Shown here: positions 1 to 64,000 of the stretch, piece after piece
How the letters are laid out: each line of letters opens with the position of its first letter
How positions within the stretch are numbered: position 1 is the first letter of the stretch
Notes under the pieces: model-generated
The model's database searches: none
Told to the model about the DNA's origin: nothing
The model's input: the letters and a program-made list of their open reading frames with translations, nothing else
Translations under genes and position numbers: made by a program
IMG/VR virus record: IMGVR_UViG_3300031857_000105
Span: 1 to 64,000 of that record
Length of the DNA stretch: 64,000 nucleotides
DNA from: a virus
Direction: 5' to 3' (one strand)

Positions 1-89
1 CCAGCACAGCCTGCTGCATAAATATCCTATTGAAACTGTCAAAACTGACTGTTTTTAGGGTATTTCCATACCGTTTTTAATTTAATATG

Positions 90-95
90 TAAATA
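90..95 (+). promoter_or_regulatory. T4-like late promoter core TAAATA upstream of head genes
   Basis: gTAAATAta in intergenic DNA, followed by SD AGGAG (121-125) and ATG at 134; same hexamer recurs upstream of many structural genes. Confidence 0.65.
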
Positions 96-133
96 TAATA
101 CAGCCTTGTCATCAACCCACAGGAGAATAAAAC

Positions 134-1024
134 ATGACTGACCGCAATCAATTTGAAGCCATGCTTGAGGCATTGATCAATGAAGATCAAGAAACAGCAA
201 AAGAAATTTTTCATAATATTGTAGTAGCAAAATCACGTGAAATTTACGAAGAATTGCTATCAGAAGACTTTGATTTAGAAGAAGCTTCTAAAGACGAAGA
301 TGAAGACGAAGACAAAAAAGCTAAGAAAGATGAAGACGATCTAGACGAAGCTTTTGGTGAAGAAGAAGGTGAAGAAGAAGAAAGTGAAGAAGAACCTTCA
401 GACGATTCAGACGTTGGCGGCGATGCAACTGATGATATGATTGGTGACGTTTCTGACGAAGAAGACGACAGCGAAGACCTATCCGACGAAGAGCAAACAG
501 ATCGTATTTTAGATCTAGAAGACGCTCTAGAAGAATTAAAAGCAGAATTTGAAGAACTAATGGCCGGCGAACAAGGCGAACCAGAAATGGGCGACGACAT
601 GGGCATGGATGCACCAGAAATGGGCGACGACATGGGCATGGATAGCAAAATGGGCGAAATGGGCATGGGCGACATGGAAGAACCACAAGACGAACTACAA
701 CGTTTTATGGAATATGTTGACAAAGTAGCACTTCCAAAGCACGGCGACAATGGTGCAAACACTAAATCAATCGTAGCTGGTAAGAACGATATGGGCGGTA
801 CAACTGCTAATATCGCTAAAGGCGGCGAAGCTAAAGGTGAAGGCACAAAAGGTGGCTTGTTGAATCCAGCTGCAAAAGTTGACGATGCAGGTAACATCAA
901 CAAACCAGGCGGCAACGCAGGCAAGACAGCTTTCAAGAAGAAAGAACCTGGCCACGGTGCTGAGAAGAAAGGTAACGGCGAATCAGCTGATATTAAAACA
1001 TCGCTAATTGGCTCACGTAAGTAA
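134..1024 (+). CDS. Highly acidic prohead core/scaffold-associated protein (hypothetical)
   Basis: 296 aa, very D/E-rich, immediately upstream of gp21 (where T4 has core genes 67/68); good SD. Confidence 0.6.
   Translation: MTDRNQFEAMLEALINEDQETAKEIFHNIVVAKSREIYEELLSEDFDLEEASKDEDEDEDKKAKKDEDDLDEAFGEEEGEEEESEEEPSDDSDVGGDATDDMIGDVSDEEDDSEDLSDEEQTDRILDLEDALEELKAEFEELMAGEQGEPEMGDDMGMDAPEMGDDMGMDSKMGEMGMGDMEEPQDELQRFMEYVDKVALPKHGDNGANTKSIVAGKNDMGGTTANIAKGGEAKGEGTKGGLLNPAAKVDDAGNINKPGGNAGKTAFKKKEPGHGAEKKGNGESADIKTSLIGSRK
580..643 (+). repeat. 31-bp perfect direct repeat (33-bp period) encoding PEMGDDMGMD x2
   Basis: accagaaatgggcgacgacatgggcatggat at 580-610 and 613-643, followed by degenerate MGEMGMGDM. 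Confidence 0.9.
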
Positions 1025-1044
1025 TTAAACGAGACTAATAAAAT

Positions 1045-1674
1045 ATGTCTTTATACCTCCGAGAGAATCTCAGTTTCAACGAAGCAAAAATGATCGTTGA
1101 GTCTGATGACAAAGATGGGAAAAACTTATACATGTCCGGGATTTGTATCCAAGGCGGTATACGCAACGCTAACCAGCGTGTTTACCCTGTGAATGAGATT
1201 GGCAAGGCTGTCAAGACCCTGAACGATCAGATTCAAAACGGTTATTCAGTTCTCGGAGAAGTGGATCATCCAGATGATCTAAAAATTAACCTGGACCGCG
1301 TCAGTCACATGATAGTTAATATGTGGATGGACGGTCCAAATGGTTATGGTAAACTGAAAATTTTACCAACCCCAATGGGACAACTAATTCGCACAATGCT
1401 GGAAAGCGGAGTGAAGTTAGGTGTTAGTTCACGCGGATCCGGAAACGTCAAAGATGACGGTTCCGGTGAAGTATCAGATTTTGAGATTATCACAGTAGAT
1501 ATGGTAGCTCAACCTAGTGCTCCTGGAGCATATCCTACACCAATTTATGAACACTTGATGAATAGTCGTGGTGGTCTTAGTGCCTTGCGTATAGCGCAAG
1601 AGGTGAAAGGGGATCCTAAAGCACAAAAATATCTCAAAGAGAGCTTATTAGGTATAATAAGCAGACTCCAATAA
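1045..1674 (+). CDS. gp21: Prohead core protein protease
   Basis: N.N.RVYP, LGEVDHP, LGVSSRGSG, D.VAQPSAPGA motifs of T4 gp21; synteny with gp22/gp23. Confidence 0.95.
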   Translation: MSLYLRENLSFNEAKMIVESDDKDGKNLYMSGICIQGGIRNANQRVYPVNEIGKAVKTLNDQIQNGYSVLGEVDHPDDLKINLDRVSHMIVNMWMDGPNGYGKLKILPTPMGQLIRTMLESGVKLGVSSRGSGNVKDDGSGEVSDFEIITVDMVAQPSAPGAYPTPIYEHLMNSRGGLSALRIAQEVKGDPKAQKYLKESLLGIISRLQ

Positions 1675-1687
1675 CAAGGAGAATCAC

Positions 1688-2782
1688 ATGTTGGATGCAC
1701 TAAAACAATTATTTGAAAACAACGTGATTTCTGAAGAGATCAAAGCATCAATTGAAGCCGCTTGGGAAGCTCGCATTGTCGAGAACCGTGAACAAGTAGC
1801 TGAACAACTACGCGAAGAATTTGCTCAAAAATATGAGCATGACAAGCAAACTATGGTAGAAGCTGTTGATCGCATGATTACAGATCAACTATCACAAGAG
1901 CTTGTTGAATTTGCCGATGACCGTAAGCAATTAGCAGAAATGAAAGTCAAGTATGCTCAAAAGATGAAAGCAGATGCTGCCGTAATGAAGGAATTCGTTA
2001 GCCGTCAGTTAGCTGCAGAAGTCAAAGAGTTACATGAAGATCAAGTGGTAATGGCTAACAAATTTGGTAAATTAGAACAATTCGTTGTAGAAGCTTTGGC
2101 CGAAGAAATCGCAGAGTTTTACAAAGATAAAAAGGACCTAGCAGAAACGAAAGTTCGCTTGGTTCGTGAAGGTCGCGCACAACTCACTAAGGTAAAACAA
2201 CAGTTTGTAGAACGTGCAGCTAAGATGGTCGAAGGTGTTGTAACAACAGGTCTTAAGACTGAAATTACATCACTAAAAGAAGACATCGAAGCAGCTCGTC
2301 GTGCAGACTTTGGTCGCAAGTTATTTGAAGCTTTTGCTCAAGAATATCAAGCGTCATACCTAAATGAGAAGTCAGAAACTGCAAAATTACTCAAGGTCAT
2401 AGACATGAAGACTGTCGCTGTTCAAGAAGCTGCTAAAGCTATTGAAGAAGCTCAGACTATCGTAGAAAGTAAAGAAGCAGAAATTGCCGCTTTGAAAGAA
2501 GCGCAAACACGCAAAGAAATCATGAATGAGTTACTTGCTCCGTTAAACTCAGAGCAACGTGAAATCATGGGTGAGTTAATGGAGAGTGTGAAAACTACAA
2601 AACTTAATGAAAGTTTTGAAAAGTATCTCCCAGCTGTCATAGCTGGAAAAGCTCCGCAGAAGAAACAGGCACTTGTAGAGGCTAAAGAAATTACAGGAAA
2701 CAAAGTTTCCAACAGCAACCGTAGCAGCGAGAACGACAATAACATTATTGACATTCGTCGCCTTGCTGGACTAAAAATTTAA
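1688..2782 (+). CDS. gp22: Prohead core scaffolding protein
   Basis: Coiled-coil E/K/A-rich 364 aa between protease and major capsid protein. Confidence 0.8.
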   Translation: MLDALKQLFENNVISEEIKASIEAAWEARIVENREQVAEQLREEFAQKYEHDKQTMVEAVDRMITDQLSQELVEFADDRKQLAEMKVKYAQKMKADAAVMKEFVSRQLAAEVKELHEDQVVMANKFGKLEQFVVEALAEEIAEFYKDKKDLAETKVRLVREGRAQLTKVKQQFVERAAKMVEGVVTTGLKTEITSLKEDIEAARRADFGRKLFEAFAQEYQASYLNEKSETAKLLKVIDMKTVAVQEAAKAIEEAQTIVESKEAEIAALKEAQTRKEIMNELLAPLNSEQREIMGELMESVKTTKLNESFEKYLPAVIAGKAPQKKQALVEAKEITGNKVSNSNRSSENDNNIIDIRRLAGLKI

Positions 2783-2794
2783 GGAGAAATTTAA

Positions 2795-3955
2795 ATGTCA
2801 GAACTACTATCAAGCCGTTGGGCAGAGACTAAGGAAGCTCTTTTAGAAGGCCTACAAGGCACTAAAAAATCAGTAATGGGCGTGACTCTAGAAAATACTA
2901 AAAAGTATCTTCAAGAATCTGCTACAGCTGGTGCCACTTCTGCCGGCAACGTCGCAACACTAAATCGCGTGATCCTTCCAGTGATTCGTCGCGTTATGCC
3001 AACCGTTATTGCTAACGAGTTAGTTGGTGTACAACCAATGACTGGACCAGTTGGTCAAATCCACACATTGCGTGTTCGTTATTCGGACTCATCAGGCAAT
3101 GCTGGTGTAACTGCTGGTGAAGAGGCATTAAGCCCATTCAAGATTGCTGAAGGCTATTCAGCTGATTCTACAGGTCGTGCTGTTTCTACAGCTAGCCTAG
3201 AAGGTCAAGCTGGTAAGCGTATGAGCATTCAAATCTTGAAACAAACAGTTGAAGCTAAAACTCGTAAATTGTCTGCTCGTTGGACATTCGAGGCTGCTCA
3301 AGATGCACAAGCCCAACAAGGTATTGACATCGAAGCAGAAGTTATGGCTGCTTTAGCTCAAGAAATTACTGCTGAAATCGACCAAGAGATCCTAGCTTCA
3401 TTGCTAAGTCTTGCAGGTACAGCAGTTGAGTCTTTTGACCAAAACGCTGTTTCAGGTACAGCAACATTCGTTGGTGATGAACACGCTGCACTAGCTGTTC
3501 AAATCAATCGTGTTAGCAACTTGATTGCTCAGCGTACACGTCGTGGTGCTGGTAACTGGGCCGTTGTAAGCCCATACGCTTTGACAATTCTACAAAGCGC
3601 AACAACATCAGCATTTGCTCGTACAACAGAAGGTACTTTCGAAGCTCCAACAAACACCAAGTTAGTTGGTACATTGAACAGTGCAATGAAAGTGTATGTA
3701 AACACATACGCAACAGACACAACAGACATCCTTATTGGTTATAAGGGTTCAAGCGAGTCTGATGCAGCAGCTTTCTACTGCCCATACATCCCATTGATGT
3801 CAAGCGGTGTTGTGTTAGATCCATCAACATTTGAACCAGTCGTATCATTCATGACACGTTATGGTTATGTTGAGTTGACAAACACAGCTTCTTCTCTAGG
3901 TAACGCAGCTGACTACCTAGGTCGTATTGCTATCCAGAACGTTTCTTTCAAGTAA
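2795..3955 (+). CDS. gp23: Major capsid protein
   Basis: RRVMP..IA.ELVGVQPMTGPVG, VEAKTRKL.A.WT.E.AQD, EI..EID.EI, FYCPYIPL, FMTRYG motifs; likely gp21 cleavage after YLQE. Confidence 0.97.
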   Translation: MSELLSSRWAETKEALLEGLQGTKKSVMGVTLENTKKYLQESATAGATSAGNVATLNRVILPVIRRVMPTVIANELVGVQPMTGPVGQIHTLRVRYSDSSGNAGVTAGEEALSPFKIAEGYSADSTGRAVSTASLEGQAGKRMSIQILKQTVEAKTRKLSARWTFEAAQDAQAQQGIDIEAEVMAALAQEITAEIDQEILASLLSLAGTAVESFDQNAVSGTATFVGDEHAALAVQINRVSNLIAQRTRRGAGNWAVVSPYALTILQSATTSAFARTTEGTFEAPTNTKLVGTLNSAMKVYVNTYATDTTDILIGYKGSSESDAAAFYCPYIPLMSSGVVLDPSTFEPVVSFMTRYGYVELTNTASSLGNAADYLGRIAIQNVSFK

Positions 3956-3978
3956 TCCGTTACTTAAAGCAACAAATC

Positions 3979-4006
3979 AAAAAGGACTCTTCGGAGTCCT
4001 TTTTTT
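3979..4006 (+). terminator. Rho-independent terminator after gp23
   Basis: aaaaaGGACTC-TTCG-GAGTCCttttttt; cUUCGg tetraloop plus U tract. Confidence 0.9.
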
Positions 4007-4010
4007 ATCT

Positions 4011-4021
4011 CAGCTAAATAC
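4011..4021 (+). promoter_or_regulatory. Late promoter CAGC-TAAATA-C
   Basis: TAAATA at 4015-4020 just after the terminator; identical 11-mer at 9851-9861. Confidence 0.75.
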
Positions 4022-4030
4022 ATAGTAATG

Positions 4031-4086
4031 ATTCACATGGTGTGAATTTTATGCGGTAACCCACCGCGTACGGCCTAGAACGCCGT
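4031..4086 (+). ncRNA. Candidate structured 5' leader (three tandem hairpins)
   Basis: ATTCACA/TGTGAAT (4031-4047), TATGCGGT/ACCGCGTA (4050-4070), CGGC/GCCG (4071-4085) between promoter and SD. Confidence 0.5.
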
Positions 4087-4108
4087 TATTTCTTAAGGAG
4101 AAAATAAA

Positions 4109-4834
4109 ATGGGACGTCCTTTAAACAAAAAATATTTCGCTAACACAAACTATCAAGATTTTGGTACAGCAGGTGTTGGCGGTGAATCAGTTGCCAGTGT
4201 TACAGCACCAGCAGGTACATTAGCAGATCTTGAAACAGGTACATTTACAATCCCAGCGGCTAGCATTACTGCCCCCCAGATCACGGGCGGTGCTAAACCA
4301 GTTTTACAAGTAGTAGTAACTGGCGCAACAACTTATACTGTTACAGTAGTATCAGCAGGTTCAGGATATACTTCTGCACCAACTATTACATTTAACGGTT
4401 CGATTACCGGCGGAACTGCTTCAGGCAGTGCAACACCAGTAGCAACATTAACAAGCGGTGCAAGTGCTCGTCAAAACGGCATTAAAGCAGAAACACAATA
4501 TGGTTCAGGCGATTCAGAAATCCTTACTGGTGACGTTATCAAACAAGTTAGTACAAAACGTTACAAAGTTCAAACTAGCCAAGCTACTAGTATTTTCAAA
4601 CTAGTTACAACTGAAACTAAAGGTGAAGGCGAAATGAGTATTATGGCTACTGACAGTGCAGGCGGTACATACCTTGTTGCTAAATTAACAGCTCGTCAAG
4701 CAGTATTAGTTCCAACAGCAAACGCTCACGGCGGATCAAGCTCAGCAGGAACGCAATTTGCTAGCGGCACTGGTGCAAAGTGGACATTTGGATCTGCCAT
4801 AGTAGACGATACTGTTACTATTGCTAATCAATAA
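4109..4834 (+). CDS. Virion structural protein (possible head decoration/appendage)
   Basis: 241 aa T/G/S/A-rich, GSGYTSAPTIT beta motif; strong SD; directly after gp23. Confidence 0.55.
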   Translation: MGRPLNKKYFANTNYQDFGTAGVGGESVASVTAPAGTLADLETGTFTIPAASITAPQITGGAKPVLQVVVTGATTYTVTVVSAGSGYTSAPTITFNGSITGGTASGSATPVATLTSGASARQNGIKAETQYGSGDSEILTGDVIKQVSTKRYKVQTSQATSIFKLVTTETKGEGEMSIMATDSAGGTYLVAKLTARQAVLVPTANAHGGSSSAGTQFASGTGAKWTFGSAIVDDTVTIANQ

Positions 4835-4862
4835 TTATCGTATCCTAGTTTAAGGATTATAC

Positions 4863-5804
4863 ATGTCAAAGATATTAAGAGTTAGCGAAAGCGACTATAG
4901 AGTTAAAGTTAAGGACACTGGAACAATTACCCTTGACACAGGTGTGGAACAAGGCACCGTTGTAATTACTGGTGATTTATTAGTTAAAGGTAATACAACT
5001 ACAGTTGATACAGCTAACCTTTCTATCGAAGACAATTTAATTTTATTAAACAAAGGCGAATCTGGAGCAGGAGTCACAGAAGGAACATCGGGCATTGAAA
5101 TAGACAGAGGATCACTTCCAAACGCTCAATTTTTGTGGGATGAGACAACTGATAAATTTAAAATTCAGTTAGATAACAATTCATTAGCATCAATTGTTGT
5201 AGGTAGTGTTGCAACAGACCCATCGTTAAATCTTAGATTTGACATGCAGGCAGGCGCAGGCACTTTAAGAATTATCAACTCAACAGGTTATGAAAGTCGT
5301 GTGTTAGATGCAAACGACATTCCAAATAAAAAATATGTAAATGATTATGTATTTGCAACTGGCGGTTCTGCTGTTGTTAGTTTATTTAAATATCCTGTAG
5401 GAGTTCCAGTTTCTGCTTCTGACACATTAGGCGAAGCACTAGCATCCAGTATTAAATTCTGGGTAAGAAGTGGCGGCAGTTTAAATCAAAGAGCACAGAT
5501 TACAGCACAAGGTTTAGATGTTGATAACGTTAACATTTTAGATAATACAATTTTAAATTCTTCAGTAAGTAACAATTTAGTTCTTACTGCAAACAATACA
5601 CACGTTGAAATTAATGGAATTTTAAATTTAGATGATAAAACAGCACCGTCTGCAACCGGTGGAACATCAAGAATATACTCTCGTTCGGGGACAGCAGTCA
5701 CTGATTTTGAATTATACAACAGCGGAGTTTTTATTACTAACAGTAGAACTCAAGATGAAATCGTAGTTAAAAATAGAGCATTACTACTAAGTATGCTTTT
5801 CTAA
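4863..5804 (+). CDS. Fibre-like virion structural protein
   Basis: GDLLVKGNTTTVDT..L.IEDN.I.LN...GIEIDRG fibre motif; hydrophobic C-terminus ALLLSMLF. Confidence 0.65.
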   Translation: MSKILRVSESDYRVKVKDTGTITLDTGVEQGTVVITGDLLVKGNTTTVDTANLSIEDNLILLNKGESGAGVTEGTSGIEIDRGSLPNAQFLWDETTDKFKIQLDNNSLASIVVGSVATDPSLNLRFDMQAGAGTLRIINSTGYESRVLDANDIPNKKYVNDYVFATGGSAVVSLFKYPVGVPVSASDTLGEALASSIKFWVRSGGSLNQRAQITAQGLDVDNVNILDNTILNSSVSNNLVLTANNTHVEINGILNLDDKTAPSATGGTSRIYSRSGTAVTDFELYNSGVFITNSRTQDEIVVKNRALLLSMLF

Positions 5805-5813
5805 GGAATTTTT

Positions 5814-6134
5814 ATGGCAATTTATAACACAGCAATTACAGCAACATCAGAAGGAAGTTCAGATAAATTAGAATCTGGCACTGGTGTTCGTGCAATTACT
5901 ACTATCATTGTTTGTAATACTACAAACACTGACAAAACACTCACGTTATATGCTGTGCCTACCCCAGGAACAACTGCAAGTTCATCAAACATGATTGTAA
6001 ATGCACTAAATGTTCCTGCAGGTGATACTGTAAGTTTTGATCAAGAAAAGATGGTATTAGGAACTAGTGACCAAGTAAGAGCAATATGCTCAGCTAGTGG
6101 ATTAACAGCAACAGTAAGCACATTATTGGTATAA
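5814..6134 (+). CDS. Small beta-rich fibre-associated protein (family A, copy 1)
   Basis: 106 aa; similar to 14018 and 34416 (I.vcN....., VP......, EK.VL). Confidence 0.6.
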   Translation: MAIYNTAITATSEGSSDKLESGTGVRAITTIIVCNTTNTDKTLTLYAVPTPGTTASSSNMIVNALNVPAGDTVSFDQEKMVLGTSDQVRAICSASGLTATVSTLLV

Positions 6135-6135
6135 T

Positions 6136-6687
6136 ATGAGATTTTTAAAAACACTTACTTTAAATCGTAGAGCAATTTACGATAGTCGTGTAGCACTAAC
6201 AACCAGCGATGATTTAACTCTTGCTGATAGCAGAACTATGATATTGCCAAAGAGCGATAGCACAGTAACTGGAGCAGTTGTCGGACAAATGCGTTATAAT
6301 ACTACTAACAATCAAGTTGAAGTATATCAGGGCGTTGGTGGTGGAGCAACATGGCGCAATTTACGTTTTAAGGAAGCTACACAAGTCACAACCGAAACAT
6401 ACACGGGTGATGGAACAAGCACAGTATTTGGTCCACTAAGTACTCAACCACCAACAGTAGTAGAAAGTGGCGCAACATGGACTGCCGCTAATTTAATTGT
6501 TATTGTTGGTAATGTATTTCAAATAGCAACAACAAACTATCTAGTACAAACAGGCACAGCTATAGGAACAGTTGGCGGCACTGATTATAGTACTGGACCA
6601 AATGCTTCAAAGTATTACATTAAATTTACATCAGCAAGCCCTGGACTTAGCACACCTATAGTTATTCTACACGGCTTTACGCAGTAA
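6136..6687 (+). CDS. Virion structural protein
   Basis: GQMRYNTTNNQVEVYQG fibre motif; GDGTSTVFGPL. Confidence 0.6.
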   Translation: MRFLKTLTLNRRAIYDSRVALTTSDDLTLADSRTMILPKSDSTVTGAVVGQMRYNTTNNQVEVYQGVGGGATWRNLRFKEATQVTTETYTGDGTSTVFGPLSTQPPTVVESGATWTAANLIVIVGNVFQIATTNYLVQTGTAIGTVGGTDYSTGPNASKYYIKFTSASPGLSTPIVILHGFTQ

Positions 6688-6696
6688 GGAGCACAC

Positions 6697-9600
6697 ATGG
6701 GCATTGAGCTAGGCAGAATTAGTGGCCCATTACTAGCAAGTAATCTTGTTCGTAAAAATTCCGGCGTTGGTGAAGAAAACTTAGCGTTTGAAACAAACCT
6801 ACTTTATCTTGATGTAATCAACGGCCGCATTGGTATCAAAACTAGCAGTCCAGCTGCCGGATATGCGTTATATGTTAACGGCAATATTCGAAGTGACGAT
6901 CTCGAAGTTCCAACTCAATTTGAAACTCCTAATTATGTAGTAAGCACAAATCGTATTCAAAATCTTGTAGATAAAATTTATCTACAACCAGACCAATCAA
7001 CAGATCCAAAAATTGCAGCTCCTAGAGTTGGAACATTAAATCTTAGAATTAGTGACCAACTTATTGAAAATATCACTAGCGGAAGTGATATTAATTTTAA
7101 TCCTAACGGCGATGGAAAAACATCCGTTACGTCTTCTGAAGTATATGTTGACGGCAACATACACGCAACTGGTGATATAACCTGGGACGGAAATATAACG
7201 TTTGGCAGCGATGACGCAGATAACGTTGAATTTTCAGCAGATGTTGACAGCCATATTATTCCAAATGTTAATAAACAATTTGATTTAGGATCAGCTAGTC
7301 AACGTTGGAATAACATATACACAAAAGACTTAACAGCAGAAAGTTTAACATACGATACTATTACAATTGACAACATAAATTTTTTGTTGACTCAAGGAAA
7401 TACTTATTATGTAAGTGCAAACGGAAATGACAGTTCTGTTGGCAATCATTTACACGGTACTTTCCGTACAATCAAACAAGCACTAACTGTTGCTCACGCA
7501 GGCGACACCGTTGTTATTTTTCCAGGTACGTACGAAGAAATATTTCCGTTAACTGTGCCAACAGGAGTAACAGTTAACGGTGCAGGTATTCGTGCAGTTA
7601 CAGTTAAACCTACTGCGGGTACAAATACTAATAATGCATTTTTATTAAACGGTGAAACAACTGTTAGCAACTTGACTGTTAGAGATTTTAATACAGGATA
7701 CGCATTTAGTTTTGCGCCTGGGTTTACCGTAACTAGCCGAAGTCCGTATGTACAAAATGTTACAGTAATAACAACAGGACCAAATGCAGGTAACGGCGCC
7801 TTAGTTGACGGTAGTTTAGCCAACAGCTCCAGTAAAGAAGCCAGTATGTTGTTTCACAGCGTAACAATGCTGATACCAAACGCAATTGGAGTAAAAGCAA
7901 CTAACGGTGCGAGAGTTGAATGGTTAAACTCATTTACCTACTTTGCTGAAAGAGGCTTGTACCTATTGCAAGGTACACTAGGGTTTGCCAGTCTTGGAGT
8001 TAAGTTTGGTGCCGAACTTCGTAGTATTGGCTCAGCAAACGTTTATGGTACATACGGCTCAGTAGCAGACGGTGCAAATACTTTAGCATATTTGATTGGT
8101 CATAATTTTGCTTACATTGGCACTGGTACTGATAGTGCTAATGATGCGTCATTAGTAATACAAGCTAACGAAGTCTTAGAGATCAACAACGGCCGCATTT
8201 ATTACGAAAGTGCTGATCACAAAGGCGATGTTAGAATTGGCGATATTTTTTATGTAAATCAAGAAACTGGAGACATTTCATTTAATGCGCAGGCATTATC
8301 GTTTAATCCATCTGGGTCTATTAGCGTAGAAGGAGGAACTAGTCCTTCTTACGTTGATAAGAATATGGTCATCAGCGGAAATATTAAAATATATGATAAT
8401 AATATTGACAGTTTATCTGGTCCAATTAATTTTTTAGCAAGCTCAGGATCGACCTACCTAAATACCAATGTGTTTGTTACAGGAAATACTACAGTTTCTT
8501 CAGACATTAACGTAGACGGTAATTTATATCTTGGAAATCAATCAACTGATAATATTACGGTATTTTCTAATCTAACACAAGATTTACTTCCTGATGATGT
8601 TGGCGGTCCGTTCACATTAGGAACAGATTCTAAGCGTTGGAATACGCTTTATGCAACATTACTAAATGTTGACGATGTTACACAGATATCATCTAATACT
8701 ATTACAACACTAACGACAGATACAAACTTAATACTGTCAGCAGCAGGAACAGGGCAAGTACAAGTTACAAATACAGATGTAGAAATTGATAATAGTTTAA
8801 CAGTTGGAAATACGTTAACTGTCAACGGCATTAGCAGTTTTCAAGATATTAATTTAACTGGGACAATAACTCAAACGGGAGATTGGGATCAGATTGGTAG
8901 CAGTAATGCTTATATTACTGGACTGTTTGCTAATAACAATATTGAAATTACAGGCAGTTCATATTTTGCAGTTCCGGACATCAAACTACAAAATAGTGAA
9001 ATTAGTGTTACTGCAACAGATAGCGATTTGACTTTAACTGGCGCAACAACAGGCGGCGTAGTTCTAGACCAGCGTTTAAAAATTAACAGTTCTACTATCA
9101 GTAACGTGTGGGCTAGTCCAACAACTGATACACAGCGAAGTGTTATACTTCAGCCTAATGGCACTGGAAATGTAACAATCACAGGAACAAATGCAGTAAA
9201 AATCCCAGTTGGTAATACGTCTACACGAACTATTGCAGCTGGAGAAATTCGATACAACGATGCAACAAATTTGTATGAAGGTGGTGCAGGCACTGGACTA
9301 ATCAGCTTCAACGGGTTATATGATTCTGATAGAAATACATACATAACAACTGGCGCAACTGACAATACAATATACTTTGGAACTAATAATGTTGTTAACA
9401 CCACATTAAACAGCACATCACTTAATTCTAACATTTTTGAAGCAGGCAATGTTCAACTAACAGGTAACACGTTATCAAATATTGTTTCTGGGAACGATTT
9501 AACATTCGCACCAGACGGTACTGGAAATACAATATTAAGTGGATTACCAATAAACCAAAATTACATTATAAATTCGTTAAACAGTTCGTTGAATTTAGAA

Positions 9601-9840
9601 ACTACAGGAGCCGGCTATATTAAATTCTCAGGAACCGCTGGTTTAGTAGTTCCGACCGGTAATGATAGCGGACGACGAGGAACTCCTGAACTTGGAGAAC
9701 TTCGATATAATACTCAAGCGGCCGGTGTATTAGAAATTTTTAACGGCTCGGGGTGGATAAGTGCAGTAGGAAATAATGCAACAGTTTCTGCTGCTGACGT
9801 ACTTGATATTCTTGAACTTTGGACCCTCATTCTAGGGTAA
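6697..9840 (+). CDS. Large fibre/tailspike-like protein with pectin-lyase-like (beta-helix) region; paralog of 9971
   Basis: 1047 aa; YVS.NG.D...G.....F.TIK.AL..A..GD.V.I.PGTY.E motif; G.(I/L)RYN motifs; N-term GRISGPLL shared with 9971. Confidence 0.7.
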   Translation: MGIELGRISGPLLASNLVRKNSGVGEENLAFETNLLYLDVINGRIGIKTSSPAAGYALYVNGNIRSDDLEVPTQFETPNYVVSTNRIQNLVDKIYLQPDQSTDPKIAAPRVGTLNLRISDQLIENITSGSDINFNPNGDGKTSVTSSEVYVDGNIHATGDITWDGNITFGSDDADNVEFSADVDSHIIPNVNKQFDLGSASQRWNNIYTKDLTAESLTYDTITIDNINFLLTQGNTYYVSANGNDSSVGNHLHGTFRTIKQALTVAHAGDTVVIFPGTYEEIFPLTVPTGVTVNGAGIRAVTVKPTAGTNTNNAFLLNGETTVSNLTVRDFNTGYAFSFAPGFTVTSRSPYVQNVTVITTGPNAGNGALVDGSLANSSSKEASMLFHSVTMLIPNAIGVKATNGARVEWLNSFTYFAERGLYLLQGTLGFASLGVKFGAELRSIGSANVYGTYGSVADGANTLAYLIGHNFAYIGTGTDSANDASLVIQANEVLEINNGRIYYESADHKGDVRIGDIFYVNQETGDISFNAQALSFNPSGSISVEGGTSPSYVDKNMVISGNIKIYDNNIDSLSGPINFLASSGSTYLNTNVFVTGNTTVSSDINVDGNLYLGNQSTDNITVFSNLTQDLLPDDVGGPFTLGTDSKRWNTLYATLLNVDDVTQISSNTITTLTTDTNLILSAAGTGQVQVTNTDVEIDNSLTVGNTLTVNGISSFQDINLTGTITQTGDWDQIGSSNAYITGLFANNNIEITGSSYFAVPDIKLQNSEISVTATDSDLTLTGATTGGVVLDQRLKINSSTISNVWASPTTDTQRSVILQPNGTGNVTITGTNAVKIPVGNTSTRTIAAGEIRYNDATNLYEGGAGTGLISFNGLYDSDRNTYITTGATDNTIYFGTNNVVNTTLNSTSLNSNIFEAGNVQLTGNTLSNIVSGNDLTFAPDGTGNTILSGLPINQNYIINSLNSSLNLETTGAGYIKFSGTAGLVVPTGNDSGRRGTPELGELRYNTQAAGVLEIFNGSGWISAVGNNATVSAADVLDILELWTLILG

Positions 9841-9850
9841 AAAACCAAAA

Positions 9851-9861
9851 CAGCTAAATAC
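9851..9861 (+). promoter_or_regulatory. Late promoter CAGC-TAAATA-C
   Basis: TAAATA at 9855-9860; identical context to 4011-4021. Confidence 0.75.
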
Positions 9862-9867
9862 TATTAC

Positions 9868-9956
9868 TGCAAAGACTGACCAAGTTTTTGCGATATTAAC
9901 CTGCGGTAAACCAGCATAGAGCGCAAGCTGAAAATTTGGTTAACGGTGAAACACCG
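9868..9956 (+). ncRNA. Candidate structured 5' leader RNA (multi-stem)
   Basis: TGCAAAGACT/AGTTTTTGCG hairpin; TTAACC/GGTTAA closing two inner hairpins incl. AGC-GCAA-GCT (GNRA); CGGTG-AAA-CACCG just before SD GAGGAG. Confidence 0.55.
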
Positions 9957-9970
9957 GGTAGAGGAGAGCT

Positions 9971-12900
9971 ATGGCTGTTGGTCGTATTACCGGTCCGCTC
10001 TTGAAGGCGAATCTTCTTCGTGATGGAGTTGATCTGGCTTTTGAGACCGACTTACTTTATTTAGATGTTATAAACGGCAAAGTCGGCATAAAGACAATAC
10101 CGGATGTTGGCTACGACCTAGATGTCAACGGTAAAACTCGCTCTACAAATTTAGTTGTTACAAATCAAGCAGATTTAGCAACTTTTACAATCAACAACAA
10201 TACAATATCTAGTTCTAGTTCTACTATTAATTTAGAACCAACTGGCGCAAATGCCGTAGTATATCAGGGTAAAATTGTCACAGGTGATTTACAAGTCAGT
10301 ACTAACACTATTGAAATCACTGCAACAGACCAAGATTTAAATATTAACACACTTGGCACTGGCCAAGTTGTCGTCAACAGTAATTTATTAGTTAACGGCG
10401 ATATTCATGCTACTGGAAACATAACAGCTGATGGTAGTATTCAACTAGGCGATGCAAACACCGATAATATCGTATTCAACGCAGATGTTAACAGTAACAT
10501 TATCCCAGACGATGACATCACTTGGGATTTAGGAAGTGATCCTAATGCAAGCGGCAAGGCTTGGCGTAACGTTTATGCTAAGGATATCTTAGCAACTAGT
10601 GTAACAGCAAATAGCATATTAGTCAACGGCATTGATTTAGCACTAGTTCAAGGAAATATCTACTATGTTGCTACTACAGGTAGCAACTCTAATTTGGGTG
10701 AACACGAACATAACCCAGTACTAACATTAAAATATGCCCTTAGTCTAGCCAATGCCGGTGACTGCATTTATATCTATCCAGGTACATATCAAGAAATATT
10801 TCCTCTAACAGTTCCTGCTGGCGTTAGTATTAAGGGCACTGGTCTTCGTTCTGTTAAAATAGTACCAACAGTAGGAACTAACGATAAAGATGCGTTTTTA
10901 TTGAACGGCGAGACAACTATTGAAGATTTAACGGTAGCAGATTATTTCTATAATGTAACTAACAATACAGGGTATGCATTCCGTTTTGCTACAGGAATGA
11001 CAGTAACAACTCGCAGTCCTTACATTAGAAACATAACAGTTATTACAAAAGGATCAACTACAAATACAGGCGATCCTTACGGGTTTGACAGTAACGATGC
11101 AGGTAAAGGAGCACTAGCAGATGGTAGCGTAGTTAATGCAGCCAGCAAAGAAGCAAGTATGTTGTTCCATTCAGCAACATTTATTACACCTAATCAAGAA
11201 ACTATTACAGCAACAAACGGTGTACGTATAGAGTGGTTAAACTCGTTTAGCTATTTTGCTGATAAAGGGCTGTATCTAACAAGCGGTTCTACAGGCTTTG
11301 CTGGAGTAGGACAAACACGTTTACGTATTGAAAATCGTACAGGTACTTGGGCAGTTGGTAATACTGTAAACTACTACGATACTGACGGAACAACAGTATT
11401 AGGCACAGGCACTATTGCTAGTATTGACGGTAACTACGTCAACTTAACGGGCAAGTGCCTTGGATTTGAAACAATTACAGATCGTCCTGGCAAAACAGTA
11501 TACGCCCAGGGCGATGCTAAATTATCAGTAGCGCAAAAGAAATTTGGAACAGCAAGTTTAGTTTTAGATGGTGTTGGCGACTATATTACTATATCGTCGC
11601 AACCAGATTTTGAATACGGTACTGGAGATTTTACTTTTGAATTTTTCTGGAGACCAACTGCGCTTGGAACAGGACAAGTCTTATTAGATTGCAGAACAGC
11701 CGCAACTGACACAGCACTTTATTTAGAAATGAACGCTTCTGGAAATATTAGATTATTTGTAAGCGGAGCATATCGTATTACTTCTAGTGTTGCATGTACA
11801 GCGGGTACATTTAATCATATAGCACTATTTAGAGTTGGCGGTGTTACAAAATTAGCAGTTAACGGAACATTAACACCTACAACATGGTCTGATTCAACTA
11901 ACTACCCAGCACGACCAGTTAGAATGGGGGCTAGTTGGACTGGTGGAGCACCAAGTACAGGATATATTGATGAAGTTCGTGTAGTTAAAGGTGTAGCAAA
12001 ATACACAACTTCAGTGACAGTTCCAACAGCGCCACTTGCTGGCGATTTATCAACAGTATTACTACTGCATTTTAACGGTGCAAATAATTCAACTACATTT
12101 GTTGACGATGGTCTTACATTTCAAGACTTAAGAACAAGTGCATTAGGAACAGCAAGTCTTATTCAATTTGCAGACTACTCTGACTTTGGAGCAGAACTTC
12201 GCTCAATTGGCTCAGCAAGCGTCTATGGAAACTATGGAGCAGTTGGCGACGGTGACGGCGTTATTGCATATCTAATAAGCCAAAATTTTGCGTATGTGGG
12301 TTCTGGTAAAGTATCTACTAACGATCCTAATGATAGGATTGCTGCTAACGAAGTTGTTAAGTCGAATCGTGCTAAAATTTATTATACTAGCGTGGACAAC
12401 GAGGGTAATTTTAGTGTTGGCGATGCATTTTTTGTAAATCAAAAAACAGGTGATGTATTATTCAACGGTGAAGCACTGACAATAACAACTCCGGCGGGAG
12501 TTACTTTTACGGATGGTGTAAATTCTACAATAATTTCCGCAGACGGAATTGACACTGGTAATATACGCATCAGTGGAAATACCATTGAAAGTTTAACTGG
12601 TCCAGTTAACATAACATCGGCTAGCGGTGCAATTAATTTACAAAACAATACATTTGTTACAGGTAATTTAGATGTTACTGGGGACATTACACTTGGCGGT
12701 AACATTACAATTGGCGACTCTAATACAGATACAATTAATTTTGTTGGTGGTATTAGCAGTAATTTAGTACCAGCAACAACAGCAACATACAATTTAGGAC
12801 AAGGCGGCGCAACTCCGTTACGTTGGAATAACGTATTCTTAAGCCGTGCTGAAATTGACGGACTTGTAATTGATAGTAACACTATTCAAACTACAGTAGG

Positions 12901-14014
12901 CAATGATAACTTAACATTGCAAGCCAACGGTTCAGGCATTATTTCAATTCCAAGTAATGATGTGCAAATAAATCAAAGTTTGACCGTAACAACTGATTTA
13001 ACAGTTACTACAGGAACAACATATTTAAAGAATACTGGCATTACTGGTACTGTTACACAAACAGGCGACATTAATCAAACCGGTAATTTTACCACAAGCG
13101 GTAATACAGAAGTTACTGGAAATATAACTGGAACAGGTTATTTAAGATTACCTAATATTGAAATTAGTGGCAGTACTATTACAACTAGAACTAGTGGCAC
13201 TGATTTACAATTGACAGCTAACGGAACCGGTAACGTTGTAATTGAAGGGATTAAAGTTGAAGACAATGTAATTAAAAGTACCGCAACAAATTCAGATATT
13301 ACATTAACTCCGCAAGGAACTGGTATTGTTACCATTGACAGTAACCAAAGTTTAAAAATTCCAGTGGGTGATAACGCTGCCCGTCCTGGTACACCTGTAA
13401 ATGGTATGATTCGTTACAATAACCAAATTGGACGCTATGAAGGTTATAATAACGGTCTCTGGTTAACTATGAGTGGAGTTGCAGATTCAGACGGTAACAC
13501 ATATATTACTGCTGAATTGACTCCTGGCGCAAATGATAATACTTTAAGATTCTACGCCGATGGCAATTTAATGGCTACCATCGATAGTACTAAGCTATAT
13601 ACAGAGCGTTTAAAAACTAGCAATTTAAATATAGAAAGCAATACTATTAGTTCGATAAGTACTAATAGCGATATTAATTTATCACCAACTGGAACTGGTA
13701 GTGTACGTGTTGGAAATTTAAGTATTAAAAATAATACAATTACCAACGTAGTATCAGGCGCAATAACTGAATTTAGTCAAACAGGCACAGGATATGTAAA
13801 AGTTCCAGGAACTTACGGAATTGTAATTCCATCAGGTACAGACTCTACACGCCCAGGTGTGACTGAAAGCGGAATGATTCGTTTTAACACAGAGCAACAG
13901 CTTGTGGAAGTCTACAACGGATCAATATGGACAGGTGTATCTGGAGTTGGTGGTGGTATTAACTTTAACGATGCAACAAACATTGCAATTGAATACGTTT
14001 TAACATTTGGATAA
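9971..14014 (+). CDS. Large fibre/tailspike-like protein with inserted LamG (concanavalin A-like) domain
   Basis: 1347 aa; paralog of 6697; KFGTASL.LDG.GDY..GDFTFEF..GYIDEVRV.KG.AKYT LamG signature. Confidence 0.75.
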   Translation: MAVGRITGPLLKANLLRDGVDLAFETDLLYLDVINGKVGIKTIPDVGYDLDVNGKTRSTNLVVTNQADLATFTINNNTISSSSSTINLEPTGANAVVYQGKIVTGDLQVSTNTIEITATDQDLNINTLGTGQVVVNSNLLVNGDIHATGNITADGSIQLGDANTDNIVFNADVNSNIIPDDDITWDLGSDPNASGKAWRNVYAKDILATSVTANSILVNGIDLALVQGNIYYVATTGSNSNLGEHEHNPVLTLKYALSLANAGDCIYIYPGTYQEIFPLTVPAGVSIKGTGLRSVKIVPTVGTNDKDAFLLNGETTIEDLTVADYFYNVTNNTGYAFRFATGMTVTTRSPYIRNITVITKGSTTNTGDPYGFDSNDAGKGALADGSVVNAASKEASMLFHSATFITPNQETITATNGVRIEWLNSFSYFADKGLYLTSGSTGFAGVGQTRLRIENRTGTWAVGNTVNYYDTDGTTVLGTGTIASIDGNYVNLTGKCLGFETITDRPGKTVYAQGDAKLSVAQKKFGTASLVLDGVGDYITISSQPDFEYGTGDFTFEFFWRPTALGTGQVLLDCRTAATDTALYLEMNASGNIRLFVSGAYRITSSVACTAGTFNHIALFRVGGVTKLAVNGTLTPTTWSDSTNYPARPVRMGASWTGGAPSTGYIDEVRVVKGVAKYTTSVTVPTAPLAGDLSTVLLLHFNGANNSTTFVDDGLTFQDLRTSALGTASLIQFADYSDFGAELRSIGSASVYGNYGAVGDGDGVIAYLISQNFAYVGSGKVSTNDPNDRIAANEVVKSNRAKIYYTSVDNEGNFSVGDAFFVNQKTGDVLFNGEALTITTPAGVTFTDGVNSTIISADGIDTGNIRISGNTIESLTGPVNITSASGAINLQNNTFVTGNLDVTGDITLGGNITIGDSNTDTINFVGGISSNLVPATTATYNLGQGGATPLRWNNVFLSRAEIDGLVIDSNTIQTTVGNDNLTLQANGSGIISIPSNDVQINQSLTVTTDLTVTTGTTYLKNTGITGTVTQTGDINQTGNFTTSGNTEVTGNITGTGYLRLPNIEISGSTITTRTSGTDLQLTANGTGNVVIEGIKVEDNVIKSTATNSDITLTPQGTGIVTIDSNQSLKIPVGDNAARPGTPVNGMIRYNNQIGRYEGYNNGLWLTMSGVADSDGNTYITAELTPGANDNTLRFYADGNLMATIDSTKLYTERLKTSNLNIESNTISSISTNSDINLSPTGTGSVRVGNLSIKNNTITNVVSGAITEFSQTGTGYVKVPGTYGIVIPSGTDSTRPGVTESGMIRFNTEQQLVEVYNGSIWTGVSGVGGGINFNDATNIAIEYVLTFG

Positions 14015-14017
14015 AAT

Positions 14018-14350
14018 ATGGCAACCACATTTGGAAACTCTTTAATACAAGAATTAGGAACAACACCAACAACTGCTCTAACATCGGCAGCTAATGCTCG
14101 TGTTACCGTTATCGGTTTAAGCCTAACTAATCTAACAGACAGTATTATTTTAGCAACTATTCTTATAGAAAATAACACTACTGGCGACAGTGCTCATTAT
14201 ATTAAAGGCATCCCAGTTCCACCAAATCAGAGTTTGCGTGTTATTAACGGCGGTGAAAAATTAATTATTGGTACTAATACCAGCATCATCTTTACAGCTA
14301 GCCAAGATGATAGTTTAGATTTAGTAATGAGTTATGTATCAATTACGTAA
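14018..14350 (+). CDS. Small beta-rich fibre-associated protein (family A, copy 2)
   Basis: 110 aa; TVIGLSLTN...VPPNQSL....GEKLII. Confidence 0.6.
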   Translation: MATTFGNSLIQELGTTPTTALTSAANARVTVIGLSLTNLTDSIILATILIENNTTGDSAHYIKGIPVPPNQSLRVINGGEKLIIGTNTSIIFTASQDDSLDLVMSYVSIT

Positions 14351-14360
14351 GGAATAAATT

Positions 14361-14744
14361 ATGACATATTATGTTGGACAACTTAGTTCAGTTGAACTAC
14401 TAGGAGAAGGAAACCCAAGATTTTTCTACGGACTTCGTAGACAAGACACAGGAGACAATGACGGTACTTTATTTTTTACAAAAGTTGATCAACTTACAAG
14501 TACTGATGTTATAACTATAAACAACGCCGGTGCTGGTTCTGACAATTTTGAAACATTTGAATATGGTATTGATTTTTTTGACGGGCGTCTTGCACAAGAT
14601 CATAGTCGCCCCTACACAAATTTACAATTTGATCAATATCGCTGGGATAGCAAAAATTGTTATTATTACATAAATGCTAATGGCGAGTTAATAGTGAGAA
14701 TTAATCAAGCATATACATACGCACCAGAACAAATTGTTAGTTAA
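14361..14744 (+). CDS. Hypothetical virion-associated protein
   Basis: 127 aa, SD AAGGA, within structural operon. Confidence 0.6.
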   Translation: MTYYVGQLSSVELLGEGNPRFFYGLRRQDTGDNDGTLFFTKVDQLTSTDVITINNAGAGSDNFETFEYGIDFFDGRLAQDHSRPYTNLQFDQYRWDSKNCYYYINANGELIVRINQAYTYAPEQIVS

Positions 14745-14764
14745 TAAAGACAAGGAATATAAAA

Positions 14765-17700
14765 ATGGCAGCAGAATTTAAAATTGGTAGACTACGTTAT
14801 AACTGGGTAGGTACATGGACTCCTGGAACGGTATACAGTCGAGACGACGTAGTACTTAATGACGGAAAAGCATATTCTTGTCTAGTTCCAAATACAGCAA
14901 GTGCAAACTTTTATACAGATTTAAACAACATTTTTCCACGCTGGCAAATTGTACTCGACGGTAAATCATGGAAGGGTCCTTGGGTATCTAATTATTCATA
15001 CGGTGTTGGAAATATTGTAATATTTGGCGGTAAAGCCTATATTAGCATAACTGCTCATGTTAGCTCATTATTTGAAAGTGACGTTGCCAACTGGAATGTA
15101 TATGCTGAGTTTGACGGATGGAAGCCCAGCTGGACTCCTAGCACAGCCTACGGTGTTAATGATGTTGTAAAATACGGTGGTATTGTTTATAAGTGCATAG
15201 CCAACCACTCTAGTGCAGGCTCAACTAGTGCAGGCCTTGAAGCTAACCAAGCCAGCTGGCAAGTTTATTATTCTGGCGTTGAATACAAAGGCATCTGGGC
15301 ATCAGGTTTTAGATACAAACTTAATGATTTAGTAAAAATACGTGCAAATATCTATATTTGTACACAATATCACACATCTACTAATACGTTTGATGACAGT
15401 AGCTTTAGTATGTGGATACCAGGACAATTATCAAATGTTGTCTGGAACCCATCTACTGTTTACCAAGTTGGTGATGCAGTTATCCACGGCGGTGATGCTT
15501 ATATTTCTAAGACTGCTAACAATCAAAACAATTATCCAGACACTGATGCTATAAGATGGGGATTCTTTAACGTTGGTTATACTGTTCGAAATACATGGTC
15601 TGCAGGCCCGGCTTCATACGCCCCAGGTGATTTAGTAACTCGTAACGGACAACTTTATGAAGCTGTTGCAAGAAGTACTGGGCAAGATCCGAACACTAGT
15701 ACAGTCACAGCAAGTTATGTAGCATTAGGAAGTTCTTCAACTGAATTAAATCTTTCATCAATAACTGGAATAACGGCAGGTATGACAGTATCGGGTGTTG
15801 GATTTGTTAGCGGCCAACGTGTTGCTACGGTTGTAAATGAAACAGCCAGCGCAGAAGATTCTACTCTTACAAATAATACAATAACTATAAGTTCTTTTAC
15901 ATCAAAGACTGGCACTGGGCCATACTTGGTGACTTTTGCTATTCCTACACAAGACATTGTGCCATCAGCAAACTCTCAATTTATAGTTGCAGGTAACAGT
16001 AATGTGCTTTATAACGGAACATTTGCTGTTAACAGCACTACAACTACAAGTATTACTTTAACTTATATAAATGATCCGGGTGTATACGGTACAGGAGTTA
16101 CAACAATTACTGATACGGCACGTAAAGTGTTAACATTAGGCGGAACAGTTACCGGAACTTTTAGAATAGGTATGAGACTTCCGCAAGCTAATAATGCCTA
16201 TATAGTAGCAGGATCAGGAACTTCGTGGATTGTAACTACTACTCAAATATTAACATTGCAAACAATCACTGCAACATTCCAAGGAATAACACTATCACGC
16301 GAGTCGGATCAAGCGTTAACTGATTTGCAGGCAATTAATTTTGTTGGAATTAATTCACAATATTGGTCTTTATTAATTCCTGGAAAACAATGGGCAAATC
16401 GTTGGGTTAGTACAAGTCAGTACAGTGTAGGAGATGTAGTTTCATATTCAACTGGAACTTATGTCTGCATAAAACCGCACACACAATCTAACAGACCTGA
16501 CATTGATACTACATCTACGTATTGGGTATTGCTGATAAAACACGATCCTAACAATACTTTGAATAATCAAGGTGATTTAAGAACGTTTGCAAATGATCGT
16601 CCCCAAGCTGTTGCCATAGGAACTGATACGTATGTGTTAGGAGTAGATTCAAATTTGCCAAATTGGCGAAAACTCAATGTTGTTCCTGCGGTCTATTATG
16701 TTGATTCTTACACAGGTGTAGATACACCTGGCTACGGCGTTACTTGGGATCAACCATGGAAGACTATCAAGTATGCTTGCGATACAATTACTACAGGATT
16801 TTATTTTCCTAATGCCGTTGAACTTGTAAAGGCAAATAAAGCCTTTATAATTGCAGAAATGTATCAATGGATGCTTTATCAAATGTCAAATAATATTGCG
16901 CCATTTAGTGCTGATAGTCTATGGAATCCTTATAAAGCGCAAAGAGATGCTGAACTAATTGTAGATGCAATACTGTACGATTTAAAACGTGGCGGCAATA
17001 GCCAATCTGTTGGTGCTGCGCAATCTTTCTTTTACACTGGAAGCCAAACACGATTATACAATAGCTTAACAAAAGCCACATTGCCTTATTACACACCTTC
17101 ATTAAATTATTTGTTAAGTTTGATGCAAAGTGTTGTTGCTAATACTGCCGTGACTGTAAGTTATCAAACATTAAACAACGTAACACCAGTTAGTGTAGTA
17201 AATCAAATTATTATTAATAATTTAACAGCAGAAGCAAATGTTGCAAACAACATATCAAGTTTGATGGGCATTATCACAACAGCACTAACAAACGAAAATA
17301 CTTATCTTGTACCGTCTGCAAATACAGGTATATCTGCAAGTATCTATGTAAAAACAGGTACATACAATGAAATATTACCTATTGCTATTCCTGAAAATGT
17401 ATCAATTATAGGCGACGAATTGCGTAGCGCAGTGGTTCAGCCAGCGTCAAGTAAAACATTTTATTGCACACAAACAATAGCCCCTAACAGCAGTCCATCA
17501 ACTTCAAATACGATGATTGTTAACAGTACGGCTGGATTGTCAAATAATATGCCTCTTCAGTTTATTAGTCCGTTTGTTAATAATGCAAGTACAACGTTTG
17601 GCGGAGTAACATCTGGTAGAACATATTATGTTGATGGTAACTCTATAACTAGCACTAGTTTACGAATAAAAGATTCTCCAACGTTTACATTTATTGCTAC

Positions 17701-20700
17701 TACAGTAGTTAGTAGTAATATTTTAACTAACGTTTCAAACATTACTAATCTTTCAGTAGGCATGCAACTATCAGGACCTGGCATACCATTTGATGCTTAT
17801 GTTTATTCTTTTAATCAGGCAATAAACACTATTTCTACTATTACTATGTGTACAGGATATCCGTTAGCTGAAGGGTACGTATTTGTTGAAGCGTATGCTA
17901 CAGAAAGTGGAATTTTAAGAACTTTAACATCTACTGGAAACTATGTACAACTAACAAACGGCAACGGCAACATGACTATATATGCCGGCGATTGTTTAAA
18001 AGACATGTTCTTAATGAGGAACGGAACTACTATTCGTAACATGTCTCTGTTTGGCCTTAAAGGAACATTAACGGCTAATAATCAATATCTAACAGCTCGG
18101 CCCACCGGCGGCTCTTATACTAGTCTCGATCCAGGAACAGGTCCTAATGATACTAGTGCATGGATTATACGTCGAAGCCCTTACGCACAAAATCTTACAG
18201 TATTTGGTGAAGGAGCCATTGGAATAAAAATTGACGGTACTTTACACAACGGCGGCAGCAAATCGATAGTGTCTAACGACTACACTATGGTTATAAGTGA
18301 CGGAATCGGTATCTGGTGTACAGGCCCGGGTTCAATAACTGAAGCTATTAGTGTGTTCTCATATTATGCGTATGCTGGTTATTTTGCTGAAGACGGCGGA
18401 AGAATTCGTGCAGCCAACGGTAATAGTTCTTATGGAACATTTGGTGTAATTAGTGAAGGATTTGACACTACAGAAACTCCATTAACTGGGACTATTAATA
18501 ATCAGTCACAGCAAGTACAGGCGGAAGTTACTAGTGCGTTCGGTACTGTAGATCAGTTATTAAAATTAAACTACAACAATGCCGGTTCTAATTATTTTTC
18601 TCCTGCAACTAACATGTTAAAAAGAAGTAATGAATTTTTAACTACTTGGACTAATGATTCTTATTTGTCATTTACTAAGAATAATATTGCCCCTACAGGT
18701 TACACTGAAGCATGGTTACTATCTGGATCAACTACTACACCGGGAACTGGCTATGTTCAACAGAGTATTACAATAAATCCAGCAGGCTATACATATACTA
18801 ATATTGGCGGAACAACCCAAGATGGCGCACCGGGCTCTGGGGCTACTTTTGATATTAGAGTTACTAGCACAGTATACGTGGTAACTGTAAATTATTCAGG
18901 CGGCAGTAGTGCTCAATATCAAACAGGAAATAATATTAAAATTCTTGGATCAGTACTCGGTGGGTTAAATGGTGTTAACGATTTAATTATTGTTGTCGGT
19001 GACTTAACAGGTACTGGTATTTCTACTATTTCAGCAATATCTGGAACAGTGCCTGCAGGCAGTAATCAAAATTATACACTTAGCATGTTTGTGTATGACG
19101 GCGGAACATCTGCTACTTTAGATATGCAAGCTATATTTTCTGGTACTACAACAGTTACCAGCGGTATTAGTTATAATATTTCAAGTAAAACTATTACTCC
19201 ATACTCGGGCACTAGTATTACAAGCAGTGCAAATGGCGGTACTTTACCCGTAAACTTTAAAGCACAAAAAACTTTAGTTAACGGTTGGTATAGAGTTTGG
19301 TTCTCTATTAACGACAGTACAGGTGTTAATAATACATTGACTTTTAAGTTCTTCCCGCAAGGAGCGACAGCACCAGTAGCTAACACTTATTCAATAATAT
19401 ACGGAGCTCAGCTAGAAATATCTGATGAAGACTATACGCCTAGAGTTTATTTAGAAACAACAACTAATCAGTTTACTGCTTATGCAAATTATCAAGTTGT
19501 TGGTGCAGGAGCAGGCGCACTATTATCCGGAGATGAAATAAGAAGTCAATCAGTATTCAACGTTCGAGTTACTACTGATTCTAACGGGTTTACTGGTGGA
19601 GCTGGTTACGGCAGTAGTTTAAATACGGCGGCCGACGGTAACCTAAATTCAATACGACTTGCCGCAACTGACCAAGGGATTTTTAATTACTTAGGCATGC
19701 GTGTTTTTATTGGTGGCGGCACTGGCGCTGGACAATACGGATTTGTTACATACTATAACAACAGCTCTAGTGTTGACGCTAACGGGATTACTACAAAAAC
19801 TGCTCTTATAGCTAAGGAAACAATTGATCCAATAGGAGTAATTTCTACAACTTCTAATGCTACCCCTGCTAATAATCTAATTACCCTAGAAGATCAAATT
19901 GATATTAGTCAATGGTACATTAATCAAGCAGTTCAATTTATACCTACATATTATACAACAACAGTAACGGCTACATCTATTGACACTGTGATTGCTACCG
20001 GATCTCTTGGCGGAACAGTAAACACTATAAGTATACCTACTGAGAGTCTTGCAATTAACATGCCAATTACATTTGGAGCAGGAGATCTCAATGTAAGTCC
20101 TGGTTTTATATACTATATTACACAAATTGACTATATTGGCAATACAATTCAAATTGCAACTAGTATAGCAGGAACTGCAATACAGCTTACCCCAGTTGCA
20201 TCAACATCTCAAGTAGTAACATTTCCTCGGTATTCTGGATATATTAAAGCACCAACTACTAATATGGTTCCAAATATTAACATACAATTTACCGGCGTTG
20301 CTCTTGGAGGAGTAGCTCTTGGTACGACTTATTATATAAGTGATATTATAGATGCAGATAATTTTACAGTATCGGCAAACAAAACAATTTTAACTTCTAC
20401 AGAGTCAATAGGTGGTTCTACTAATACTATTGAAGCAAACACAATATCGTTGGTTCCTTGCAATACTGTTGTATTTTCAGGAACGATTTTTGATGCCGCT
20501 ATTTCTCCAGGAGTAATATATTATATTAGTAATATTGTTGACGCCGGCAGTTTTAACATTACCACAAGTATTATACGTACTAGTGTTACATCAACAACAT
20601 TTGGTACAAATTTAATTGAAATTACTGATACAACAGGATTTGTTGTTGGACAACCTATAATTTTTAGTGGTATTTTGCCAGGAACAACGTTTGGTAATAT

Positions 20701-23700
20701 ACAAGCCGAAACTGTTTATTATATTCTAACTATTAATGCAGTTAATAATACAATTACAATTAGTACAGATAAAACAAACACATTTACATTAACTACTCGC
20801 GCAGGATTAATACAAGCTAGAACATGTCCTGAACCTATATCATTAGGCGGTGGTACTGGATCAATGACAGTTACATCAACTGGCACAAGAGTAGTAGTTA
20901 CTCATAGTGTTGGAAATATTAGTACAATGAACGGAACATTCTCCACAAGTCTATACGGAGGACTAAATTCATACACAGTATATTATATTACATCAATCTC
21001 AACAGCGGGCCTTAACCCAACCATAACAGTAAGCACTACACAAACGGGCACTCCTCTTATACTTACAACTGGTGTAGGTAATATGCAACTAGTGGCTAGC
21101 GGCTGGGATCATATAAATCCAGGAACACCTACAGTTCCAACAGACTCTACAAGTTCTTATTTTATTGAACCAAAAGTAACCTTTACTGATCCAACTTGGA
21201 GCCAAACCGTAGGATCAGTTAATACTCCGTTGACCGGCGGCGCAACATTTATAAGTTTAGCGGCTGGAAATAATAGATGGTTAGGATTACCAACCTCTGG
21301 AGCAGTTGGAGCAACATCAACTAATGGAACAAGTTGGACAGCAATAACATTACCAACTGGAATATCTTCATGGAGTGATATTACATACGGCAACAATTAC
21401 TGGGTGGCCTTAGGTAAACAAGCCGGCGGCGGAGGTCCACTAACTTCAGTTGCCGCATATTCTAATTCTAATGGTTTAGGTTGGAGAACTGTTGCTTTTC
21501 CTACTAACGGCAATTATCATAAAATTTGCTACGGCAACGGAACATTTATTGCTATAAGTTCTGACAGTCATCGTGCAGTCTATTCAACAAATCACGGACT
21601 TAATTGGACCCAAAGCTATTTGCCAAGCAGCACACCTATTACGCAAACAGGAGCTCCAGTAATAAGTACTGCACAATTTAAATTTGGTGTTTCTAGTTTA
21701 TACCTAGACGGTTCAAGTCACATTGATGTTGCAAGTGATCCAAAATTTACTTATAGCTCAGAAGATTTTACTGTTGAGTGTTTTGTGCGCCCAACAAGTT
21801 TAACCGGAACTCAAGTAGTAATTGATCAAAGAACATCTGCTAACGAAGCATCAATTTATGTTGATGTTTCTGCAACAGGCGCTGTACGATTATATGTGCT
21901 TGGCTCGTATCAAATAACTTCGACTACACTAATAACAGCTGGAGCATGGAGTCACATTGCAGTGTCAAGAACTAGCGGCGTAACAAGATTATTTGTTAAC
22001 GGAACAGTACAAGGCACAACATATACTGATGCTAACGTGTATGCAGAGAAACCAGTTGCTATTGGAGCATCATTTAGTGCTTCAAATCGTTTTACAGGTT
22101 ATATTGATGAGGTAAGAATTAGTAGAGGCGTAGGTAGATATACTGCTACATTTACTCCAACAGTCCAAGAGTTTGACTCTGACGACAATACTATGTTGTT
22201 AATGCATTTTAATGACTTGAACAATTCTACAAACATTGCTAGTACCATAGGAACTTGGGTGTCAATAGCCTACGGTAACGGAGTATTTGTTGCAATTAAC
22301 AGTAACGGACAAACAGGATGGAGTGTTGACGGCGCTACTTGGAACTCATCAACCCTACCAACAAGTAACACACTGTTAAGTGGAGTTACTATCCTAGGCG
22401 GCGGCGGTACATTCCAGTGTACAACAACGACAACACTTCTTGTTATTGGGCAAAGCGTAAGAATTTCTGGAATTAAATCTGGAGATGGCACTATTAAAAA
22501 CGGCACTTACTACATAAGCGCAACTAATGGCAAGTCATCTTTTACATTATCTGCTAATCTTCAAAATGCACTATCGGGAACAAATCCAATTACAACAGGA
22601 GCTGGTACAACTACTGGACTTACTTTTGAAGTTGGAGTAGCATCTTACACAGGTATAGCATACGGAAACAATAAGTTTGTAGCAGTACAGACTGGATACG
22701 GACTAGAAACAGCAGTTAGTTTTGACGGCGTAAATTGGATACAGTCATTAAATTATATGTCCGCAACTATGGTTAAATATGGTCAAGGGGTATTTTTAGC
22801 ACTTAACTCTACAGGCAGTACATCTTACGCTAGCGAACATGGATTACTTTGGAAGAAACGAACATTAACGTATGGAAGTATAAATGCAAGCATGTTTGGT
22901 CACAATTCCTCAAATGTGGGATATTTTGTAACTTTAACAGGCACAGGTGAGTCTGAGGGCAATGCAACTGTAATTAGCGAAGGCGCACGGGCACAAGGAA
23001 GACCAAGTTTAAATTCTGGAGTAATCAACGGAATTACTTTATGGGAAACTGGATCTAATTATTCAGTTCCTCCAACAGTAACGTTGACAGACTATAATGT
23101 GTCAGTAACTGCTACAGTTAATCCTCGTATAAGCAACGGTACTTTATCTAATCCAACATTTGTAAATAGAGGAACAGGTTATAATACTACTTCAACAGTA
23201 GTTTCAGTAACAGGTGATGGATTTGCAGACACATTCCAGATTGGATTACAATTAATCGTTAACAATTTATCAACTATTCCAGTTATTGGTAGCAATATAC
23301 AAATTTTAAATAATAGTCAAGTTTACAAAGTTACAAATGCTGAGGCAGTGTTTGGAACTAGTGCTCCGTTTATCCAAGCTAATATTCAGGTATCGCCAGA
23401 AATTACAAATGCACTGAGCCCAGTTCATAACACACCAGTAACCTTCCGACAATTATACAGCCAATGTCGATTAACAAATCACGATTTCTTGCTTGTCGGT
23501 ACCGGCAATAAGGCGCTGACGAATTATCCGTTCACTGATCCAACAACAGCAAAAATTGAAAATCAAGCAGTTGAAACTAATCAGGGACACGTATTCTATA
23601 CCAGTACAGACGAAAACGGTAACTTCCAAGTTGGTAGTTTATTTGGTGTGCAACAAGCAACTGGTACAGTTACCTTAAGTGCAACACAGTTTGGTCTAAC

Positions 23701-24067
23701 AGGACTTGAAACTTTAAGTCTTGGCGGAATTGCTGTTGGAAGCCAGAGCACTGTTGTTACACAGTTCTCTACAGATCCAACATTTTCAGGAAATTCAGAT
23801 GCAATTATTCCAACTCAACGAGCAATTAGATCTTACCTAACTGGGCGTTTAAGTCAAGGCGGTGCTAATACATTTACTGGAAATTTAATTGCTGGTACTG
23901 TTTCAGTTGGCGGCCCAAATTTCATTAAATCAACAATTGCAAACGGCTCAACGGGCTCAAGTATTAACATGATCAACAAAGTATACTTTCCAGGTAATTC
24001 AGTAGACGGTAATATCCCTGCTCTCAATATGTTTATTCGCAGCGGAACCAAGCGCGGTAACGTATAA
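14765..24067 (+). CDS. Giant virion fibre/adhesin (3100 aa): N-terminal Trp/Tyr CBM5/12-like repeats, beta-helix segments, LamG domain, propeller-like repeats
   Basis: Repeated W...T.Y..GDVV.yGG..Y.C...H motifs; KTGTYNE.LP......IIGDELRS; LamG at about 21640-22240; W..IAYGN..FVA repeats; paralog of 24115. Confidence 0.75.
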   Translation: MAAEFKIGRLRYNWVGTWTPGTVYSRDDVVLNDGKAYSCLVPNTASANFYTDLNNIFPRWQIVLDGKSWKGPWVSNYSYGVGNIVIFGGKAYISITAHVSSLFESDVANWNVYAEFDGWKPSWTPSTAYGVNDVVKYGGIVYKCIANHSSAGSTSAGLEANQASWQVYYSGVEYKGIWASGFRYKLNDLVKIRANIYICTQYHTSTNTFDDSSFSMWIPGQLSNVVWNPSTVYQVGDAVIHGGDAYISKTANNQNNYPDTDAIRWGFFNVGYTVRNTWSAGPASYAPGDLVTRNGQLYEAVARSTGQDPNTSTVTASYVALGSSSTELNLSSITGITAGMTVSGVGFVSGQRVATVVNETASAEDSTLTNNTITISSFTSKTGTGPYLVTFAIPTQDIVPSANSQFIVAGNSNVLYNGTFAVNSTTTTSITLTYINDPGVYGTGVTTITDTARKVLTLGGTVTGTFRIGMRLPQANNAYIVAGSGTSWIVTTTQILTLQTITATFQGITLSRESDQALTDLQAINFVGINSQYWSLLIPGKQWANRWVSTSQYSVGDVVSYSTGTYVCIKPHTQSNRPDIDTTSTYWVLLIKHDPNNTLNNQGDLRTFANDRPQAVAIGTDTYVLGVDSNLPNWRKLNVVPAVYYVDSYTGVDTPGYGVTWDQPWKTIKYACDTITTGFYFPNAVELVKANKAFIIAEMYQWMLYQMSNNIAPFSADSLWNPYKAQRDAELIVDAILYDLKRGGNSQSVGAAQSFFYTGSQTRLYNSLTKATLPYYTPSLNYLLSLMQSVVANTAVTVSYQTLNNVTPVSVVNQIIINNLTAEANVANNISSLMGIITTALTNENTYLVPSANTGISASIYVKTGTYNEILPIAIPENVSIIGDELRSAVVQPASSKTFYCTQTIAPNSSPSTSNTMIVNSTAGLSNNMPLQFISPFVNNASTTFGGVTSGRTYYVDGNSITSTSLRIKDSPTFTFIATTVVSSNILTNVSNITNLSVGMQLSGPGIPFDAYVYSFNQAINTISTITMCTGYPLAEGYVFVEAYATESGILRTLTSTGNYVQLTNGNGNMTIYAGDCLKDMFLMRNGTTIRNMSLFGLKGTLTANNQYLTARPTGGSYTSLDPGTGPNDTSAWIIRRSPYAQNLTVFGEGAIGIKIDGTLHNGGSKSIVSNDYTMVISDGIGIWCTGPGSITEAISVFSYYAYAGYFAEDGGRIRAANGNSSYGTFGVISEGFDTTETPLTGTINNQSQQVQAEVTSAFGTVDQLLKLNYNNAGSNYFSPATNMLKRSNEFLTTWTNDSYLSFTKNNIAPTGYTEAWLLSGSTTTPGTGYVQQSITINPAGYTYTNIGGTTQDGAPGSGATFDIRVTSTVYVVTVNYSGGSSAQYQTGNNIKILGSVLGGLNGVNDLIIVVGDLTGTGISTISAISGTVPAGSNQNYTLSMFVYDGGTSATLDMQAIFSGTTTVTSGISYNISSKTITPYSGTSITSSANGGTLPVNFKAQKTLVNGWYRVWFSINDSTGVNNTLTFKFFPQGATAPVANTYSIIYGAQLEISDEDYTPRVYLETTTNQFTAYANYQVVGAGAGALLSGDEIRSQSVFNVRVTTDSNGFTGGAGYGSSLNTAADGNLNSIRLAATDQGIFNYLGMRVFIGGGTGAGQYGFVTYYNNSSSVDANGITTKTALIAKETIDPIGVISTTSNATPANNLITLEDQIDISQWYINQAVQFIPTYYTTTVTATSIDTVIATGSLGGTVNTISIPTESLAINMPITFGAGDLNVSPGFIYYITQIDYIGNTIQIATSIAGTAIQLTPVASTSQVVTFPRYSGYIKAPTTNMVPNINIQFTGVALGGVALGTTYYISDIIDADNFTVSANKTILTSTESIGGSTNTIEANTISLVPCNTVVFSGTIFDAAISPGVIYYISNIVDAGSFNITTSIIRTSVTSTTFGTNLIEITDTTGFVVGQPIIFSGILPGTTFGNIQAETVYYILTINAVNNTITISTDKTNTFTLTTRAGLIQARTCPEPISLGGGTGSMTVTSTGTRVVVTHSVGNISTMNGTFSTSLYGGLNSYTVYYITSISTAGLNPTITVSTTQTGTPLILTTGVGNMQLVASGWDHINPGTPTVPTDSTSSYFIEPKVTFTDPTWSQTVGSVNTPLTGGATFISLAAGNNRWLGLPTSGAVGATSTNGTSWTAITLPTGISSWSDITYGNNYWVALGKQAGGGGPLTSVAAYSNSNGLGWRTVAFPTNGNYHKICYGNGTFIAISSDSHRAVYSTNHGLNWTQSYLPSSTPITQTGAPVISTAQFKFGVSSLYLDGSSHIDVASDPKFTYSSEDFTVECFVRPTSLTGTQVVIDQRTSANEASIYVDVSATGAVRLYVLGSYQITSTTLITAGAWSHIAVSRTSGVTRLFVNGTVQGTTYTDANVYAEKPVAIGASFSASNRFTGYIDEVRISRGVGRYTATFTPTVQEFDSDDNTMLLMHFNDLNNSTNIASTIGTWVSIAYGNGVFVAINSNGQTGWSVDGATWNSSTLPTSNTLLSGVTILGGGGTFQCTTTTTLLVIGQSVRISGIKSGDGTIKNGTYYISATNGKSSFTLSANLQNALSGTNPITTGAGTTTGLTFEVGVASYTGIAYGNNKFVAVQTGYGLETAVSFDGVNWIQSLNYMSATMVKYGQGVFLALNSTGSTSYASEHGLLWKKRTLTYGSINASMFGHNSSNVGYFVTLTGTGESEGNATVISEGARAQGRPSLNSGVINGITLWETGSNYSVPPTVTLTDYNVSVTATVNPRISNGTLSNPTFVNRGTGYNTTSTVVSVTGDGFADTFQIGLQLIVNNLSTIPVIGSNIQILNNSQVYKVTNAEAVFGTSAPFIQANIQVSPEITNALSPVHNTPVTFRQLYSQCRLTNHDFLLVGTGNKALTNYPFTDPTTAKIENQAVETNQGHVFYTSTDENGNFQVGSLFGVQQATGTVTLSATQFGLTGLETLSLGGIAVGSQSTVVTQFSTDPTFSGNSDAIIPTQRAIRSYLTGRLSQGGANTFTGNLIAGTVSVGGPNFIKSTIANGSTGSSINMINKVYFPGNSVDGNIPALNMFIRSGTKRGNV

Positions 24068-24088
24068 AACCGTAGAAATATAAAAAGA

Positions 24089-24094
24089 TAAATA
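24089..24094 (+). promoter_or_regulatory. Late promoter core TAAATA
   Basis: gaTAAATAct in the 47-nt gap before 24115; SD GAGGA follows. Confidence 0.7.
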
Positions 24095-24114
24095 CTATCA
24101 GAGGATGACAAAAA

Positions 24115-27100
24115 ATGGCAGAATTTAAATTAGGTAGAATTAAATTTGTGTACCGAGGTACATGGACAGCGAATCGTAGCTATAACGTTGACGATGTTGT
24201 TACAAACGGCGGAAAAACCTACATTTGTGTAATAGGTCATACTTCAACAAACACAACGGCCGGATTTGCTACCGACCTAGCAGGTGGTGTTGGAATTACT
24301 AAATGGAATCTAATTGCTGACGGCACAACATGGCGCAATAATTGGGCATCAACTACCTATTATAATTTAGGGGATATTGTCCTATGGGGTGGAACTGTAT
24401 ACGTTTGTAAAACCGCTCATACTAGCCAAGTATATTTAGAAGACGATCAAAGTAAATGGGATTTGTTTTCTGCAGGATTTAAATGGTTAGGCGCTTGGGC
24501 TACTAGTACACGATATAAAGTTCGTGATTTTGTCTATTATGGTGGTAGTACTTACGTTTGTAATACACAGCATACTTCTGCGTCAACAAATGCATCCGGT
24601 CTAGAAAATGACATTAGCAAATGGGATATATTTAACCAAGGCGTTACGTATCTTGGCAACTGGAGTGGAAGCAGTGTAAGATATAAATTAAATGATGTTG
24701 TTAAATTTGGCGCCGACTTATGGATTTGTACCGCATATCATACATCAACTGGCACAAGCATTGATACTGGTAATTTTGCAACATTTGTAAACGGCTTTGA
24801 ATTTGAAGGGTCTTGGAGTGCCTCTAATGAATACCAAGAAGGCGATGTTGTAACCTATGGTGGTTACACTTATACTGCTATACAAAATAGTGGAGCTAGT
24901 GACCCAAAGACTCCAAGTACACAAACAGCATATTGGAAAGTATTTACATCTGGTTTAGTATATGCTGGCGAATGGAATTCTAGTACATCATATCTAATTG
25001 GTAATGTTGTAACATTGGGTAGTTATACTTATGTAGCCACCGCTGACAACGCTGCATCAAAGCCGCCTACTTTAACAGCTACATTCACAGGTAGCATTAC
25101 TGGAACAGCATTGACAACTTCAGCACCAACCGGCACAATTACCGTTGGTATGACAATAACCGGTGGTACAGTTTCTGCAGGAACTACTATTGTTTCAGGC
25201 AGTGGAAGTAGTTGGGTAGTTAACAACAGTCAAGCAGTGTCTAGTGCTTCTTTAACAGGCATCATTACAAATCCAAACTGGGGACAATTAAGTTCTGGTA
25301 TTCGTTGGGCAGCGGCACCGAACACAACATATACAAACGTTGCTAGTAGTAATCTTATTGCAACAGGTAGTGGTAGCCCAACATTCACAGTAACACGATC
25401 TAGTACAAATTACTCCGTAGTAATTGGCAGTACAGCTGGCACAGGTTATACAGTTAATGACACATTAAAAATTCTAGGTAACGTTTTAGGAGGCGCAACT
25501 CCAGGTAACGACTTAGTAGTTAAGGTTGCAACTATTACAGGCGGCGGCGCAACCGGGCCAATAGGCACCGTTACAGTAGTTACTGGATATGCATCAACAT
25601 GGAAAACTGGTATAACCTATGTTATAGGCGATGCAGTCTACTATGGAAATAGTAGTTATATTTGCATTAGTGCTCATATTGGCTCTACTAGCGTTAATGA
25701 TCCTATTAGCGATACAACTGCCACTTACTGGAATATTTTAGCTAGTGGCGCTGATAGCGGAGCACTAACTACTCAAGGCGACATGGTATATTATGGCGTC
25801 AATGGCCCAACACGCTTACCTATTGGTTCAGATGGCCAAGTACTACGTGTCGATGGCAATCAGCCAAGTTGGAAATATTATGGTGAGTTACAAAATATTG
25901 TATATGTTGCATCTAGCGGAACAGACGCTATTGGTAACGGACAAGGGTTAACTTTAGACAAGCCATGGAAGACTGTGGGATATGCTTGTAAACAAGTTGA
26001 AGACGGATATCAAAATAGAAATGCCGGATTAATTCTTCAAATTAACAAACAGTTCATGATGAAAGAAGTTAATAATTATATATTAACTCAATATTCTTTT
26101 AATGTAACTGGAACAGCATCATCAGGCAATACTTTTGTAACTGGCGGAACAAGCACAACAAGTCAGGTAACTACTGCCAGCATGTACTACGGTATGCCTA
26201 TTACATTTAGCGCAGCAACAGGTGGTATAACAGTAGGCACAACTTATTATGTTAACACTATACCTAACAGTACTACTTTTACAATTAGTGATGCATATCA
26301 AAGCGGTATAACTAAAACAGTTGGATCAAGTAGTGCAGTTGCTTCTACAGCAAGTTTTGCCTATGTTCAAAGCAAAGCAGAAAGAGACACTGGCACTGTA
26401 ATTGATGGAATTGTATTTGATTTAACGCATGGCGGAAATTTATATACAATTACTGCTACTCAAGCGTATTTTAGCACTCTTACTTCGTATATTACAACTG
26501 GTACAAGACAACAGGCTCCTGTTTTTGCAGGCGCTTTAAGCTACCTTAAGGACATATTATTTCCTGCGGTAATGTCAAATTCTGCACCGGCTAATAACTA
26601 TCAAACTATAAGAAGTATTAGTGTTGGTGACAGAGCAATTCAAAATATATCTGGAGTTACAACATCAGATGTAGAGTCCGGAAGTGTTGCTAGAATACAA
26701 TCATTGTTGGGTGTTATAACAACTTCATTGTCTACAGGAACATATGGCAATGCCCCATTACTCAACAGACCAAACACTACTATCTATTTAAAAACTGGCA
26801 CATATAACGAATATGGTCCTATTGTAGTTCCTCAAGATACTGCAATTGTAGGAGATGAACTGCGTAGTACTATTGTACAAGTTGCGGGCCCCGCAACTTA
26901 TTTAGGTACTGATAAGCCAAAAACTGCTGCAGCATTAAATCGTTTAAAGACATTATTACCTGATTTAATTTCGAATACACCAATAACACCAACTACAACA
27001 GGTACACTATTTCCTAATACAAAAACACAGGTAACTAATTTGCCTGTAGGTGATACTGGAAATACTACAGCAGTTAATCTTGTAGTTAATAATACTAAGA

Positions 27101-30100
27101 TCGTTCAGGACATGTTTAGTGCCGGTGGAGTCATCACAGGCCCAACTAATCCCAACTATCCTAACGGCTTACCATACGAACCGGCAATTAGCACCCCAGC
27201 AGTCACCGGATATAACACATCGTATCTAGCAAATTACGGCGACGGTGTAACATTAATTCGAGCTAACTATCAATATATTAAAGATGAAATAGTAGCTTTC
27301 TTAAACACTGATCCTACCTTAACTGGAGCAGAGCAGTGGGTAAATTACAGTTCCACTTATCAAGCAGAAACAAAACGTGATTTAGGATTCATTCTTGACG
27401 CAATCTGCTACGATATGACATACGGTAGTAACAGTCAATCGTTAATTGTTGGAAGTTCATACTATAGCCTAAATACTCCTCAACTTTTTGCACCGTACTT
27501 AGCTGGCGTGTTAAGTTCGTTAAACCGTTTATCAACAGTTATTGGACAAATTGTTACCAAGGCAAACGTTACAGAAAGTGTTGGAAATACAACTACGCAA
27601 AATATAACTGGCACAGCTGGATCAGCAGCCGCGGCAGCGTTTGCTCAAGCTCGTGTAGCAGATATTTTATATTGGATTAACAACGGCACGCCTGATACCT
27701 CAGCGGCAACATTTACAGGATCAACAAGCGGCACAACACTAACGGTTAGTGGTGTAAGCGGAACTATTAAGATTGGACAAATTGTTACCGGTGGAACTAT
27801 TGCCGCTGGTACGTATATTACAGCAGGTTCTGGAACAAGTTGGACTATCAGCGTAAGCCAGTCGGCTACTGCTACCGGGTCCACACTAGATATTACTCCA
27901 ATAACATCTGGAGCATACGCATTAGCGTCAACTGCAAATAAAGCATCCTTTGATGCAGTGCAGGCACGTGCCGCAGAAATTGCTGCAGATGCTACTTCAT
28001 GGGTTGCTAAATTCTTCCAGAATGAAAGTCCAATTGTATCTTTAACTACAAGGGATGCTGGATACGTTGTACAAGCTCTGGCATACGATTTACTATTTGG
28101 CAGTAATTTTTACAGTATTCAAACTGGCAGATCTTATAACAGACTAGTTTCTTCTGTTGCAACATTGCATAGTAGTCTTGCAGATTCAACATATGGAGCA
28201 ATTGGCTTTGTTGGCGAGCGTGTTAAAATACTTGCATCTAATGGTGCAGTTGTACAAACTAATACAGTTATTGACGAAATGGTTGCACAAATTTACGGAC
28301 AACCTACAAATACAGCTACATTTAATGGTACCATTAATGGTACACAGTTAGTAGTTAACAGCGCAGTTACTGGTACTATTGCGGTAGGTATGCAATTAAC
28401 AGGCACAGGAATTGCACCAGGAACATCGATTATTTCTGGAAGTGGAACAACTTGGTTATTAAATTATAATCAGTCAGTGAGCTCAACTACAACTACAATT
28501 GTTAATGTTAGCACAACTGTTACTTTAAACGGTCAAACATTCTCAAACATCCTTACTGCGGGTACAACTGAAGGGTTTGTACCAGGATTAGCAATTACAA
28601 TTACTGGCGCACTAATCAGCAACTTAGTTGCTTGTACTTACTATATTAAACAAGTATTAAGTTCAACTCAGTTTACAGTTAGTGAATCTTATTTAGGTTC
28701 AACATTTGTTATTAACAGCAATGCTACTGGCGCTATGACAGCAGTTGTATATGGTATCTATAGCGGTCTTGGTTTAACAACAGATATTACAGCAAGCGGC
28801 ACCGCTATTCCTGTAACAACTGCAACTACAAGTACAAACCTAATTACTATTACTAGCAATGCAGGTATGATTGTTGACATGCCGATTGTATTCACAGGAT
28901 TGCCTGCAAATATTACTACGACTGCAACAGATATTACAAGTAGTAGCATCACATTAGGTGCAACAGTAAGTTCACTTGGTGTAGTAGTTGGACAAAAAGT
29001 TTGGTTTACTGGATTTACTCCACAAGCAACTGGTACAAGTTCTTCGATAGTTTCTAATCAAGTTTATTATGTTAAAACTGCAAGTGCTAGTGAAATTACT
29101 ATTGCTGCAACACTTGGCGGAACTGCATTAACACTAGCTAATGCTACTGGGTTATCTTTAACTGCAACTTTCAATACCGCCGGCGGGTTAGTAAATGGTC
29201 TCCAGTATTGGATTAATAGTGTAACAGTTGGAACATATCCGGCGGCCGGCACAACCATCACTGTTACTGAATCATACAAGAGTGGAACTGCTTTTGTAAT
29301 AACTGACACTGTCTCTGGCATGTCAGCAACGGCGCAAGTTGGAATGGCTACTGATCAAGGTATTAATCAAAAAATTACCAACGGTACTGTTGCACCGTGG
29401 AATAACCCAACTGGTACTTATAAATCAACTAATGGTTATAACAACACTCTAAGTACTATAAACGGTGCTGAAATTATTCGTGCTAATAAGAATTTCTTAG
29501 CCAATGAATTAGTAGCTTATATATTATCTCAATATGTTGCTACTGTAACTACTACAGCGCAAGACGGAACTATTACCTGTAGCGGAGCACACAATTTAAT
29601 CGTAGGAGATCCAGTAGTATTCTCAGGAACAATATTTGACGGTCAAATTTTTGCAGAAATAGTATACTGGGTGTTATCAACACCAACAACAAATACATTT
29701 ACTATCACAATTACTCAACCTGGAAAAGGACCACAACTTGTAAAAACTTTAGCAGGTGCATCTGGTTCAATGACTGTAAGCTATTACATGACTCCAACTA
29801 AGTGCATACGCGATGCTGAATCATATATTGAGGGACTAGTATACGACTTAACAGTTACAGGAAACTATAAAGCAACACGATTTGTACAGTTATACCTATC
29901 AGCACAAGCTGGATCAATAACAAATAACTTGTTCCATTTAAGAAACGGTACTGGTCTACGCAACATGACATTAAATGGCATGACTGGTGCATTAACATTG
30001 CCTAATGCGCTAGGAACTCGCAGACCTACAGCAGGATCATATTCTAGTTTAGATGTAGGATTTGGCCCAACAGACTCAAGCGTGTGGATCAGCGTAAGAT

Positions 30101-33100
30101 CCCCATACACACAAAACTTAACATTGTTTGGTAGTGGATGTAGCGGCATGAAGATTGACGCAGCCTTACACAGCGGCGGCAACAAATCTATTGTTGCCAA
30201 CGATTACACAACTATCATCAGTGACGGGTTTGGAGTATGGTGTACTGGATCTAATGCATTAACAGAACTTGTTTCAGTATTTGCATATTATTCATACGCA
30301 GGTTATATGGCAGAATATGGTGGACGTATCCGTGCTACTAACGGTAACAGTTCATACGGTACATACGGTGTTATTGCCGAAGGTATTGACTCGTACGAAA
30401 TTCCATTATACGGTAGACTAAACAACCGTGCTAATCCTGCATACGTTACTAATGTTGTAACAGATGGTACTGATGAAATTCTTCGAATAGAATTTGAAAA
30501 CGCAGGTAGTCATTATTCAAATGCAATTCCTACAGTTAACGGTGCTGGATATAATATTGTAACAATACAGGATGAGTTCCGTGACTCGTCAGTATTTGAA
30601 ACACGCCTAGTTGATTTAAACAACGGTCAAGGCATTGGCGGAAGCAATTATTTAACAGCGAGCAACGTAGCGCAAACCGGCACGGTTGGAACAATTACTA
30701 TTGCTAACTCTGATATTCAATTAAGTTCAGCTTATGTAGGTATGAGAATACAACTTATAGCTGGTACAGGTGTTGGACAGTTTGCAAACATTATTGGATA
30801 CGCACAAAGTAGCAAACTTGCTAACATAATTCGTCCAAATTTTGCAACGTTAACTATTACAACAAATAATACTACCGTATTCACGGTGGCTAGCACGGCA
30901 ACTATGTATGTAGGACAACCAATTTATCTTGGTGCAGCAATTGGTGGATTAAACACAGAAACAGTATATTACGTAAGTACAACAAGTTTCTCTAGTACAC
31001 AGTTTAGAGTAAGTACAACAGCAGTAGGTGCTGCTGCAGGCACAGGCAACGTATCGTTGACAGCTACTAGTGCAACACCAGCAGTAACAACAGCATCAAT
31101 TATTGTTGGAACTACATTAACTGTAGGAACATTATCTTCCGGTGTAATCTATCCAGGTATGTTATTGAGTGGTGGTTCAGTATTACCTAATACATATATT
31201 GTTGCTAACATTAGTGGCTCAGGAGCTGGCTCGACATGGACTGTTAGTGTAAGTCAGAATTTATCAAGTACAGCATTAACTGGTACCGTAAGTGTTCCTG
31301 TATACGAAGCAGGATGGGATCATGTTGTTCCAGGAACAACAATACAGCCGCTATTAGATGCTACATCTGGTTATATTATTGAACCTGCATTGTCATTCAC
31401 TGCTCCTGGATTTACTAGCACAGCAATCACCATGACTGCTGCCGCAGCTACTACATGGGCTGGATTAGCTTTTGGGCAAGGCACTTTTGTTGCTACATCA
31501 AATGCTACAGGAGTTACATCAACAGCAAAAACTACAGATGGTATAACATGGGCCGCCGGCGGCGCACTACCAACAGATGCAAGTGCAACATGGAGTGCTG
31601 TTGAATACGGCGGCGGACAAAATGCAACAGCGACGGCAATAGTAGGTGGTATTGGTGGATCTGGAGCAATACTAACAGCAGTTCTTGGTTCTGGAAACAC
31701 CGCAGGACAAATTATTGGTATTACTGTAGTGAACGGTGGATATAATTATACAACACCGCCAACTATAGTTATTACAGATGCAACAGGTGCTGGCGCAACG
31801 GCTACAGCTAGAGTACTAAACGGTTCTATTCGAGCAGTAGATATGATTATCACAGGTAGTTTGTACGCAAATCCAATTATTACTGTGGTAACTAGTAGCA
31901 TATCAAGTATTACTGCTGCAACTTGGGGCAGTGGATATTACGCCGCTCCAATTGTAACAATTGAACCACCTTTTACAGCTACAGGATGGAGTTCAGGCGG
32001 AGCAGTAACAGCCGGAAATTATTATTCAGCAGTTGATAATACAGTTAGTCCAAACGTAACTAACTATTATCTTGCTAGTGGCTCTGGAACAACTTTTAGT
32101 ACAACTAAACCTACATTTACAAATGCAGTTTACGGTAAATCAGGGTTTGGTGCACCAGGTGTATTCAGCACAGGGTTTGGAACCAATGTAACATTAACTT
32201 ATGTCGGTACCCTACCAGTTGCTACTGCTAATACAAACACTAACGCGGCTGGATATGGTGTAATAAGTTATACTGTTAGCCAGACTGGTTATGGTTATGC
32301 AACCACACCAACAATAACAGTAACCGATCCAAATGCGGCATTTTTGGCTATTTCTACAGCAACATCATCTGCAGCATACAGTACTGACCAGGGCGCAAAC
32401 TGGTCAGCTACTGGCGGTACCACTGGCAAAACTAATCTTAATGCATTAGCATATGGTAATAATCTATATCTAGCAGTTGGTGGAACCAGTTCAGCTTCAG
32501 CAGTATCGTTAAGTGGTAGTTTAACAGGTACATGGTCCGACAGATCAGCTGACATCACAACAAATTCATCAGGATATAGTGCAATAGCATATGGTGCCGG
32601 TGTATTCTGTGCAATTGGCGGAACTGTAAGTTCGTTCACCGCGGCAGATCCAACAAAGTGGTATGTAGGTGATTCTTTAACAAGTAAAACTTGGGTAGAT
32701 ATTGCATACGGCAATGGACGATTTGTTGCATTGGCCAGTGATGGCACTTTACAATATACTGTTAACTGGCAAACAAAGAACTGGACAACAGGCCCATTTG
32801 CAGCCAACAACACATGGCAAACAGTTTCAAACAATCCATTAAGTGCTAACGGTGTAACAACATGGAAAAACATTAGTTACGGTCAGGGCTTATTTGTTGC
32901 AGTAGCAACATCAAGCCAAGCAGTAGCAATAAGCCCAGATGGATTAAACTGGACTTACTACGCAACCGGCATGCCGAGTTCGAGCAACTGGACTGGTTTA
33001 ACATTTGGTAATCCTATAGATGCTACACTAGGAAGTGTTCCAACATGGGTAGCTGTGTCTAATACTAGCGGAAAAATTTCTACTAGAATTCAAACTGGTG

Positions 33101-34389
33101 CAACCGCACAAGGCCGTACAAGAGTTGTTAATAATCAACTTTCTGAAATTAGAATGATTGAGCCTGGCAGCGGTTATCCACGTGGTAATGTAACCGCAAC
33201 AAGTACAACAAGTACTGGTACAATTACCGTTGATAGTACAATTAATTTAATAGCAAATCAACCAATTGTGTTTAATACTACAGTACATGGTAGTGTGGGC
33301 GGAATAACTCCAGGAGTATACTACTATGTCAAAGGTACACCGACAAGTACTACATTCCAAATATCCACAACACCTGGCGGATCAATATTTGCATTGACTT
33401 CGGCAACTGTTAGCGGAGTGACATACTTTGCCGGCCCAATTATTACTCAAACAGATCCTAACAAAGTTAATACTGCACCATTGGTTGCACGTATTGGTAA
33501 TGGTGCGTTAGGCAATCCAAGTTTTGCACACCGAGGCATTGCTAATACTACAGCAACCGCTAGTTATCAAGGTGACGGATATGCCGATTTGTATCAAGTT
33601 GGTACGTATATCAACGTAAGTGGATTATTTGACATTCCAAAACCTGGATGTAACGTTGTATTCTATAGCATTACTGGAACAAGTCGTTGGTATAAGCTAG
33701 TTAGCGTAACTAACGTGTTAGGTATCCCAGGAAACTACACAGCTACATTCCAGATTAATCCAGGACTTTCAACATTGTTAGCACCTGCACACAATGATTT
33801 AATTACAACAAATCTACAGTATAGTAACGTTCGTTTAACAGGACATGACTTCTTGTATATTGGAACTGGCGGATTCACTGCAACAAATTACCCGTATGTT
33901 GATGCAACTAAAGCAGTTCAAGCAAATCAACAGTTTGCTACCGGTGGCGGTCGAGTGTTCTTTACAAGTACTGACCAAGACGGTAACTTTAACGTAGGTA
34001 ACTTGTTTGGAGTTCAGCAGTCAACTGGTACTGCCACATTGAACGCTAGTGCGTTTAACTTGTCAGGACTACAGAGTTTGACACTTGGCTCGGTAAGTTT
34101 AGGAGTTGGCTCAGCTACAATTTTCCAGTTTAGTTCAGATCCGTATTTTACAGCTAATAGTGATGGTGTTGTACCTACACAGAAGGCTATTAAAGCGTAT
34201 ATTACAGCACAAATTGGTGGCGGTCAAAGCTCGCTGAACGTAAATACTATTACATCAGGACAGATATACATTGCTGGAAATCAGATAAGTAATACGAATA
34301 ATGTTCAAATTTACGTAGCAAGTAAAATGTTATTTACAGGTGGAATTGACGGAGCACCTGTTGCTCTTGCATTCTTTGGACAGAGATAA
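24115..34389 (+). CDS. Giant virion fibre/adhesin (3424 aa), paralog of 14765
   Basis: Shared N-term AEFK.GR, CBM-like repeats, GDELRS, SPY.QNLT, NDYT..ISDG.G.WC, C-terminal HDFL..GTG...NYP...TSTD..GNF.VG. Confidence 0.75.
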   Translation: MAEFKLGRIKFVYRGTWTANRSYNVDDVVTNGGKTYICVIGHTSTNTTAGFATDLAGGVGITKWNLIADGTTWRNNWASTTYYNLGDIVLWGGTVYVCKTAHTSQVYLEDDQSKWDLFSAGFKWLGAWATSTRYKVRDFVYYGGSTYVCNTQHTSASTNASGLENDISKWDIFNQGVTYLGNWSGSSVRYKLNDVVKFGADLWICTAYHTSTGTSIDTGNFATFVNGFEFEGSWSASNEYQEGDVVTYGGYTYTAIQNSGASDPKTPSTQTAYWKVFTSGLVYAGEWNSSTSYLIGNVVTLGSYTYVATADNAASKPPTLTATFTGSITGTALTTSAPTGTITVGMTITGGTVSAGTTIVSGSGSSWVVNNSQAVSSASLTGIITNPNWGQLSSGIRWAAAPNTTYTNVASSNLIATGSGSPTFTVTRSSTNYSVVIGSTAGTGYTVNDTLKILGNVLGGATPGNDLVVKVATITGGGATGPIGTVTVVTGYASTWKTGITYVIGDAVYYGNSSYICISAHIGSTSVNDPISDTTATYWNILASGADSGALTTQGDMVYYGVNGPTRLPIGSDGQVLRVDGNQPSWKYYGELQNIVYVASSGTDAIGNGQGLTLDKPWKTVGYACKQVEDGYQNRNAGLILQINKQFMMKEVNNYILTQYSFNVTGTASSGNTFVTGGTSTTSQVTTASMYYGMPITFSAATGGITVGTTYYVNTIPNSTTFTISDAYQSGITKTVGSSSAVASTASFAYVQSKAERDTGTVIDGIVFDLTHGGNLYTITATQAYFSTLTSYITTGTRQQAPVFAGALSYLKDILFPAVMSNSAPANNYQTIRSISVGDRAIQNISGVTTSDVESGSVARIQSLLGVITTSLSTGTYGNAPLLNRPNTTIYLKTGTYNEYGPIVVPQDTAIVGDELRSTIVQVAGPATYLGTDKPKTAAALNRLKTLLPDLISNTPITPTTTGTLFPNTKTQVTNLPVGDTGNTTAVNLVVNNTKIVQDMFSAGGVITGPTNPNYPNGLPYEPAISTPAVTGYNTSYLANYGDGVTLIRANYQYIKDEIVAFLNTDPTLTGAEQWVNYSSTYQAETKRDLGFILDAICYDMTYGSNSQSLIVGSSYYSLNTPQLFAPYLAGVLSSLNRLSTVIGQIVTKANVTESVGNTTTQNITGTAGSAAAAAFAQARVADILYWINNGTPDTSAATFTGSTSGTTLTVSGVSGTIKIGQIVTGGTIAAGTYITAGSGTSWTISVSQSATATGSTLDITPITSGAYALASTANKASFDAVQARAAEIAADATSWVAKFFQNESPIVSLTTRDAGYVVQALAYDLLFGSNFYSIQTGRSYNRLVSSVATLHSSLADSTYGAIGFVGERVKILASNGAVVQTNTVIDEMVAQIYGQPTNTATFNGTINGTQLVVNSAVTGTIAVGMQLTGTGIAPGTSIISGSGTTWLLNYNQSVSSTTTTIVNVSTTVTLNGQTFSNILTAGTTEGFVPGLAITITGALISNLVACTYYIKQVLSSTQFTVSESYLGSTFVINSNATGAMTAVVYGIYSGLGLTTDITASGTAIPVTTATTSTNLITITSNAGMIVDMPIVFTGLPANITTTATDITSSSITLGATVSSLGVVVGQKVWFTGFTPQATGTSSSIVSNQVYYVKTASASEITIAATLGGTALTLANATGLSLTATFNTAGGLVNGLQYWINSVTVGTYPAAGTTITVTESYKSGTAFVITDTVSGMSATAQVGMATDQGINQKITNGTVAPWNNPTGTYKSTNGYNNTLSTINGAEIIRANKNFLANELVAYILSQYVATVTTTAQDGTITCSGAHNLIVGDPVVFSGTIFDGQIFAEIVYWVLSTPTTNTFTITITQPGKGPQLVKTLAGASGSMTVSYYMTPTKCIRDAESYIEGLVYDLTVTGNYKATRFVQLYLSAQAGSITNNLFHLRNGTGLRNMTLNGMTGALTLPNALGTRRPTAGSYSSLDVGFGPTDSSVWISVRSPYTQNLTLFGSGCSGMKIDAALHSGGNKSIVANDYTTIISDGFGVWCTGSNALTELVSVFAYYSYAGYMAEYGGRIRATNGNSSYGTYGVIAEGIDSYEIPLYGRLNNRANPAYVTNVVTDGTDEILRIEFENAGSHYSNAIPTVNGAGYNIVTIQDEFRDSSVFETRLVDLNNGQGIGGSNYLTASNVAQTGTVGTITIANSDIQLSSAYVGMRIQLIAGTGVGQFANIIGYAQSSKLANIIRPNFATLTITTNNTTVFTVASTATMYVGQPIYLGAAIGGLNTETVYYVSTTSFSSTQFRVSTTAVGAAAGTGNVSLTATSATPAVTTASIIVGTTLTVGTLSSGVIYPGMLLSGGSVLPNTYIVANISGSGAGSTWTVSVSQNLSSTALTGTVSVPVYEAGWDHVVPGTTIQPLLDATSGYIIEPALSFTAPGFTSTAITMTAAAATTWAGLAFGQGTFVATSNATGVTSTAKTTDGITWAAGGALPTDASATWSAVEYGGGQNATATAIVGGIGGSGAILTAVLGSGNTAGQIIGITVVNGGYNYTTPPTIVITDATGAGATATARVLNGSIRAVDMIITGSLYANPIITVVTSSISSITAATWGSGYYAAPIVTIEPPFTATGWSSGGAVTAGNYYSAVDNTVSPNVTNYYLASGSGTTFSTTKPTFTNAVYGKSGFGAPGVFSTGFGTNVTLTYVGTLPVATANTNTNAAGYGVISYTVSQTGYGYATTPTITVTDPNAAFLAISTATSSAAYSTDQGANWSATGGTTGKTNLNALAYGNNLYLAVGGTSSASAVSLSGSLTGTWSDRSADITTNSSGYSAIAYGAGVFCAIGGTVSSFTAADPTKWYVGDSLTSKTWVDIAYGNGRFVALASDGTLQYTVNWQTKNWTTGPFAANNTWQTVSNNPLSANGVTTWKNISYGQGLFVAVATSSQAVAISPDGLNWTYYATGMPSSSNWTGLTFGNPIDATLGSVPTWVAVSNTSGKISTRIQTGATAQGRTRVVNNQLSEIRMIEPGSGYPRGNVTATSTTSTGTITVDSTINLIANQPIVFNTTVHGSVGGITPGVYYYVKGTPTSTTFQISTTPGGSIFALTSATVSGVTYFAGPIITQTDPNKVNTAPLVARIGNGALGNPSFAHRGIANTTATASYQGDGYADLYQVGTYINVSGLFDIPKPGCNVVFYSITGTSRWYKLVSVTNVLGIPGNYTATFQINPGLSTLLAPAHNDLITTNLQYSNVRLTGHDFLYIGTGGFTATNYPYVDATKAVQANQQFATGGGRVFFTSTDQDGNFNVGNLFGVQQSTGTATLNASAFNLSGLQSLTLGSVSLGVGSATIFQFSSDPYFTANSDGVVPTQKAIKAYITAQIGGGQSSLNVNTITSGQIYIAGNQISNTNNVQIYVASKMLFTGGIDGAPVALAFFGQR

Positions 34390-34415
34390 TTTAAAACAAA
34401 TTGGAGAAAACATAA

Positions 34416-34769
34416 ATGGCAACAGGAATTTTATATACAGGTACACTAACCTCAACAACGGCAACGACTGCCTACGTAGTACCAAGCACAACTTATAGCG
34501 TAGTTAATGTAAGTTTTACAAACACAGGAACTTCAGCCGCTACTATTCGATTGTATATTGGTGCAAGTTTAGGAACAGCTGGTTCAGTAACAGGTAGTCT
34601 TGTACCAAGTGAAGCAATTGAATATGATACTACTATTGCTCCTAAGGGTGTTTTTGAAAGAACGGGCCTAGTCTTAAGTAGTGTTTCAGGTGCAAAGTAT
34701 ATTACAGTTTATGCATCAACTGGTAACGTAAACGTAAACATTTACGGCATTGAAACATCAACAGTTTAA
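34416..34769 (+). CDS. Small beta-rich fibre-associated protein (family A, copy 3)
   Basis: 117 aa; YVVP.....VVNVSFTN...IEYDT.I...GVFERTGLVL. Confidence 0.6.
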   Translation: MATGILYTGTLTSTTATTAYVVPSTTYSVVNVSFTNTGTSAATIRLYIGASLGTAGSVTGSLVPSEAIEYDTTIAPKGVFERTGLVLSSVSGAKYITVYASTGNVNVNIYGIETSTV

Positions 34770-34787
34770 CATACAAGAGAGATAATA

Positions 34788-35906
34788 ATGGCACGTTATA
34801 ATACAATTATTCCAACAGCGACAGCGGCATCGGCTACGTCTATTACTTCGCCAAATTCAGGAGCTTTGGTTTCATTTACAGGAACCACATATTCTGTAAG
34901 TATTGGTGATCCTGTTTTGTTTTCCGGCCTATCGCAAATTTTTTATAATGCTGCCAGCGGAACAATAACTTTAACTTTTACCAGTGTGGGAGCTGGAGTA
35001 TTTGTTGGCCCAGGGGCTAGCGGTACTACAAGCCAATTACTAACAACTGGTTCCACGGTTACACTTTACTCTGACGGAACTAACTGGGTAGTACTCGGCG
35101 CCAGTGGCGGCCCAATATCAGGAAGCACTGGTTCATTTAGCGGTAACGTTACACTTAGCGGTACAACACCAACATTAAACTTAAACAATACTGCACCAAC
35201 TATTGCAACTAACAACTCTGGAAGTACTGCAAGTTTATTTGATAGCAATGCTACAACGGTAAATGCCTTTGGTGCGGCAACAACAATAACTGTTGGTGCA
35301 ACTACAGGTACCTTAAACTTACGTAATACCACAATCACTGCCGCCAATGCTACTACTCTTAATTTAAACGGTACTAGTCCTAGTATAGTTACTAGCAGTA
35401 CTGGTACAGGAAGTGTGTTTAATACTAACATTGGAACAGGAAACTTATTCGGATCTGCTACAACGGTTAACCTTGGCACTGGTGGTACAACTATTACCAT
35501 AGGTGCTAGCAGTAGTGGTACAGCTACTATAAGATTAACAACGGCTAGTTCAACAACTAGTAACGGAGCATTAGTTGTTGCCGGCGGTGTTGGAGTTGCA
35601 GGACAAGTTACCTGTGCAACACTAGTTGAAACTTCAAGTATTGCATTTAAAGAAAATGTACAACCATTAACAAATGCGTTAGACGTAGTTATGCAATTAA
35701 TGGGTGTTACATATGATCGTAAAGACAATAAGCGTCACGAAGCTGGTTTAATTGCAGAAGAAGTATTTAAATTTGCTCCTGAATTAGTTAGTTTAGATGC
35801 CGATGGCAAACCATACGGTATTCAATACACTAAGTTAGGCGCATACTTAGTTGAATCAATTAAAGTTTTAAAACAAGAAATTGATTTTTTAAAGAATAAG
35901 GAATAA
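34788..35906 (+). CDS. Tail fibre with C-terminal intramolecular chaperone (Peptidase S74-like) domain
   Basis: GALVVAGGVGV; SSIAFKENVQPL..AL..V.QL.GVTY...GLIAEEV...PELV......I.Y..L...LVESIK.L signature. Confidence 0.85.
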   Translation: MARYNTIIPTATAASATSITSPNSGALVSFTGTTYSVSIGDPVLFSGLSQIFYNAASGTITLTFTSVGAGVFVGPGASGTTSQLLTTGSTVTLYSDGTNWVVLGASGGPISGSTGSFSGNVTLSGTTPTLNLNNTAPTIATNNSGSTASLFDSNATTVNAFGAATTITVGATTGTLNLRNTTITAANATTLNLNGTSPSIVTSSTGTGSVFNTNIGTGNLFGSATTVNLGTGGTTITIGASSSGTATIRLTTASSTTSNGALVVAGGVGVAGQVTCATLVETSSIAFKENVQPLTNALDVVMQLMGVTYDRKDNKRHEAGLIAEEVFKFAPELVSLDADGKPYGIQYTKLGAYLVESIKVLKQEIDFLKNKE

Positions 35907-35910
35907 AAAC

Positions 35911-36342
35911 ATGGCAAATTTACAAGCAACAGATGTCGGCGGTACACTAACCTCGCTAAGGTTAGAAAATACAACTACTGTTAGTAAAACTTTACAATTA
36001 GCCGATCGAGATAGAGTAGTATCGTGTAACAACACATCATCAATTACAATTACTGTACCAGCAGACGGCACTGTTGCCTTTCCGGTAGGGTCAGTTGTAT
36101 ATATTAATAAAGTAAACAATGGGGCTGTACAACTAGCAGCCGAAGGTGGTGTGTCATTATCACGAACTGGTACACTTGCTCTAAATGAAGAAATGTTTGT
36201 AAGAAAAAGAGCTGCCAATACTTGGATAGTAGTAGATTCTGCAACTGCACTTACTTACACCGGCGGTACAGTTTCACAAGCTGGATCATTTACTGTAAGA
36301 TCATTCACCTCTGCAGGTGCTAGTACATTTACTATATCATAA
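35911..36342 (+). CDS. Fibre-associated structural protein
   Basis: ITITVP....VAFPVG motif; C-term TGGTVSQAGSFTVRSFTS resembles the N-term module of 36362. Confidence 0.6.
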   Translation: MANLQATDVGGTLTSLRLENTTTVSKTLQLADRDRVVSCNNTSSITITVPADGTVAFPVGSVVYINKVNNGAVQLAAEGGVSLSRTGTLALNEEMFVRKRAANTWIVVDSATALTYTGGTVSQAGSFTVRSFTSAGASTFTIS

Positions 36343-36361
36343 TTAATTTCACGAGGTCAAC

Positions 36362-37360
36362 ATGCCAATAATTAAAAGTTTAAGAAAAAAACACAATCCA
36401 AAAGAAAATGAAAACGTTTCTTACTCGCCGCCTTTAAAGATAACAGGCGGCGACAAGGTTTATACTGCGGGCGGATATACAGTACACATGTTCTTAACGC
36501 CAGGGCCGCACCAATTAAAAATTGAACCAGTCAAAGATCTTCCAAAAGAAATGATGGGTTTAATTGTAGATAGAACTTTAGAAGTGTTAATGGTGGGCGC
36601 AGGTGGTGCAGGTGGCGGTTATTCCGGTGGTGGTGGTGGTGGCGAAGTATTATACATTAGTCGAAATGTAGGAACTGGAACATTCCCGTTAAACGTTGCT
36701 CCGGCTACTAGTGGAGATAACGGTGCGTGGTCTGCTGCCAAGTGCGGAACAGGTACAACTGGTTTTGGAGAAACTGCTAAAGGCGGTGGCTCAGGAAGAG
36801 CATCAGACGATAGTATTCCTGCGAACCCTTACACTCCCGTTGCTAACGGTGGCGCAGGATCTTCAAGAACTGCTGGATATTTTGGACAACAAGGAACTTC
36901 AGTAGGTACTGGTGTTACTAGACATGGCGGCTTTAGAGGCGGCCAAGAAAACAGCCCAGCTAACGATGCTCCTAACTATCCAGGTCACGGTGGTGGTGGT
37001 GCTGGACAAAGTATTACTGGCAATACAGGTGGTGGTGGTAACGGTGGTGCTGGCGGCAGCGGAGTTTCATATAGTCTAACAGGAACTGCATTATTCTGGG
37101 GCGGTGGCGGCGGCGGCCAAACATACTACGGAGGCCAAGGCGGTGCAGGTGGTGCAGGTGGTGGTGCTGCCGGATCAGGTGGTAACGGCGGTAACAGCGG
37201 CGGCTCTGGATTAAATCCAGGTGGCAGTACTAATGCTGCCAGCTCAGGTGCGAGCGGCGGTGCAAATACTGGTGGTGGTGGTGGCAGTGGAAACGGACAA
37301 AACGGCAGTACTGGCGGCGGTGGCGGCTCCGGTGTTGTTATAGTTAGATATCCAACATAA
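36362..37360 (+). CDS. Glycine-rich fibre-tip/receptor-binding-like protein
   Basis: TGG....GGYTVH.F, VGAGGAGG...GGGGGG, ANTGGGGG...GGSGVVIVRY motifs typical of phage Gly-rich domains. Confidence 0.75.
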   Translation: MPIIKSLRKKHNPKENENVSYSPPLKITGGDKVYTAGGYTVHMFLTPGPHQLKIEPVKDLPKEMMGLIVDRTLEVLMVGAGGAGGGYSGGGGGGEVLYISRNVGTGTFPLNVAPATSGDNGAWSAAKCGTGTTGFGETAKGGGSGRASDDSIPANPYTPVANGGAGSSRTAGYFGQQGTSVGTGVTRHGGFRGGQENSPANDAPNYPGHGGGGAGQSITGNTGGGGNGGAGGSGVSYSLTGTALFWGGGGGGQTYYGGQGGAGGAGGGAAGSGGNGGNSGGSGLNPGGSTNAASSGASGGANTGGGGGSGNGQNGSTGGGGGSGVVIVRYPT

Positions 37361-37366
37361 CCTGCT

Positions 37367-37774
37367 ATGCCCCTTTACAAGACTAACAAAGATATTTTCA
37401 AAGACTTTGGAGAAGAAGTCTTTGATTATCGATTCAATAAAGAAACTCGATATATTTTAAAAACCAAAGACTGGGATTATAAACGAGAATTAAAAGTCGA
37501 AGATGTTGAAATATGGGAAGTATTGTTTGAAGATAGTTGGGGATTAGGTGTATATGCGGCTTATGAACCTTACGCTGAATTTTACATGATAAAATATGCA
37601 GATAGCACAGGTAATCATGTGTACGACACACATTATGGCGCAGGCGCACAAAATAAAATTATGCAATTTATGGTTTCAAACAACATACCTTTTAATCTAC
37701 ACGATGTATATGTTGATGAAGATAAAACCTGGTTGTACTTTTCAGAATCTGAAAAGAAAATTATTATTACTTAA
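37367..37774 (+). CDS. Hypothetical protein (DWDY family), paralog of 38240-38584
   Basis: DWDY......DV.IWE.L......G.Y....PY.EFY motif shared with the minus-strand ORF. Confidence 0.7.
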   Translation: MPLYKTNKDIFKDFGEEVFDYRFNKETRYILKTKDWDYKRELKVEDVEIWEVLFEDSWGLGVYAAYEPYAEFYMIKYADSTGNHVYDTHYGAGAQNKIMQFMVSNNIPFNLHDVYVDEDKTWLYFSESEKKIIIT

Positions 37775-37798
37775 CATAGAATTTACGGAGTTTACAAA

Positions 37799-37984
37799 AT
37801 GAACGAATCATTATTAGATTTAAATGACACAGATTTAGTCAGCGGTTATAGAGAAAATGTAACAAAGTTTTTAGCAGAACAGTCTAAAGATATATCAGAA
37901 CAAAATATAGAAGAACGAGATAGATTAAATCTTCTTCTTAGTACGTATATGGCTGAAATAGTTAAAAGAAATATTGTACTATAA
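37799..37984 (+). CDS. Small hypothetical protein
   Basis: 61 aa, SD GGAG upstream. Confidence 0.5.
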   Translation: MNESLLDLNDTDLVSGYRENVTKFLAEQSKDISEQNIEERDRLNLLLSTYMAEIVKRNIVL

Positions 37985-38245
37985 ATGATGGAAGATAATA
38001 ATTTTTGTATTCCGTTGTTTGACAATGAAAAATTATTATCTCCAGCGTTTATTAAATCAAAAAGGTGGATTGTAAATACTTGCAAAGAAGAAATTTTAGC
38101 AAGCTCTAGCAAACACGTATGTTTTGAAAATCTTTTTCAAAAAAAGTTTAAAGCAGTTTTAACACCAAGTTGCTCCACCGGATGGCAGCAGATTGAATTT
38201 ACAAATCAAAAAGACAAGTCTATTTTTCTACTGACCTGGTTATAA
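37985..38245 (+). CDS. Small hypothetical protein
   Basis: 86 aa abutting previous ORF; ends with F......FLL.W motif common in small phage proteins. Confidence 0.5.
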   Translation: MMEDNNFCIPLFDNEKLLSPAFIKSKRWIVNTCKEEILASSSKHVCFENLFQKKFKAVLTPSCSTGWQQIEFTNQKDKSIFLLTWL

Positions 38246-38584
38246 ATTTATAGAGTTTATTGGTAAAACAATTTCGCACTGATCTAAATATCTTTTTAAT
38301 TCATCGTGCGAATTTAACCCATAAAAAGTTTTAAATCTTCTAGAGTCTACAAAATCATAGTAGACCAACAGATAGAATTCAACATACGGATTCCAAGAAG
38401 AATAAATTCCAATATTATATGGATCTGTATACAATTCCTCCCATATTTTTACATCGTCTATTGTAATTGATTGAGAATAGTCCCAATCAACAGTAATAAT
38501 TGGCGGCGAGTTGTTTTGTATACACAGATCACTAGTTGTTCCGTTATTTAGAAACAAGTGATCTTTTAATACTAGTCTATTCAT
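38240..38584 (-). CDS. Hypothetical protein (DWDY family), inverted paralog of 37367
   Basis: DWDYSQSITIDDVKIWEELY...GIYSSWNPYVEFY; start taken at ATG 38584 (track begins at 38602). Confidence 0.7.
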   Translation of the reverse strand: MNRLVLKDHLFLNNGTTSDLCIQNNSPPIITVDWDYSQSITIDDVKIWEELYTDPYNIGIYSSWNPYVEFYLLVYYDFVDSRRFKTFYGLNSHDELKRYLDQCEIVLPINSINL

Positions 38585-38605
38585 GATTAAAGATGCCCTC
38601 AAATG

Positions 38606-38618
38606 TATTTAATAAATA
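38606..38618. promoter_or_regulatory. Back-to-back divergent late promoter cores (TATTTA-A-TAAATA)
   Basis: TAAATA on minus strand at 38606-38611 and on plus strand at 38613-38618, between divergent ORFs. Confidence 0.55.
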
Positions 38619-38625
38619 TTTTCGT

Positions 38626-39249
38626 ATGCAAACTCCAAACAGAATACACTCATGGTTTTCAACTACTATATATTATGAAGAAATTCCAAATGAGCCACTA
38701 GTATTAAAATTAACTAGTAAGGCTCTGGAATTAAAAAAAATATACACTAGTAGTGCTACTGCTTGGCGATGCAGTACATTTAACACTTTAGATTTATACA
38801 ATTGGGAAACAGACCAAGATCCTAGTGTATTAGAATTGATAGAAAAGTGTGCTAGAAATGTAGGAGATTTTGCTCAATCTTTTTCTTCTGTCCCGCTAGA
38901 TAATTATGAATTAGCTTGTACAGGATTTTGGTTTAATGTTGCAGAACCCGGTGCATACCAAGAGTATCATCAACATGCTAGTAGTCATTTTAGCCTTTGC
39001 TACTACTTGAACGTGCCAAAAAAATCTGGAAATATTGTTTTTAAAAGTTTTGAGTCAATGTTTGACATGTGCCCGTTACCTATACCGGATCAGTACGTAA
39101 ATACAAATTCTTATAAAACAGTATCTTATACACCATCAGCGGGATCACTTTTAATTTTTAGATCAAATGTATTACATATGGTTGAACAAAATCTTAGCGA
39201 TGAGAATCGAATCAGCATTTCTATGAACTTTAATCTAATTAAAAAATGA
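38626..39249 (+). CDS. 2OG-Fe(II) oxygenase, TIGR02466-like (HxH)
   Basis: WFNV..PG.YQEYHQH..HFS..YY..VP...G.LLIF.S...H.V..N.S...RISISMN; probable start at 38626 (track gives 38593). Confidence 0.85.
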   Translation: MQTPNRIHSWFSTTIYYEEIPNEPLVLKLTSKALELKKIYTSSATAWRCSTFNTLDLYNWETDQDPSVLELIEKCARNVGDFAQSFSSVPLDNYELACTGFWFNVAEPGAYQEYHQHASSHFSLCYYLNVPKKSGNIVFKSFESMFDMCPLPIPDQYVNTNSYKTVSYTPSAGSLLIFRSNVLHMVEQNLSDENRISISMNFNLIKK

Positions 39250-39914
39250 TACATTTTCCTGCAATTTGCGTAGATAATTTTTACAGTGACCCGGATCGTA
39301 TTAGAGAATGGGCACTATCTCTTGACTATAGCCCAGCACCAAACGGAAACTGGCCTGGAAAGCGATCAGAAAAATTACACTTAGTTGATCCTAAATTTTT
39401 TCAAGATTTTTGTAGTAAGATATTTTCTTTGTATTTTGATATGGATAGCACTGATATAAAATGGGTAGTGCATACACAATTTCAGCTTATCGAACCGTAC
39501 GACCAAGATCCTAATTCAAAAAAAAATACTGGTTGGATACACTACGACGATGATACTATATTTGGTGGTCTTATATATTTAAATCCAGACATAGATACAA
39601 ATTGCGGAACGTCTGTATTTAGACAAGATAGAGAATCTATATCAAATGCTGATTTTAAAGAAGCAAAGCAAACTTTTTATATGTCAAAACGATATGCAAA
39701 TTACGAAAATGTATTAACTGAGCATAACAATAATTTTACAGAAACTATAGTTTTTAAAAATTTATACAATAGATTTATAAGTTTTGACGGCGAAACAGCG
39801 CACAAGGCAAATAGTTTTTTTACAGAAATTCCTAGACTGACTCAAGTGTTCTTCGTAGCTAAGTGTGACACTAATTCAACTTGGCCAATTGCTAGGCATC
39901 AGAGGTATCTTTAA
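39246..39914 (+). CDS. 2OG-Fe(II) oxygenase-like (DUF6445-like, HxD)
   Basis: VDNFY.DPD.IR...PG.RS, WIHYD, LIYLNP...GTS, NR...F.....H...RLTQVFF. Confidence 0.75.
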   Translation: MIHFPAICVDNFYSDPDRIREWALSLDYSPAPNGNWPGKRSEKLHLVDPKFFQDFCSKIFSLYFDMDSTDIKWVVHTQFQLIEPYDQDPNSKKNTGWIHYDDDTIFGGLIYLNPDIDTNCGTSVFRQDRESISNADFKEAKQTFYMSKRYANYENVLTEHNNNFTETIVFKNLYNRFISFDGETAHKANSFFTEIPRLTQVFFVAKCDTNSTWPIARHQRYL

Positions 39915-39915
39915 A

Positions 39916-40539
39916 ATGGATGTTATAATGGAATTCACTACTCCTGTTGGAATGTTTTATTCTAGCAAGGATCTGGGCCAGCGCACATATGATGAAGTTT
40001 TAAAAATCATAGACAATCAAAATGAAGATGTGTTTGTTTACCAAAATATTTCAAAAACTACACCAGACAATTTACATTTAAGACCAGAGTTTTCAGAATT
40101 TTTAAAATTTCTCGAAGATAAAACAAAAGCATTTTCTGAAGAAGTTTTAGGTGTTCGAATGACTGACTTATCCATAAGCGGCATGTGGAGTAACGTACAT
40201 ACTCCCGGTTCAAAACATCACAATCACCAGCATCCAAATTCTTTTATTTCAGGTGTGTATTATCCGGTTTGCCCTGACTGCGAAGATATTGGAAATATTA
40301 TTTTTGTAGATCCAAGGCAAGCAAAAAATATGGTCCAGGCAGATTTTTTTAAATCGTCTTGCATATCAAATAGAAATATTTGGGTAACTCCTGAGTCTGG
40401 ATTATTATTAATTTTTCCTAGCTGGCTTGAGCACGGAACTGATCCGTTTATAGCTAACCCGGAAGATAAACGAGTATCTATAAGTTTTAACTATCAACTA
40501 AAAAAATGTGATCAAAAAACAATGAGAATTTATGAATAG
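39916..40539 (+). CDS. 2OG-Fe(II) oxygenase, TIGR02466-like (HxH)
   Basis: MWSNV..PG..H..HQHPNSFISGVYY...F.DPR...LLIFPSWLEH...RVSISFN; probable start at 39916. Confidence 0.9.
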   Translation: MDVIMEFTTPVGMFYSSKDLGQRTYDEVLKIIDNQNEDVFVYQNISKTTPDNLHLRPEFSEFLKFLEDKTKAFSEEVLGVRMTDLSISGMWSNVHTPGSKHHNHQHPNSFISGVYYPVCPDCEDIGNIIFVDPRQAKNMVQADFFKSSCISNRNIWVTPESGLLLIFPSWLEHGTDPFIANPEDKRVSISFNYQLKKCDQKTMRIYE

Positions 40540-41158
40540 ACAACTAGTAATCCCAGCAGAAAATTCATTTATAGGATCTTGGTTCTTAGAAGATATGTCT
40601 TTGTGCGACGATATGATACATTACTTTGAAACTTCTCCAGATAAATTAGACGGAGTAGTATATAGAGACGGCCAGCTAATTGTTGACAAATCAGAAAAAG
40701 ACTCAAAAGATATAATGTTAGATTTTAAGGAAGAAATTACAAAACGATATGTTCGAGAACTGCAAAAAGTTTTAGAAATGTACAAAATAAAATATGTAAG
40801 ATCGGATAGTGTTGGAAAGTTTGGTATAGAATCTATAAATCTACAAAAATATGGGCCTAATGGCGGATACAAATTTTGGCATGCTGAACGAGCAGACGGC
40901 CATCCACCTAGTGTTTATAGACATTTAGTCTTTATGACATACTTGAATACAGTTAGTGACGAAGGCGAGACAGAATTTTTCTATCAAAAAGTTAAAGTAA
41001 AACCGCAGAAAGGGCTTACGCTAATTTGGCCATCTGACTGGACCCATACGCATAGGGGTATTCCTTCTATGACTCAAACCAAATATATTGCCACGGGCTG
41101 GTTTACTTTCTTAAATAGAACACCGGGTGAAGAAGTACAAGCAGATAAAAATATTTAA
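40532..41158 (+). CDS. 2OG-Fe(II) oxygenase, prolyl-4-hydroxylase-like (HxE)
   Basis: QKY.P.GGY..WHAE...R.LVFMTYLN....GETEF..Q...KP.KG...IWP.DWTHTHRG...KYIATGW. Confidence 0.9.
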   Translation: MNRQLVIPAENSFIGSWFLEDMSLCDDMIHYFETSPDKLDGVVYRDGQLIVDKSEKDSKDIMLDFKEEITKRYVRELQKVLEMYKIKYVRSDSVGKFGIESINLQKYGPNGGYKFWHAERADGHPPSVYRHLVFMTYLNTVSDEGETEFFYQKVKVKPQKGLTLIWPSDWTHTHRGIPSMTQTKYIATGWFTFLNRTPGEEVQADKNI

Positions 41159-41169
41159 AGGGAAAAAAT

Positions 41170-41799
41170 ATGGCGAATATGGTTAATGGATTGTTTACTG
41201 GGGAGATTCAACCCTCATCGACAATTTGCGGTTGTATAGCCATATACAAAAATTTATGGCCTAACCCCGATGCAACTGTTGATTTAGTTAATTATCAGTG
41301 TAACGGTTTTGAAGGAGAAGTATTTTATGAGAGAGCAGGTACTGTAGGGTTAGGCGAAAATCAAAGACACAGGACTAACAAAGTGTTGTCTCTTACTAAC
41401 CGAGCAAACTTTAGTGATAATAAAGCACTACAAAGTGTACATAACCAATTTTATATGATGTTATTAGCCACAACAATTCCCTACGCTAGAAAATTTAATA
41501 TTCATGAAGGCTTGTGGCACGAGTCATACAGCATGTTGAGATATGATGTAGGCGAAGAATATAAAGTTCATTATGATTCTTCAAGTAGTATGGGCAGAGT
41601 AATATCAGCAATATGTTATCTTAACGATGATTTTGAAGGTGGCGAATTAGAATTTCCTTACTTTGGTGTTAAAATTAAACCAGAGAAAGGAATGTTAGTA
41701 TTATTTCCATCTAATTTTGCTTATGCACATATATCAAATCCTATTATAACAGGTTCTAAATACGCTCTAGTTACATGGATTAAAGATCGAGAATTGTAA
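41170..41799 (+). CDS. 2OG-Fe(II) oxygenase, prolyl-4-hydroxylase-like (HxD)
   Basis: LRY..G..Y..HYD....R.IS...YLNDDFEGGEL.F...FPSNF.Y.H...P...G.KY..VTW. Confidence 0.9.
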   Translation: MANMVNGLFTGEIQPSSTICGCIAIYKNLWPNPDATVDLVNYQCNGFEGEVFYERAGTVGLGENQRHRTNKVLSLTNRANFSDNKALQSVHNQFYMMLLATTIPYARKFNIHEGLWHESYSMLRYDVGEEYKVHYDSSSSMGRVISAICYLNDDFEGGELEFPYFGVKIKPEKGMLVLFPSNFAYAHISNPIITGSKYALVTWIKDREL

Positions 41800-41816
41800 A
41801 CTAACAGGAATTAAAT

Positions 41817-42371
41817 ATGGAACATGATTGGATAGTTTGTGACACACTGTATGATCTAGCAGATTGTATAGAAATAAAAAAAACGTGTGTAAAAAACATT
41901 GATGAGAACATTATCGACGGGCCAGCGCACAATACCGTTAAGACATCTGAAGTTAAATTACTAAATTATAGACATGTTAAAGATGCCTTAGAACCTGCTC
42001 ACGAATTTGTGTTGCATATTAATAAAAATTATTTTGGATTAGATATCCATAATGTATGTGACGGAGATGTAGTATTACTTAACACATACGATTCAAAAAA
42101 TAAAGCATCGTACGAATGGCATAAAGATGTAGCGTCCACTACCCAATTGTTTGATTTTAAATTAACAATGTTAATAAATTTATCAGATGGAAATTACGAA
42201 GGTGGAAATTTGCAAATTTTTACCACTGGTGGCGAACAAACAATAGACAGTTTTAAGCAACCCGGAGCCGTGTGCATTATTCCTTCATGGGTTCCTCACC
42301 GAGTAACTAATGTTACTAGCGGAGTAAGAACTACACTTTCTTATTTTTATACTGGACCCAAAATTAGATGA
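41817..42371 (+). CDS. 2OG-Fe(II) oxygenase, PKHD/YbiX-like (HxD)
   Basis: YEWHKD...KLT..INLS...YEGG.L...G....PS.VPHRVT.VTSG.R. Confidence 0.9.
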   Translation: MEHDWIVCDTLYDLADCIEIKKTCVKNIDENIIDGPAHNTVKTSEVKLLNYRHVKDALEPAHEFVLHINKNYFGLDIHNVCDGDVVLLNTYDSKNKASYEWHKDVASTTQLFDFKLTMLINLSDGNYEGGNLQIFTTGGEQTIDSFKQPGAVCIIPSWVPHRVTNVTSGVRTTLSYFYTGPKIR

Positions 42372-42952
42372 TACAAGATAATAATCATGTAAAACTCTTT
42401 TATAGTTTTCTTGACGAAACTACGTTAGATATTAATGTAAACGATTTAGCTGACTATTGCTATTTTGTTAAAAATAATGATGGTGGCAAAGTGTTGAGCA
42501 ATGTTGGAGGGTGGCAAAGTAGTAATTTAGACGTCACAATACCAGAACTTAGACCTCTAATTACCTGTGTTTTAGAAAGAGCCGAAAGCCTAATCTTAGA
42601 ATACGACTTACCTAGAACTTTTAAAATTGATCCAATTTGGATTAACATTAACGAGAAGTATCACTACAATATGATCCATGAGCATCCGAGGAGTCTGCTA
42701 GCAGGTGTGTTTTACGTAAAGGCACCAAAGGATAGTGGAGATTTAGTTTTTGTAAATCCTATTACAACTATGCAACACTATATTGATCAAACACGGATAG
42801 AAAAATATAATCCATTCAACTCTTATAGTTGGGCAATAGAACCAGCTGACAATACACTAGTAATGTTTCCTTCCTGGGTGCCACACTTTACTCTTCCAAA
42901 TTCTTCAAACGAAGACAGAATCTCAATTGCATTTAACATAAGTGAACGCTAG
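42368..42952 (+). CDS. 2OG-Fe(II) oxygenase, TIGR02466-like (HxH)
   Basis: SNVGGWQS, WININ....N..HEHP.S.L.GVFYVK.P..SG...MFPSW..H....N.S.EDRISIAFN. Confidence 0.9.
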   Translation: MIQDNNHVKLFYSFLDETTLDINVNDLADYCYFVKNNDGGKVLSNVGGWQSSNLDVTIPELRPLITCVLERAESLILEYDLPRTFKIDPIWININEKYHYNMIHEHPRSLLAGVFYVKAPKDSGDLVFVNPITTMQHYIDQTRIEKYNPFNSYSWAIEPADNTLVMFPSWVPHFTLPNSSNEDRISIAFNISER

Positions 42953-42953
42953 T

Positions 42954-43718
42954 ATGTTTGATATTTTTATTAAAAAAAGCGAAGTTATTTTAGATTGTTT
43001 CACAAATGTGGGAACAGTATATGATACCGCTAAAATTAATAATGCTGTACATTTTATACCAGACTGGTGGAAAAATACACCTAAAGTACAAGAAGGGTGG
43101 GCTACTATTAAAAATTGCAAAGCCTTTAAAGATTACTATAAACATGGTATTGTGATCCCTTCTTGGTTTGAAATGGAAATTAGCTTCTTTGGTGAAGATG
43201 GTCCGGACGGAAAAGAAATAGGAATAAAATATTCAAACGACAATGTGGATATAACTAAATCACATAATCATTATCAGTTTGATAAGTTTACTCAACACGA
43301 TGGAAAAAATCTAAAGATAATGTCCCCGTGGGCCTTTAGAACTAAAGAAGATATAAAATTTGTATGGAGTCATCCTGCTTGGAATACTAGAGAGTCTATG
43401 TCCTATCTATCAGCCCTTCCAGGAGTAATAGATTTTAAATATCAGCACCATGTTGCTATTAATTTTTTAATGATTCAGCCAATTGAACCTTTATCAATAA
43501 CTGTTGAACCATTAGAACCTTTAGTAATGTTACACCCTATGACTGAAAAACGTGTTGTAATAAAAAATCATTTGATTTCTGATAATGAATACAAACGATT
43601 ATTTGCTATTCAAGATCTAGTTTTAAAAAGAGATGTCGATGACGAAATTAAAGAATATGATAAGAAAAAATCGCTTACAAAAAAAATAGAGAAAATGTCC
43701 TGTCCTTTTAAATACTAA
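42954..43718 (+). CDS. Hypothetical protein embedded in the oxygenase array (not an oxygenase; possible dUTPase-like fold)
   Basis: P.WWK..P....TIKNC..F.DY...G..IP.W...K..SPW.F.T...LPGVIDF...EPL..L.P; no HxD/E..H triad; C-terminal CPF. Confidence 0.6.
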   Translation: MFDIFIKKSEVILDCFTNVGTVYDTAKINNAVHFIPDWWKNTPKVQEGWATIKNCKAFKDYYKHGIVIPSWFEMEISFFGEDGPDGKEIGIKYSNDNVDITKSHNHYQFDKFTQHDGKNLKIMSPWAFRTKEDIKFVWSHPAWNTRESMSYLSALPGVIDFKYQHHVAINFLMIQPIEPLSITVEPLEPLVMLHPMTEKRVVIKNHLISDNEYKRLFAIQDLVLKRDVDDEIKEYDKKKSLTKKIEKMSCPFKY

Positions 43719-43719
43719 T

Positions 43720-44352
43720 ATGAGTACTATACCTAACTATCAATTTGAAAACTTTATTGGCATTTTTGACAATGTCATTGATGATAACGATTGTCAACGC
43801 ATAATTGAACACTTTGAATTAGTGCAGTCCTCAAAGTTAAGTATGTCTAGACAACAGATAAATCCTCAAATTAAAAAAAGCCAAAAAGATACAGACAACT
43901 ATTTTTTATCTGGTACTTCTGGATTTGCTAACCCGCAAGTTGAAGATATAATTTCTTCAGCAGACAGTTGGATATTTGAAAATTTAAAAACAGCAGTTTG
44001 GTCTTGTTATAATTTGTATGCAGATAAATTTGGGGTGTTTAACGACTTGGGAAAACATGCAATTTCAGGTTCGATTAAAATACAAAAAACTGAAAAAAGC
44101 CAAGGGTATCACGTGTGGCATTGTGAAAACGATTGTATAAAAACAGGTAACAGAATTGCCTTGGTTATTTTATATCTTAATGATTTAGATGAAGGCGGAG
44201 AAACAGAATTTTTATATCAGTCTTTAAGGATTGCTCCGCGTAAGGGCAGAATGATAATATGCCCTTCAGATTGGACTCATACCCACAGGGGAAATCCTCC
44301 TCTTAAAGATGAAAAATATATAATTACTACATGGATTGAATTTATAGAATGA
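43720..44352 (+). CDS. 2OG-Fe(II) oxygenase, prolyl-4-hydroxylase-like (HxE), paralog of 40532
   Basis: IQKT....GYHVWHCE...R......YLND..EGGETEFLYQ..R..P..G...I.P.DWTHTHRGNPP...KYI.T.W. Confidence 0.9.
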   Translation: MSTIPNYQFENFIGIFDNVIDDNDCQRIIEHFELVQSSKLSMSRQQINPQIKKSQKDTDNYFLSGTSGFANPQVEDIISSADSWIFENLKTAVWSCYNLYADKFGVFNDLGKHAISGSIKIQKTEKSQGYHVWHCENDCIKTGNRIALVILYLNDLDEGGETEFLYQSLRIAPRKGRMIICPSDWTHTHRGNPPLKDEKYIITTWIEFIE

Positions 44353-44924
44353 AAGATTTTTTAGAAATCAAAGAAGCTACACCAAGAGATAAATTTAATA
44401 AAATACAAGATTTTATTTTATCAGATTCTTTTCCGTGGTTTTATACTGGCACAACAATAAACAATTCATCAGCTGAAACTAACTTTAGTTTTTTTCATAG
44501 TGCATTTCATTACGAAGATGGCTATTCGTTTATAGGAAAAGACCTTGCTGAATTAGTTACAGAATGTATGGCTACAACTGACGTTAAAATTAATTCTCTT
44601 TTAAGATTACGATTAGGACTTATAACTAGTACACCAAGTCAAGTAGTACACACTCCACACATAGATTTTTCATTCCCTCATTATACAGGTTTACTATATC
44701 TTAACAACACAGATGGTGAAACTTTTTTGTATGATGAAAAATACGATACTAATCTAGATAAAAAAAATTATGATAATTTTGTAAGATCTAAAAAAAATAC
44801 AATCTTAACAAAAACAAACCCGGAAGAAAACAAAATATTTGTATTTGACGGATTATATTATCACGCCAGTTCTAGCCCTAGTAGTCATGATCGAAGAGTA
44901 GTTCTTACATTTAACTATGTCTAA
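44349..44924 (+). CDS. 2OG-Fe(II) oxygenase-like (FPWFY family, HxD)
   Basis: FPWFY...LR.RLGL...PHIDF..PH...L.YLNN.DG.T...P.EN....FDG..YHAS..P....R.V..FN. Confidence 0.8.
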   Translation: MKDFLEIKEATPRDKFNKIQDFILSDSFPWFYTGTTINNSSAETNFSFFHSAFHYEDGYSFIGKDLAELVTECMATTDVKINSLLRLRLGLITSTPSQVVHTPHIDFSFPHYTGLLYLNNTDGETFLYDEKYDTNLDKKNYDNFVRSKKNTILTKTNPEENKIFVFDGLYYHASSSPSSHDRRVVLTFNYV

Positions 44925-45450
44925 TACTATTATAGAAAACAGTTTGGTTTTAACTACGGATCAAAAAAACTATATTGATAAAAATATTTTATCTAATAAT
45001 ATTCCTTGGTTTTTTAGTGAAGATTCTGTATATGCAGATCAAAAAAATTACTTTTCACATGTGCTAATTCATAGGATAGAAGATAAAAAAAATTTAGAAA
45101 TTAATTCTCCTCACACACTTTTTTTTGTAGAAATCTTAAAAAAAATCTGCATAGACAACGATGTTACATGTTCTGAAATTCTTAGGGCATCTCTAAACAC
45201 AACATTTGCAAATAATGATACAACTGGAACAGTACACGTAGATCATGAATTTGATCACATGAATTGCATAGTATATTTGTCGTCCGTCGACAATGCAGGA
45301 ACACTTATTTTTGAAAATGATCAAAAAACTATAGCATACAAATCTAATTGTATCAAGTACAGTTATTTGTTGTTTCCAGGATTATATCACGCTCAATTAT
45401 TCCCGCCGCCGGGTACAAGAAGAACAGTTTTTGTAGCAACTTTTAAATAA
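44917..45450 (+). CDS. 2OG-Fe(II) oxygenase-like (FPWFY family, HxD), paralog of 44349
   Basis: IPWFF...ILRASLN....HVDH...H....VYL.....GT.IF....F.G.YHA...P....R.V.V. Confidence 0.75.
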   Translation: MSNTIIENSLVLTTDQKNYIDKNILSNNIPWFFSEDSVYADQKNYFSHVLIHRIEDKKNLEINSPHTLFFVEILKKICIDNDVTCSEILRASLNTTFANNDTTGTVHVDHEFDHMNCIVYLSSVDNAGTLIFENDQKTIAYKSNCIKYSYLLFPGLYHAQLFPPPGTRRTVFVATFK

Positions 45451-45456
45451 TTGGTA

Positions 45457-45906
45457 TTATATTAAATCGACTATATCAAATACAGTTTGTAATTTAGTAC
45501 GAATTGTTTTGTTTGAAAAACTATTACGAAGCCCCTGGTGTAAGGGCTTTGGTGCGTAATCAATAGTTGACCATGCCCAAGCACAATGCTCATCACTTAG
45601 TACAGGAATAAATTCATCTTGTATTACACACAAATATGTGTGAAAATTAAAAACTTTGTCGTTACTAACAAATGTTTCTAACGGAATTGTTTTGATTATT
45701 ACTGGCGAAAATCCTATTTCTTCTTGAACTTCACGCTGTAAACCTTGCCACGGATTTTCGTGTTGTAAGTTTGTCCCCCCAACAAGTCCCCAAGTGCCTG
45801 TATGTTTGCCTTGAGATTTTTGTAACATTAAAAATCTCCGTGTTGATTTAGCGTAGAATAATGCTCCGCTACAAACAATTTTATCTGTTAAAGATCTAGT
45901 CTCCAT
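45457..45906 (-). CDS. Nudix hydrolase
   Basis: Complete Nudix box G-TNLQH-E-NPWQGLQ-REVQEEIGF. Confidence 0.9.
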   Translation of the reverse strand: METRSLTDKIVCSGALFYAKSTRRFLMLQKSQGKHTGTWGLVGGTNLQHENPWQGLQREVQEEIGFSPVIIKTIPLETFVSNDKVFNFHTYLCVIQDEFIPVLSDEHCAWAWSTIDYAPKPLHQGLRNSFSNKTIRTKLQTVFDIVDLI

Positions 45907-47363
45907 GCACCTGCCTTATATTCACCTTCAAACGATTTGGCCCAAAATACGCCATTCCATACATACTGTACTCCTGTATATATATTCGTTTGCCAGATCA
46001 TAGTGTCAGGTTCTTGAGCAGAATCAAATATTACATTCCAAGCCGTTCCAGACCACTCGATAATATCATTAGCTCGAGCAATAAAATCAGCACCCAGTGT
46101 GGATTTCCAAGCATCTGGTCCGTCATCATTAATTTCAGATCCGATGTCTTCGATGATTAAAAATCTATCACCTGCATTAACGTCTTGCATACCGTGTCCT
46201 GGATATACTTTTTGTGGATCAATAATAGCATCAAATTTTCCTCGAGCAGTTGCTTGATTAAATCCCATATCGCCTAACATATATCCGTTAGAGTCGATGA
46301 GCATGTCTTGTGGACGGGTGTCGGTGTCCCACGAAACTGTTAATATTGTTGGATCTAACGGACTAATAGCAACAGTACCAACTACTTCTGTGCCGTTAGG
46401 TTGAACAAGATACAAACTACTAGACCCTGCTGTATATTTTCCAGGATACTGGTCAAATACTGCTTGCCATTCAATTGGAGTTCCTTGACGTACTGGAATA
46501 TCTAATGTGGGTTCACGTGGAATACTACTTTCAGATTTTTGTAATAGTATTGCTTGATTGTTATATACTTGAATATTGTAGTCTGTAATAGTTACAACAT
46601 CGCGAGTAAGCAGTTGACCCATAGTAACTTCAGCACCAGCAAGCGGTTGTCCTAGACCTTCTATGTAAGTATTCTTATCTATAGTTGCGCCGTCATAAAG
46701 ACTAGTAATAATTTTAGTAATAACACCAAGATGTTTAACTTTAACTGGTGGACTGATCCAAATTGGAGTATCGAAATTCAATGACGCGATATCGATAGGA
46801 CTGTCGTTTCCAATAGGAACTGTACGGCTTGACCAATTAACTTGTCCTAAATTTAAAATAGTAAGACTAGTCCAGTCAATATAATTGTCTGTTGTTTGTA
46901 ATTCTAAACTTGGATTAAACAGTACTAGAATTTGCTCCATTAATTGTAATTTTTGCTCAGTGTTTGCAGTCCATATATCACATTTTAAAGACAACTTAAA
47001 TGGAGTTGGCATTAAACGTTCTACAGTATAGTTACGCCCTTGCCCAGTAGTGTATACAGGATTGTCAGGATCTGCATTATTAATTTCGCGCTCACGCACA
47101 TGAACTTTTCCAACATAGCTAGGGTCTCCTAGTCTATTTCTATCTAATTCTAATCCGCTAATGTAAACACTCATACGTGGAACACTATTGATTTTGTTTT
47201 CACTGTTTTGACGAATAATACTAGCAGCTTGTCTGTCAGCATCTCCGTACATAACTGGTACACGTACTAATGTACCGTCACCGTATCGTACTGTAAAGTT
47301 ACTTAATACACGAATAGTCTGTGTAATATAACGTCTAATTTGTCCGTCATAAAAATGTTGCAT
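45888..47363 (-). CDS. gp15: Tail sheath stabiliser/terminator protein with C-terminal extension
   Basis: FYD.QIRRY...F...VP..YG...PRMS.....L..D..R...P.PF.L......W......QL.EQIL..FNP motifs. Confidence 0.8.
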   Translation of the reverse strand: MQHFYDGQIRRYITQTIRVLSNFTVRYGDGTLVRVPVMYGDADRQAASIIRQNSENKINSVPRMSVYISGLELDRNRLGDPSYVGKVHVREREINNADPDNPVYTTGQGRNYTVERLMPTPFKLSLKCDIWTANTEQKLQLMEQILVLFNPSLELQTTDNYIDWTSLTILNLGQVNWSSRTVPIGNDSPIDIASLNFDTPIWISPPVKVKHLGVITKIITSLYDGATIDKNTYIEGLGQPLAGAEVTMGQLLTRDVVTITDYNIQVYNNQAILLQKSESSIPREPTLDIPVRQGTPIEWQAVFDQYPGKYTAGSSSLYLVQPNGTEVVGTVAISPLDPTILTVSWDTDTRPQDMLIDSNGYMLGDMGFNQATARGKFDAIIDPQKVYPGHGMQDVNAGDRFLIIEDIGSEINDDGPDAWKSTLGADFIARANDIIEWSGTAWNVIFDSAQEPDTMIWQTNIYTGVQYVWNGVFWAKSFEGEYKAGAWRLDL

Positions 47364-48940
47364 TATAAATCTGCCTTTGGTCTAAGAGCTTTTGATAAAC
47401 TTTGTCGTTGTGCTTCTCTGTTGTTGCATAGACTTAGTTTCCATAATCCGTCATATGGTAAAAATTCTGAAGCTGTTCCTGTATTATTAATATTACCAGA
47501 ATTTGTAGCAACAAAAGTAGTTCCTACAGTATTAGAAGTTGCACCAAGCAATGTGAAATCTGTATTTCCTAAACTTGTAATTTTATAAGATTTTCCAACT
47601 GTAAAATAACCATCAGAAAATTCTGGAAGTGTAATTCTTACTTTACCAGCATTGTTGGAAATGATACCACTATTTTCTTCAACTACGTATACTATTTCTA
47701 CTGTTTCTAATTTAAAGACAACATATAATGATTCTTGATAATCAATAGGTGTATCGAACACATAGTTGTAATTTACTGGAATAGATGTTGCTGGCGGAAT
47801 AATTGGAGGAGGAAGCTTCAGCCAATCGATTCCAACTGCTTCGTTATAGATATAAGTTGTGTTATTGATAAATCCTGTAGTATGTGTTTGACGAGTATCG
47901 TTGTTAGTCATATTCATACGTACTGCATCTTCTACTTTAATCCAACGTGCTCCGTCAAAGCGGAATAGTCTATTGGGCATAAAATCTGTACGCAAAAAGA
48001 AATCATCTGGGCCTGCTGTTTCTGGAAACTGAATACCGTGTCCAAAGTCGTATCCGTTTTGCGGAAATCCATCGCCAACTAAAAATCCTGTATAACCAGT
48101 TCTAACAGGTCGTTTATTAGACTCTAATGCAGTGATTGAAGTTATACTTGCGTCGAGTGTGTCAGTATCAGAAGTATTAAGAGTAGTTTTACCTTGCTCA
48201 TCCACGGCTAACGTATAAAACTGACGAGTTTCGTAACCGCTTTTTGGAGAGTCTGCTTCTGCTTGTAGTATTACAGCATCGTTGATTTGTAGTTCAGCAC
48301 CACGAGTACTTAAAATATCACGTAGTGTTTTATCAATAGGATTGCCGTTGGCATCAATTGCTGGTTTATCAAGGATGTCAGCAAATTGTTGAGCATCTGT
48401 AATCTTTTTAAGACGCAATCTATACAAGTGTGGATACCAAGTCGCACTAAAACCTTCGCTAGCACGACCCACATCTTCAATAACATAATATCGTGGCAGG
48501 CCAATTTCGTATTCGTTTAACGCAAAATTATCACGTAAATGTGGTAATTCTAACACGTCACCACTTAGGGGTTTTCTGCCAATGTAATTAACAAAATCGT
48601 TAATATGAACAGTCATGTAAATTGTGTCATTGTCAATAAACAGACCAAACTGGCTTAGGTTAAAGTCAATGTTTTGTACATTGTAAATACCGCGAATTCT
48701 GTAAATTTCTTCGCTGTATTTCCTATCGCGATTTTCTAAAAATAACAAATCTTGAATATTTGTTTCTTTCACAGCATCGTATATAGGCTGATCTGCGGTA
48801 CCTTCTGTGGCTATTTTAGGGCCTAGGTACTTGTGCAAGTACACATCCGTGCCGCCAACCTGAAACATCTCAGAAATTTGACGATCCATGAACTTGTAAT
48901 CTTGCCCTCTTTCGGGTTTGTATAATGATAAACGTGGCAT
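47363..48940 (-). CDS. gp14: Neck protein gp14-like with C-terminal extension
   Basis: G.DVY..KY, LSQFGL....D.....H..F......P..GD.LELP; synteny with gp13/gp15. Confidence 0.7.
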   Translation of the reverse strand: MPRLSLYKPERGQDYKFMDRQISEMFQVGGTDVYLHKYLGPKIATEGTADQPIYDAVKETNIQDLLFLENRDRKYSEEIYRIRGIYNVQNIDFNLSQFGLFIDNDTIYMTVHINDFVNYIGRKPLSGDVLELPHLRDNFALNEYEIGLPRYYVIEDVGRASEGFSATWYPHLYRLRLKKITDAQQFADILDKPAIDANGNPIDKTLRDILSTRGAELQINDAVILQAEADSPKSGYETRQFYTLAVDEQGKTTLNTSDTDTLDASITSITALESNKRPVRTGYTGFLVGDGFPQNGYDFGHGIQFPETAGPDDFFLRTDFMPNRLFRFDGARWIKVEDAVRMNMTNNDTRQTHTTGFINNTTYIYNEAVGIDWLKLPPPIIPPATSIPVNYNYVFDTPIDYQESLYVVFKLETVEIVYVVEENSGIISNNAGKVRITLPEFSDGYFTVGKSYKITSLGNTDFTLLGATSNTVGTTFVATNSGNINNTGTASEFLPYDGLWKLSLCNNREAQRQSLSKALRPKADL

Positions 48941-48944
48941 AATG

Positions 48945-48966
48945 ATATTTATCGTAAGATAAATAT
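48945..48966. promoter_or_regulatory. Palindromic divergent late promoter pair for gp14 (-) and gp13 (+)
   Basis: ATATTTATC-gtaa-GATAAATAT perfect inverted repeat containing TAAATA on each strand. Confidence 0.8.
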
Positions 48967-48982
48967 ACTAGGAGAACTTATA

Positions 48983-49777
48983 ATGGCAGATATTTACCCA
49001 ACAAATCCAGGCGAATCCGACAGTACATTAGAGCGTAATAAAGCATTTGATTACGTTAAAACAATGCTGGCTGATGGTATGGTTGAAGTGGAACTTGATC
49101 CTAAACACTACGAAATAGCGTTAGACCGAGCACTTAATAAATTCCGCCAGCGTAGTAGCAATGCTGTAGAAGAAAGTTACATGTTTCTAGAACTACAACA
49201 AGACGTAAATGAGTATAGATTGCCAAACGAAATTATAGAAGTTCAAAGTATTTTTAGACGGGCAGTAGGTTCACGCAGTGGCAATGGAGCAGGCGGCACG
49301 TTGTTTGAGCCGTTCAACTTGGCCTATACAAACAGTTATTTGCTATCAGGTTCTATGATGGGCGGATTAGCAACATACGAACTATTTGCTGGATACCAAA
49401 AATTAGTAGGACGTATGTTTGGCGCATACATTGAATTCAAATGGCGTCAAAGTAATCATATGCTAACAGTATTGCAACGTCCGTTTGCACAAGGTGAACA
49501 AGTTCTATTAAGAACACACAACTATCGTCCTGATTTTGTATTACTACAAGACATATATGCAAAACAGTGGCTATACGACTATACTCTTGCAGTATGTAAA
49601 TTAATGCTAGGTGAAGCTCGTAGCAAATTTGGAAATATTGCAGGCCCAGGAGGATCGGGTATTCAACTTAACGGCGCAGCATTAAAAGCAGAAGGAGACA
49701 AGGAAGTTGAAAAACTCGAAAAAGAAATATACGATTATGTTCCTGGCGGTACACCGTTAACATTTGTAATTGGTTAA
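48983..49777 (+). CDS. gp13: Neck protein (head-tail adaptor)
   Basis: DY....L.......VEL....Y...LD.AL..F; W..DY..A..K...G..R.KF..I.GP.G....LNG..L..E...E...LE. Confidence 0.85.
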   Translation: MADIYPTNPGESDSTLERNKAFDYVKTMLADGMVEVELDPKHYEIALDRALNKFRQRSSNAVEESYMFLELQQDVNEYRLPNEIIEVQSIFRRAVGSRSGNGAGGTLFEPFNLAYTNSYLLSGSMMGGLATYELFAGYQKLVGRMFGAYIEFKWRQSNHMLTVLQRPFAQGEQVLLRTHNYRPDFVLLQDIYAKQWLYDYTLAVCKLMLGEARSKFGNIAGPGGSGIQLNGAALKAEGDKEVEKLEKEIYDYVPGGTPLTFVIG

Positions 49778-49784
49778 AAATCTC

Positions 49785-49813
49785 TTGACCTTGTAATAAA
49801 ACTGTTATATACT
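49785..49813 (+). promoter_or_regulatory. Sigma70-type (early) promoter for dNMP kinase
   Basis: TTGACC-17 bp-TATACT, then SD AGGAG and ATG at 49836. Confidence 0.75.
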
Positions 49814-49835
49814 AGTGGCTCACTAGGAGACTTCT

Positions 49836-50534
49836 ATGATTATTGGCGTATGCGGTTTTATTGGTTCTGGCAAAGATACTATTGCCGATTACTTAACTAA
49901 CTTCCATGAATTCCGACGAGAATCATTCGCCAATACCCTTAAAGATGCCGTAGCTAACGTGTTTGGTTGGGACAGAACAATGTTAGAAGGTCGTACAAAA
50001 CAAGCTCGTGAATGGCGCGAACAAGTAGATCCGTGGTGGGCAGAACGTTTGAACATGCCTAATTTGACTCCTCGTTGGGTGCTACAATATTGGGGCACTG
50101 AAGTTTGCCGAAGAGGATTCCATGATGATATTTGGATTGCAAGTCTAGAAAATAAACTCCGCAACAGTCGAGATGATGTAGTAATATCAGATTGTCGTTT
50201 TCCTAACGAAATTAAGTCAATTAAAGACGCAGGCGGAATTGTAGTACGTGTTGTCCGTGGCGAAGAACCTGAATGGTACGAAGATGCTATCAATGCTAAC
50301 CGAGGAGAAAACGGTAATTTTTCATGGTCTACAAGCCGTAGCAGACTTGAAAAACTAGGCATCCATGCTAGTGAAACAGCATGGGTAGGAACTAAGTTTG
50401 ACGCTGTGCTAGATAACAATGGCAGTATTGACGACCTGTTTGCCCAAGTTAGAGGTCTGGTACAAGATCACCTTGCTTCCACTTCACACCCTCACGGTGA
50501 AGCAGTCTTTGACAATTTGAACATACCGTCTTGA
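49836..50534 (+). CDS. gp1: Deoxynucleoside monophosphate kinase
   Basis: IIG.CG.IGSGKDT P-loop; FA..LKD; TPR..LQ..GTE..R; VISDCRF.NE; H.SE; NNGSIDDL. Confidence 0.9.
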   Translation: MIIGVCGFIGSGKDTIADYLTNFHEFRRESFANTLKDAVANVFGWDRTMLEGRTKQAREWREQVDPWWAERLNMPNLTPRWVLQYWGTEVCRRGFHDDIWIASLENKLRNSRDDVVISDCRFPNEIKSIKDAGGIVVRVVRGEEPEWYEDAINANRGENGNFSWSTSRSRLEKLGIHASETAWVGTKFDAVLDNNGSIDDLFAQVRGLVQDHLASTSHPHGEAVFDNLNIPS

Positions 50535-50784
50535 GATTAGTGTGTCGGCAGTTGTTTAGATCGCCGTCCACATGAAACACATTAAACACCTCTGAGTAAA
50601 GGCTTTTAAACCCACACTTATCGCAGGTGTTTTTCATTTTATAGCCAGCACGATGCCATCGTGCAATTCCAGCATATTTGCCACCTTTAAGGCAAGCCTC
50701 ACATAATTTTCTATAGTAGGTTCTACCGTTTTTAACATAGTTAACGGCAGCTGGTCTATATCCACACGAACATAATGGTCTCAT
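50449..50784 (-). CDS. HNH-like zinc-finger protein
   Basis: C..CGF...VFHVDG..NN....NL.TVC.NC; extra N-terminal CSC..CEAC; TAAATA 4 nt upstream on minus strand. Confidence 0.7.
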   Translation of the reverse strand: MRPLCSCGYRPAAVNYVKNGRTYYRKLCEACLKGGKYAGIARWHRAGYKMKNTCDKCGFKSLYSEVFNVFHVDGDLNNCRHTNLKTVCSNCQRLLHREGVKWKQGDLVPDL

Positions 50785-50850
50785 ATTTTATTTAAGCCTT
50801 TTCCGTCCCTTTTTCAGAGTGTATTACAAGTATAAAAAGCCAAAAAGCAC

Positions 50851-50856
50851 TAAATA
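50851..50856 (+). promoter_or_regulatory. Late promoter core TAAATA for the sheath/tube operon
   Basis: acTAAATAca upstream of SD GGAG and gp18 ATG. Confidence 0.7.
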
Positions 50857-50888
50857 CAATTAGGAATAGTATTCACGGAGATTACAAC

Positions 50889-53800
50889 ATGGCCCAATTA
50901 AGTTCACCAGGCGTAAGCGTATCAGTTATAGACGAAAGTTTCTATACTAGTGCAGCTCCTGGAACAACCCCTTTAATTATCGTCGCATCTGAACAAGACA
51001 AAGCAAATGGTTCAGGCACTGGCACAGCACAAGGTACTACACAAGCAAATGCTGGAAAAGTATATTTGCTAACAAGTCAAAAAGACTTGGCAGATACATT
51101 TGGTACCCCTGTCTTTAAAACTGATGCAAACAACAACCCAATACACGCTGGAGAGCAAAACGAATATGGCCTCCAAACAGCTTACAGTTATTTAGGTGTA
51201 AGTAATCGTGCGTATGTAGTACGTGCAGATCTTGACTTAGCACAGTTAGAAGCAACATCAGTTGCACCAACTGGTGATCCTGAAAACGGAACGTATTGGT
51301 TTGATTCATCGAGCACTAAGTTTGGTATTTTTCAATGGAACGGCGGATTAGCAACTACTACAAGTGGACAAACATTTGGAAATAAAATACCAACTGTAAT
51401 TACAGATTCAGCACAAGTAGAATCAGGTGCGCCTAAAGCAAATATTGGACAATCTGGCGATTATGCAGTAGTAGCAACTAGCCAAGTTTATTCATTATGG
51501 TTTAAAAAATCAAAAACAGATACAGATAGCGGAACATGGGTAAAAGTAGGAAGCGAAGCATGGTCAGCAAGTTGGCCTACTGTGCAAGGTACTGCAGCAA
51601 ATCCAACACTAGCATCCGGTGATTCTATCATAATCAACGGAACAACTGTTACAGGTCATATCAATATAGATACACTAGTAGCAGACATTAATGCAGGGGT
51701 TGACGGTGATCCTGATGCTGATAATAATTCAGCTATCATTCCAGGTGTTACAGCCGCAGTTATTAATGGTAGATTAGAATTATACTCAACTGGCGATGAT
51801 GTTATTGTATCAGGTACATTGTGTGCAGCACTAGGTGTTGTAGCTGGAACTTACAAAGCACCAGCATTACAAATTAGCGCACATACTAGCGTACCACAGT
51901 GGAAGCGTACTTTAACTACATATAACAATAACAGTGCAACTGGTTCTGTATGGATCAAAACAACTGAACCTAATTTAGGTTCTCGTTGGAGAGTTAAAGT
52001 TTATAATTCAACAACTAAAGCCTGGGAGGAAAAAACAGCACCGTTGTATCCAAATTCAGCGGCTGCATTGAAAGGATTAGACACAGCAGGCGGCGGCATT
52101 AACCTAGCTCAAGGCGCATTGTACGTAAAATATAACTTAGAAGAAAGCGAAACAAGACCAATCGCTGATTTTAGAATTCAAACTAGAAAAGTATCCGGCG
52201 CAACAAGAATCACATCTAGCTCAACATTTACTGCGGTTAGTGTAGGAAACAATGGAAAAATTGTTACAATTGGTGAGTCAGTTAAAGGACAATCATTTTC
52301 AACATTAGATTTTGACGGAGACCCAATTAGTTTCACTGTTGCACAAAACGATACTGTTAATGAAATTATTACAAAGTTGTTAAATGCAGTACAACAAAAT
52401 TCTACAATCCCTTCAGGTCTTACAAGAGTTGCATACACAACAAGAATTACAGCAGAAAACGTTGAAGGCCGCTTAGTTCTTAAGCATTTAGATGGCGGCG
52501 AAATATACTTACAAGATTCTAACGGAACTGTAGTTGCTGACTTATTTGGCCCAGTGTGGAACGGTTTAACTGGTACTTTAAACTTCTATGACTGGCCAAA
52601 CCAAGGCTCGGCCGGTGATAAATTTGTAGCCAGCAATTGGACTCCATTTAATGCTATAACAGCAAGTGCCGATGCTCCAACAACAGAGCCAGTTGCAGAG
52701 CAGTTATGGTACAGTTCAATGGTCGACGAAGTAGACATTATGGTTCACAATGGCACTACATGGGTTGGCTATCGTTCATTATACCCAAGTACAGATCCTA
52801 TGGGTCCTATTGTAAGAGCTACTCGCCCAGTTAATGGCGACCGTTCAGACGGTGCTAATCTTGCTGACCGAGATTTATGGATTGACACTAGTGACTTAGA
52901 AAACTATCCAACAATTTACAAGTGGATTGACAGCACTAAAAAATGGGTACTAATTGACACAGCAGATCAAACAACTGAAGACGGAATTATTTTTGCAGAT
53001 GCACGTTGGGCAGCTTCTGGTGATGCAGTTGATCCTGCAAGCATCGAAACATTGCTAACAAGTGATTTCTTAGACCCAGATGCTCCAGATCCTGATTTGT
53101 ATCCACAAGGTATGTTGTTGTGGAATTTACGTCGTTCAGGGTTTAACGTAAAACGTTTTGTACGTGACTACATTGATTTAAATGCAGACAACACTAGATA
53201 CAACGATGAAGCAATGGGCGGTGACGGCATTGTAGATCCGTATTATCCACATCGTTGGGTTACTGAGTCTGGAAATCAAGTTAATGGCGCTGGAACATTT
53301 GGCCGCAAAGCTCAACGTAAAGTTGTTATTCAAGCACTACAAGCATTAGTAAATAGTAATCAAGAAATGCGTGATGAAGAATCGCGTGTGTTTAACTTAA
53401 TTGCTTGTCCAGGATATCCAGAGCTAATTGGAGAAATGATTAATTTAAACTACGATCGCGGATTAACATCTTTTGTAGTTGGTGATACTCCAGCTCGTTT
53501 AACACCAGATGCTACTACATTGAATAACTGGGGTAAAAACGTTGCAGGCGCAGTAGAAGATAACGATGACGGCTTAGTAAGCAGTGACGAATACTTTGGT
53601 GTATTTTATCCATGGGGTTACACAAGTGACAACATTGGAAACAACATCGTTGTTCCACCAAGCCATATGATTTTACGCACTATTGCATTAAATGACCAAG
53701 TTAGTTATCCATGGTTCGCTCCAGCTGGAACACGCCGTGGTGGTATTACTAATGCATCAGCAGTTGGATATATTACTAGCGAAGGCGAATTCCAGTCAGT

Positions 53801-54245
53801 ATCATTGAATACTGGACAGCGCGATACACTTGCTGATAGTAAGATTAATCCAATTACATTCATTACAGGAACAGGACTTGTTAACTACGGACAATATACT
53901 CGTGCTAGAAACGCTAGTGCATTGGATCGTATTAATGTAGCTCGTTTAGTAATTTATCTACGTCGTCAATTTTCACTATTGGCAAAACCATATGTGTTTG
54001 AACCAAATGACAAGATTACACGAGACGAGTTAAAAGGTGCAGCAGAAAGTCTATTGCTCGAGTTAGTAGGACAACGTGCTCTATACGACTACATTGTAGT
54101 TTGTGATACAAGCAACAATACTCCAGCACGTATTGACAGAAACGAACTATATCTAGACGTTGCGATTGAACCAGTTAAAGCAGTTGAATTTATTTACATT
54201 CCACTACGCTTGAAGAACACTGGCGAAATCAAAGGCCTAGCATAA
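50889..54245 (+). CDS. gp18: Contractile tail sheath protein (1118 aa, large insertions)
   Basis: LSSPGVSV..ID.S; FG.P; YPW; VPPS; PWFAPAG..RG; RD.L....INPI; ALDRINV.RL; FEPND..TR; D.SNNT...IDRNE......I.P.K..EFI. Confidence 0.95.
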   Translation: MAQLSSPGVSVSVIDESFYTSAAPGTTPLIIVASEQDKANGSGTGTAQGTTQANAGKVYLLTSQKDLADTFGTPVFKTDANNNPIHAGEQNEYGLQTAYSYLGVSNRAYVVRADLDLAQLEATSVAPTGDPENGTYWFDSSSTKFGIFQWNGGLATTTSGQTFGNKIPTVITDSAQVESGAPKANIGQSGDYAVVATSQVYSLWFKKSKTDTDSGTWVKVGSEAWSASWPTVQGTAANPTLASGDSIIINGTTVTGHINIDTLVADINAGVDGDPDADNNSAIIPGVTAAVINGRLELYSTGDDVIVSGTLCAALGVVAGTYKAPALQISAHTSVPQWKRTLTTYNNNSATGSVWIKTTEPNLGSRWRVKVYNSTTKAWEEKTAPLYPNSAAALKGLDTAGGGINLAQGALYVKYNLEESETRPIADFRIQTRKVSGATRITSSSTFTAVSVGNNGKIVTIGESVKGQSFSTLDFDGDPISFTVAQNDTVNEIITKLLNAVQQNSTIPSGLTRVAYTTRITAENVEGRLVLKHLDGGEIYLQDSNGTVVADLFGPVWNGLTGTLNFYDWPNQGSAGDKFVASNWTPFNAITASADAPTTEPVAEQLWYSSMVDEVDIMVHNGTTWVGYRSLYPSTDPMGPIVRATRPVNGDRSDGANLADRDLWIDTSDLENYPTIYKWIDSTKKWVLIDTADQTTEDGIIFADARWAASGDAVDPASIETLLTSDFLDPDAPDPDLYPQGMLLWNLRRSGFNVKRFVRDYIDLNADNTRYNDEAMGGDGIVDPYYPHRWVTESGNQVNGAGTFGRKAQRKVVIQALQALVNSNQEMRDEESRVFNLIACPGYPELIGEMINLNYDRGLTSFVVGDTPARLTPDATTLNNWGKNVAGAVEDNDDGLVSSDEYFGVFYPWGYTSDNIGNNIVVPPSHMILRTIALNDQVSYPWFAPAGTRRGGITNASAVGYITSEGEFQSVSLNTGQRDTLADSKINPITFITGTGLVNYGQYTRARNASALDRINVARLVIYLRRQFSLLAKPYVFEPNDKITRDELKGAAESLLLELVGQRALYDYIVVCDTSNNTPARIDRNELYLDVAIEPVKAVEFIYIPLRLKNTGEIKGLA

Positions 54246-54264
54246 TAATAACGGAGCATACAAA

Positions 54265-54888
54265 ATGGCAATCGCAAGTTTATCAAAATTCACAGTACCT
54301 TTAGCAACTGATCAATCAGCTAGTGCTCAAGGTATGTTGATGCCCAAGTTAAAATATCGCTTTAGAGTGATGTTTGAAAACTTTGGCACATCAACACCAA
54401 CAACAGAATTAACCAAGCAAGTTCAAGATGCAGCTCGCCCGCAAGTTACTTTTGAAAACCAGAAAATTATGGTTTACAACTCAACAATTAACTATGCAGG
54501 CCGTCCAGCATGGAGTGAAATGGTTGTTAAGTTACGTGATGACGTAACAGGACAAGTTTCAAAACTAGTTGGTGAACAAATGCAAAAACAATTCGACTTC
54601 TTTGAACAAAGTAGTGCAGCGTCAGGCGGCGACTACAAGTTTTTAATGCGTATTGAAATGCTAGACGGTGGTAACGGTGCAAGTACTCCTAATATTCTTG
54701 AAACATGGGAATGTTATGGTTGCTATGTGCGTCAAACACAATACAACCAACTTTCTTACGGTAACCAAGAAATGTTGACTATTGACTTGACAATTCAACC
54801 AGATAATTGCATACAAATCACAGGCGGAGCAGAAGCTCCAACTTCGAGACGTACTGGAACAGCAGCAACAGCTTCTGGTTCAAGATAA
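54265..54888 (+). CDS. gp19: Tail tube protein
   Basis: PKLKYRFRV, ARP...F, YAG...W......RDD; follows the sheath gene. Confidence 0.8.
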   Translation: MAIASLSKFTVPLATDQSASAQGMLMPKLKYRFRVMFENFGTSTPTTELTKQVQDAARPQVTFENQKIMVYNSTINYAGRPAWSEMVVKLRDDVTGQVSKLVGEQMQKQFDFFEQSSAASGGDYKFLMRIEMLDGGNGASTPNILETWECYGCYVRQTQYNQLSYGNQEMLTIDLTIQPDNCIQITGGAEAPTSRRTGTAATASGSR

Positions 54889-54895
54889 TAAAATT

Positions 54896-54918
54896 GGCCT
54901 ACTTAGTGGGCCTTTTTT
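54896..54918 (+). terminator. Rho-independent terminator after gp19
   Basis: GGCCTAC-TTA-GTGGGCC followed by TTTTTT. Confidence 0.8.
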
Positions 54919-54966
54919 ATGGGCAATCATTAACTACTCAGTTAATAGTTACGGATAAATATTTGT

Positions 54967-55956
54967 ATGGCCTTTACACCTAATTCATTTTTATACAGTC
55001 CAAGCAACGTAACGTTGAAAGATTACGCACACGCTGCTCGTGTGTTTACGGACGATCAATTTAGACTTGCTCCTAAAAGTAAGTTTTTATTCCATGTAGC
55101 ATTTAATATAAATCAATCAGCTTTAAAAAATATTGATATTGCACAACGATATAGAAATGAAATTAATGTACTTGTTAAAACTTGCGATTTACCTCAATAC
55201 AAAGTAACAGTTGATACACTCAATCAATACAACAGAAAAAAGAATATACAAACAACTCATAAGTATGAAGCGTTAAATATCACATTCCATGACGATAATA
55301 TGGGTTTGATTAATCAGTTATGGCAAAATTATTATAGTTACTATTATGCAGATTCTACCAGCGCATTGAATCCAAGCGCATACAAAAGAAATGCAACAAG
55401 AAATAGTAATTATATTACGAACCCTTATGGTTTAGATAACGGTAGTACTACTCCATTTTTTAATTATATTACAATCTATCAAATGGCTCGTCATGAGTAT
55501 GTTAGTTATACGTTATTAAACCCTGTTATTAATTCGTTTAATCATAACAAGTTAGATTATGGGAATGGAAATACTCCACACGATTTTAGTATGGGTATTG
55601 CATACGAAGCAGTAGCATACGGCAACGGAGAAGTAACAGTGGGAGATCCAGAAGGCTTTGGATTTGAACATTACGACCAAACTCCAAGTTCGTTACAACC
55701 TGGTGATGGCTCAAGACAAGAAAGTCCAACATTTACCAACGGCTCTTCATTAAATGTGCAAGAAGTAGTTAACACAGTAGCAGCTCAACTTAATACATAT
55801 CAAAATACAAAAGAAAATCAAAATACTGGATCGAGCAAATCATTGTCTACCACGCAGACACAACAAAATGGAGGATTGCAAGGATTTCAGTTCCCGGTGG
55901 CTAAATCTTCATCAAGTAACACAGTAGTAGCAACTCAATCGTCAGTAGGAAAATAA
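54967..55956 (+). CDS. Tail tube-like baseplate junction protein (gp19/gp48/gp54-like)
   Basis: LVK..DLP.Y......NQYNRK.....Y....ITFHDD tube-fold motif; TAAATA at 54956-54961. Confidence 0.6.
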   Translation: MAFTPNSFLYSPSNVTLKDYAHAARVFTDDQFRLAPKSKFLFHVAFNINQSALKNIDIAQRYRNEINVLVKTCDLPQYKVTVDTLNQYNRKKNIQTTHKYEALNITFHDDNMGLINQLWQNYYSYYYADSTSALNPSAYKRNATRNSNYITNPYGLDNGSTTPFFNYITIYQMARHEYVSYTLLNPVINSFNHNKLDYGNGNTPHDFSMGIAYEAVAYGNGEVTVGDPEGFGFEHYDQTPSSLQPGDGSRQESPTFTNGSSLNVQEVVNTVAAQLNTYQNTKENQNTGSSKSLSTTQTQQNGGLQGFQFPVAKSSSSNTVVATQSSVGK

Positions 55957-55957
55957 C

Positions 55958-56326
55958 ATGGCAACAAATTTACCCCCACAAACACCAAATAATTCAAGCC
56001 AGGAAGTTAAACAATTTTTTGACAAGTATTATATTAATCAGATAAGTTTTCCATCAAGCCAAATTGATGCAGTTGTAGGATTCTTTTTACAGAACGGATT
56101 TGATGTAGAAAGTGCTCGAAGTACTGGTATAGTATTGTTGAATCAAGCTCGTGAAGATAATGTTAATGTATTTGAATTAATAGACACATTAAAAACATTA
56201 TCAGATGTTCAACTTAGCCAAGTGGTTGCACAAATCTTAAACGCTTACAGAGAAAAGGTAAGTGTACTTGGTTATCGTGTAACTGGAATTGTTGACGAAT
56301 ACGAAAGTAGAAACATTCTAGTATAA
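55958..56326 (+). CDS. Hypothetical protein
   Basis: 122 aa, tightly coupled in operon. Confidence 0.6.
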   Translation: MATNLPPQTPNNSSQEVKQFFDKYYINQISFPSSQIDAVVGFFLQNGFDVESARSTGIVLLNQAREDNVNVFELIDTLKTLSDVQLSQVVAQILNAYREKVSVLGYRVTGIVDEYESRNILV

Positions 56327-56327
56327 T

Positions 56328-56765
56328 ATGGCTACCAAATTTGCTCGTGGAAAATTCAACTTAACTCAACCAGAAAAGTACGTAGGAACAAAAATGCCTA
56401 CATACAGATCTAGTTGGGAGTTTCAATTCATGAGATTTTGTGACACTAACATTAGCATACAAAAATGGGCAAGTGAAGCTATACAAATCCCCTACAAAGA
56501 TCCGCTAACTGGTAGACAAACAGTTTATGTACCAGATTTTTTTATACAATACGTTGATAAAAATAATACAATGCATGTAGAACTAATAGAAGTCAAGCCC
56601 GCAAGTCAGACAATTTTAGAACGTGTGGGCAAGAACAAATATAATCAAGCGCAATATGTTAAAAATCAAGCTAAATGGGCTGCTGCAAATATTTGGTGCA
56701 AACAGCAAGGAATTAAGTTTAGAATACTTAATGAAAATGATATGTTCCACCAGGGCAATGCATAA
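56328..56765 (+). CDS. gp4: Head completion nuclease (TnsA-like fold)
   Basis: PEKYVG...YRSSWE..FM.FCD....W.SE...IPY...Y.PDF...IEVKP...N.AKW.AA...C...G..F.I..E. Confidence 0.9.
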   Translation: MATKFARGKFNLTQPEKYVGTKMPTYRSSWEFQFMRFCDTNISIQKWASEAIQIPYKDPLTGRQTVYVPDFFIQYVDKNNTMHVELIEVKPASQTILERVGKNKYNQAQYVKNQAKWAAANIWCKQQGIKFRILNENDMFHQGNA

Positions 56766-56772
56766 GTAAAGT

Positions 56773-57261
56773 ATGACTAAAAAACTTGAAGAACTATTAA
56801 ACCTTCCTGAGAGTAAAAAAATCATCAAGGACGAGGAAAAGAAACAAGCTAAAGCTGAGATGGCTAAATCACAGCCCCTTCTTCGCGATATCAGCGAATT
56901 TGACAAAATTTCTGCTGCCTTGCCCCAAGTTAAAGGATTAGGCGATGCTAGCGATACTGAATTTGATGCGCTAGCCCAACGTGCTACGGATGCATACGAT
57001 GATTTAATGGATTTAGGAATGAACGTAGAAGCTCGCTACAGCGGTCGTATTTTCGAAGTAGCAGGAACAATGCTTAAAAATGCTATTGATGCAAAAGCCG
57101 CCAAAATAGACAAAAAACTCAAGATGATTGAGCTACAGATTAAGAAGCAAAAGCTAGACAACGATGCAAATGGTGAAGATAACAGCATAAATCTTACAGG
57201 AGACGGAGTGATTATTACAGATCGCAATAGTCTACTGGAAAAATTAAAGAATATGAAATAA
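56773..57261 (+). CDS. gp16: Probable terminase small subunit
   Basis: 162 aa helical; R.FEV...MLK central motif and C-terminal helix resembling gp16; near gp17. Confidence 0.5.
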   Translation: MTKKLEELLNLPESKKIIKDEEKKQAKAEMAKSQPLLRDISEFDKISAALPQVKGLGDASDTEFDALAQRATDAYDDLMDLGMNVEARYSGRIFEVAGTMLKNAIDAKAAKIDKKLKMIELQIKKQKLDNDANGEDNSINLTGDGVIITDRNSLLEKLKNMK

Positions 57262-57282
57262 ATATAGTATCGGGATTAAACT

Positions 57283-57903
57283 ATGAAATCATTTAAAGAA
57301 TACTTAACAGAAAGCAAGAAAGTTTACGAATTTAAAATTAAACTAGCCGGCGATCATAAAAAAGCAGGAGAGCTGATCAAGTCAGCTTTATCACAATATA
57401 AGGTTGAAAGTTGCTCAGCAGGTAAGCGTTTACCTATTGCAGAAACACACGCAGATTTCCTGCATATTACAAATACAGATGTTACAATTTTTGATGTCTG
57501 CACTAGTTACCCAGTAACTAGTCAACAAGTTAGAGCGTTGATTGCAGAAAAGTGCCGTTGCCCGTTAGACAGTGTTAAGGTGCGTAATTTAGCTGAAGAT
57601 GCTGAAGATACTCTTAATCATGCAAATGATGAAAAATCTGGCGAGGCATTATTAAGCAAAGATTACGAAGCAGATTCAGAGGGACAAAAGCTAGTTGGTG
57701 AAAAACAAAAGTTTAATCTACTAAAAGAGTTAATGAAAGACAAAAAAACTCTTGAACAGTACAAAGGTGTTAATGATGCAATACTAGCATCAAAAATGCC
57801 AACTGAATCGGCACCAGCAGATTCATCAAACATTAATACAAAAAGCCCTGTTGGAAGTGTTAAGGCTAAGAAACCAACAGCAAAAACTGTCGGAGCAAGA
57901 TAA
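57283..57903 (+). CDS. Putative internal head protein
   Basis: N-term MKSFKEYLTE resembles the T4 capsid-targeting sequence MKTYQEFIAE; TAAATA at 57259-57264. Confidence 0.55.
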   Translation: MKSFKEYLTESKKVYEFKIKLAGDHKKAGELIKSALSQYKVESCSAGKRLPIAETHADFLHITNTDVTIFDVCTSYPVTSQQVRALIAEKCRCPLDSVKVRNLAEDAEDTLNHANDEKSGEALLSKDYEADSEGQKLVGEKQKFNLLKELMKDKKTLEQYKGVNDAILASKMPTESAPADSSNINTKSPVGSVKAKKPTAKTVGAR

Positions 57904-58380
57904 ATGAACTTCCAAGAATTATACAATAAAATTAGACAACTAGACGAAACATCTCCAGAGATGATTCCTCCTGCCGCAGTTACATCGCCCGACGATGAGA
58001 TGCTAGCAACAGAATGTGGTGGCATGATGTCTCCACAAATGTCTGCACCTAAACAAAGTGATTCTGTAACAATGAATGTTAGTATGAATGGCAGTGGCGC
58101 AGGTGGCATTAAAGATTTATTAGATATACTACGAAATATTGAAAATGCAAGCGGACAAGATACCGATGATGTATTAGTTGGTGTTGAAGCGGAAGAAGCA
58201 TTTAGCGATGCAACAACTAGACCAGATCCAACAATGGTTCCAACACCGGACAGCGGTGATGACTTACATCGCGAAAAAGAAGAATATCCAAAAGCCAACG
58301 GCGGCGGTAACCCAATGCGTATGCGCGAAACATTAGTTTCTAAGTTGTCAGCAAGATATAACGAAATTAAAGGAGCGTAA
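57904..58380 (+). CDS. Hypothetical acidic protein (possible internal head protein)
   Basis: 158 aa, N-term MNFQELYNKIRQLDE. Confidence 0.55.
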   Translation: MNFQELYNKIRQLDETSPEMIPPAAVTSPDDEMLATECGGMMSPQMSAPKQSDSVTMNVSMNGSGAGGIKDLLDILRNIENASGQDTDDVLVGVEAEEAFSDATTRPDPTMVPTPDSGDDLHREKEEYPKANGGGNPMRMRETLVSKLSARYNEIKGA

Positions 58381-58381
58381 T

Positions 58382-58819
58382 ATGAACGCAGAACAATACC
58401 GTGCCCTAGTTGCAAAATTAGAAGCAATCAATGAAGCACCCGTAGCCGCATTTAATCAAAATGCAGGCGCCACACCAGATGCATCTGCGCCTGTAGGTTC
58501 GGTTGCAGCCGATCCAGCTGTAGCACCAACAGAAACACCAGCACCAACACCAACACCTGCCACAGATCCAAATCAAATCCCAACAATTGAAGCCGCAACC
58601 TTTAGTCAAGCATACGCTCAGGCTAGAAAGCAAGGTTTAAAGAAATTTAAATGGTGTGGTGTTTATGCTGTTAAAGATAAAGTTAACCCACAGCCAGTTC
58701 CACCGAAGCCAGTTAAACCAGCACAAGGAAAAGTTGACTACGTTGGACAAGCTGATCCACTAGGTGGCGATGCACAAAACCCAATGAGTTTCGCATCTAA
58801 TAGTAATTTTGGCGCATAA
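58382..58819 (+). CDS. Hypothetical Pro/Ala-rich protein (possible internal head protein)
   Basis: 145 aa; N-term ends LEAINE; PAPTPTP and PVPPKPVKP tracts; TFSQAYAQARKQG..KFKW motif. Confidence 0.55.
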   Translation: MNAEQYRALVAKLEAINEAPVAAFNQNAGATPDASAPVGSVAADPAVAPTETPAPTPTPATDPNQIPTIEAATFSQAYAQARKQGLKKFKWCGVYAVKDKVNPQPVPPKPVKPAQGKVDYVGQADPLGGDAQNPMSFASNSNFGA

Positions 58820-58837
58820 GATTTCGTCAGCAGTATC

Positions 58838-58864
58838 AAAAGGGCTCTTCGGAGCCCTTTTTTT
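58838..58864 (+). terminator. Rho-independent terminator
   Basis: aaaaGGGCTC-TTCG-GAGCCCttttttt with cUUCGg loop. Confidence 0.9.
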
Positions 58865-58878
58865 GTGTAAATAAAGTT

Positions 58879-60474
58879 ATGGCAAAATCACTAGACGGCG
58901 TCTTAACTAAAAAGGCGCACACTAAAGAAAGGTTTACAGAAGAACAAGTTCAACACTTGTTGCAATGTGCTGACCCTGTAGAAGGGTACATGCATTTTGT
59001 TAAAAACTTTTTTCATATACAACACCCTACAAAGGGAAAAGTTAAATTTGAACCGTTTGACTACCAAGTAAGACTGCTACACAGTTATCACGATTATCGT
59101 TTTAACATTAACATGATGCCACGACAAAGTGGTAAGACAACTTGTGCGGCTGGTTATTTGCTATGGTATGCAATGTTTCATCCGGATCAAACTATTCTAG
59201 TTGCTGCACACAAATATACGGGCGCACAAGAAATTATGCAACGTATTCGTTATGGATATGAACTTTGCGCTGATTATATTAGAGCAGGTGTTGTAAACTA
59301 TAATAAAGGTTCAATGGAGTTTGAAAATGGATCAAGAATTGTATCAGCTACTACTACCGGCAACACTGGCCGCGGTATGTCAATTTCCCTACTATACTGT
59401 GACGAGTTTGCATTCGTTCAACCTAATATTGCAAGCGAGTTTTGGACTTCAATCAGCCCAACACTAGCAACAGGTGGTAAGGCAATTATCACTTCAACGC
59501 CTAACAGTGACGAAGACACGTTTGCTAACATATGGAAAGAAAGTAAAGATTCGTTTGATGAGTTTGGCAACGAACGACTAGACGGATTAGGCCGTAACGG
59601 ATTTCATGGATTTAGAGCAGAGTGGCATGAACATCCTGATCGCGATGATGAATGGCGTAAAAATGAAATGGGCCGTATTGGCGAAGAGCGTTTCCGCCGT
59701 GAGTATGGATGCGAGTTCTTGGTCTTTGATGAAACCCTGGTAAACAGTCTTAAACTTGCAGAAATGTCAGGACGAGAACCATTATTTAAAATGGGTCAAG
59801 TTCGTTGGTATAAAAAGCCAACTCCAGGCAACACATATCTAGTAGGATTAGACCCTAGTTTAGGCACCGGCGGCGATTTTGCAGGTATCCAAGTATTTGA
59901 ATTACCTAGTATGACGCAATGTGCAGAGTGGCAACATAACTTAACTATCGTACAAGATCAAGTCAAAATCTTCCGGGATGTAATCAGATACATTCAAGGC
60001 GAAATAGGTGAAGATTATCGTAACAGTATATATTGGAGTGTAGAAAATAACACACTAGGCGAAGCCGCATTAGTTGTTATTGCTAACTTAGGAGAAGAGA
60101 CATTTCCAGGATTATTCCTAAGCGAGCCTGTTAGAAAAGGGCATGTACGTAAATTCCGCAAGGGATTTAATACTACACACGGCAGTAAGATTTCCGCCTG
60201 TAGCCGACTAAAGTACTTTGTTGAAGAAGATAAAATGAAAATTCACAGCAAAACGCTTCTCAGCGAACTTAAAACATTTATTGCAGCAGGTGTTACATTT
60301 AAAGCAAAAGAAGGCCAGCACGATGACTTGGTTTCTGCATTATTGTTAATTATACGCATGACTGTAGTACTAGCAGAATGGGATCCGCTAGTTTTTGAAA
60401 AATTAACCTTAGAATCTTCAATGGACGATGATTGGGAAGCACCGCTACCTATATTCGTTTCCTCAAACCTTTGA
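58879..60474 (+). CDS. gp17: Terminase large subunit
   Basis: Walker A PRQSGKTT, Walker B LLYCDEFAF, STPN, FRREY.CEF, nuclease GLDP..G.GGD and HDDLV; TAAATA at 58868-58873. Confidence 0.97.
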   Translation: MAKSLDGVLTKKAHTKERFTEEQVQHLLQCADPVEGYMHFVKNFFHIQHPTKGKVKFEPFDYQVRLLHSYHDYRFNINMMPRQSGKTTCAAGYLLWYAMFHPDQTILVAAHKYTGAQEIMQRIRYGYELCADYIRAGVVNYNKGSMEFENGSRIVSATTTGNTGRGMSISLLYCDEFAFVQPNIASEFWTSISPTLATGGKAIITSTPNSDEDTFANIWKESKDSFDEFGNERLDGLGRNGFHGFRAEWHEHPDRDDEWRKNEMGRIGEERFRREYGCEFLVFDETLVNSLKLAEMSGREPLFKMGQVRWYKKPTPGNTYLVGLDPSLGTGGDFAGIQVFELPSMTQCAEWQHNLTIVQDQVKIFRDVIRYIQGEIGEDYRNSIYWSVENNTLGEAALVVIANLGEETFPGLFLSEPVRKGHVRKFRKGFNTTHGSKISACSRLKYFVEEDKMKIHSKTLLSELKTFIAAGVTFKAKEGQHDDLVSALLLIIRMTVVLAEWDPLVFEKLTLESSMDDDWEAPLPIFVSSNL

Positions 60475-60484
60475 TAAATATAAC

Positions 60485-62803
60485 ATGGACGCAAATTTAG
60501 ATAAAATCGCAAAAGATCTGTATGGTAAAATACAGACCCGTTTTCGCAACATTAAAATCGGTGATGAAAACGCAGAAGTATTGAGCAAAAAGGAAGACAT
60601 TCCCAGAGCTCGATTTTTTGAGTTCGAATACGAAGAAGGTGGTGCCCCACTAGGAACTATTGCCATTACACTAGACCCACAAGACGGTGTTGTAATGCAA
60701 GTTAGCGGAGATTTAACCGACGACGATAATGCTACTCATCACGGTGCTTATAAATTCATACGTGGTTTTAGACAGTTTGCAAAAGATAGATTACTCAACT
60801 TTGACGTACAAAATATTGGAAAAAGTAACTTGGATAAACGAGATTACGAGTACCAGGCCAAACGTAAGGAAATGCCAATTATGCCCGCAATTATGGAAAA
60901 TAAACTTTATGGTAGCAATAGAATTAGCTATCAGGATCTAGGCGAAGCTCGCTTAGTTATTAAACATAGCCAACCAATTAACTTAGATTTACCAGCTGGG
61001 CGTACAATGCACATTGAAAGCATTTACATTGAAAACACCGCTGGTGAAAGATTCAAGTATCCATATAAACATCTTAACGGTGCTCGTGCATTAGCAGAAC
61101 ATATCAAACACGGCGGCAATCCTTATGACAATATTGGACAACACATTTGCAGTTTAAGTGAGGAATTAGCCCATTTACGTAAATTCAAAGGATATGTTAG
61201 CCGTCAAGAACAATTAAGCGAAGCAATGGCTAATGTTACTGGTCGCGTAATGGAACGCATTGAAACTATCAAAGAAACTATTAACAAATTACAACGTACT
61301 GCCTACTATGAGTCATTTGTTGAAAATTTTGAAGACCAGGAAGAACAAATGATTCCTGAAGAAGTGCAAAATGATTTGATTGATCGTTTGACTATTCGCA
61401 CATTTAATGAAGAATTAAAATCAGTATTTCCTTACATTTATAAATTTATTGACGAGTCAGAGATTGATGTTGTTGAGTTAAATGCAGACGATTTAATTGG
61501 CGAAGAACAACTATCTGAACGTGCTACACCCGAATGGCTAGCCACTGTATCTAAAGCTAAAGAGCTATTGTCACAAGGTATGACCGTTGATCAAGTAGGA
61601 AAACAATTAGGAGCTCAGGGTCCTAACAATGGAATGGCCGGAACAATGGGCGGCACGTGGGGTGCAATTAATCGCGCTCAACAAGAATTAAAGCCATCAA
61701 AACCATCATTTGAATCAGTAGAAGATCAATTTGAAAGTTTCTTGGATGACATCGTTCGTGAAGATAAAAACGAAGTTATTAGTTCTAACAACGATGCACA
61801 AGCTGCAGCTATTGAAAAATTAAATACAATTTTAGCACAAAATATGCAAGTTGGTCCTAACGGCGACAATGCTATTATGACTCTCAAAGGGTTAATTGAC
61901 GAGCCTAGTTTTGTTGATGCAGTTAAAGCTGTGCCAGCAGAAACAGACTTAAATGATTTAATTAAAGGCTGGGTTGAAACAGAACACGAAGATCTGTTAG
62001 GTCGTTTGGAGTTTCCAAGCGATGAAGCAGCTCAAGAACCAGCACCAGCCGAACCTGCTCCAGCCGAAGCTCCTCCTGCTGAACCAGCACCTGCTCAAGC
62101 AGCTGCCGAACCAGCACCAGCTCCAACTGAGCCAGCACCAGCACCAGTAGCTGAAGCAAAAGACACTGTTGAGAAAGATGAAGATGGCAATGTCAAGAGT
62201 TGGAAACACGAAGGAGATTGGAAAAAATCAACTGAAAAGAAAGATCCACGCGGTAAGGTTACAAACGCTAGTGGCCAAGCTCTAAAGAAAACTATTGCTA
62301 TGGCTAAGAAAGCAGGCGCAACGTTAGAAACACAGATGGATTTTGGCGATAAGGTAATGACCATTGCCGAAGTATTAGAATCATGTGGTATGACTCCGCA
62401 AGATGTAGGATACGAAGAACCTGAACAAGAAGATGGTTTACAGGGAATGTTGAAATATATTAGCGGCTTTTATAACAAAGATGAAGGCAACTTTCCACTA
62501 GGCGGTATGCGTGTTAAGATCAAAGTTAAGAAAGCATTTGAAGACGGCGAGTTTGGCGGCGCAGGTGAAGAAGATTTATTAAAAGTAATCAAGTTTATTG
62601 ACGCTAAAGATCCAAGTGGTAATGAACATAATCAAATTTCTCGACTAGCAGGAATACAAAAACCAGAAGTTCCGCATCAAGCAAAACAAGGTTTTGACAT
62701 TAGTGCCTTAGAAACACAACTCCAAAGCATTAGTGAAAGTCCTACAGTCAGTTACAGCGAAGATCAAAGTTTAGCAAGAATTGTTAGTCTATCTCGAGGA
62801 TAA
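60485..62803 (+). CDS. Large acidic hypothetical protein (possible head/core component) with EPAPA repeats
   Basis: True start probably ATG 60485 after TAAATA (60475-60480); GERFKYP..HL.GARA; C-terminal ISRLAGI like gp22. Confidence 0.65.
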   Translation: MDANLDKIAKDLYGKIQTRFRNIKIGDENAEVLSKKEDIPRARFFEFEYEEGGAPLGTIAITLDPQDGVVMQVSGDLTDDDNATHHGAYKFIRGFRQFAKDRLLNFDVQNIGKSNLDKRDYEYQAKRKEMPIMPAIMENKLYGSNRISYQDLGEARLVIKHSQPINLDLPAGRTMHIESIYIENTAGERFKYPYKHLNGARALAEHIKHGGNPYDNIGQHICSLSEELAHLRKFKGYVSRQEQLSEAMANVTGRVMERIETIKETINKLQRTAYYESFVENFEDQEEQMIPEEVQNDLIDRLTIRTFNEELKSVFPYIYKFIDESEIDVVELNADDLIGEEQLSERATPEWLATVSKAKELLSQGMTVDQVGKQLGAQGPNNGMAGTMGGTWGAINRAQQELKPSKPSFESVEDQFESFLDDIVREDKNEVISSNNDAQAAAIEKLNTILAQNMQVGPNGDNAIMTLKGLIDEPSFVDAVKAVPAETDLNDLIKGWVETEHEDLLGRLEFPSDEAAQEPAPAEPAPAEAPPAEPAPAQAAAEPAPAPTEPAPAPVAEAKDTVEKDEDGNVKSWKHEGDWKKSTEKKDPRGKVTNASGQALKKTIAMAKKAGATLETQMDFGDKVMTIAEVLESCGMTPQDVGYEEPEQEDGLQGMLKYISGFYNKDEGNFPLGGMRVKIKVKKAFEDGEFGGAGEEDLLKVIKFIDAKDPSGNEHNQISRLAGIQKPEVPHQAKQGFDISALETQLQSISESPTVSYSEDQSLARIVSLSRG
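62035..62150 (+). repeat. Low-complexity (E)PAPA coding repeat
   Basis: EPAPAEPAPAEAPPAEPAPAQAAAEPAPAPTEPAPAPV. Confidence 0.85.
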
Positions 62804-63615
62804 TGGATTTACTAACAGTAACTTGTCATCAAGACAAGATACAAATGCTGTTACAAGCAGAAAGTGTACAAAAATTTCTAAAACCATGCAAACACTGGGT
62901 TATTATAAACGACCCTAGTGTTTGCTTAGAACAATGGCACGAGTTGCTAAGTCCTTACTATGAAAACCACCAACTAATTTTAGTAGATTCTTCTACTATC
63001 AAATCAGATTTTAAATCTGAAAAAGGCGGCTGGAGTCGTCAGCAATATTTTAAATTTGCAGCTTACAATCTAATTAATGATGACTATTTAATTTTAGATT
63101 CAAAAAACTTTTTTATCAAACCCACTGATATAAATGAATGGAATACTGTTATTGGAAATGGCACCATAGCTAATTTTAAATCAAATGCCAGCTGGGAAGA
63201 AACAATAGTAGCGTATTCGAAACATCTAAACATTCCTGTTAATTTTAATCAGCTATCGATAGTAACCCCATTTGTATTTCAAAAGAAAATTCTAGATTTA
63301 ATCGAAAACTACCAAGAATTTCTTAATTGGTTTGTATCTCAAAATGTTATAGAAAGTGAATTTTTTTATTATTCAATGCTGTTACACAAACAAGATATAT
63401 TTCCACAAAGTTCACAACAGCCCAAATTTCACTTGTTAACGCAAACTTACGGATTTGAAATATTTGATCTATGCAAGTTATTCTTTGATAAAGACAACAT
63501 CAAAGTAGCAGGAATCCATCGTTCAATGTTGAACAAATTTAATAACGAAGAACAACAATCGTTCGATAAATGGTTGGCGTCAAAAGGATTACAATTAAGA
63601 CATTTGGCAAAATAA
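62803..63615 (+). CDS. Putative glycosyltransferase-like protein (DUF6492-like)
   Basis: GW..QQ..K.......DYLILDSKNFFIKP, TPFVF, SEF..Y motifs of a GT-A-like phage family. Confidence 0.55.
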   Translation: MDLLTVTCHQDKIQMLLQAESVQKFLKPCKHWVIINDPSVCLEQWHELLSPYYENHQLILVDSSTIKSDFKSEKGGWSRQQYFKFAAYNLINDDYLILDSKNFFIKPTDINEWNTVIGNGTIANFKSNASWEETIVAYSKHLNIPVNFNQLSIVTPFVFQKKILDLIENYQEFLNWFVSQNVIESEFFYYSMLLHKQDIFPQSSQQPKFHLLTQTYGFEIFDLCKLFFDKDNIKVAGIHRSMLNKFNNEEQQSFDKWLASKGLQLRHLAK

Positions 63616-63640
63616 TACCACATTTCAGGCAAGATTTCTC

Positions 63641-63669
63641 TTGCTTTACTAAATAAAAGCGTATACAAT
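63641..63669 (+). promoter_or_regulatory. Sigma70-type promoter with nested late promoter upstream of gp32
   Basis: TTGCTT-17 bp-TACAAT; TAAATA at 63650-63655 lies in the spacer. Confidence 0.65.
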
Positions 63670-63759
63670 AACATGTATGCGCTTTTTGTTTTAAGGTAGA
63701 TCCGTAAAGCAAAACAAGGCAAATGAAGTAAACAAAGGCTTATATAAAGGAGAAATATT

Positions 63760-64000
63760 ATGGCAACTTTGGCTGAAATTAGAGCAAAACTTAAGGCATC
63801 TGAATCAAAAGGTTCAGACAATCAACGTTCAGGTGGTGATAAATCAATTTACCCATTCTGGAATCTTAAAGAAGGCGGCGAATCCGTATTGCGATTCCTC
63901 CCTGATGGTAATCAAGACAACACTTTTTTCTGGGTAGAGCGAGCAATGATTAAATTGCCATTCGCCGGAATCAAAGGTGAATCAGAAAGCAAACCAGTAC
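63760..64000 (+). CDS. gp32: Single-stranded DNA-binding protein (5' part, truncated by window end; not in ORF track)
   Basis: MATLAEIRAKLK...DKSIYPFWNLKEG..SVLRFLPDG...FFWVER; SD AAGGAG. Confidence 0.85.
   Translation, partial: MATLAEIRAKLKASESKGSDNQRSGGDKSIYPFWNLKEGGESVLRFLPDGNQDNTFFWVERAMIKLPFAGIKGESESKPV

Follow-up and report, generated by a model that had tools for sequence, protein, structure and literature searches.

Phages rarely have structured regulatory RNAs, and to our knowledge hardly any such RNA has been described for a late structural gene. The translational operators of phage T4, namely the gene 32 pseudoknot and the gp43 and RegA sites, belong to early and middle replication genes and work with defined protein repressors. 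SAM-II, preQ1-II and similar RNAs are pseudoknot riboswitches that mask the Shine-Dalgarno (SD) sequence. In the S4 leader of the E. coli alpha-operon, a double pseudoknot involves the start codon and the early coding sequence and acts by ribosome entrapment; the first helix of this leader shows extensive covariation and no sequence conservation (PMC3616713). The pseudoknot of the S15 rpsO leader overlaps the coding start, and the repressor stabilises one of two conformations, again by entrapment (PMC3616713). The leader of the MS2 maturation gene has several arms and closes the ribosome-binding site of a low-copy virion protein by long-distance pairing, and sequence downstream of the start can contribute to the masking (PMC4615214).

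We analyzed a stretch of viral DNA of 64,000 nucleotides (the window), positions 1 to 64,000 of IMG/VR record IMGVR_UViG_3300031857_000105. The window codes for a T4-like prohead protease, major head protein, tail sheath and large terminase. The source record is 76.8 kb long and was rated 21% complete by CheckV, which points to a jumbo myovirus with a DNA genome. No similar DNA was found by blastn in 50,697 cultured-phage records. The 130-nt intergenic region noted in a preliminary description was measured as 9841-9970, between a 1047-aa gene and a 1347-aa gene. The latter had been called a fibre gene, a label that we replaced: its product matched PHROG 13163 'baseplate wedge subunit' (E 7e-204), also has a LamG domain, and over residues 125-300 resembled by tblastn the gp7 'baseplate wedge initiator' of T4-like cyanophages and Melnitz-type phages, and is therefore a gp7-like baseplate wedge protein and not a strict fibre. 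This gene is essential and large. The product of the 1047-aa gene also matched PHROG 13163 'baseplate wedge subunit'. These tandem paralogues (6697-9840 and 9971-14014) have the N-terminal pattern (L/V)GRISGPLL...NL.R...LAFE..LLYLDV in common and differ wholly in codon choice; in the 1047-aa paralogue, the peptide LGRISGPLL is coded CTA GGC AGA ATT AGT GGC CCA TTA CTA. The structured leader precedes the second paralogue only, and the order paralogue, leader, gene is repeated in many related loci.

The leader RNA is about 105 nt long and lies within the gap. A covariance model built from 60 sequences (R1) matched the window at 9858-9973 with 117.5 bits (E 2e-27) and gave no other credible match there. 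Three pattern scans of IMG/VR were made, each of which gave at least about 120 contigs, and a further pattern, GGTAMAACC, retrieved only the L005 and L006 contigs. At least 155 R1 instances were found (98 + 23 + 34, the window copy included), exactly one per contig, and all those beyond the window lay on IMG/VR phage contigs of up to 400 kb. Among the matches listed, the leader always stood before the same orthologous structural gene. The gap was kept almost base for base in six of seven relatives defined by their protein, and the leader was conserved although the encoded protein had diverged to 48% identity. A more distant homologue, L007 (40% identity), has no leader, its late promoter standing directly before the SD sequence; at L007:2900-3010, the SD follows a GATAAATAC box after 10 nt, GTG serves as start codon, and VGRISGPLL is coded GTA GGT AGA ATA TCC GGT CCT TTA TTA. 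A pattern scan of 185,579 prokaryotic species genomes for the family gave three chance matches and zero model matches. The Rfam scan that the preliminary description had suggested yielded no family: with Rfam 15 at permissive thresholds, neither 2 kb nor 171 nt gave a real match, and the plus strand of the gap was empty. On the minus strand of the gap we obtained chance-level matches to DUF3800-V (17.9 bits; gathering score 37.4) and CRISPR-DR65 (15.9 bits; gathering score 43). ARAGORN detected no tRNA-like gene in 9700-10100, and full-text literature searches found no similar element. A hidden small ORF in the leader is unlikely because each of the three plus-strand frames is interrupted by stops and the lengths of the insertions differ by numbers not divisible by three. 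The leader is a new RNA family without a match in Rfam 15, carried by uncultured giant T4-like phages. The features of the locus are collected in the table.

Table. Features of the leader and the adjoining genes, in positions of the window.
Feature	Position	Strand	Remark
Upstream tandem paralogue, 1047 aa, without leader	6697-9840	+	Internal codon control
T4-type late-promoter box CTAAATAC	9854-9861	+	Match to the TAAATA core; conserved in the family
P1 hairpin, 10 bp (9868-9877/9883-9892)	9868-9892	+	10 of 10 pairs compensated
S1 helix, 3 bp (9902-9904/9914-9916)	9902-9916	+	Covariation; first suggested by RNAalifold
P2 long-range helix, AACCA (9909-9913) with U9936 and GGUU (9938-9941)	9909-9941	+	Covariation
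P3 hairpin, AGC/GCU with GCAA loop	9920-9929	+	Length-variable among relatives
P4 hairpin, CGGUG-AAA-CACCG (9944-9948/9952-9956)	9944-9956	+	Covariation
SD GGAG (9963-9966); P5 strand a GAGAGC (9964-9969); start codon (9971-9973)	9963-9973	+	
Putative leader-controlled gene, 1347-aa gp7-like baseplate wedge protein	9971-14014	+	PHROG 13163; LamG domain; tblastn
K1 strand b, UUGGUC, codons 3-5 (GUU GGU CGU)	9978-9983	+	Exact complement of loop GACCAA
P5 strand b, GCUCUU, end of codon 9 and codons 10-11 (Leu-Leu)	9997-10002	+	Predicted anti-Shine-Dalgarno

T4-type late promoters carry a TATAAATA-like box about 6 nt before the transcript start and recur before late genes. For the late promoter claimed in the gap by the preliminary description, a box of this type was confirmed, CTAAATAC, which fits the TAAATA core; the box was present in all aligned family members at a fixed spacing to P1. 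From this conserved box and from what is known of T4, the transcript probably starts at about 9866, 1-3 nt before P1. The same box lies directly before other structural genes of the window (4014, 24088, 50850). In the form NTAAATAC it was seen at 4014, 24088, 43708, 50850 and other positions, directly before several structural genes, including a 3424-aa gene (24088) and the tail sheath gene (50850), a few of which have only a very short leader; this recurrence is consistent with a late promoter of this phage. A strong terminator hairpin at 3985-4007 follows the major head gene and is itself followed by the late-promoter box CAGCTAAATAC (4011-4021) and by a second leader of 90 nt with three predicted hairpins, which precedes a 241-aa gene at 4109. 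This second leader (4011-4108) has the string TGCGGTAA in common with the leader at 9851, and its fold z-score was only -1.4. We rejected it as a family member, as it gave no covariance-model match even at E-values up to 10.

Folded as a single sequence, the leader was only mildly better than its shuffles (z = -2.4), so the evidence for structure is comparative. We collected the orthologous intergenic regions and tested them for covariation, as the preliminary description had proposed, and found them to be both conserved and covarying. Over the whole structure, 94.3% of cells were paired, compared to 80.8% in shuffles, and 15 pairs had double changes. None of the 500 shuffles matched any of the five measures, and sliding the partners lowered pairing to 30-42%. 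The frequent G-U and U-G pairs assign the structure to the plus strand. A cis-acting structured leader RNA is therefore strongly supported: as first proposed, the element is a structured RNA, and it is conserved in more than 150 phage contigs, covaries and is strand-specific.

The hairpins named in the preliminary description were recovered by the comparison. In P1, all 10 pairs changed on both sides and 94% of cells were paired; its apical loop, GACCA(A) at 9878-9883, provides strand a for the contact K1 described below. The GCAA hairpin, P3, formed in 47 of 47 distinct variable regions as a helix of 3-7 bp with varied loops, followed in 17 of the 47 variants by a second hairpin, P3a; the second pair of P3 was G-C, G.A, A-U, A.G or U-A in variants L171-L176. 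The hairpin next to the SD, P4, was 99% paired, with CG/GC swaps in 10-13 sequences (second pair CG45/GC10) and two more compensated pairs in the divergent L005. On the other hand, the three-way junction helix drawn between TTAACC (9896-9901) and GGTTAA (9938-9943) did not hold, as only 66% of its cells were paired, one C:G pair formed in just 8 of 55 sequences and there was no covariation. The real closing helix, P2, takes the second AACC instead and encloses P3, with 9937 bulged; four of its pairs were invariant and the fifth was found as AU27/CG25/GC2/UA2 with zero mismatches. In 57 distinct sequences, pairing of S1 was complete, at 100% (outer pair UA51/AU5/CG1, middle GC57, inner UG54/CG3); the helix encloses GGUA and the 5' strand of P2. 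Since S1 crosses P2, either the core is an H-type pseudoknot, or P2 gives way to a local hairpin into which S1 extends. We noted that GGUA at 9905-9908, in the S1 loop, and AAG/UAG at 9917-9919, after S1, hardly vary and that the model leaves them unpaired; they would sit in the P2 and S1 grooves of an H-type pseudoknot, where base triples are possible. The invariance of unpaired bases in the core suggests that the RNA adopts a specific tertiary fold or has a binding site there.

The P1 loop reaches beyond the leader into the coding sequence. The K1 helix was paired in 99.7% of cells. Since the initial sequence set had been chosen on GACCAA, we made a later scan that left the loop free. In L143 (loop GUCCAC) and L158 (loop GUCCA), which come from different leader subtypes, codon GGU was replaced by GGA, turning an A:U into a U:A pair. 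L160 combined loop AACCUA with UUA-GGU, a U:A swap at another position, and single loop changes in L137 and L155 (GAUCAA) and L145 (GGCCAA) retained a wobble pair. The outer K1 pair was uncompensated in L140. In L162, the P1 loop is AAAA, the motif is lost and the codons are free (GUA GGA AGA, CUU UUA). Covariation and the frozen synonymous sites show that loop GACCAA is base-paired to UUGGUC of codons 3-5. When HACCAA loops were scanned for, there was a single match, a chance occurrence in an unrelated coding region. Two other partners of the loop were considered. GACCAA is complementary to TTGGTT (9936-9941), the competing helix of the preliminary description, but the outer pairs fail in 12 and 28 sequences and the helix clashes with P2. 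Pairing of the loop with TTGGTT, or of its ACCA with UGGU of 9904-9907, would involve invariant bases only; UGGU 9904-9907 and UGGUU 9937-9941 stay unchanged in L143 and L158 despite the loop change, and we rejected both partners.

K1 is not universal, because two subfamilies keep the core and lack the GACC loop. In the first (L142, L146, L159, L168, L171 and L173), P1 is a long hairpin whose 5' arm starts with GA(A/G)CAG and whose 3' arm ends with UUGGUC or UUGAUC, a copy of the codons 3-5 box; a purine-purine mismatch is kept, with A.G changing to G.A. Here the coding box may compete with the 3' arm for the 5' arm, and the copied box may point to an exchange of strands in place of kissing. 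The second (L144, L150, L152, L164, L165 and L170) has the N-terminus MANVGRISGS(M/L)LRK and keeps the core and P4 at 72-81 bits. Its P1 loops are unrelated and GUA stands before GGU, and the loop-to-codon contact seems to have been lost or replaced.

To assess codon choice, we used as controls 20 genes of these loci that code for the same peptide, xGRISGPLL, without a leader, the window's upstream paralogue included. The Gly codon was GGT in 59 of 59 genes with a leader, compared to GGT 9, GGC 4, GGA 4 and GGG 3 in the controls (Fisher p = 2e-8). Similarly, the Arg codon was CGN in 59 of 59 genes with a leader, while the controls had AGA in 12 and CGN in 8 (p = 2e-9), and the first Leu codon was CTC in 58 of 59 and in 0 of 20, respectively (p = 8e-18). 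Beyond codon 12 of the leader-linked genes, synonymous sites were saturated, the four Gly codons, for example, being near-equal.

The SD sequence GGAG was invariant in the family, and in nearly all 59 sequences RNAduplex placed the SD region in a helix of 6-7 bp with codons 10-11 (P5). We relied on RNAduplex for P5, as the MAFFT register of the SD helix was unreliable. The mean energy was -10.1 kcal/mol, compared to -7.3 when the partners were shuffled and -6.6 with the coding segment that follows. Changes in P5 were mostly one-sided (C to U, A to G); the sole compensated position was seen in seven CAG variants, with U opposite A in 7 of 7, and probably reflects a single event. Based on the frozen codons and the constant complementarity, with little covariation, the SD region can pair with codons 10-11, and this predicted helix is less certain than K1. 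AAGAGC (9917-9922) was considered as an anti-anti-SD strand for GCUCUU and rejected, since its AGAAC and AGAUC variants were compensated inside P3 and not in the coding sequence.

We consider it probable, with some reservation, that the leader is a translational operator whose doubly pseudoknotted fold shuts off the ribosome-binding site of the gp7-like baseplate wedge gene. Most likely, it limits how frequently this gene is translated. The operator would consist of the 5' leader of the late mRNA and the first 11 codons, acting in cis. Transcription would begin at the late promoter, a few bases before P1, and the leader would fold, through the helices for which covariation was found, into P1, an H-type pseudoknot of S1 and P2 that holds P3, and then P4. 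With loop GACCAA paired to codons 3-5 and GAGAGC of the SD region paired to GCUCUU, the two contacts would shut the ribosome-binding site and throttle initiation. Relative to the A of AUG (+1), the contacts occupy -7 to -2, +8 to +13 and +27 to +32; the 30S footprint covers the first two, and the third is the strand whose pairing would mask the SD, so the closed fold should hinder initiation. This closed fold had only moderate stability. The near-invariant unpaired core bases would most likely serve as a platform on which a trans-acting factor could set the closed and open states in balance; this factor, by analogy with the S4 and S15 operators of E. coli, would more likely be a protein than a metabolite. 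The preliminary description had suggested control of fibre stoichiometry or a choice between paralogues. A tuning of the amount of gp7-like protein is plausible; a choice between paralogues found no support, as among the matches listed each genome had a single copy with the same orthologue downstream each time.

A more specific version, a new class of signal-responsive operator in which the double pseudoknot senses a phage or host factor and opens or closes the ribosome-binding site in response, is possible but less likely than not; the factor might be a small molecule, for example, or a protein with which the wedge protein assembles. A true riboswitch, with a core of S1 and P2 that carries GGUA and AAAG in its grooves and binds a small molecule or ion, is unlikely. 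The loop-codon and SD-codon pairings would then form the expression platform. Small pseudoknot riboswitches resemble the H-type core, and variable stems are typical of aptamers. The leader is a conserved, aptamer-like element whose structure is supported by covariation, with highly conserved unpaired core bases beside freely covarying helices and with variable or optional stems (P3 and P3a). Furthermore, P2 is incompatible with a local alternative hairpin (UGYGG with CC-N-GCA), which could act as a switch. However, no Rfam class matched, the leader always stood before the same structural gene with no association to a metabolic or transport pathway, and metabolic logic is absent where the sole controlled gene codes for a virion structural protein. 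With one copy per genome there is also no regulon to indicate a ligand. Finally, no mutually exclusive pairing covaried beyond S1, and S1 is compatible with P2.

It is slightly less probable again that the leader is a stability or processing element, in which the fold protects the late transcript against RNases that depend on the 5' end, or against RegB-like cleavage at GGAG, and also defines the 5' end, with no role in translation rate. Stem-loops at the 5' end are known stabilisers of transcripts, P1 begins 1-3 nt after the inferred start, and the SD GGAG would be masked. Yet such an element has no need of a 45-nt core that is invariant or of covariation between a loop and codons 3-5, and the frozen synonymous sites within the ribosome footprint point to initiation. 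We give little credence to the opposite effect, a translational enhancer or standby site, whereby the leader recruits or positions the 30S subunit and the loop-codon contact prevents misfolding of the start region, with net activation. A pseudoknot that joins a hairpin loop to a site near the ribosome-binding site can raise translation, and the precedent is the activator pseudoknot of IncB/IncI-alpha repA/repZ; in addition, the gene is essential and large and the leader is accompanied by a dedicated late promoter. On the other hand, K1 at +8 to +13 and P5 over the SD are in the 30S footprint and must melt before initiation, and the homologue L007 copes without a leader. The earlier model, a TTAACC/GGTTAA three-way junction that competes with GACCAA-TTGGTT pairing and selects between paralogous fibre genes, is very improbable: every sequence it names exists in the window and GACCAA is complementary to 9936-9941 here, but the junction helix is poorly paired and does not covary, the loop/TTGGTT helix was uncompensated and unaltered in L143 and L158 while the coding partner followed the loop, and each genome has one leader copy.

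The translational operator that we favour would be a covariation-rich case for how phages set the amount of a giant baseplate protein, in a large, doubly pseudoknotted leader that is present in more than 150 uncultured jumbo-phage contigs and freezes synonymous codons. The leader is a new RNA family for Rfam and a marker for an uncultured phage clade. It also advises caution, as selection on the first dozen codons of such genes acts on the RNA and not just on the protein. If the signal-responsive version were true, the leader would be the first dedicated RNA sensor on a virion structural gene, in jumbo T4-like phages.

The S4, S15 and MS2 leaders are the closest analogues, and none is homologous to the phage leader. 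Like the S4 leader (rpsM, RF00140), the phage leader has a double pseudoknot that takes in the start codon and early codons, and a first helix, P1, that covaries extensively without conservation of its sequence. The resemblance is one of architecture only, since there is no sequence or model similarity, the gene is a late structural gene of a phage and not a ribosomal-protein operon, an extra SD/anti-SD helix is predicted, and the range is uncultured jumbo T4-like phages. With the S15 rpsO leader (RF00114) it has in common a pseudoknot that overlaps the coding start, whereas its architecture is larger and no similarity was detected. The 5' UTR of the levivirus MS2 maturation gene is likewise a multi-arm leader with long-distance pairing before a virion protein gene. 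In MS2, however, the upstream strand pairs with the SD itself, and in the phage leader the loop pairs with codons 3-5; control in MS2 is kinetic, during replication of the RNA genome, while here it would concern a late mRNA of a DNA phage, for which a kinetic window is not evident. SAM-II and preQ1-II differ in their association with metabolic genes, which, like an Rfam match, the phage leader lacks, and its fold is larger and doubly knotted; as modelled, an H-type pseudoknot core, conserved groove nucleotides and an action on translation would be features in common. The T4 operators have a different fold, and the phage leader lies on a late baseplate gene; as modelled, both would be leaders of T4-type phage mRNAs with structured or specific sites for translational repression.

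Follow-up and report, generated by a model that had tools for sequence, protein, structure and literature searches.

Ten diverse Fe(II)/2OG dioxygenases in a tandem array, very probably of the Syn9 type, behind the fibre genes of a freshwater jumbo myovirus

Organization of the dioxygenase array

The window analysed here is a 64,000-nt stretch of the IMG/VR virus record IMGVR_UViG_3300031857_000105. Between positions 38626 and 45450, it carries eleven tightly packed genes on the + strand (first ORF 38593/38626), with junctions that are either overlaps or gaps of at most 18 nt. A preliminary description of this DNA had reported ten co-oriented, packed oxygenase genes; all ten were confirmed as Fe(II)/2OG dioxygenases, belonging to six families, but an eleventh gene in the run, which does not encode an oxygenase, had been missed. 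The family assignments were borne out by profile matches (Pfam/TIGRFAM, phrog), with 8/10 oxygenases exceeding curated family cut-offs. O1 (38626..39249), O3 (39916..40539) and O7 (42368..42952) matched PF13759 (75–82 bits) and TIGR02466 (74–102 bits, cut-off 62.5). O1, which displays an HxH...H...R motif, is nearest to Syn9 gp48 among the Syn9 genes, and its closest solved structures (3bvc and 2rg4) are both uncharacterised proteins. Four proteins matched PF13640 (39–58 bits, cut-off 27): the P4H-like O4 (40532..41158, HxE, 38 % identity to Syn9 gp50), O5 (41170..41799, HxD; closest solved structure, Bacillus anthracis P4H, E value 2e-9) and O9 (43720..44352, HxE; B. anthracis P4H, E value 4e-11), and O6 (41817..42371), for which the suggested PKHD-type similarity proved weak (37 bits, cut-off 143). 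The dioxygenase-like O2 (39246..39914, HxD...H...R) matched DUF6445, the Syn9-gp52 family (42.5 bits, cut-off 24), and shares 34 % identity with Syn9 gp52.

Nothing above threshold was returned from Pfam for O10 (44349..44924) and O11 (44917..45450), which are 27 % identical to one another; both matched phrog_274, the Syn9 gp51/gp53 family (E values 1e-34 and 3e-24, respectively), and the residues H, D, H and R are invariant in an alignment of 16 phrog_274-type members. An AlphaFold model of O10 (pLDDT 90) returned structural matches exclusively to 2OG oxygenases, the best of which include the small-molecule enzymes PolD, SnoN and HygX. In cyanophage records, the O10 family carries the label 'DNA endonuclease V'. 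A metal triad (HxH, HxE or HxD with a distal H) and an R/K are readable in all ten translations, as previously described. Pairwise identity among the array oxygenases does not exceed 41 %, and the genes are therefore no recent duplicates. The array is also AT-richer than its surroundings (GC 0.30–0.35 versus 0.38–0.44 in the flanking structural genes).

The non-oxygenase gene, O8 (42954..43718, alternative start 42942), belongs to phrog_7084, the Syn9-gp43 family, for which 29 homologues were found. Its model (pLDDT 89) has a predicted dUTPase/dCTP-deaminase-like fold: the top 22 rows of a VIA structure comparison were all dUTPases or dCTP deaminases, with a Z of 9.3 to a dUTPase. Dioxygenase identity was rejected for O8 on this predicted fold. 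The dUTPase family profiles were not matched by the protein. Across the neighbourhoods of 66 loci, O8-like genes are regular companions of such oxygenase arrays.

The late-promoter-like TAAATA element noted ahead of the first array gene was confirmed at positions 38611..38616 (+), 7 nt upstream of the start codon at 38626 and unaccompanied by a Shine-Dalgarno sequence; a second TAAATA lies at 43709..43714 (+), 5 nt before the ATG of O9 at 43720. TAAATA occurs within 14 nt of the start codon in 6/51 genes, against 0.99 expected and a maximum of five in 2000 shuffles, and the six genes include those for a neck/virion protein and the terminase, in addition to 38626 and 43720.

Flanking genes

Both fibre genes that had been placed ahead of the array were found there. 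The S74 fibre gene (34788–35906) is followed by the large fibre gene closest to the island (36362..37360, +), which encodes a Gly-rich protein (30 % Gly) representing a candidate receptor-binding tip; glycine-rich domains form the receptor-binding tips in Pam3 gp24 and S16 gp38 (PMC9608196). The similarity of this protein to PF21722 (Gly_rich_2) is marginal and misses the threshold (E value 0.059), and it aligns at 28 % identity both with S-CREM1 ORF67 and with proteins of a jumbo relative that do match PF21722. Its repeat length differs between lake metagenomes. A composition check revealed no collagen-like G-X-Y or Pro-rich tracts in the fibre genes adjoining the array.

Between the fibre genes and the array lie four small ORFs, including one on the minus strand. 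Inspection of the translations identified an inverted pair of DWDY-family paralogues, the first at 37367..37774 (+), for which a profile search returned no family match, and the second at 38240..38584 (−), whose start faces that of O1. DWDY homologues border the islands in relatives too. The other boundary of the island is a conserved neck module on the minus strand (45457..47363), comprising a NUDIX hydrolase and a gp15-like tail-completion gene, and in all three jumbo relatives G002, G003 and G004, the island is bounded by NUDIX-gp15 on one side and by the end of the fibre genes on the other.

Phage identity and variation among relatives

The phage is an uncultured freshwater jumbo myovirus. 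As its capsid protein is 68–71 % identical to those of the Phosso, CBB and Serratia BF phages, the T4-like cyanophage setting in which the array had been placed is incorrect. A cyanobacterial host is unlikely. The array is genuine and no assembly artefact, since identical pieces of it are present in three lake metagenomes and a fourth study yielded collinear contigs spanning 38235–45693 at ~95 % identity.

The link between array and fibres is stronger than the preliminary description had it. The enzyme families of the array sit behind PF21722 Gly-rich fibre-tip genes in both Syn9 and S-CREM1, as well as in 70 of the 75 viral contigs (IMG/VR) retrieved via the glycine-rich fibre-tip protein; in these 70 loci, halogenase, O8-like and oxygenase genes follow 1–3 kb downstream on the same strand, although many of the contigs are related and the loci are therefore not independent. 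Relative L177 shares the fibre genes (83–93 % identity) and O1–O10 in the same order (75–94 %), whereas its gp15 is only 43 % identical; conversely, L007 and L010 share gp15 (86–89 %) and the tail tube (96 %), but their fibres are only 38–50 % identical and their islands differ. As judged from these sequence identities, the array in this lineage is inherited with the fibre block rather than the neck block. Over 46 genome pairs, the correlation between array and fibres was not significant (rho 0.23, p 0.13), and some phages have 22–40 % of array genes in common while their fibres are only 47–50 % identical.

Island content also varies. The orientation of the island flips among relatives, G003 carries the island without the Gly-rich gene, and 18/36 relatives have no oxygenase in the slot. 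Halogenase genes are present in 14/36 loci, namely in 14/18 with oxygenases and 0/18 without; these relatives encode one to four PF04820 flavin halogenases each (E values 1e-86 to 1e-106), and G004 encodes a carbamoyltransferase. In Phosso, the equivalent slot is occupied by NAD-salvage genes, and the slot thus behaves as a general cargo site as well.

Comparison with known clusters

Arrays of this type are not novel: Iyer et al. described a cluster of "10 tandem dioxygenases ... at least five families" together with Trp halogenases (gp41–gp54) in the marine cyanophage Syn9 in 2010 (PMC2938197). We are highly confident that the array is a Syn9-type tandem dioxygenase cluster carried by a freshwater jumbo myovirus and comprising ten intact stand-alone dioxygenases and a dUTPase-fold protein. 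Both clusters hold ten tandem, mutually distant dioxygenases of five or more families, and six families of the array have counterparts in Syn9, the matches being O1/O3/O7 with gp48/45/60, O2 with gp52, O4/O9 with gp50, O10/O11 with gp53/51 and O8 with gp43. Gene order in Syn9 runs from the fibres (gp32–34) through Gly_rich_2 proteins (gp38–39), gp40, halogenases (gp41–42) and gp43 to the dioxygenases (gp45–54), with S-CREM1 (ORF67–80) displaying the same layout, such that the cluster lies immediately behind glycine-rich fibre genes. A late-type element heads the cluster in both phages; in Syn9, ATAAATA and then a Shine-Dalgarno sequence precede gp40, the head of a gap-free gp40–gp54 run. The array differs from Syn9 in lacking a halogenase (76.8 kb searched) and a JmjC/MINA member, in the mid-array position of O8 (its counterpart is at the cluster head in Syn9), in the four small ORFs, one antisense, that follow the fibre genes and in its carrier, which is not a T4-like cyanomyovirus.

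The S-SSM6a-type cyanophage cluster combines carbamoyltransferases, a halogenase, 2OGFeDO and cupin enzymes (Iyer et al. 2021, PMC7824862). Halogenases (14/36 loci) and a carbamoyltransferase (G004) occur in relatives of the phage, whereas the window contains no carbamoyltransferase, methylase, phosphatase or halogenase. Among viral and bacterial peptidyl-prolyl 4-hydroxylases, the solved structures 3itq/5hv0 were matched by O4, O5 and O9 (E values 2e-9 to 4e-11), which also match PF13640, and the PBCV-1 P4H (5c5t) was matched weakly. The similarity is confined to the C-terminal catalytic half, HxE replaces HxD in two members, and collagen-like or Pro-rich stretches that could serve as substrate are absent from the nearby fibre genes. 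Finally, 2OG-Fe(II) oxygenases have been read as auxiliary metabolic genes in cyanomyoviruses, which carry 1–5 per genome (Sullivan 2010, PMC3037559), 10 in S-CREM1 and 24 in S-SCSM1. These belong to the same Pfam subfamilies and also have low mutual identity (0–44 %), but the present genes form one block in a non-cyanophage carrier. The fibre-tip link is not remarked upon in the cyanomyovirus papers (Sullivan 2010, S-CREM1, S-SCSM1), which favour a metabolic reading.

Possible functions of the array

The fibre-tip link, inheritance with the fibres and the TAAATA elements shared with structural genes make it plausible that the array tailors the virion, with the phage's own fibre/adhesin proteins as candidate substrate, a reading to which we assign a probability of roughly 40 %. 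From these features, we infer a time of expression, a substrate and a reaction. The block, which closes the tail-fibre module and comes right after the glycine-rich fibre-tip gene, would be transcribed late from TAAATA-type elements resembling those of the structural genes. Its products would act as soluble cytoplasmic enzymes on new phage proteins, most probably fibre/adhesin, before or during assembly. Each paralogue would use O2 and 2-oxoglutarate to hydroxylate or oxidise a side chain or site of its own, releasing succinate and CO2. With the repertoire swapped along with the fibre genes, such chemistry would match the receptor-binding proteins. By sequence, the P4H-like members are nearest to peptidyl-prolyl hydroxylases, a point in favour of this reading; against it, the adjacent fibres have no collagen-like or Pro-rich tracts to suit these members. 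The location by itself could stem from a cargo hotspot where a late operon ends, as the Phosso slot illustrates, and neighbouring genes can be co-inherited for purely physical reasons. The flipping islands, G003 and the non-significant correlation over 46 genome pairs also speak against virion tailoring, as do the sub-threshold PF21722 score of the Gly-rich protein and the relatedness of many of the 70 loci.

The serious rival, possible though on the unlikely side, is small-molecule tailoring. The target would be a free amino acid, or a metabolite derived from an amino acid or a sugar and produced in infected cells; the array would oxidise it, and the enzymes of relatives would in addition halogenate or carbamoylate it. 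The same explanation has been published for the Syn9 and S-SSM6a clusters (PMC2938197, PMC7824862), and bacterial Syn9-gp52 homologues adjoin halogenase, TonB-receptor and NRPS genes (Iyer 2010, PMC2938197). The Trp-type halogenases of relatives, never found without an oxygenase, and the G004 carbamoyltransferase are typical of small-molecule pathways and fit this explanation equally well, and PolD, SnoN and HygX are among the closest structural matches of O10. Yet the window encodes neither a halogenase nor a scaffold-building enzyme, ten hydroxylases would be excessive for one small molecule, the product has never been detected, and the late-type elements and tight fibre-tip link would have no obvious reason. 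Chemistry on nucleic acids or nucleotides (repair or base modification of the AlkB or TET/JBP kind), or a wholesale turnover of 2OG into succinate by which nitrogen signalling in the host would be manipulated, is very improbable. The predicted dUTPase-like fold of O8 and the adjoining NUDIX gene would suit such a reading, as would earlier proposals of a role in DNA repair (Weigele 2007) or in 2OG/NtcA signalling (Sullivan 2010, PMC3037559); however, no array member reached the Tet_JBP or AlkB thresholds (best, O5 versus Tet_JBP, 16.5 bits, cut-off 34.9), O8 has no dUTPase family match, bulk turnover does not need ten diverged paralogues, and the host is probably no cyanobacterium.

Bacterial YcfD and PPHD hydroxylate ribosomal proteins or EF-Tu, and the P4H-/PKHD-like families include translation-machinery hydroxylases; the array might modify host proteins of this kind, or envelope components, reprogramming the cell or blocking superinfection. 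Fast repertoire turnover would fit an arms race, and a 2OG gene of S-TIM4 mutated during adaptation to sub-optimal hosts in an evolution experiment (PMC6224464). We nevertheless consider host-directed modification improbable: host take-over and exclusion tend to be early functions whereas the array elements resemble those of structural genes, inspection of the array proteins revealed no evident signal peptide or membrane segment, and a link to a host gene was not found. Quite improbable, too, is that the genes share no function and that the fibre/neck slot is a recombination hotspot collecting accessory genes, with no relation to one another, from a gene pool shared by aquatic phages. The NAD-salvage genes in Phosso, the 18/36 oxygenase-free relatives, the low GC of the array, its variable content and orientation and the inverted DWDY paralogues bordering islands are all in keeping with such a hotspot. 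Set against them, halogenase, O8-like, Oxy_5 and phrog_274 genes recur in comparable order across two myovirus lineages that are only distantly related, all ten enzymes retain their catalytic residues and the identity of the array across lakes is stable at ~95 %.

Identification of a tandem dioxygenase array

Downstream of the fibre genes, we identified eleven ORFs on the + strand (O1–O11, 38593/38626–45450), with neighbours overlapping or spaced by at most 18 nt. Ten of these are assigned to the Fe(II)/2-oxoglutarate (2OG) dioxygenase superfamily on the basis of family matches and a metal triad, together with the predicted fold in the case of O10. O1 (38626), O3 (39916) and O7 (42368) match PF13759 (75–82 bits) and TIGR02466 (74–102 bits, cut-off 62.5 bits); O4 (40532), O5 (41170), O6 (41817) and O9 (43720) match PF13640 (39–58 bits, cut-off 27 bits); and O2 (39246) matches DUF6445 (42.5 bits, cut-off 24 bits). 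Pfam gathering scores were therefore passed by 8/10 oxygenases (PF13759, PF13640 or DUF6445), three of which also pass TIGR02466. The Pfam search gave nothing above threshold for O10 (44349) and O11 (44917), whose PF13640/PF13759 scores were sub-threshold; these two were placed via phrog_274 only (1e-34 and 3e-24, respectively). An alignment of 16 O10/O11 family members, taken from the window and from related loci, shows complete conservation of H104, D106, H172 and R183. The AlphaFold model of O10, the one oxygenase whose fold was checked, has a pLDDT of 90 and displays a double-stranded beta-helix; Foldseek returned at least 500 matches at E<1e-3 and, among the matches listed, all were 2OG oxygenases, including PolD, SnoN, PHD2, P4H, HygX and WelO5.

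An HxH, HxE or HxD motif followed by a distal His and an Arg/Lys is readable in 10/10 translations. As family matches, alignment, fold and motifs all agree with them, the ten oxygenase assignments made in the preliminary description from unaided reading are accurate, as is its statement that each protein keeps a metal triad and a distal R/K. The ten genes represent six oxygenase families with mutual identity of no more than 41 %, and the array is indeed AT-richer than the structural genes (GC 0.30–0.35 vs 0.38–0.44). A literature search for PF13759 and TIGR02466 yielded no functional data, and a sequence search with O2 (DUF6445) found no relative of solved structure.

The remaining gene, O8 (42942/42954–43718, +), lies inside the oxygenase run and had been overlooked previously. 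It returned no Pfam or NCBIfam family, and no dUTPase match in either, its sole match being phrog_7084. Its structural model (29 homologues used, pLDDT 89) predicts a dUTPase/dCTP deaminase-like fold: VIA-align returned Z 9.3 and an rmsd of 3.1 Å over 130 residues against 6kz6, and the top 22 matches were all dUTPase/dCTP deaminase, with unrelated ones at Z ≤4.1. Foldseek pointed to the same family, weakly (E 2e-4), and the Atlas neighbours of O8 bear DUF6065. On the evidence of fold (Foldseek, VIA-align), we rejected O8 as a further, eleventh oxygenase.

Origin of the array and identity of the phage

The array is real. Parts of the stretch occur in lake/freshwater metagenomes of 13 studies, with identical pieces in three runs and collinear contigs of ~95 % identity spanning 38235–45693 in a fourth study. 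When the region was compared by megablast with 50,697 phage records, nothing matched, and a distant BLASTn search matched only 150–230 nt stretches of single cyanophage/pelagiphage oxygenase genes.

The record is a 76.8-kb IMG/VR fragment, representing 21 % of the genome according to CheckV. Its major capsid protein is 68–71 % identical to those of Phosso, Vibrio 2.275.O, Serratia BF and CBB, and its tail sheath is 40–43 % identical to those of Atu_ph07, Phosso and PA5oct. Since capsid and tail sheath are both closest to jumbo phages, we consider the phage to be a freshwater jumbo myovirus and not a T4-like cyanophage (Kyanoviridae). Relatives of its gp15-like gene were found on >596 IMG/VR contigs. 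The absence of psbA from five large relatives is a weak host hint only, as all five are fragments.

A late-type element precedes the array

The preliminary description placed a TAAATA late-type promoter directly before the array. This element is real, and the case for it is stronger than had been appreciated: TAAATA occurs within 14 nt before the start codon of 6/51 genes (38626, 43720, 47363(−), 50449(−), 54967 and 58879), compared with an expectation of 0.99 from shuffled upstream regions and a maximum of 5 over 2000 shuffles. The six copies (38611, 43709, 48946(−), 50793(−), 54956 and 58868) lie 4–7 nt ahead of the start codons, and a Shine–Dalgarno sequence is missing at five of the six genes, suggesting that this phage may produce leaderless or near-leaderless late mRNAs. 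Enrichment is seen only at true start codons, the raw pattern TAAATAN5ATG not being enriched across the window (4 vs 2.3). In the cyanomyovirus Syn9, ATAAATA followed by AGGAG stands ahead of gp40, heading a gap-free run to gp54, and ATAAATA was detected at matching positions in 25/60 related loci (~9 expected). Sequence evidence of this kind supports late transcription of the array. Scans of 36000–47500 for sigma-70 promoters (57 sites vs 48 ± 8 expected) and terminators (2 vs 5.9 expected) were uninformative.

Comparison with Syn9-type clusters

The array belongs to an already described kind, the Syn9-type tandem dioxygenase cluster. In Syn9, fibre genes (gp32–34) are followed by Gly_rich_2 genes (gp38–39), gp40, halogenases (gp41–42), an O8-like gene (gp43, E 2e-6) and dioxygenases (gp45–54). 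In the cyanomyovirus S-CREM1, ORF67 encodes a Gly-rich protein labelled 'collagen-like', ORF69 a halogenase, ORF70 an O8-like protein labelled 'triphosphate nucleotidohydrolase', and ORF72–80 nine tandem oxygenases. Using BLASTP and HMM searches, we matched O1/O3/O7 to Syn9 gp48/45/60, O2 to gp52 (34 %), O4 and O9 to gp50 (38 % and 36 %, respectively), O8 to gp43 and O10/O11 to gp53/51, while O5 and O6 had no direct match in Syn9 by either method. All three clusters share a position downstream of glycine-rich fibre genes. Unlike the Syn9 cluster, the window array is accompanied by no tryptophan-halogenase flavoenzyme (PF04820) within the 76.8-kb record, about 21 % of the genome, and lacks a JmjC/MINA-type member such as Syn9 gp49, no array protein matching JmjC or Cupin_8 at E≤0.1.

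The Syn9 cluster has been reported to contain "10 tandem dioxygenases" from "at least five distinct families" in addition to halogenases, and secondary-metabolite synthesis was proposed (Iyer, Abhiman, de Souza and Aravind 2010, PMC2938197); a related carbamoyltransferase-containing cluster was suggested to serve in decorating the capsule or making a metabolite (Iyer et al. 2021, PMC7824862). Published oxygenase copy numbers are 10 for S-CREM1 and 24 for S-SCSM1. What is new in the window array is that it is halogenase-free, is carried by a non-cyanophage and is inherited, in mosaic fashion, together with the fibre block. The Syn9-type array thus extends to abundant freshwater jumbo phages, and halogenases are dispensable to its existence.

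Linkage to glycine-rich fibre genes

The Gly-rich gene, a candidate receptor-binding tip, is located at 36362–37360, 1.3 kb upstream of the array; four small ORFs, one of them on the minus strand (38240–38584), separate the fibre genes from the array. Its product misses the PF21722 threshold (E 0.059), which proteins of G002 (a related genome), S-CREM1 and Syn9 (gp38/39) pass. S-CREM1 ORF67 is 46 % identical to the G002 Gly-rich proteins, and the window protein aligns at 28 %. As the Gly-rich profile matched no solved structure by sequence, the connection to Pam3 gp24 and S16 gp38 rests on PF21722 and on the literature, in which the receptor-binding tips of both are glycine-rich domains (PMC9608196).

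Scanning IMG/VR with a Gly-rich alignment (G002, S-CREM1 and the window) returned 75 loci, of which 70 have halogenase, O8-like, Oxy_5 and phrog_274 genes 1–3 kb downstream; as many of the 70 are related, the independent cases amount to about two lineages with several architectures each. The usual order after the Gly-rich gene, on the same strand, is halogenase(s), O8-like gene and oxygenases, with the unit inverted in the jumbo lineage. When the search was reversed to start from the O8 family, the Gly-rich HMM matched in only 1/66 loci; phmmer with the window protein then recovered weak homologues in the jumbo lineage, indicating that the HMM is insensitive. The proposed link between array and fibres is real and firmer than first described (70/75 loci, Syn9 and S-CREM1).

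Among relatives, the tube, sheath, dNMP kinase, adaptor/virion protein, gp15 and NUDIX genes form a conserved module, and the content beyond NUDIX is variable. The ~500-residue genes of this island encode tryptophan-type halogenases (PF04820, E 1e-86 to 1e-106). In the 36 loci with >5 kb past NUDIX, oxygenases are recognisable in 18 (1–8 each), 14 of which also encode halogenases (1–4); the other 18 have neither, and a halogenase without an oxygenase was found in 0/36. Three extended relatives are alike in their order: giant fibre proteins, a small fibre gene, an S74-like gene, more fibres, the island, NUDIX and gp15. The G002 island measures ~14.5 kb, and that of G004 additionally holds a carbamoyltransferase. 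In G003 the island is present and the Gly-rich gene absent, C1q-like fibre paralogues standing in its stead. Island orientation differs among relatives. In the Sinorhizobium phage Phosso (L091, 263617–288990), a jumbo relative available in culture, the corresponding slot, bounded by the gp15-like gene and the tail fibres, contains genes for NAD+ salvage (NadE, nicotinate phosphoribosyltransferase, NMNAT and MutT).

Mosaic inheritance of the array and fibre genes

Comparison with three related loci yielded one clean contrast. L177 resembles the window in its fibre genes (83–93 %), DWDY pair (small paralogues between the fibre genes and the array; 82–91 %) and O1–O10 (75–94 %, order kept), whereas its gp15 is merely 43 % and the adjoining virion protein 40 % identical. 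Conversely, L007 and L010 are close in gp15 (86–89 %), adaptor (94–96 %) and tail tube (96 %), but their fibres are 38–50 % identical and their islands wholly different. This contrast indicates that the array is passed on along with the receptor-binding fibre block and not with the neck module, with the breakpoint at the array–NUDIX junction. A sharp mosaic boundary is visible between array/NUDIX and gp15 when window 33000–47400 is set against L177 and L007/L010, the fibre-plus-array block as a whole being ~85 % identical in L177.

Co-variation of array and fibres, which the preliminary description had suggested examining, is thus borne out by this contrast but not across the wider sample: over 46 genome pairs, an under-powered set, the array–fibre correlation was not significant (rho 0.23, p 0.13), and L184, L186 and L188 are discordant, with 22–40 % of array genes in common despite fibres only 47–50 % identical. 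Among the 46 pairs, none with gp15 ≥76 % has array genes in common. Physical adjacency alone could explain the L177 pattern.

Possible functions of the array

The many 2OG oxygenases of aquatic phages have posed a puzzle since the first cyanophage genomes, and published proposals for their role invoke repair of DNA, a part in nitrogen signalling or secondary metabolites. Tentatively, we favour the reading that the array tailors virion proteins, to which we would give a probability of about 40 %. Two lines of evidence, the late-type element and the linkage to fibre genes, point in this direction, and the interpretation put forward in the preliminary description holds up in part; the adjacent fibres, however, contain no Pro-rich or collagen-like tracts suited to a P4H. 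Although O5 and O9 match the B. anthracis P4H (E 2e-9 to 4e-11, across the catalytic half only), proline-containing G-X-Y runs are absent from all window proteins, and Pro-rich windows are absent from the fibre genes, with short Pro-rich tracts only in the distant genes 47363, 58382 and 60428. The NAD-salvage genes in the Phosso slot and the variable island orientation likewise count against a dedicated virion role. Tailoring of a small molecule, in line with the published metabolite hypothesis, is a somewhat less probable but serious rival; the halogenase and carbamoyltransferase companions seen in relatives would suit such pathways, and the metabolite reading would be favoured if fibre-tip proteins prove free of array-dependent adducts.

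A more specific form of virion tailoring, which we regard as unlikely, is that the oxygenase arrays, with the halogenases of relatives, constitute an exchangeable toolkit editing the phage's own receptor-binding fibre tips, glycine-rich adhesins included. If so, swapping a fibre-plus-enzyme block would alter how hosts are recognised, by post-translational chemistry in addition to sequence, and array-dependent fibre-tip adducts would be the first case of a phage adhesin being oxidatively edited after translation. To our knowledge, chemical fibre-tip editing as a layer of phage–host adaptation is undescribed for any tailed phage. Modification directed at the host is improbable, and a hotspot whose genes share no function, more improbable still. 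Least probable by our estimate is a nucleic-acid role or a 2OG sink, the former being opposed by the best Tet_JBP score in the array (O5, 16.5 bits vs a cut-off of 34.9) and by the failure of AlkB to match any array protein.

Further observations on the region

Many cyanophage records, and PHROGs too, give proteins of phrog_274 (window 44349–45450; Syn9 gp51/gp53) the name 'denV / DNA endonuclease V'. With a 2OG-oxygenase fold and an invariant HxD...H...R, this looks like an inherited misannotation. The 'minor coat protein' phrog_1644 (Syn9 gp52) is a DUF6445 dioxygenase-like family, mislabelled likewise, and 'ferrochelatase' phrog_3531, which matches P4H-like members, is a comparable case.

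The DWDY-motif pair (37367–37774, + and 38240–38584, −) consists of inverted paralogues with no family match. In many relatives of the jumbo lineage (e.g. L184, L186, L188 and L190–L193), DWDY homologues border the island of oxygenase and halogenase genes, and the pair could serve as anchors for island inversion or exchange. Syn9 gp40 was considered as a DWDY homologue and rejected on comparison. The Gly-rich repeat region (36600–37300) differs in length across lake metagenomes, many contigs omitting 130–620 nt or substituting short stretches.

A small gene between those for dNMP kinase and tail sheath (50449–50784, −) is present only in L042, L055, L057 and L183–L185 among the relatives, a patchy spread typical of a mobile homing-endonuclease-type insertion. 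Beyond the window, the record encodes a twelfth oxygenase (G000:C1:71156–71782, L089:1195–1821; PF13759, 67.5 bits), which lies in another neighbourhood, ~26 kb downstream of the array. Finally, the dUTPase-fold protein (Syn9-gp43 family) accompanies oxygenase arrays very regularly; in the 66 loci surveyed around it (L177–L242), an Oxy_5 gene lies within 10 kb in 44 and a P4H-like gene in 32.
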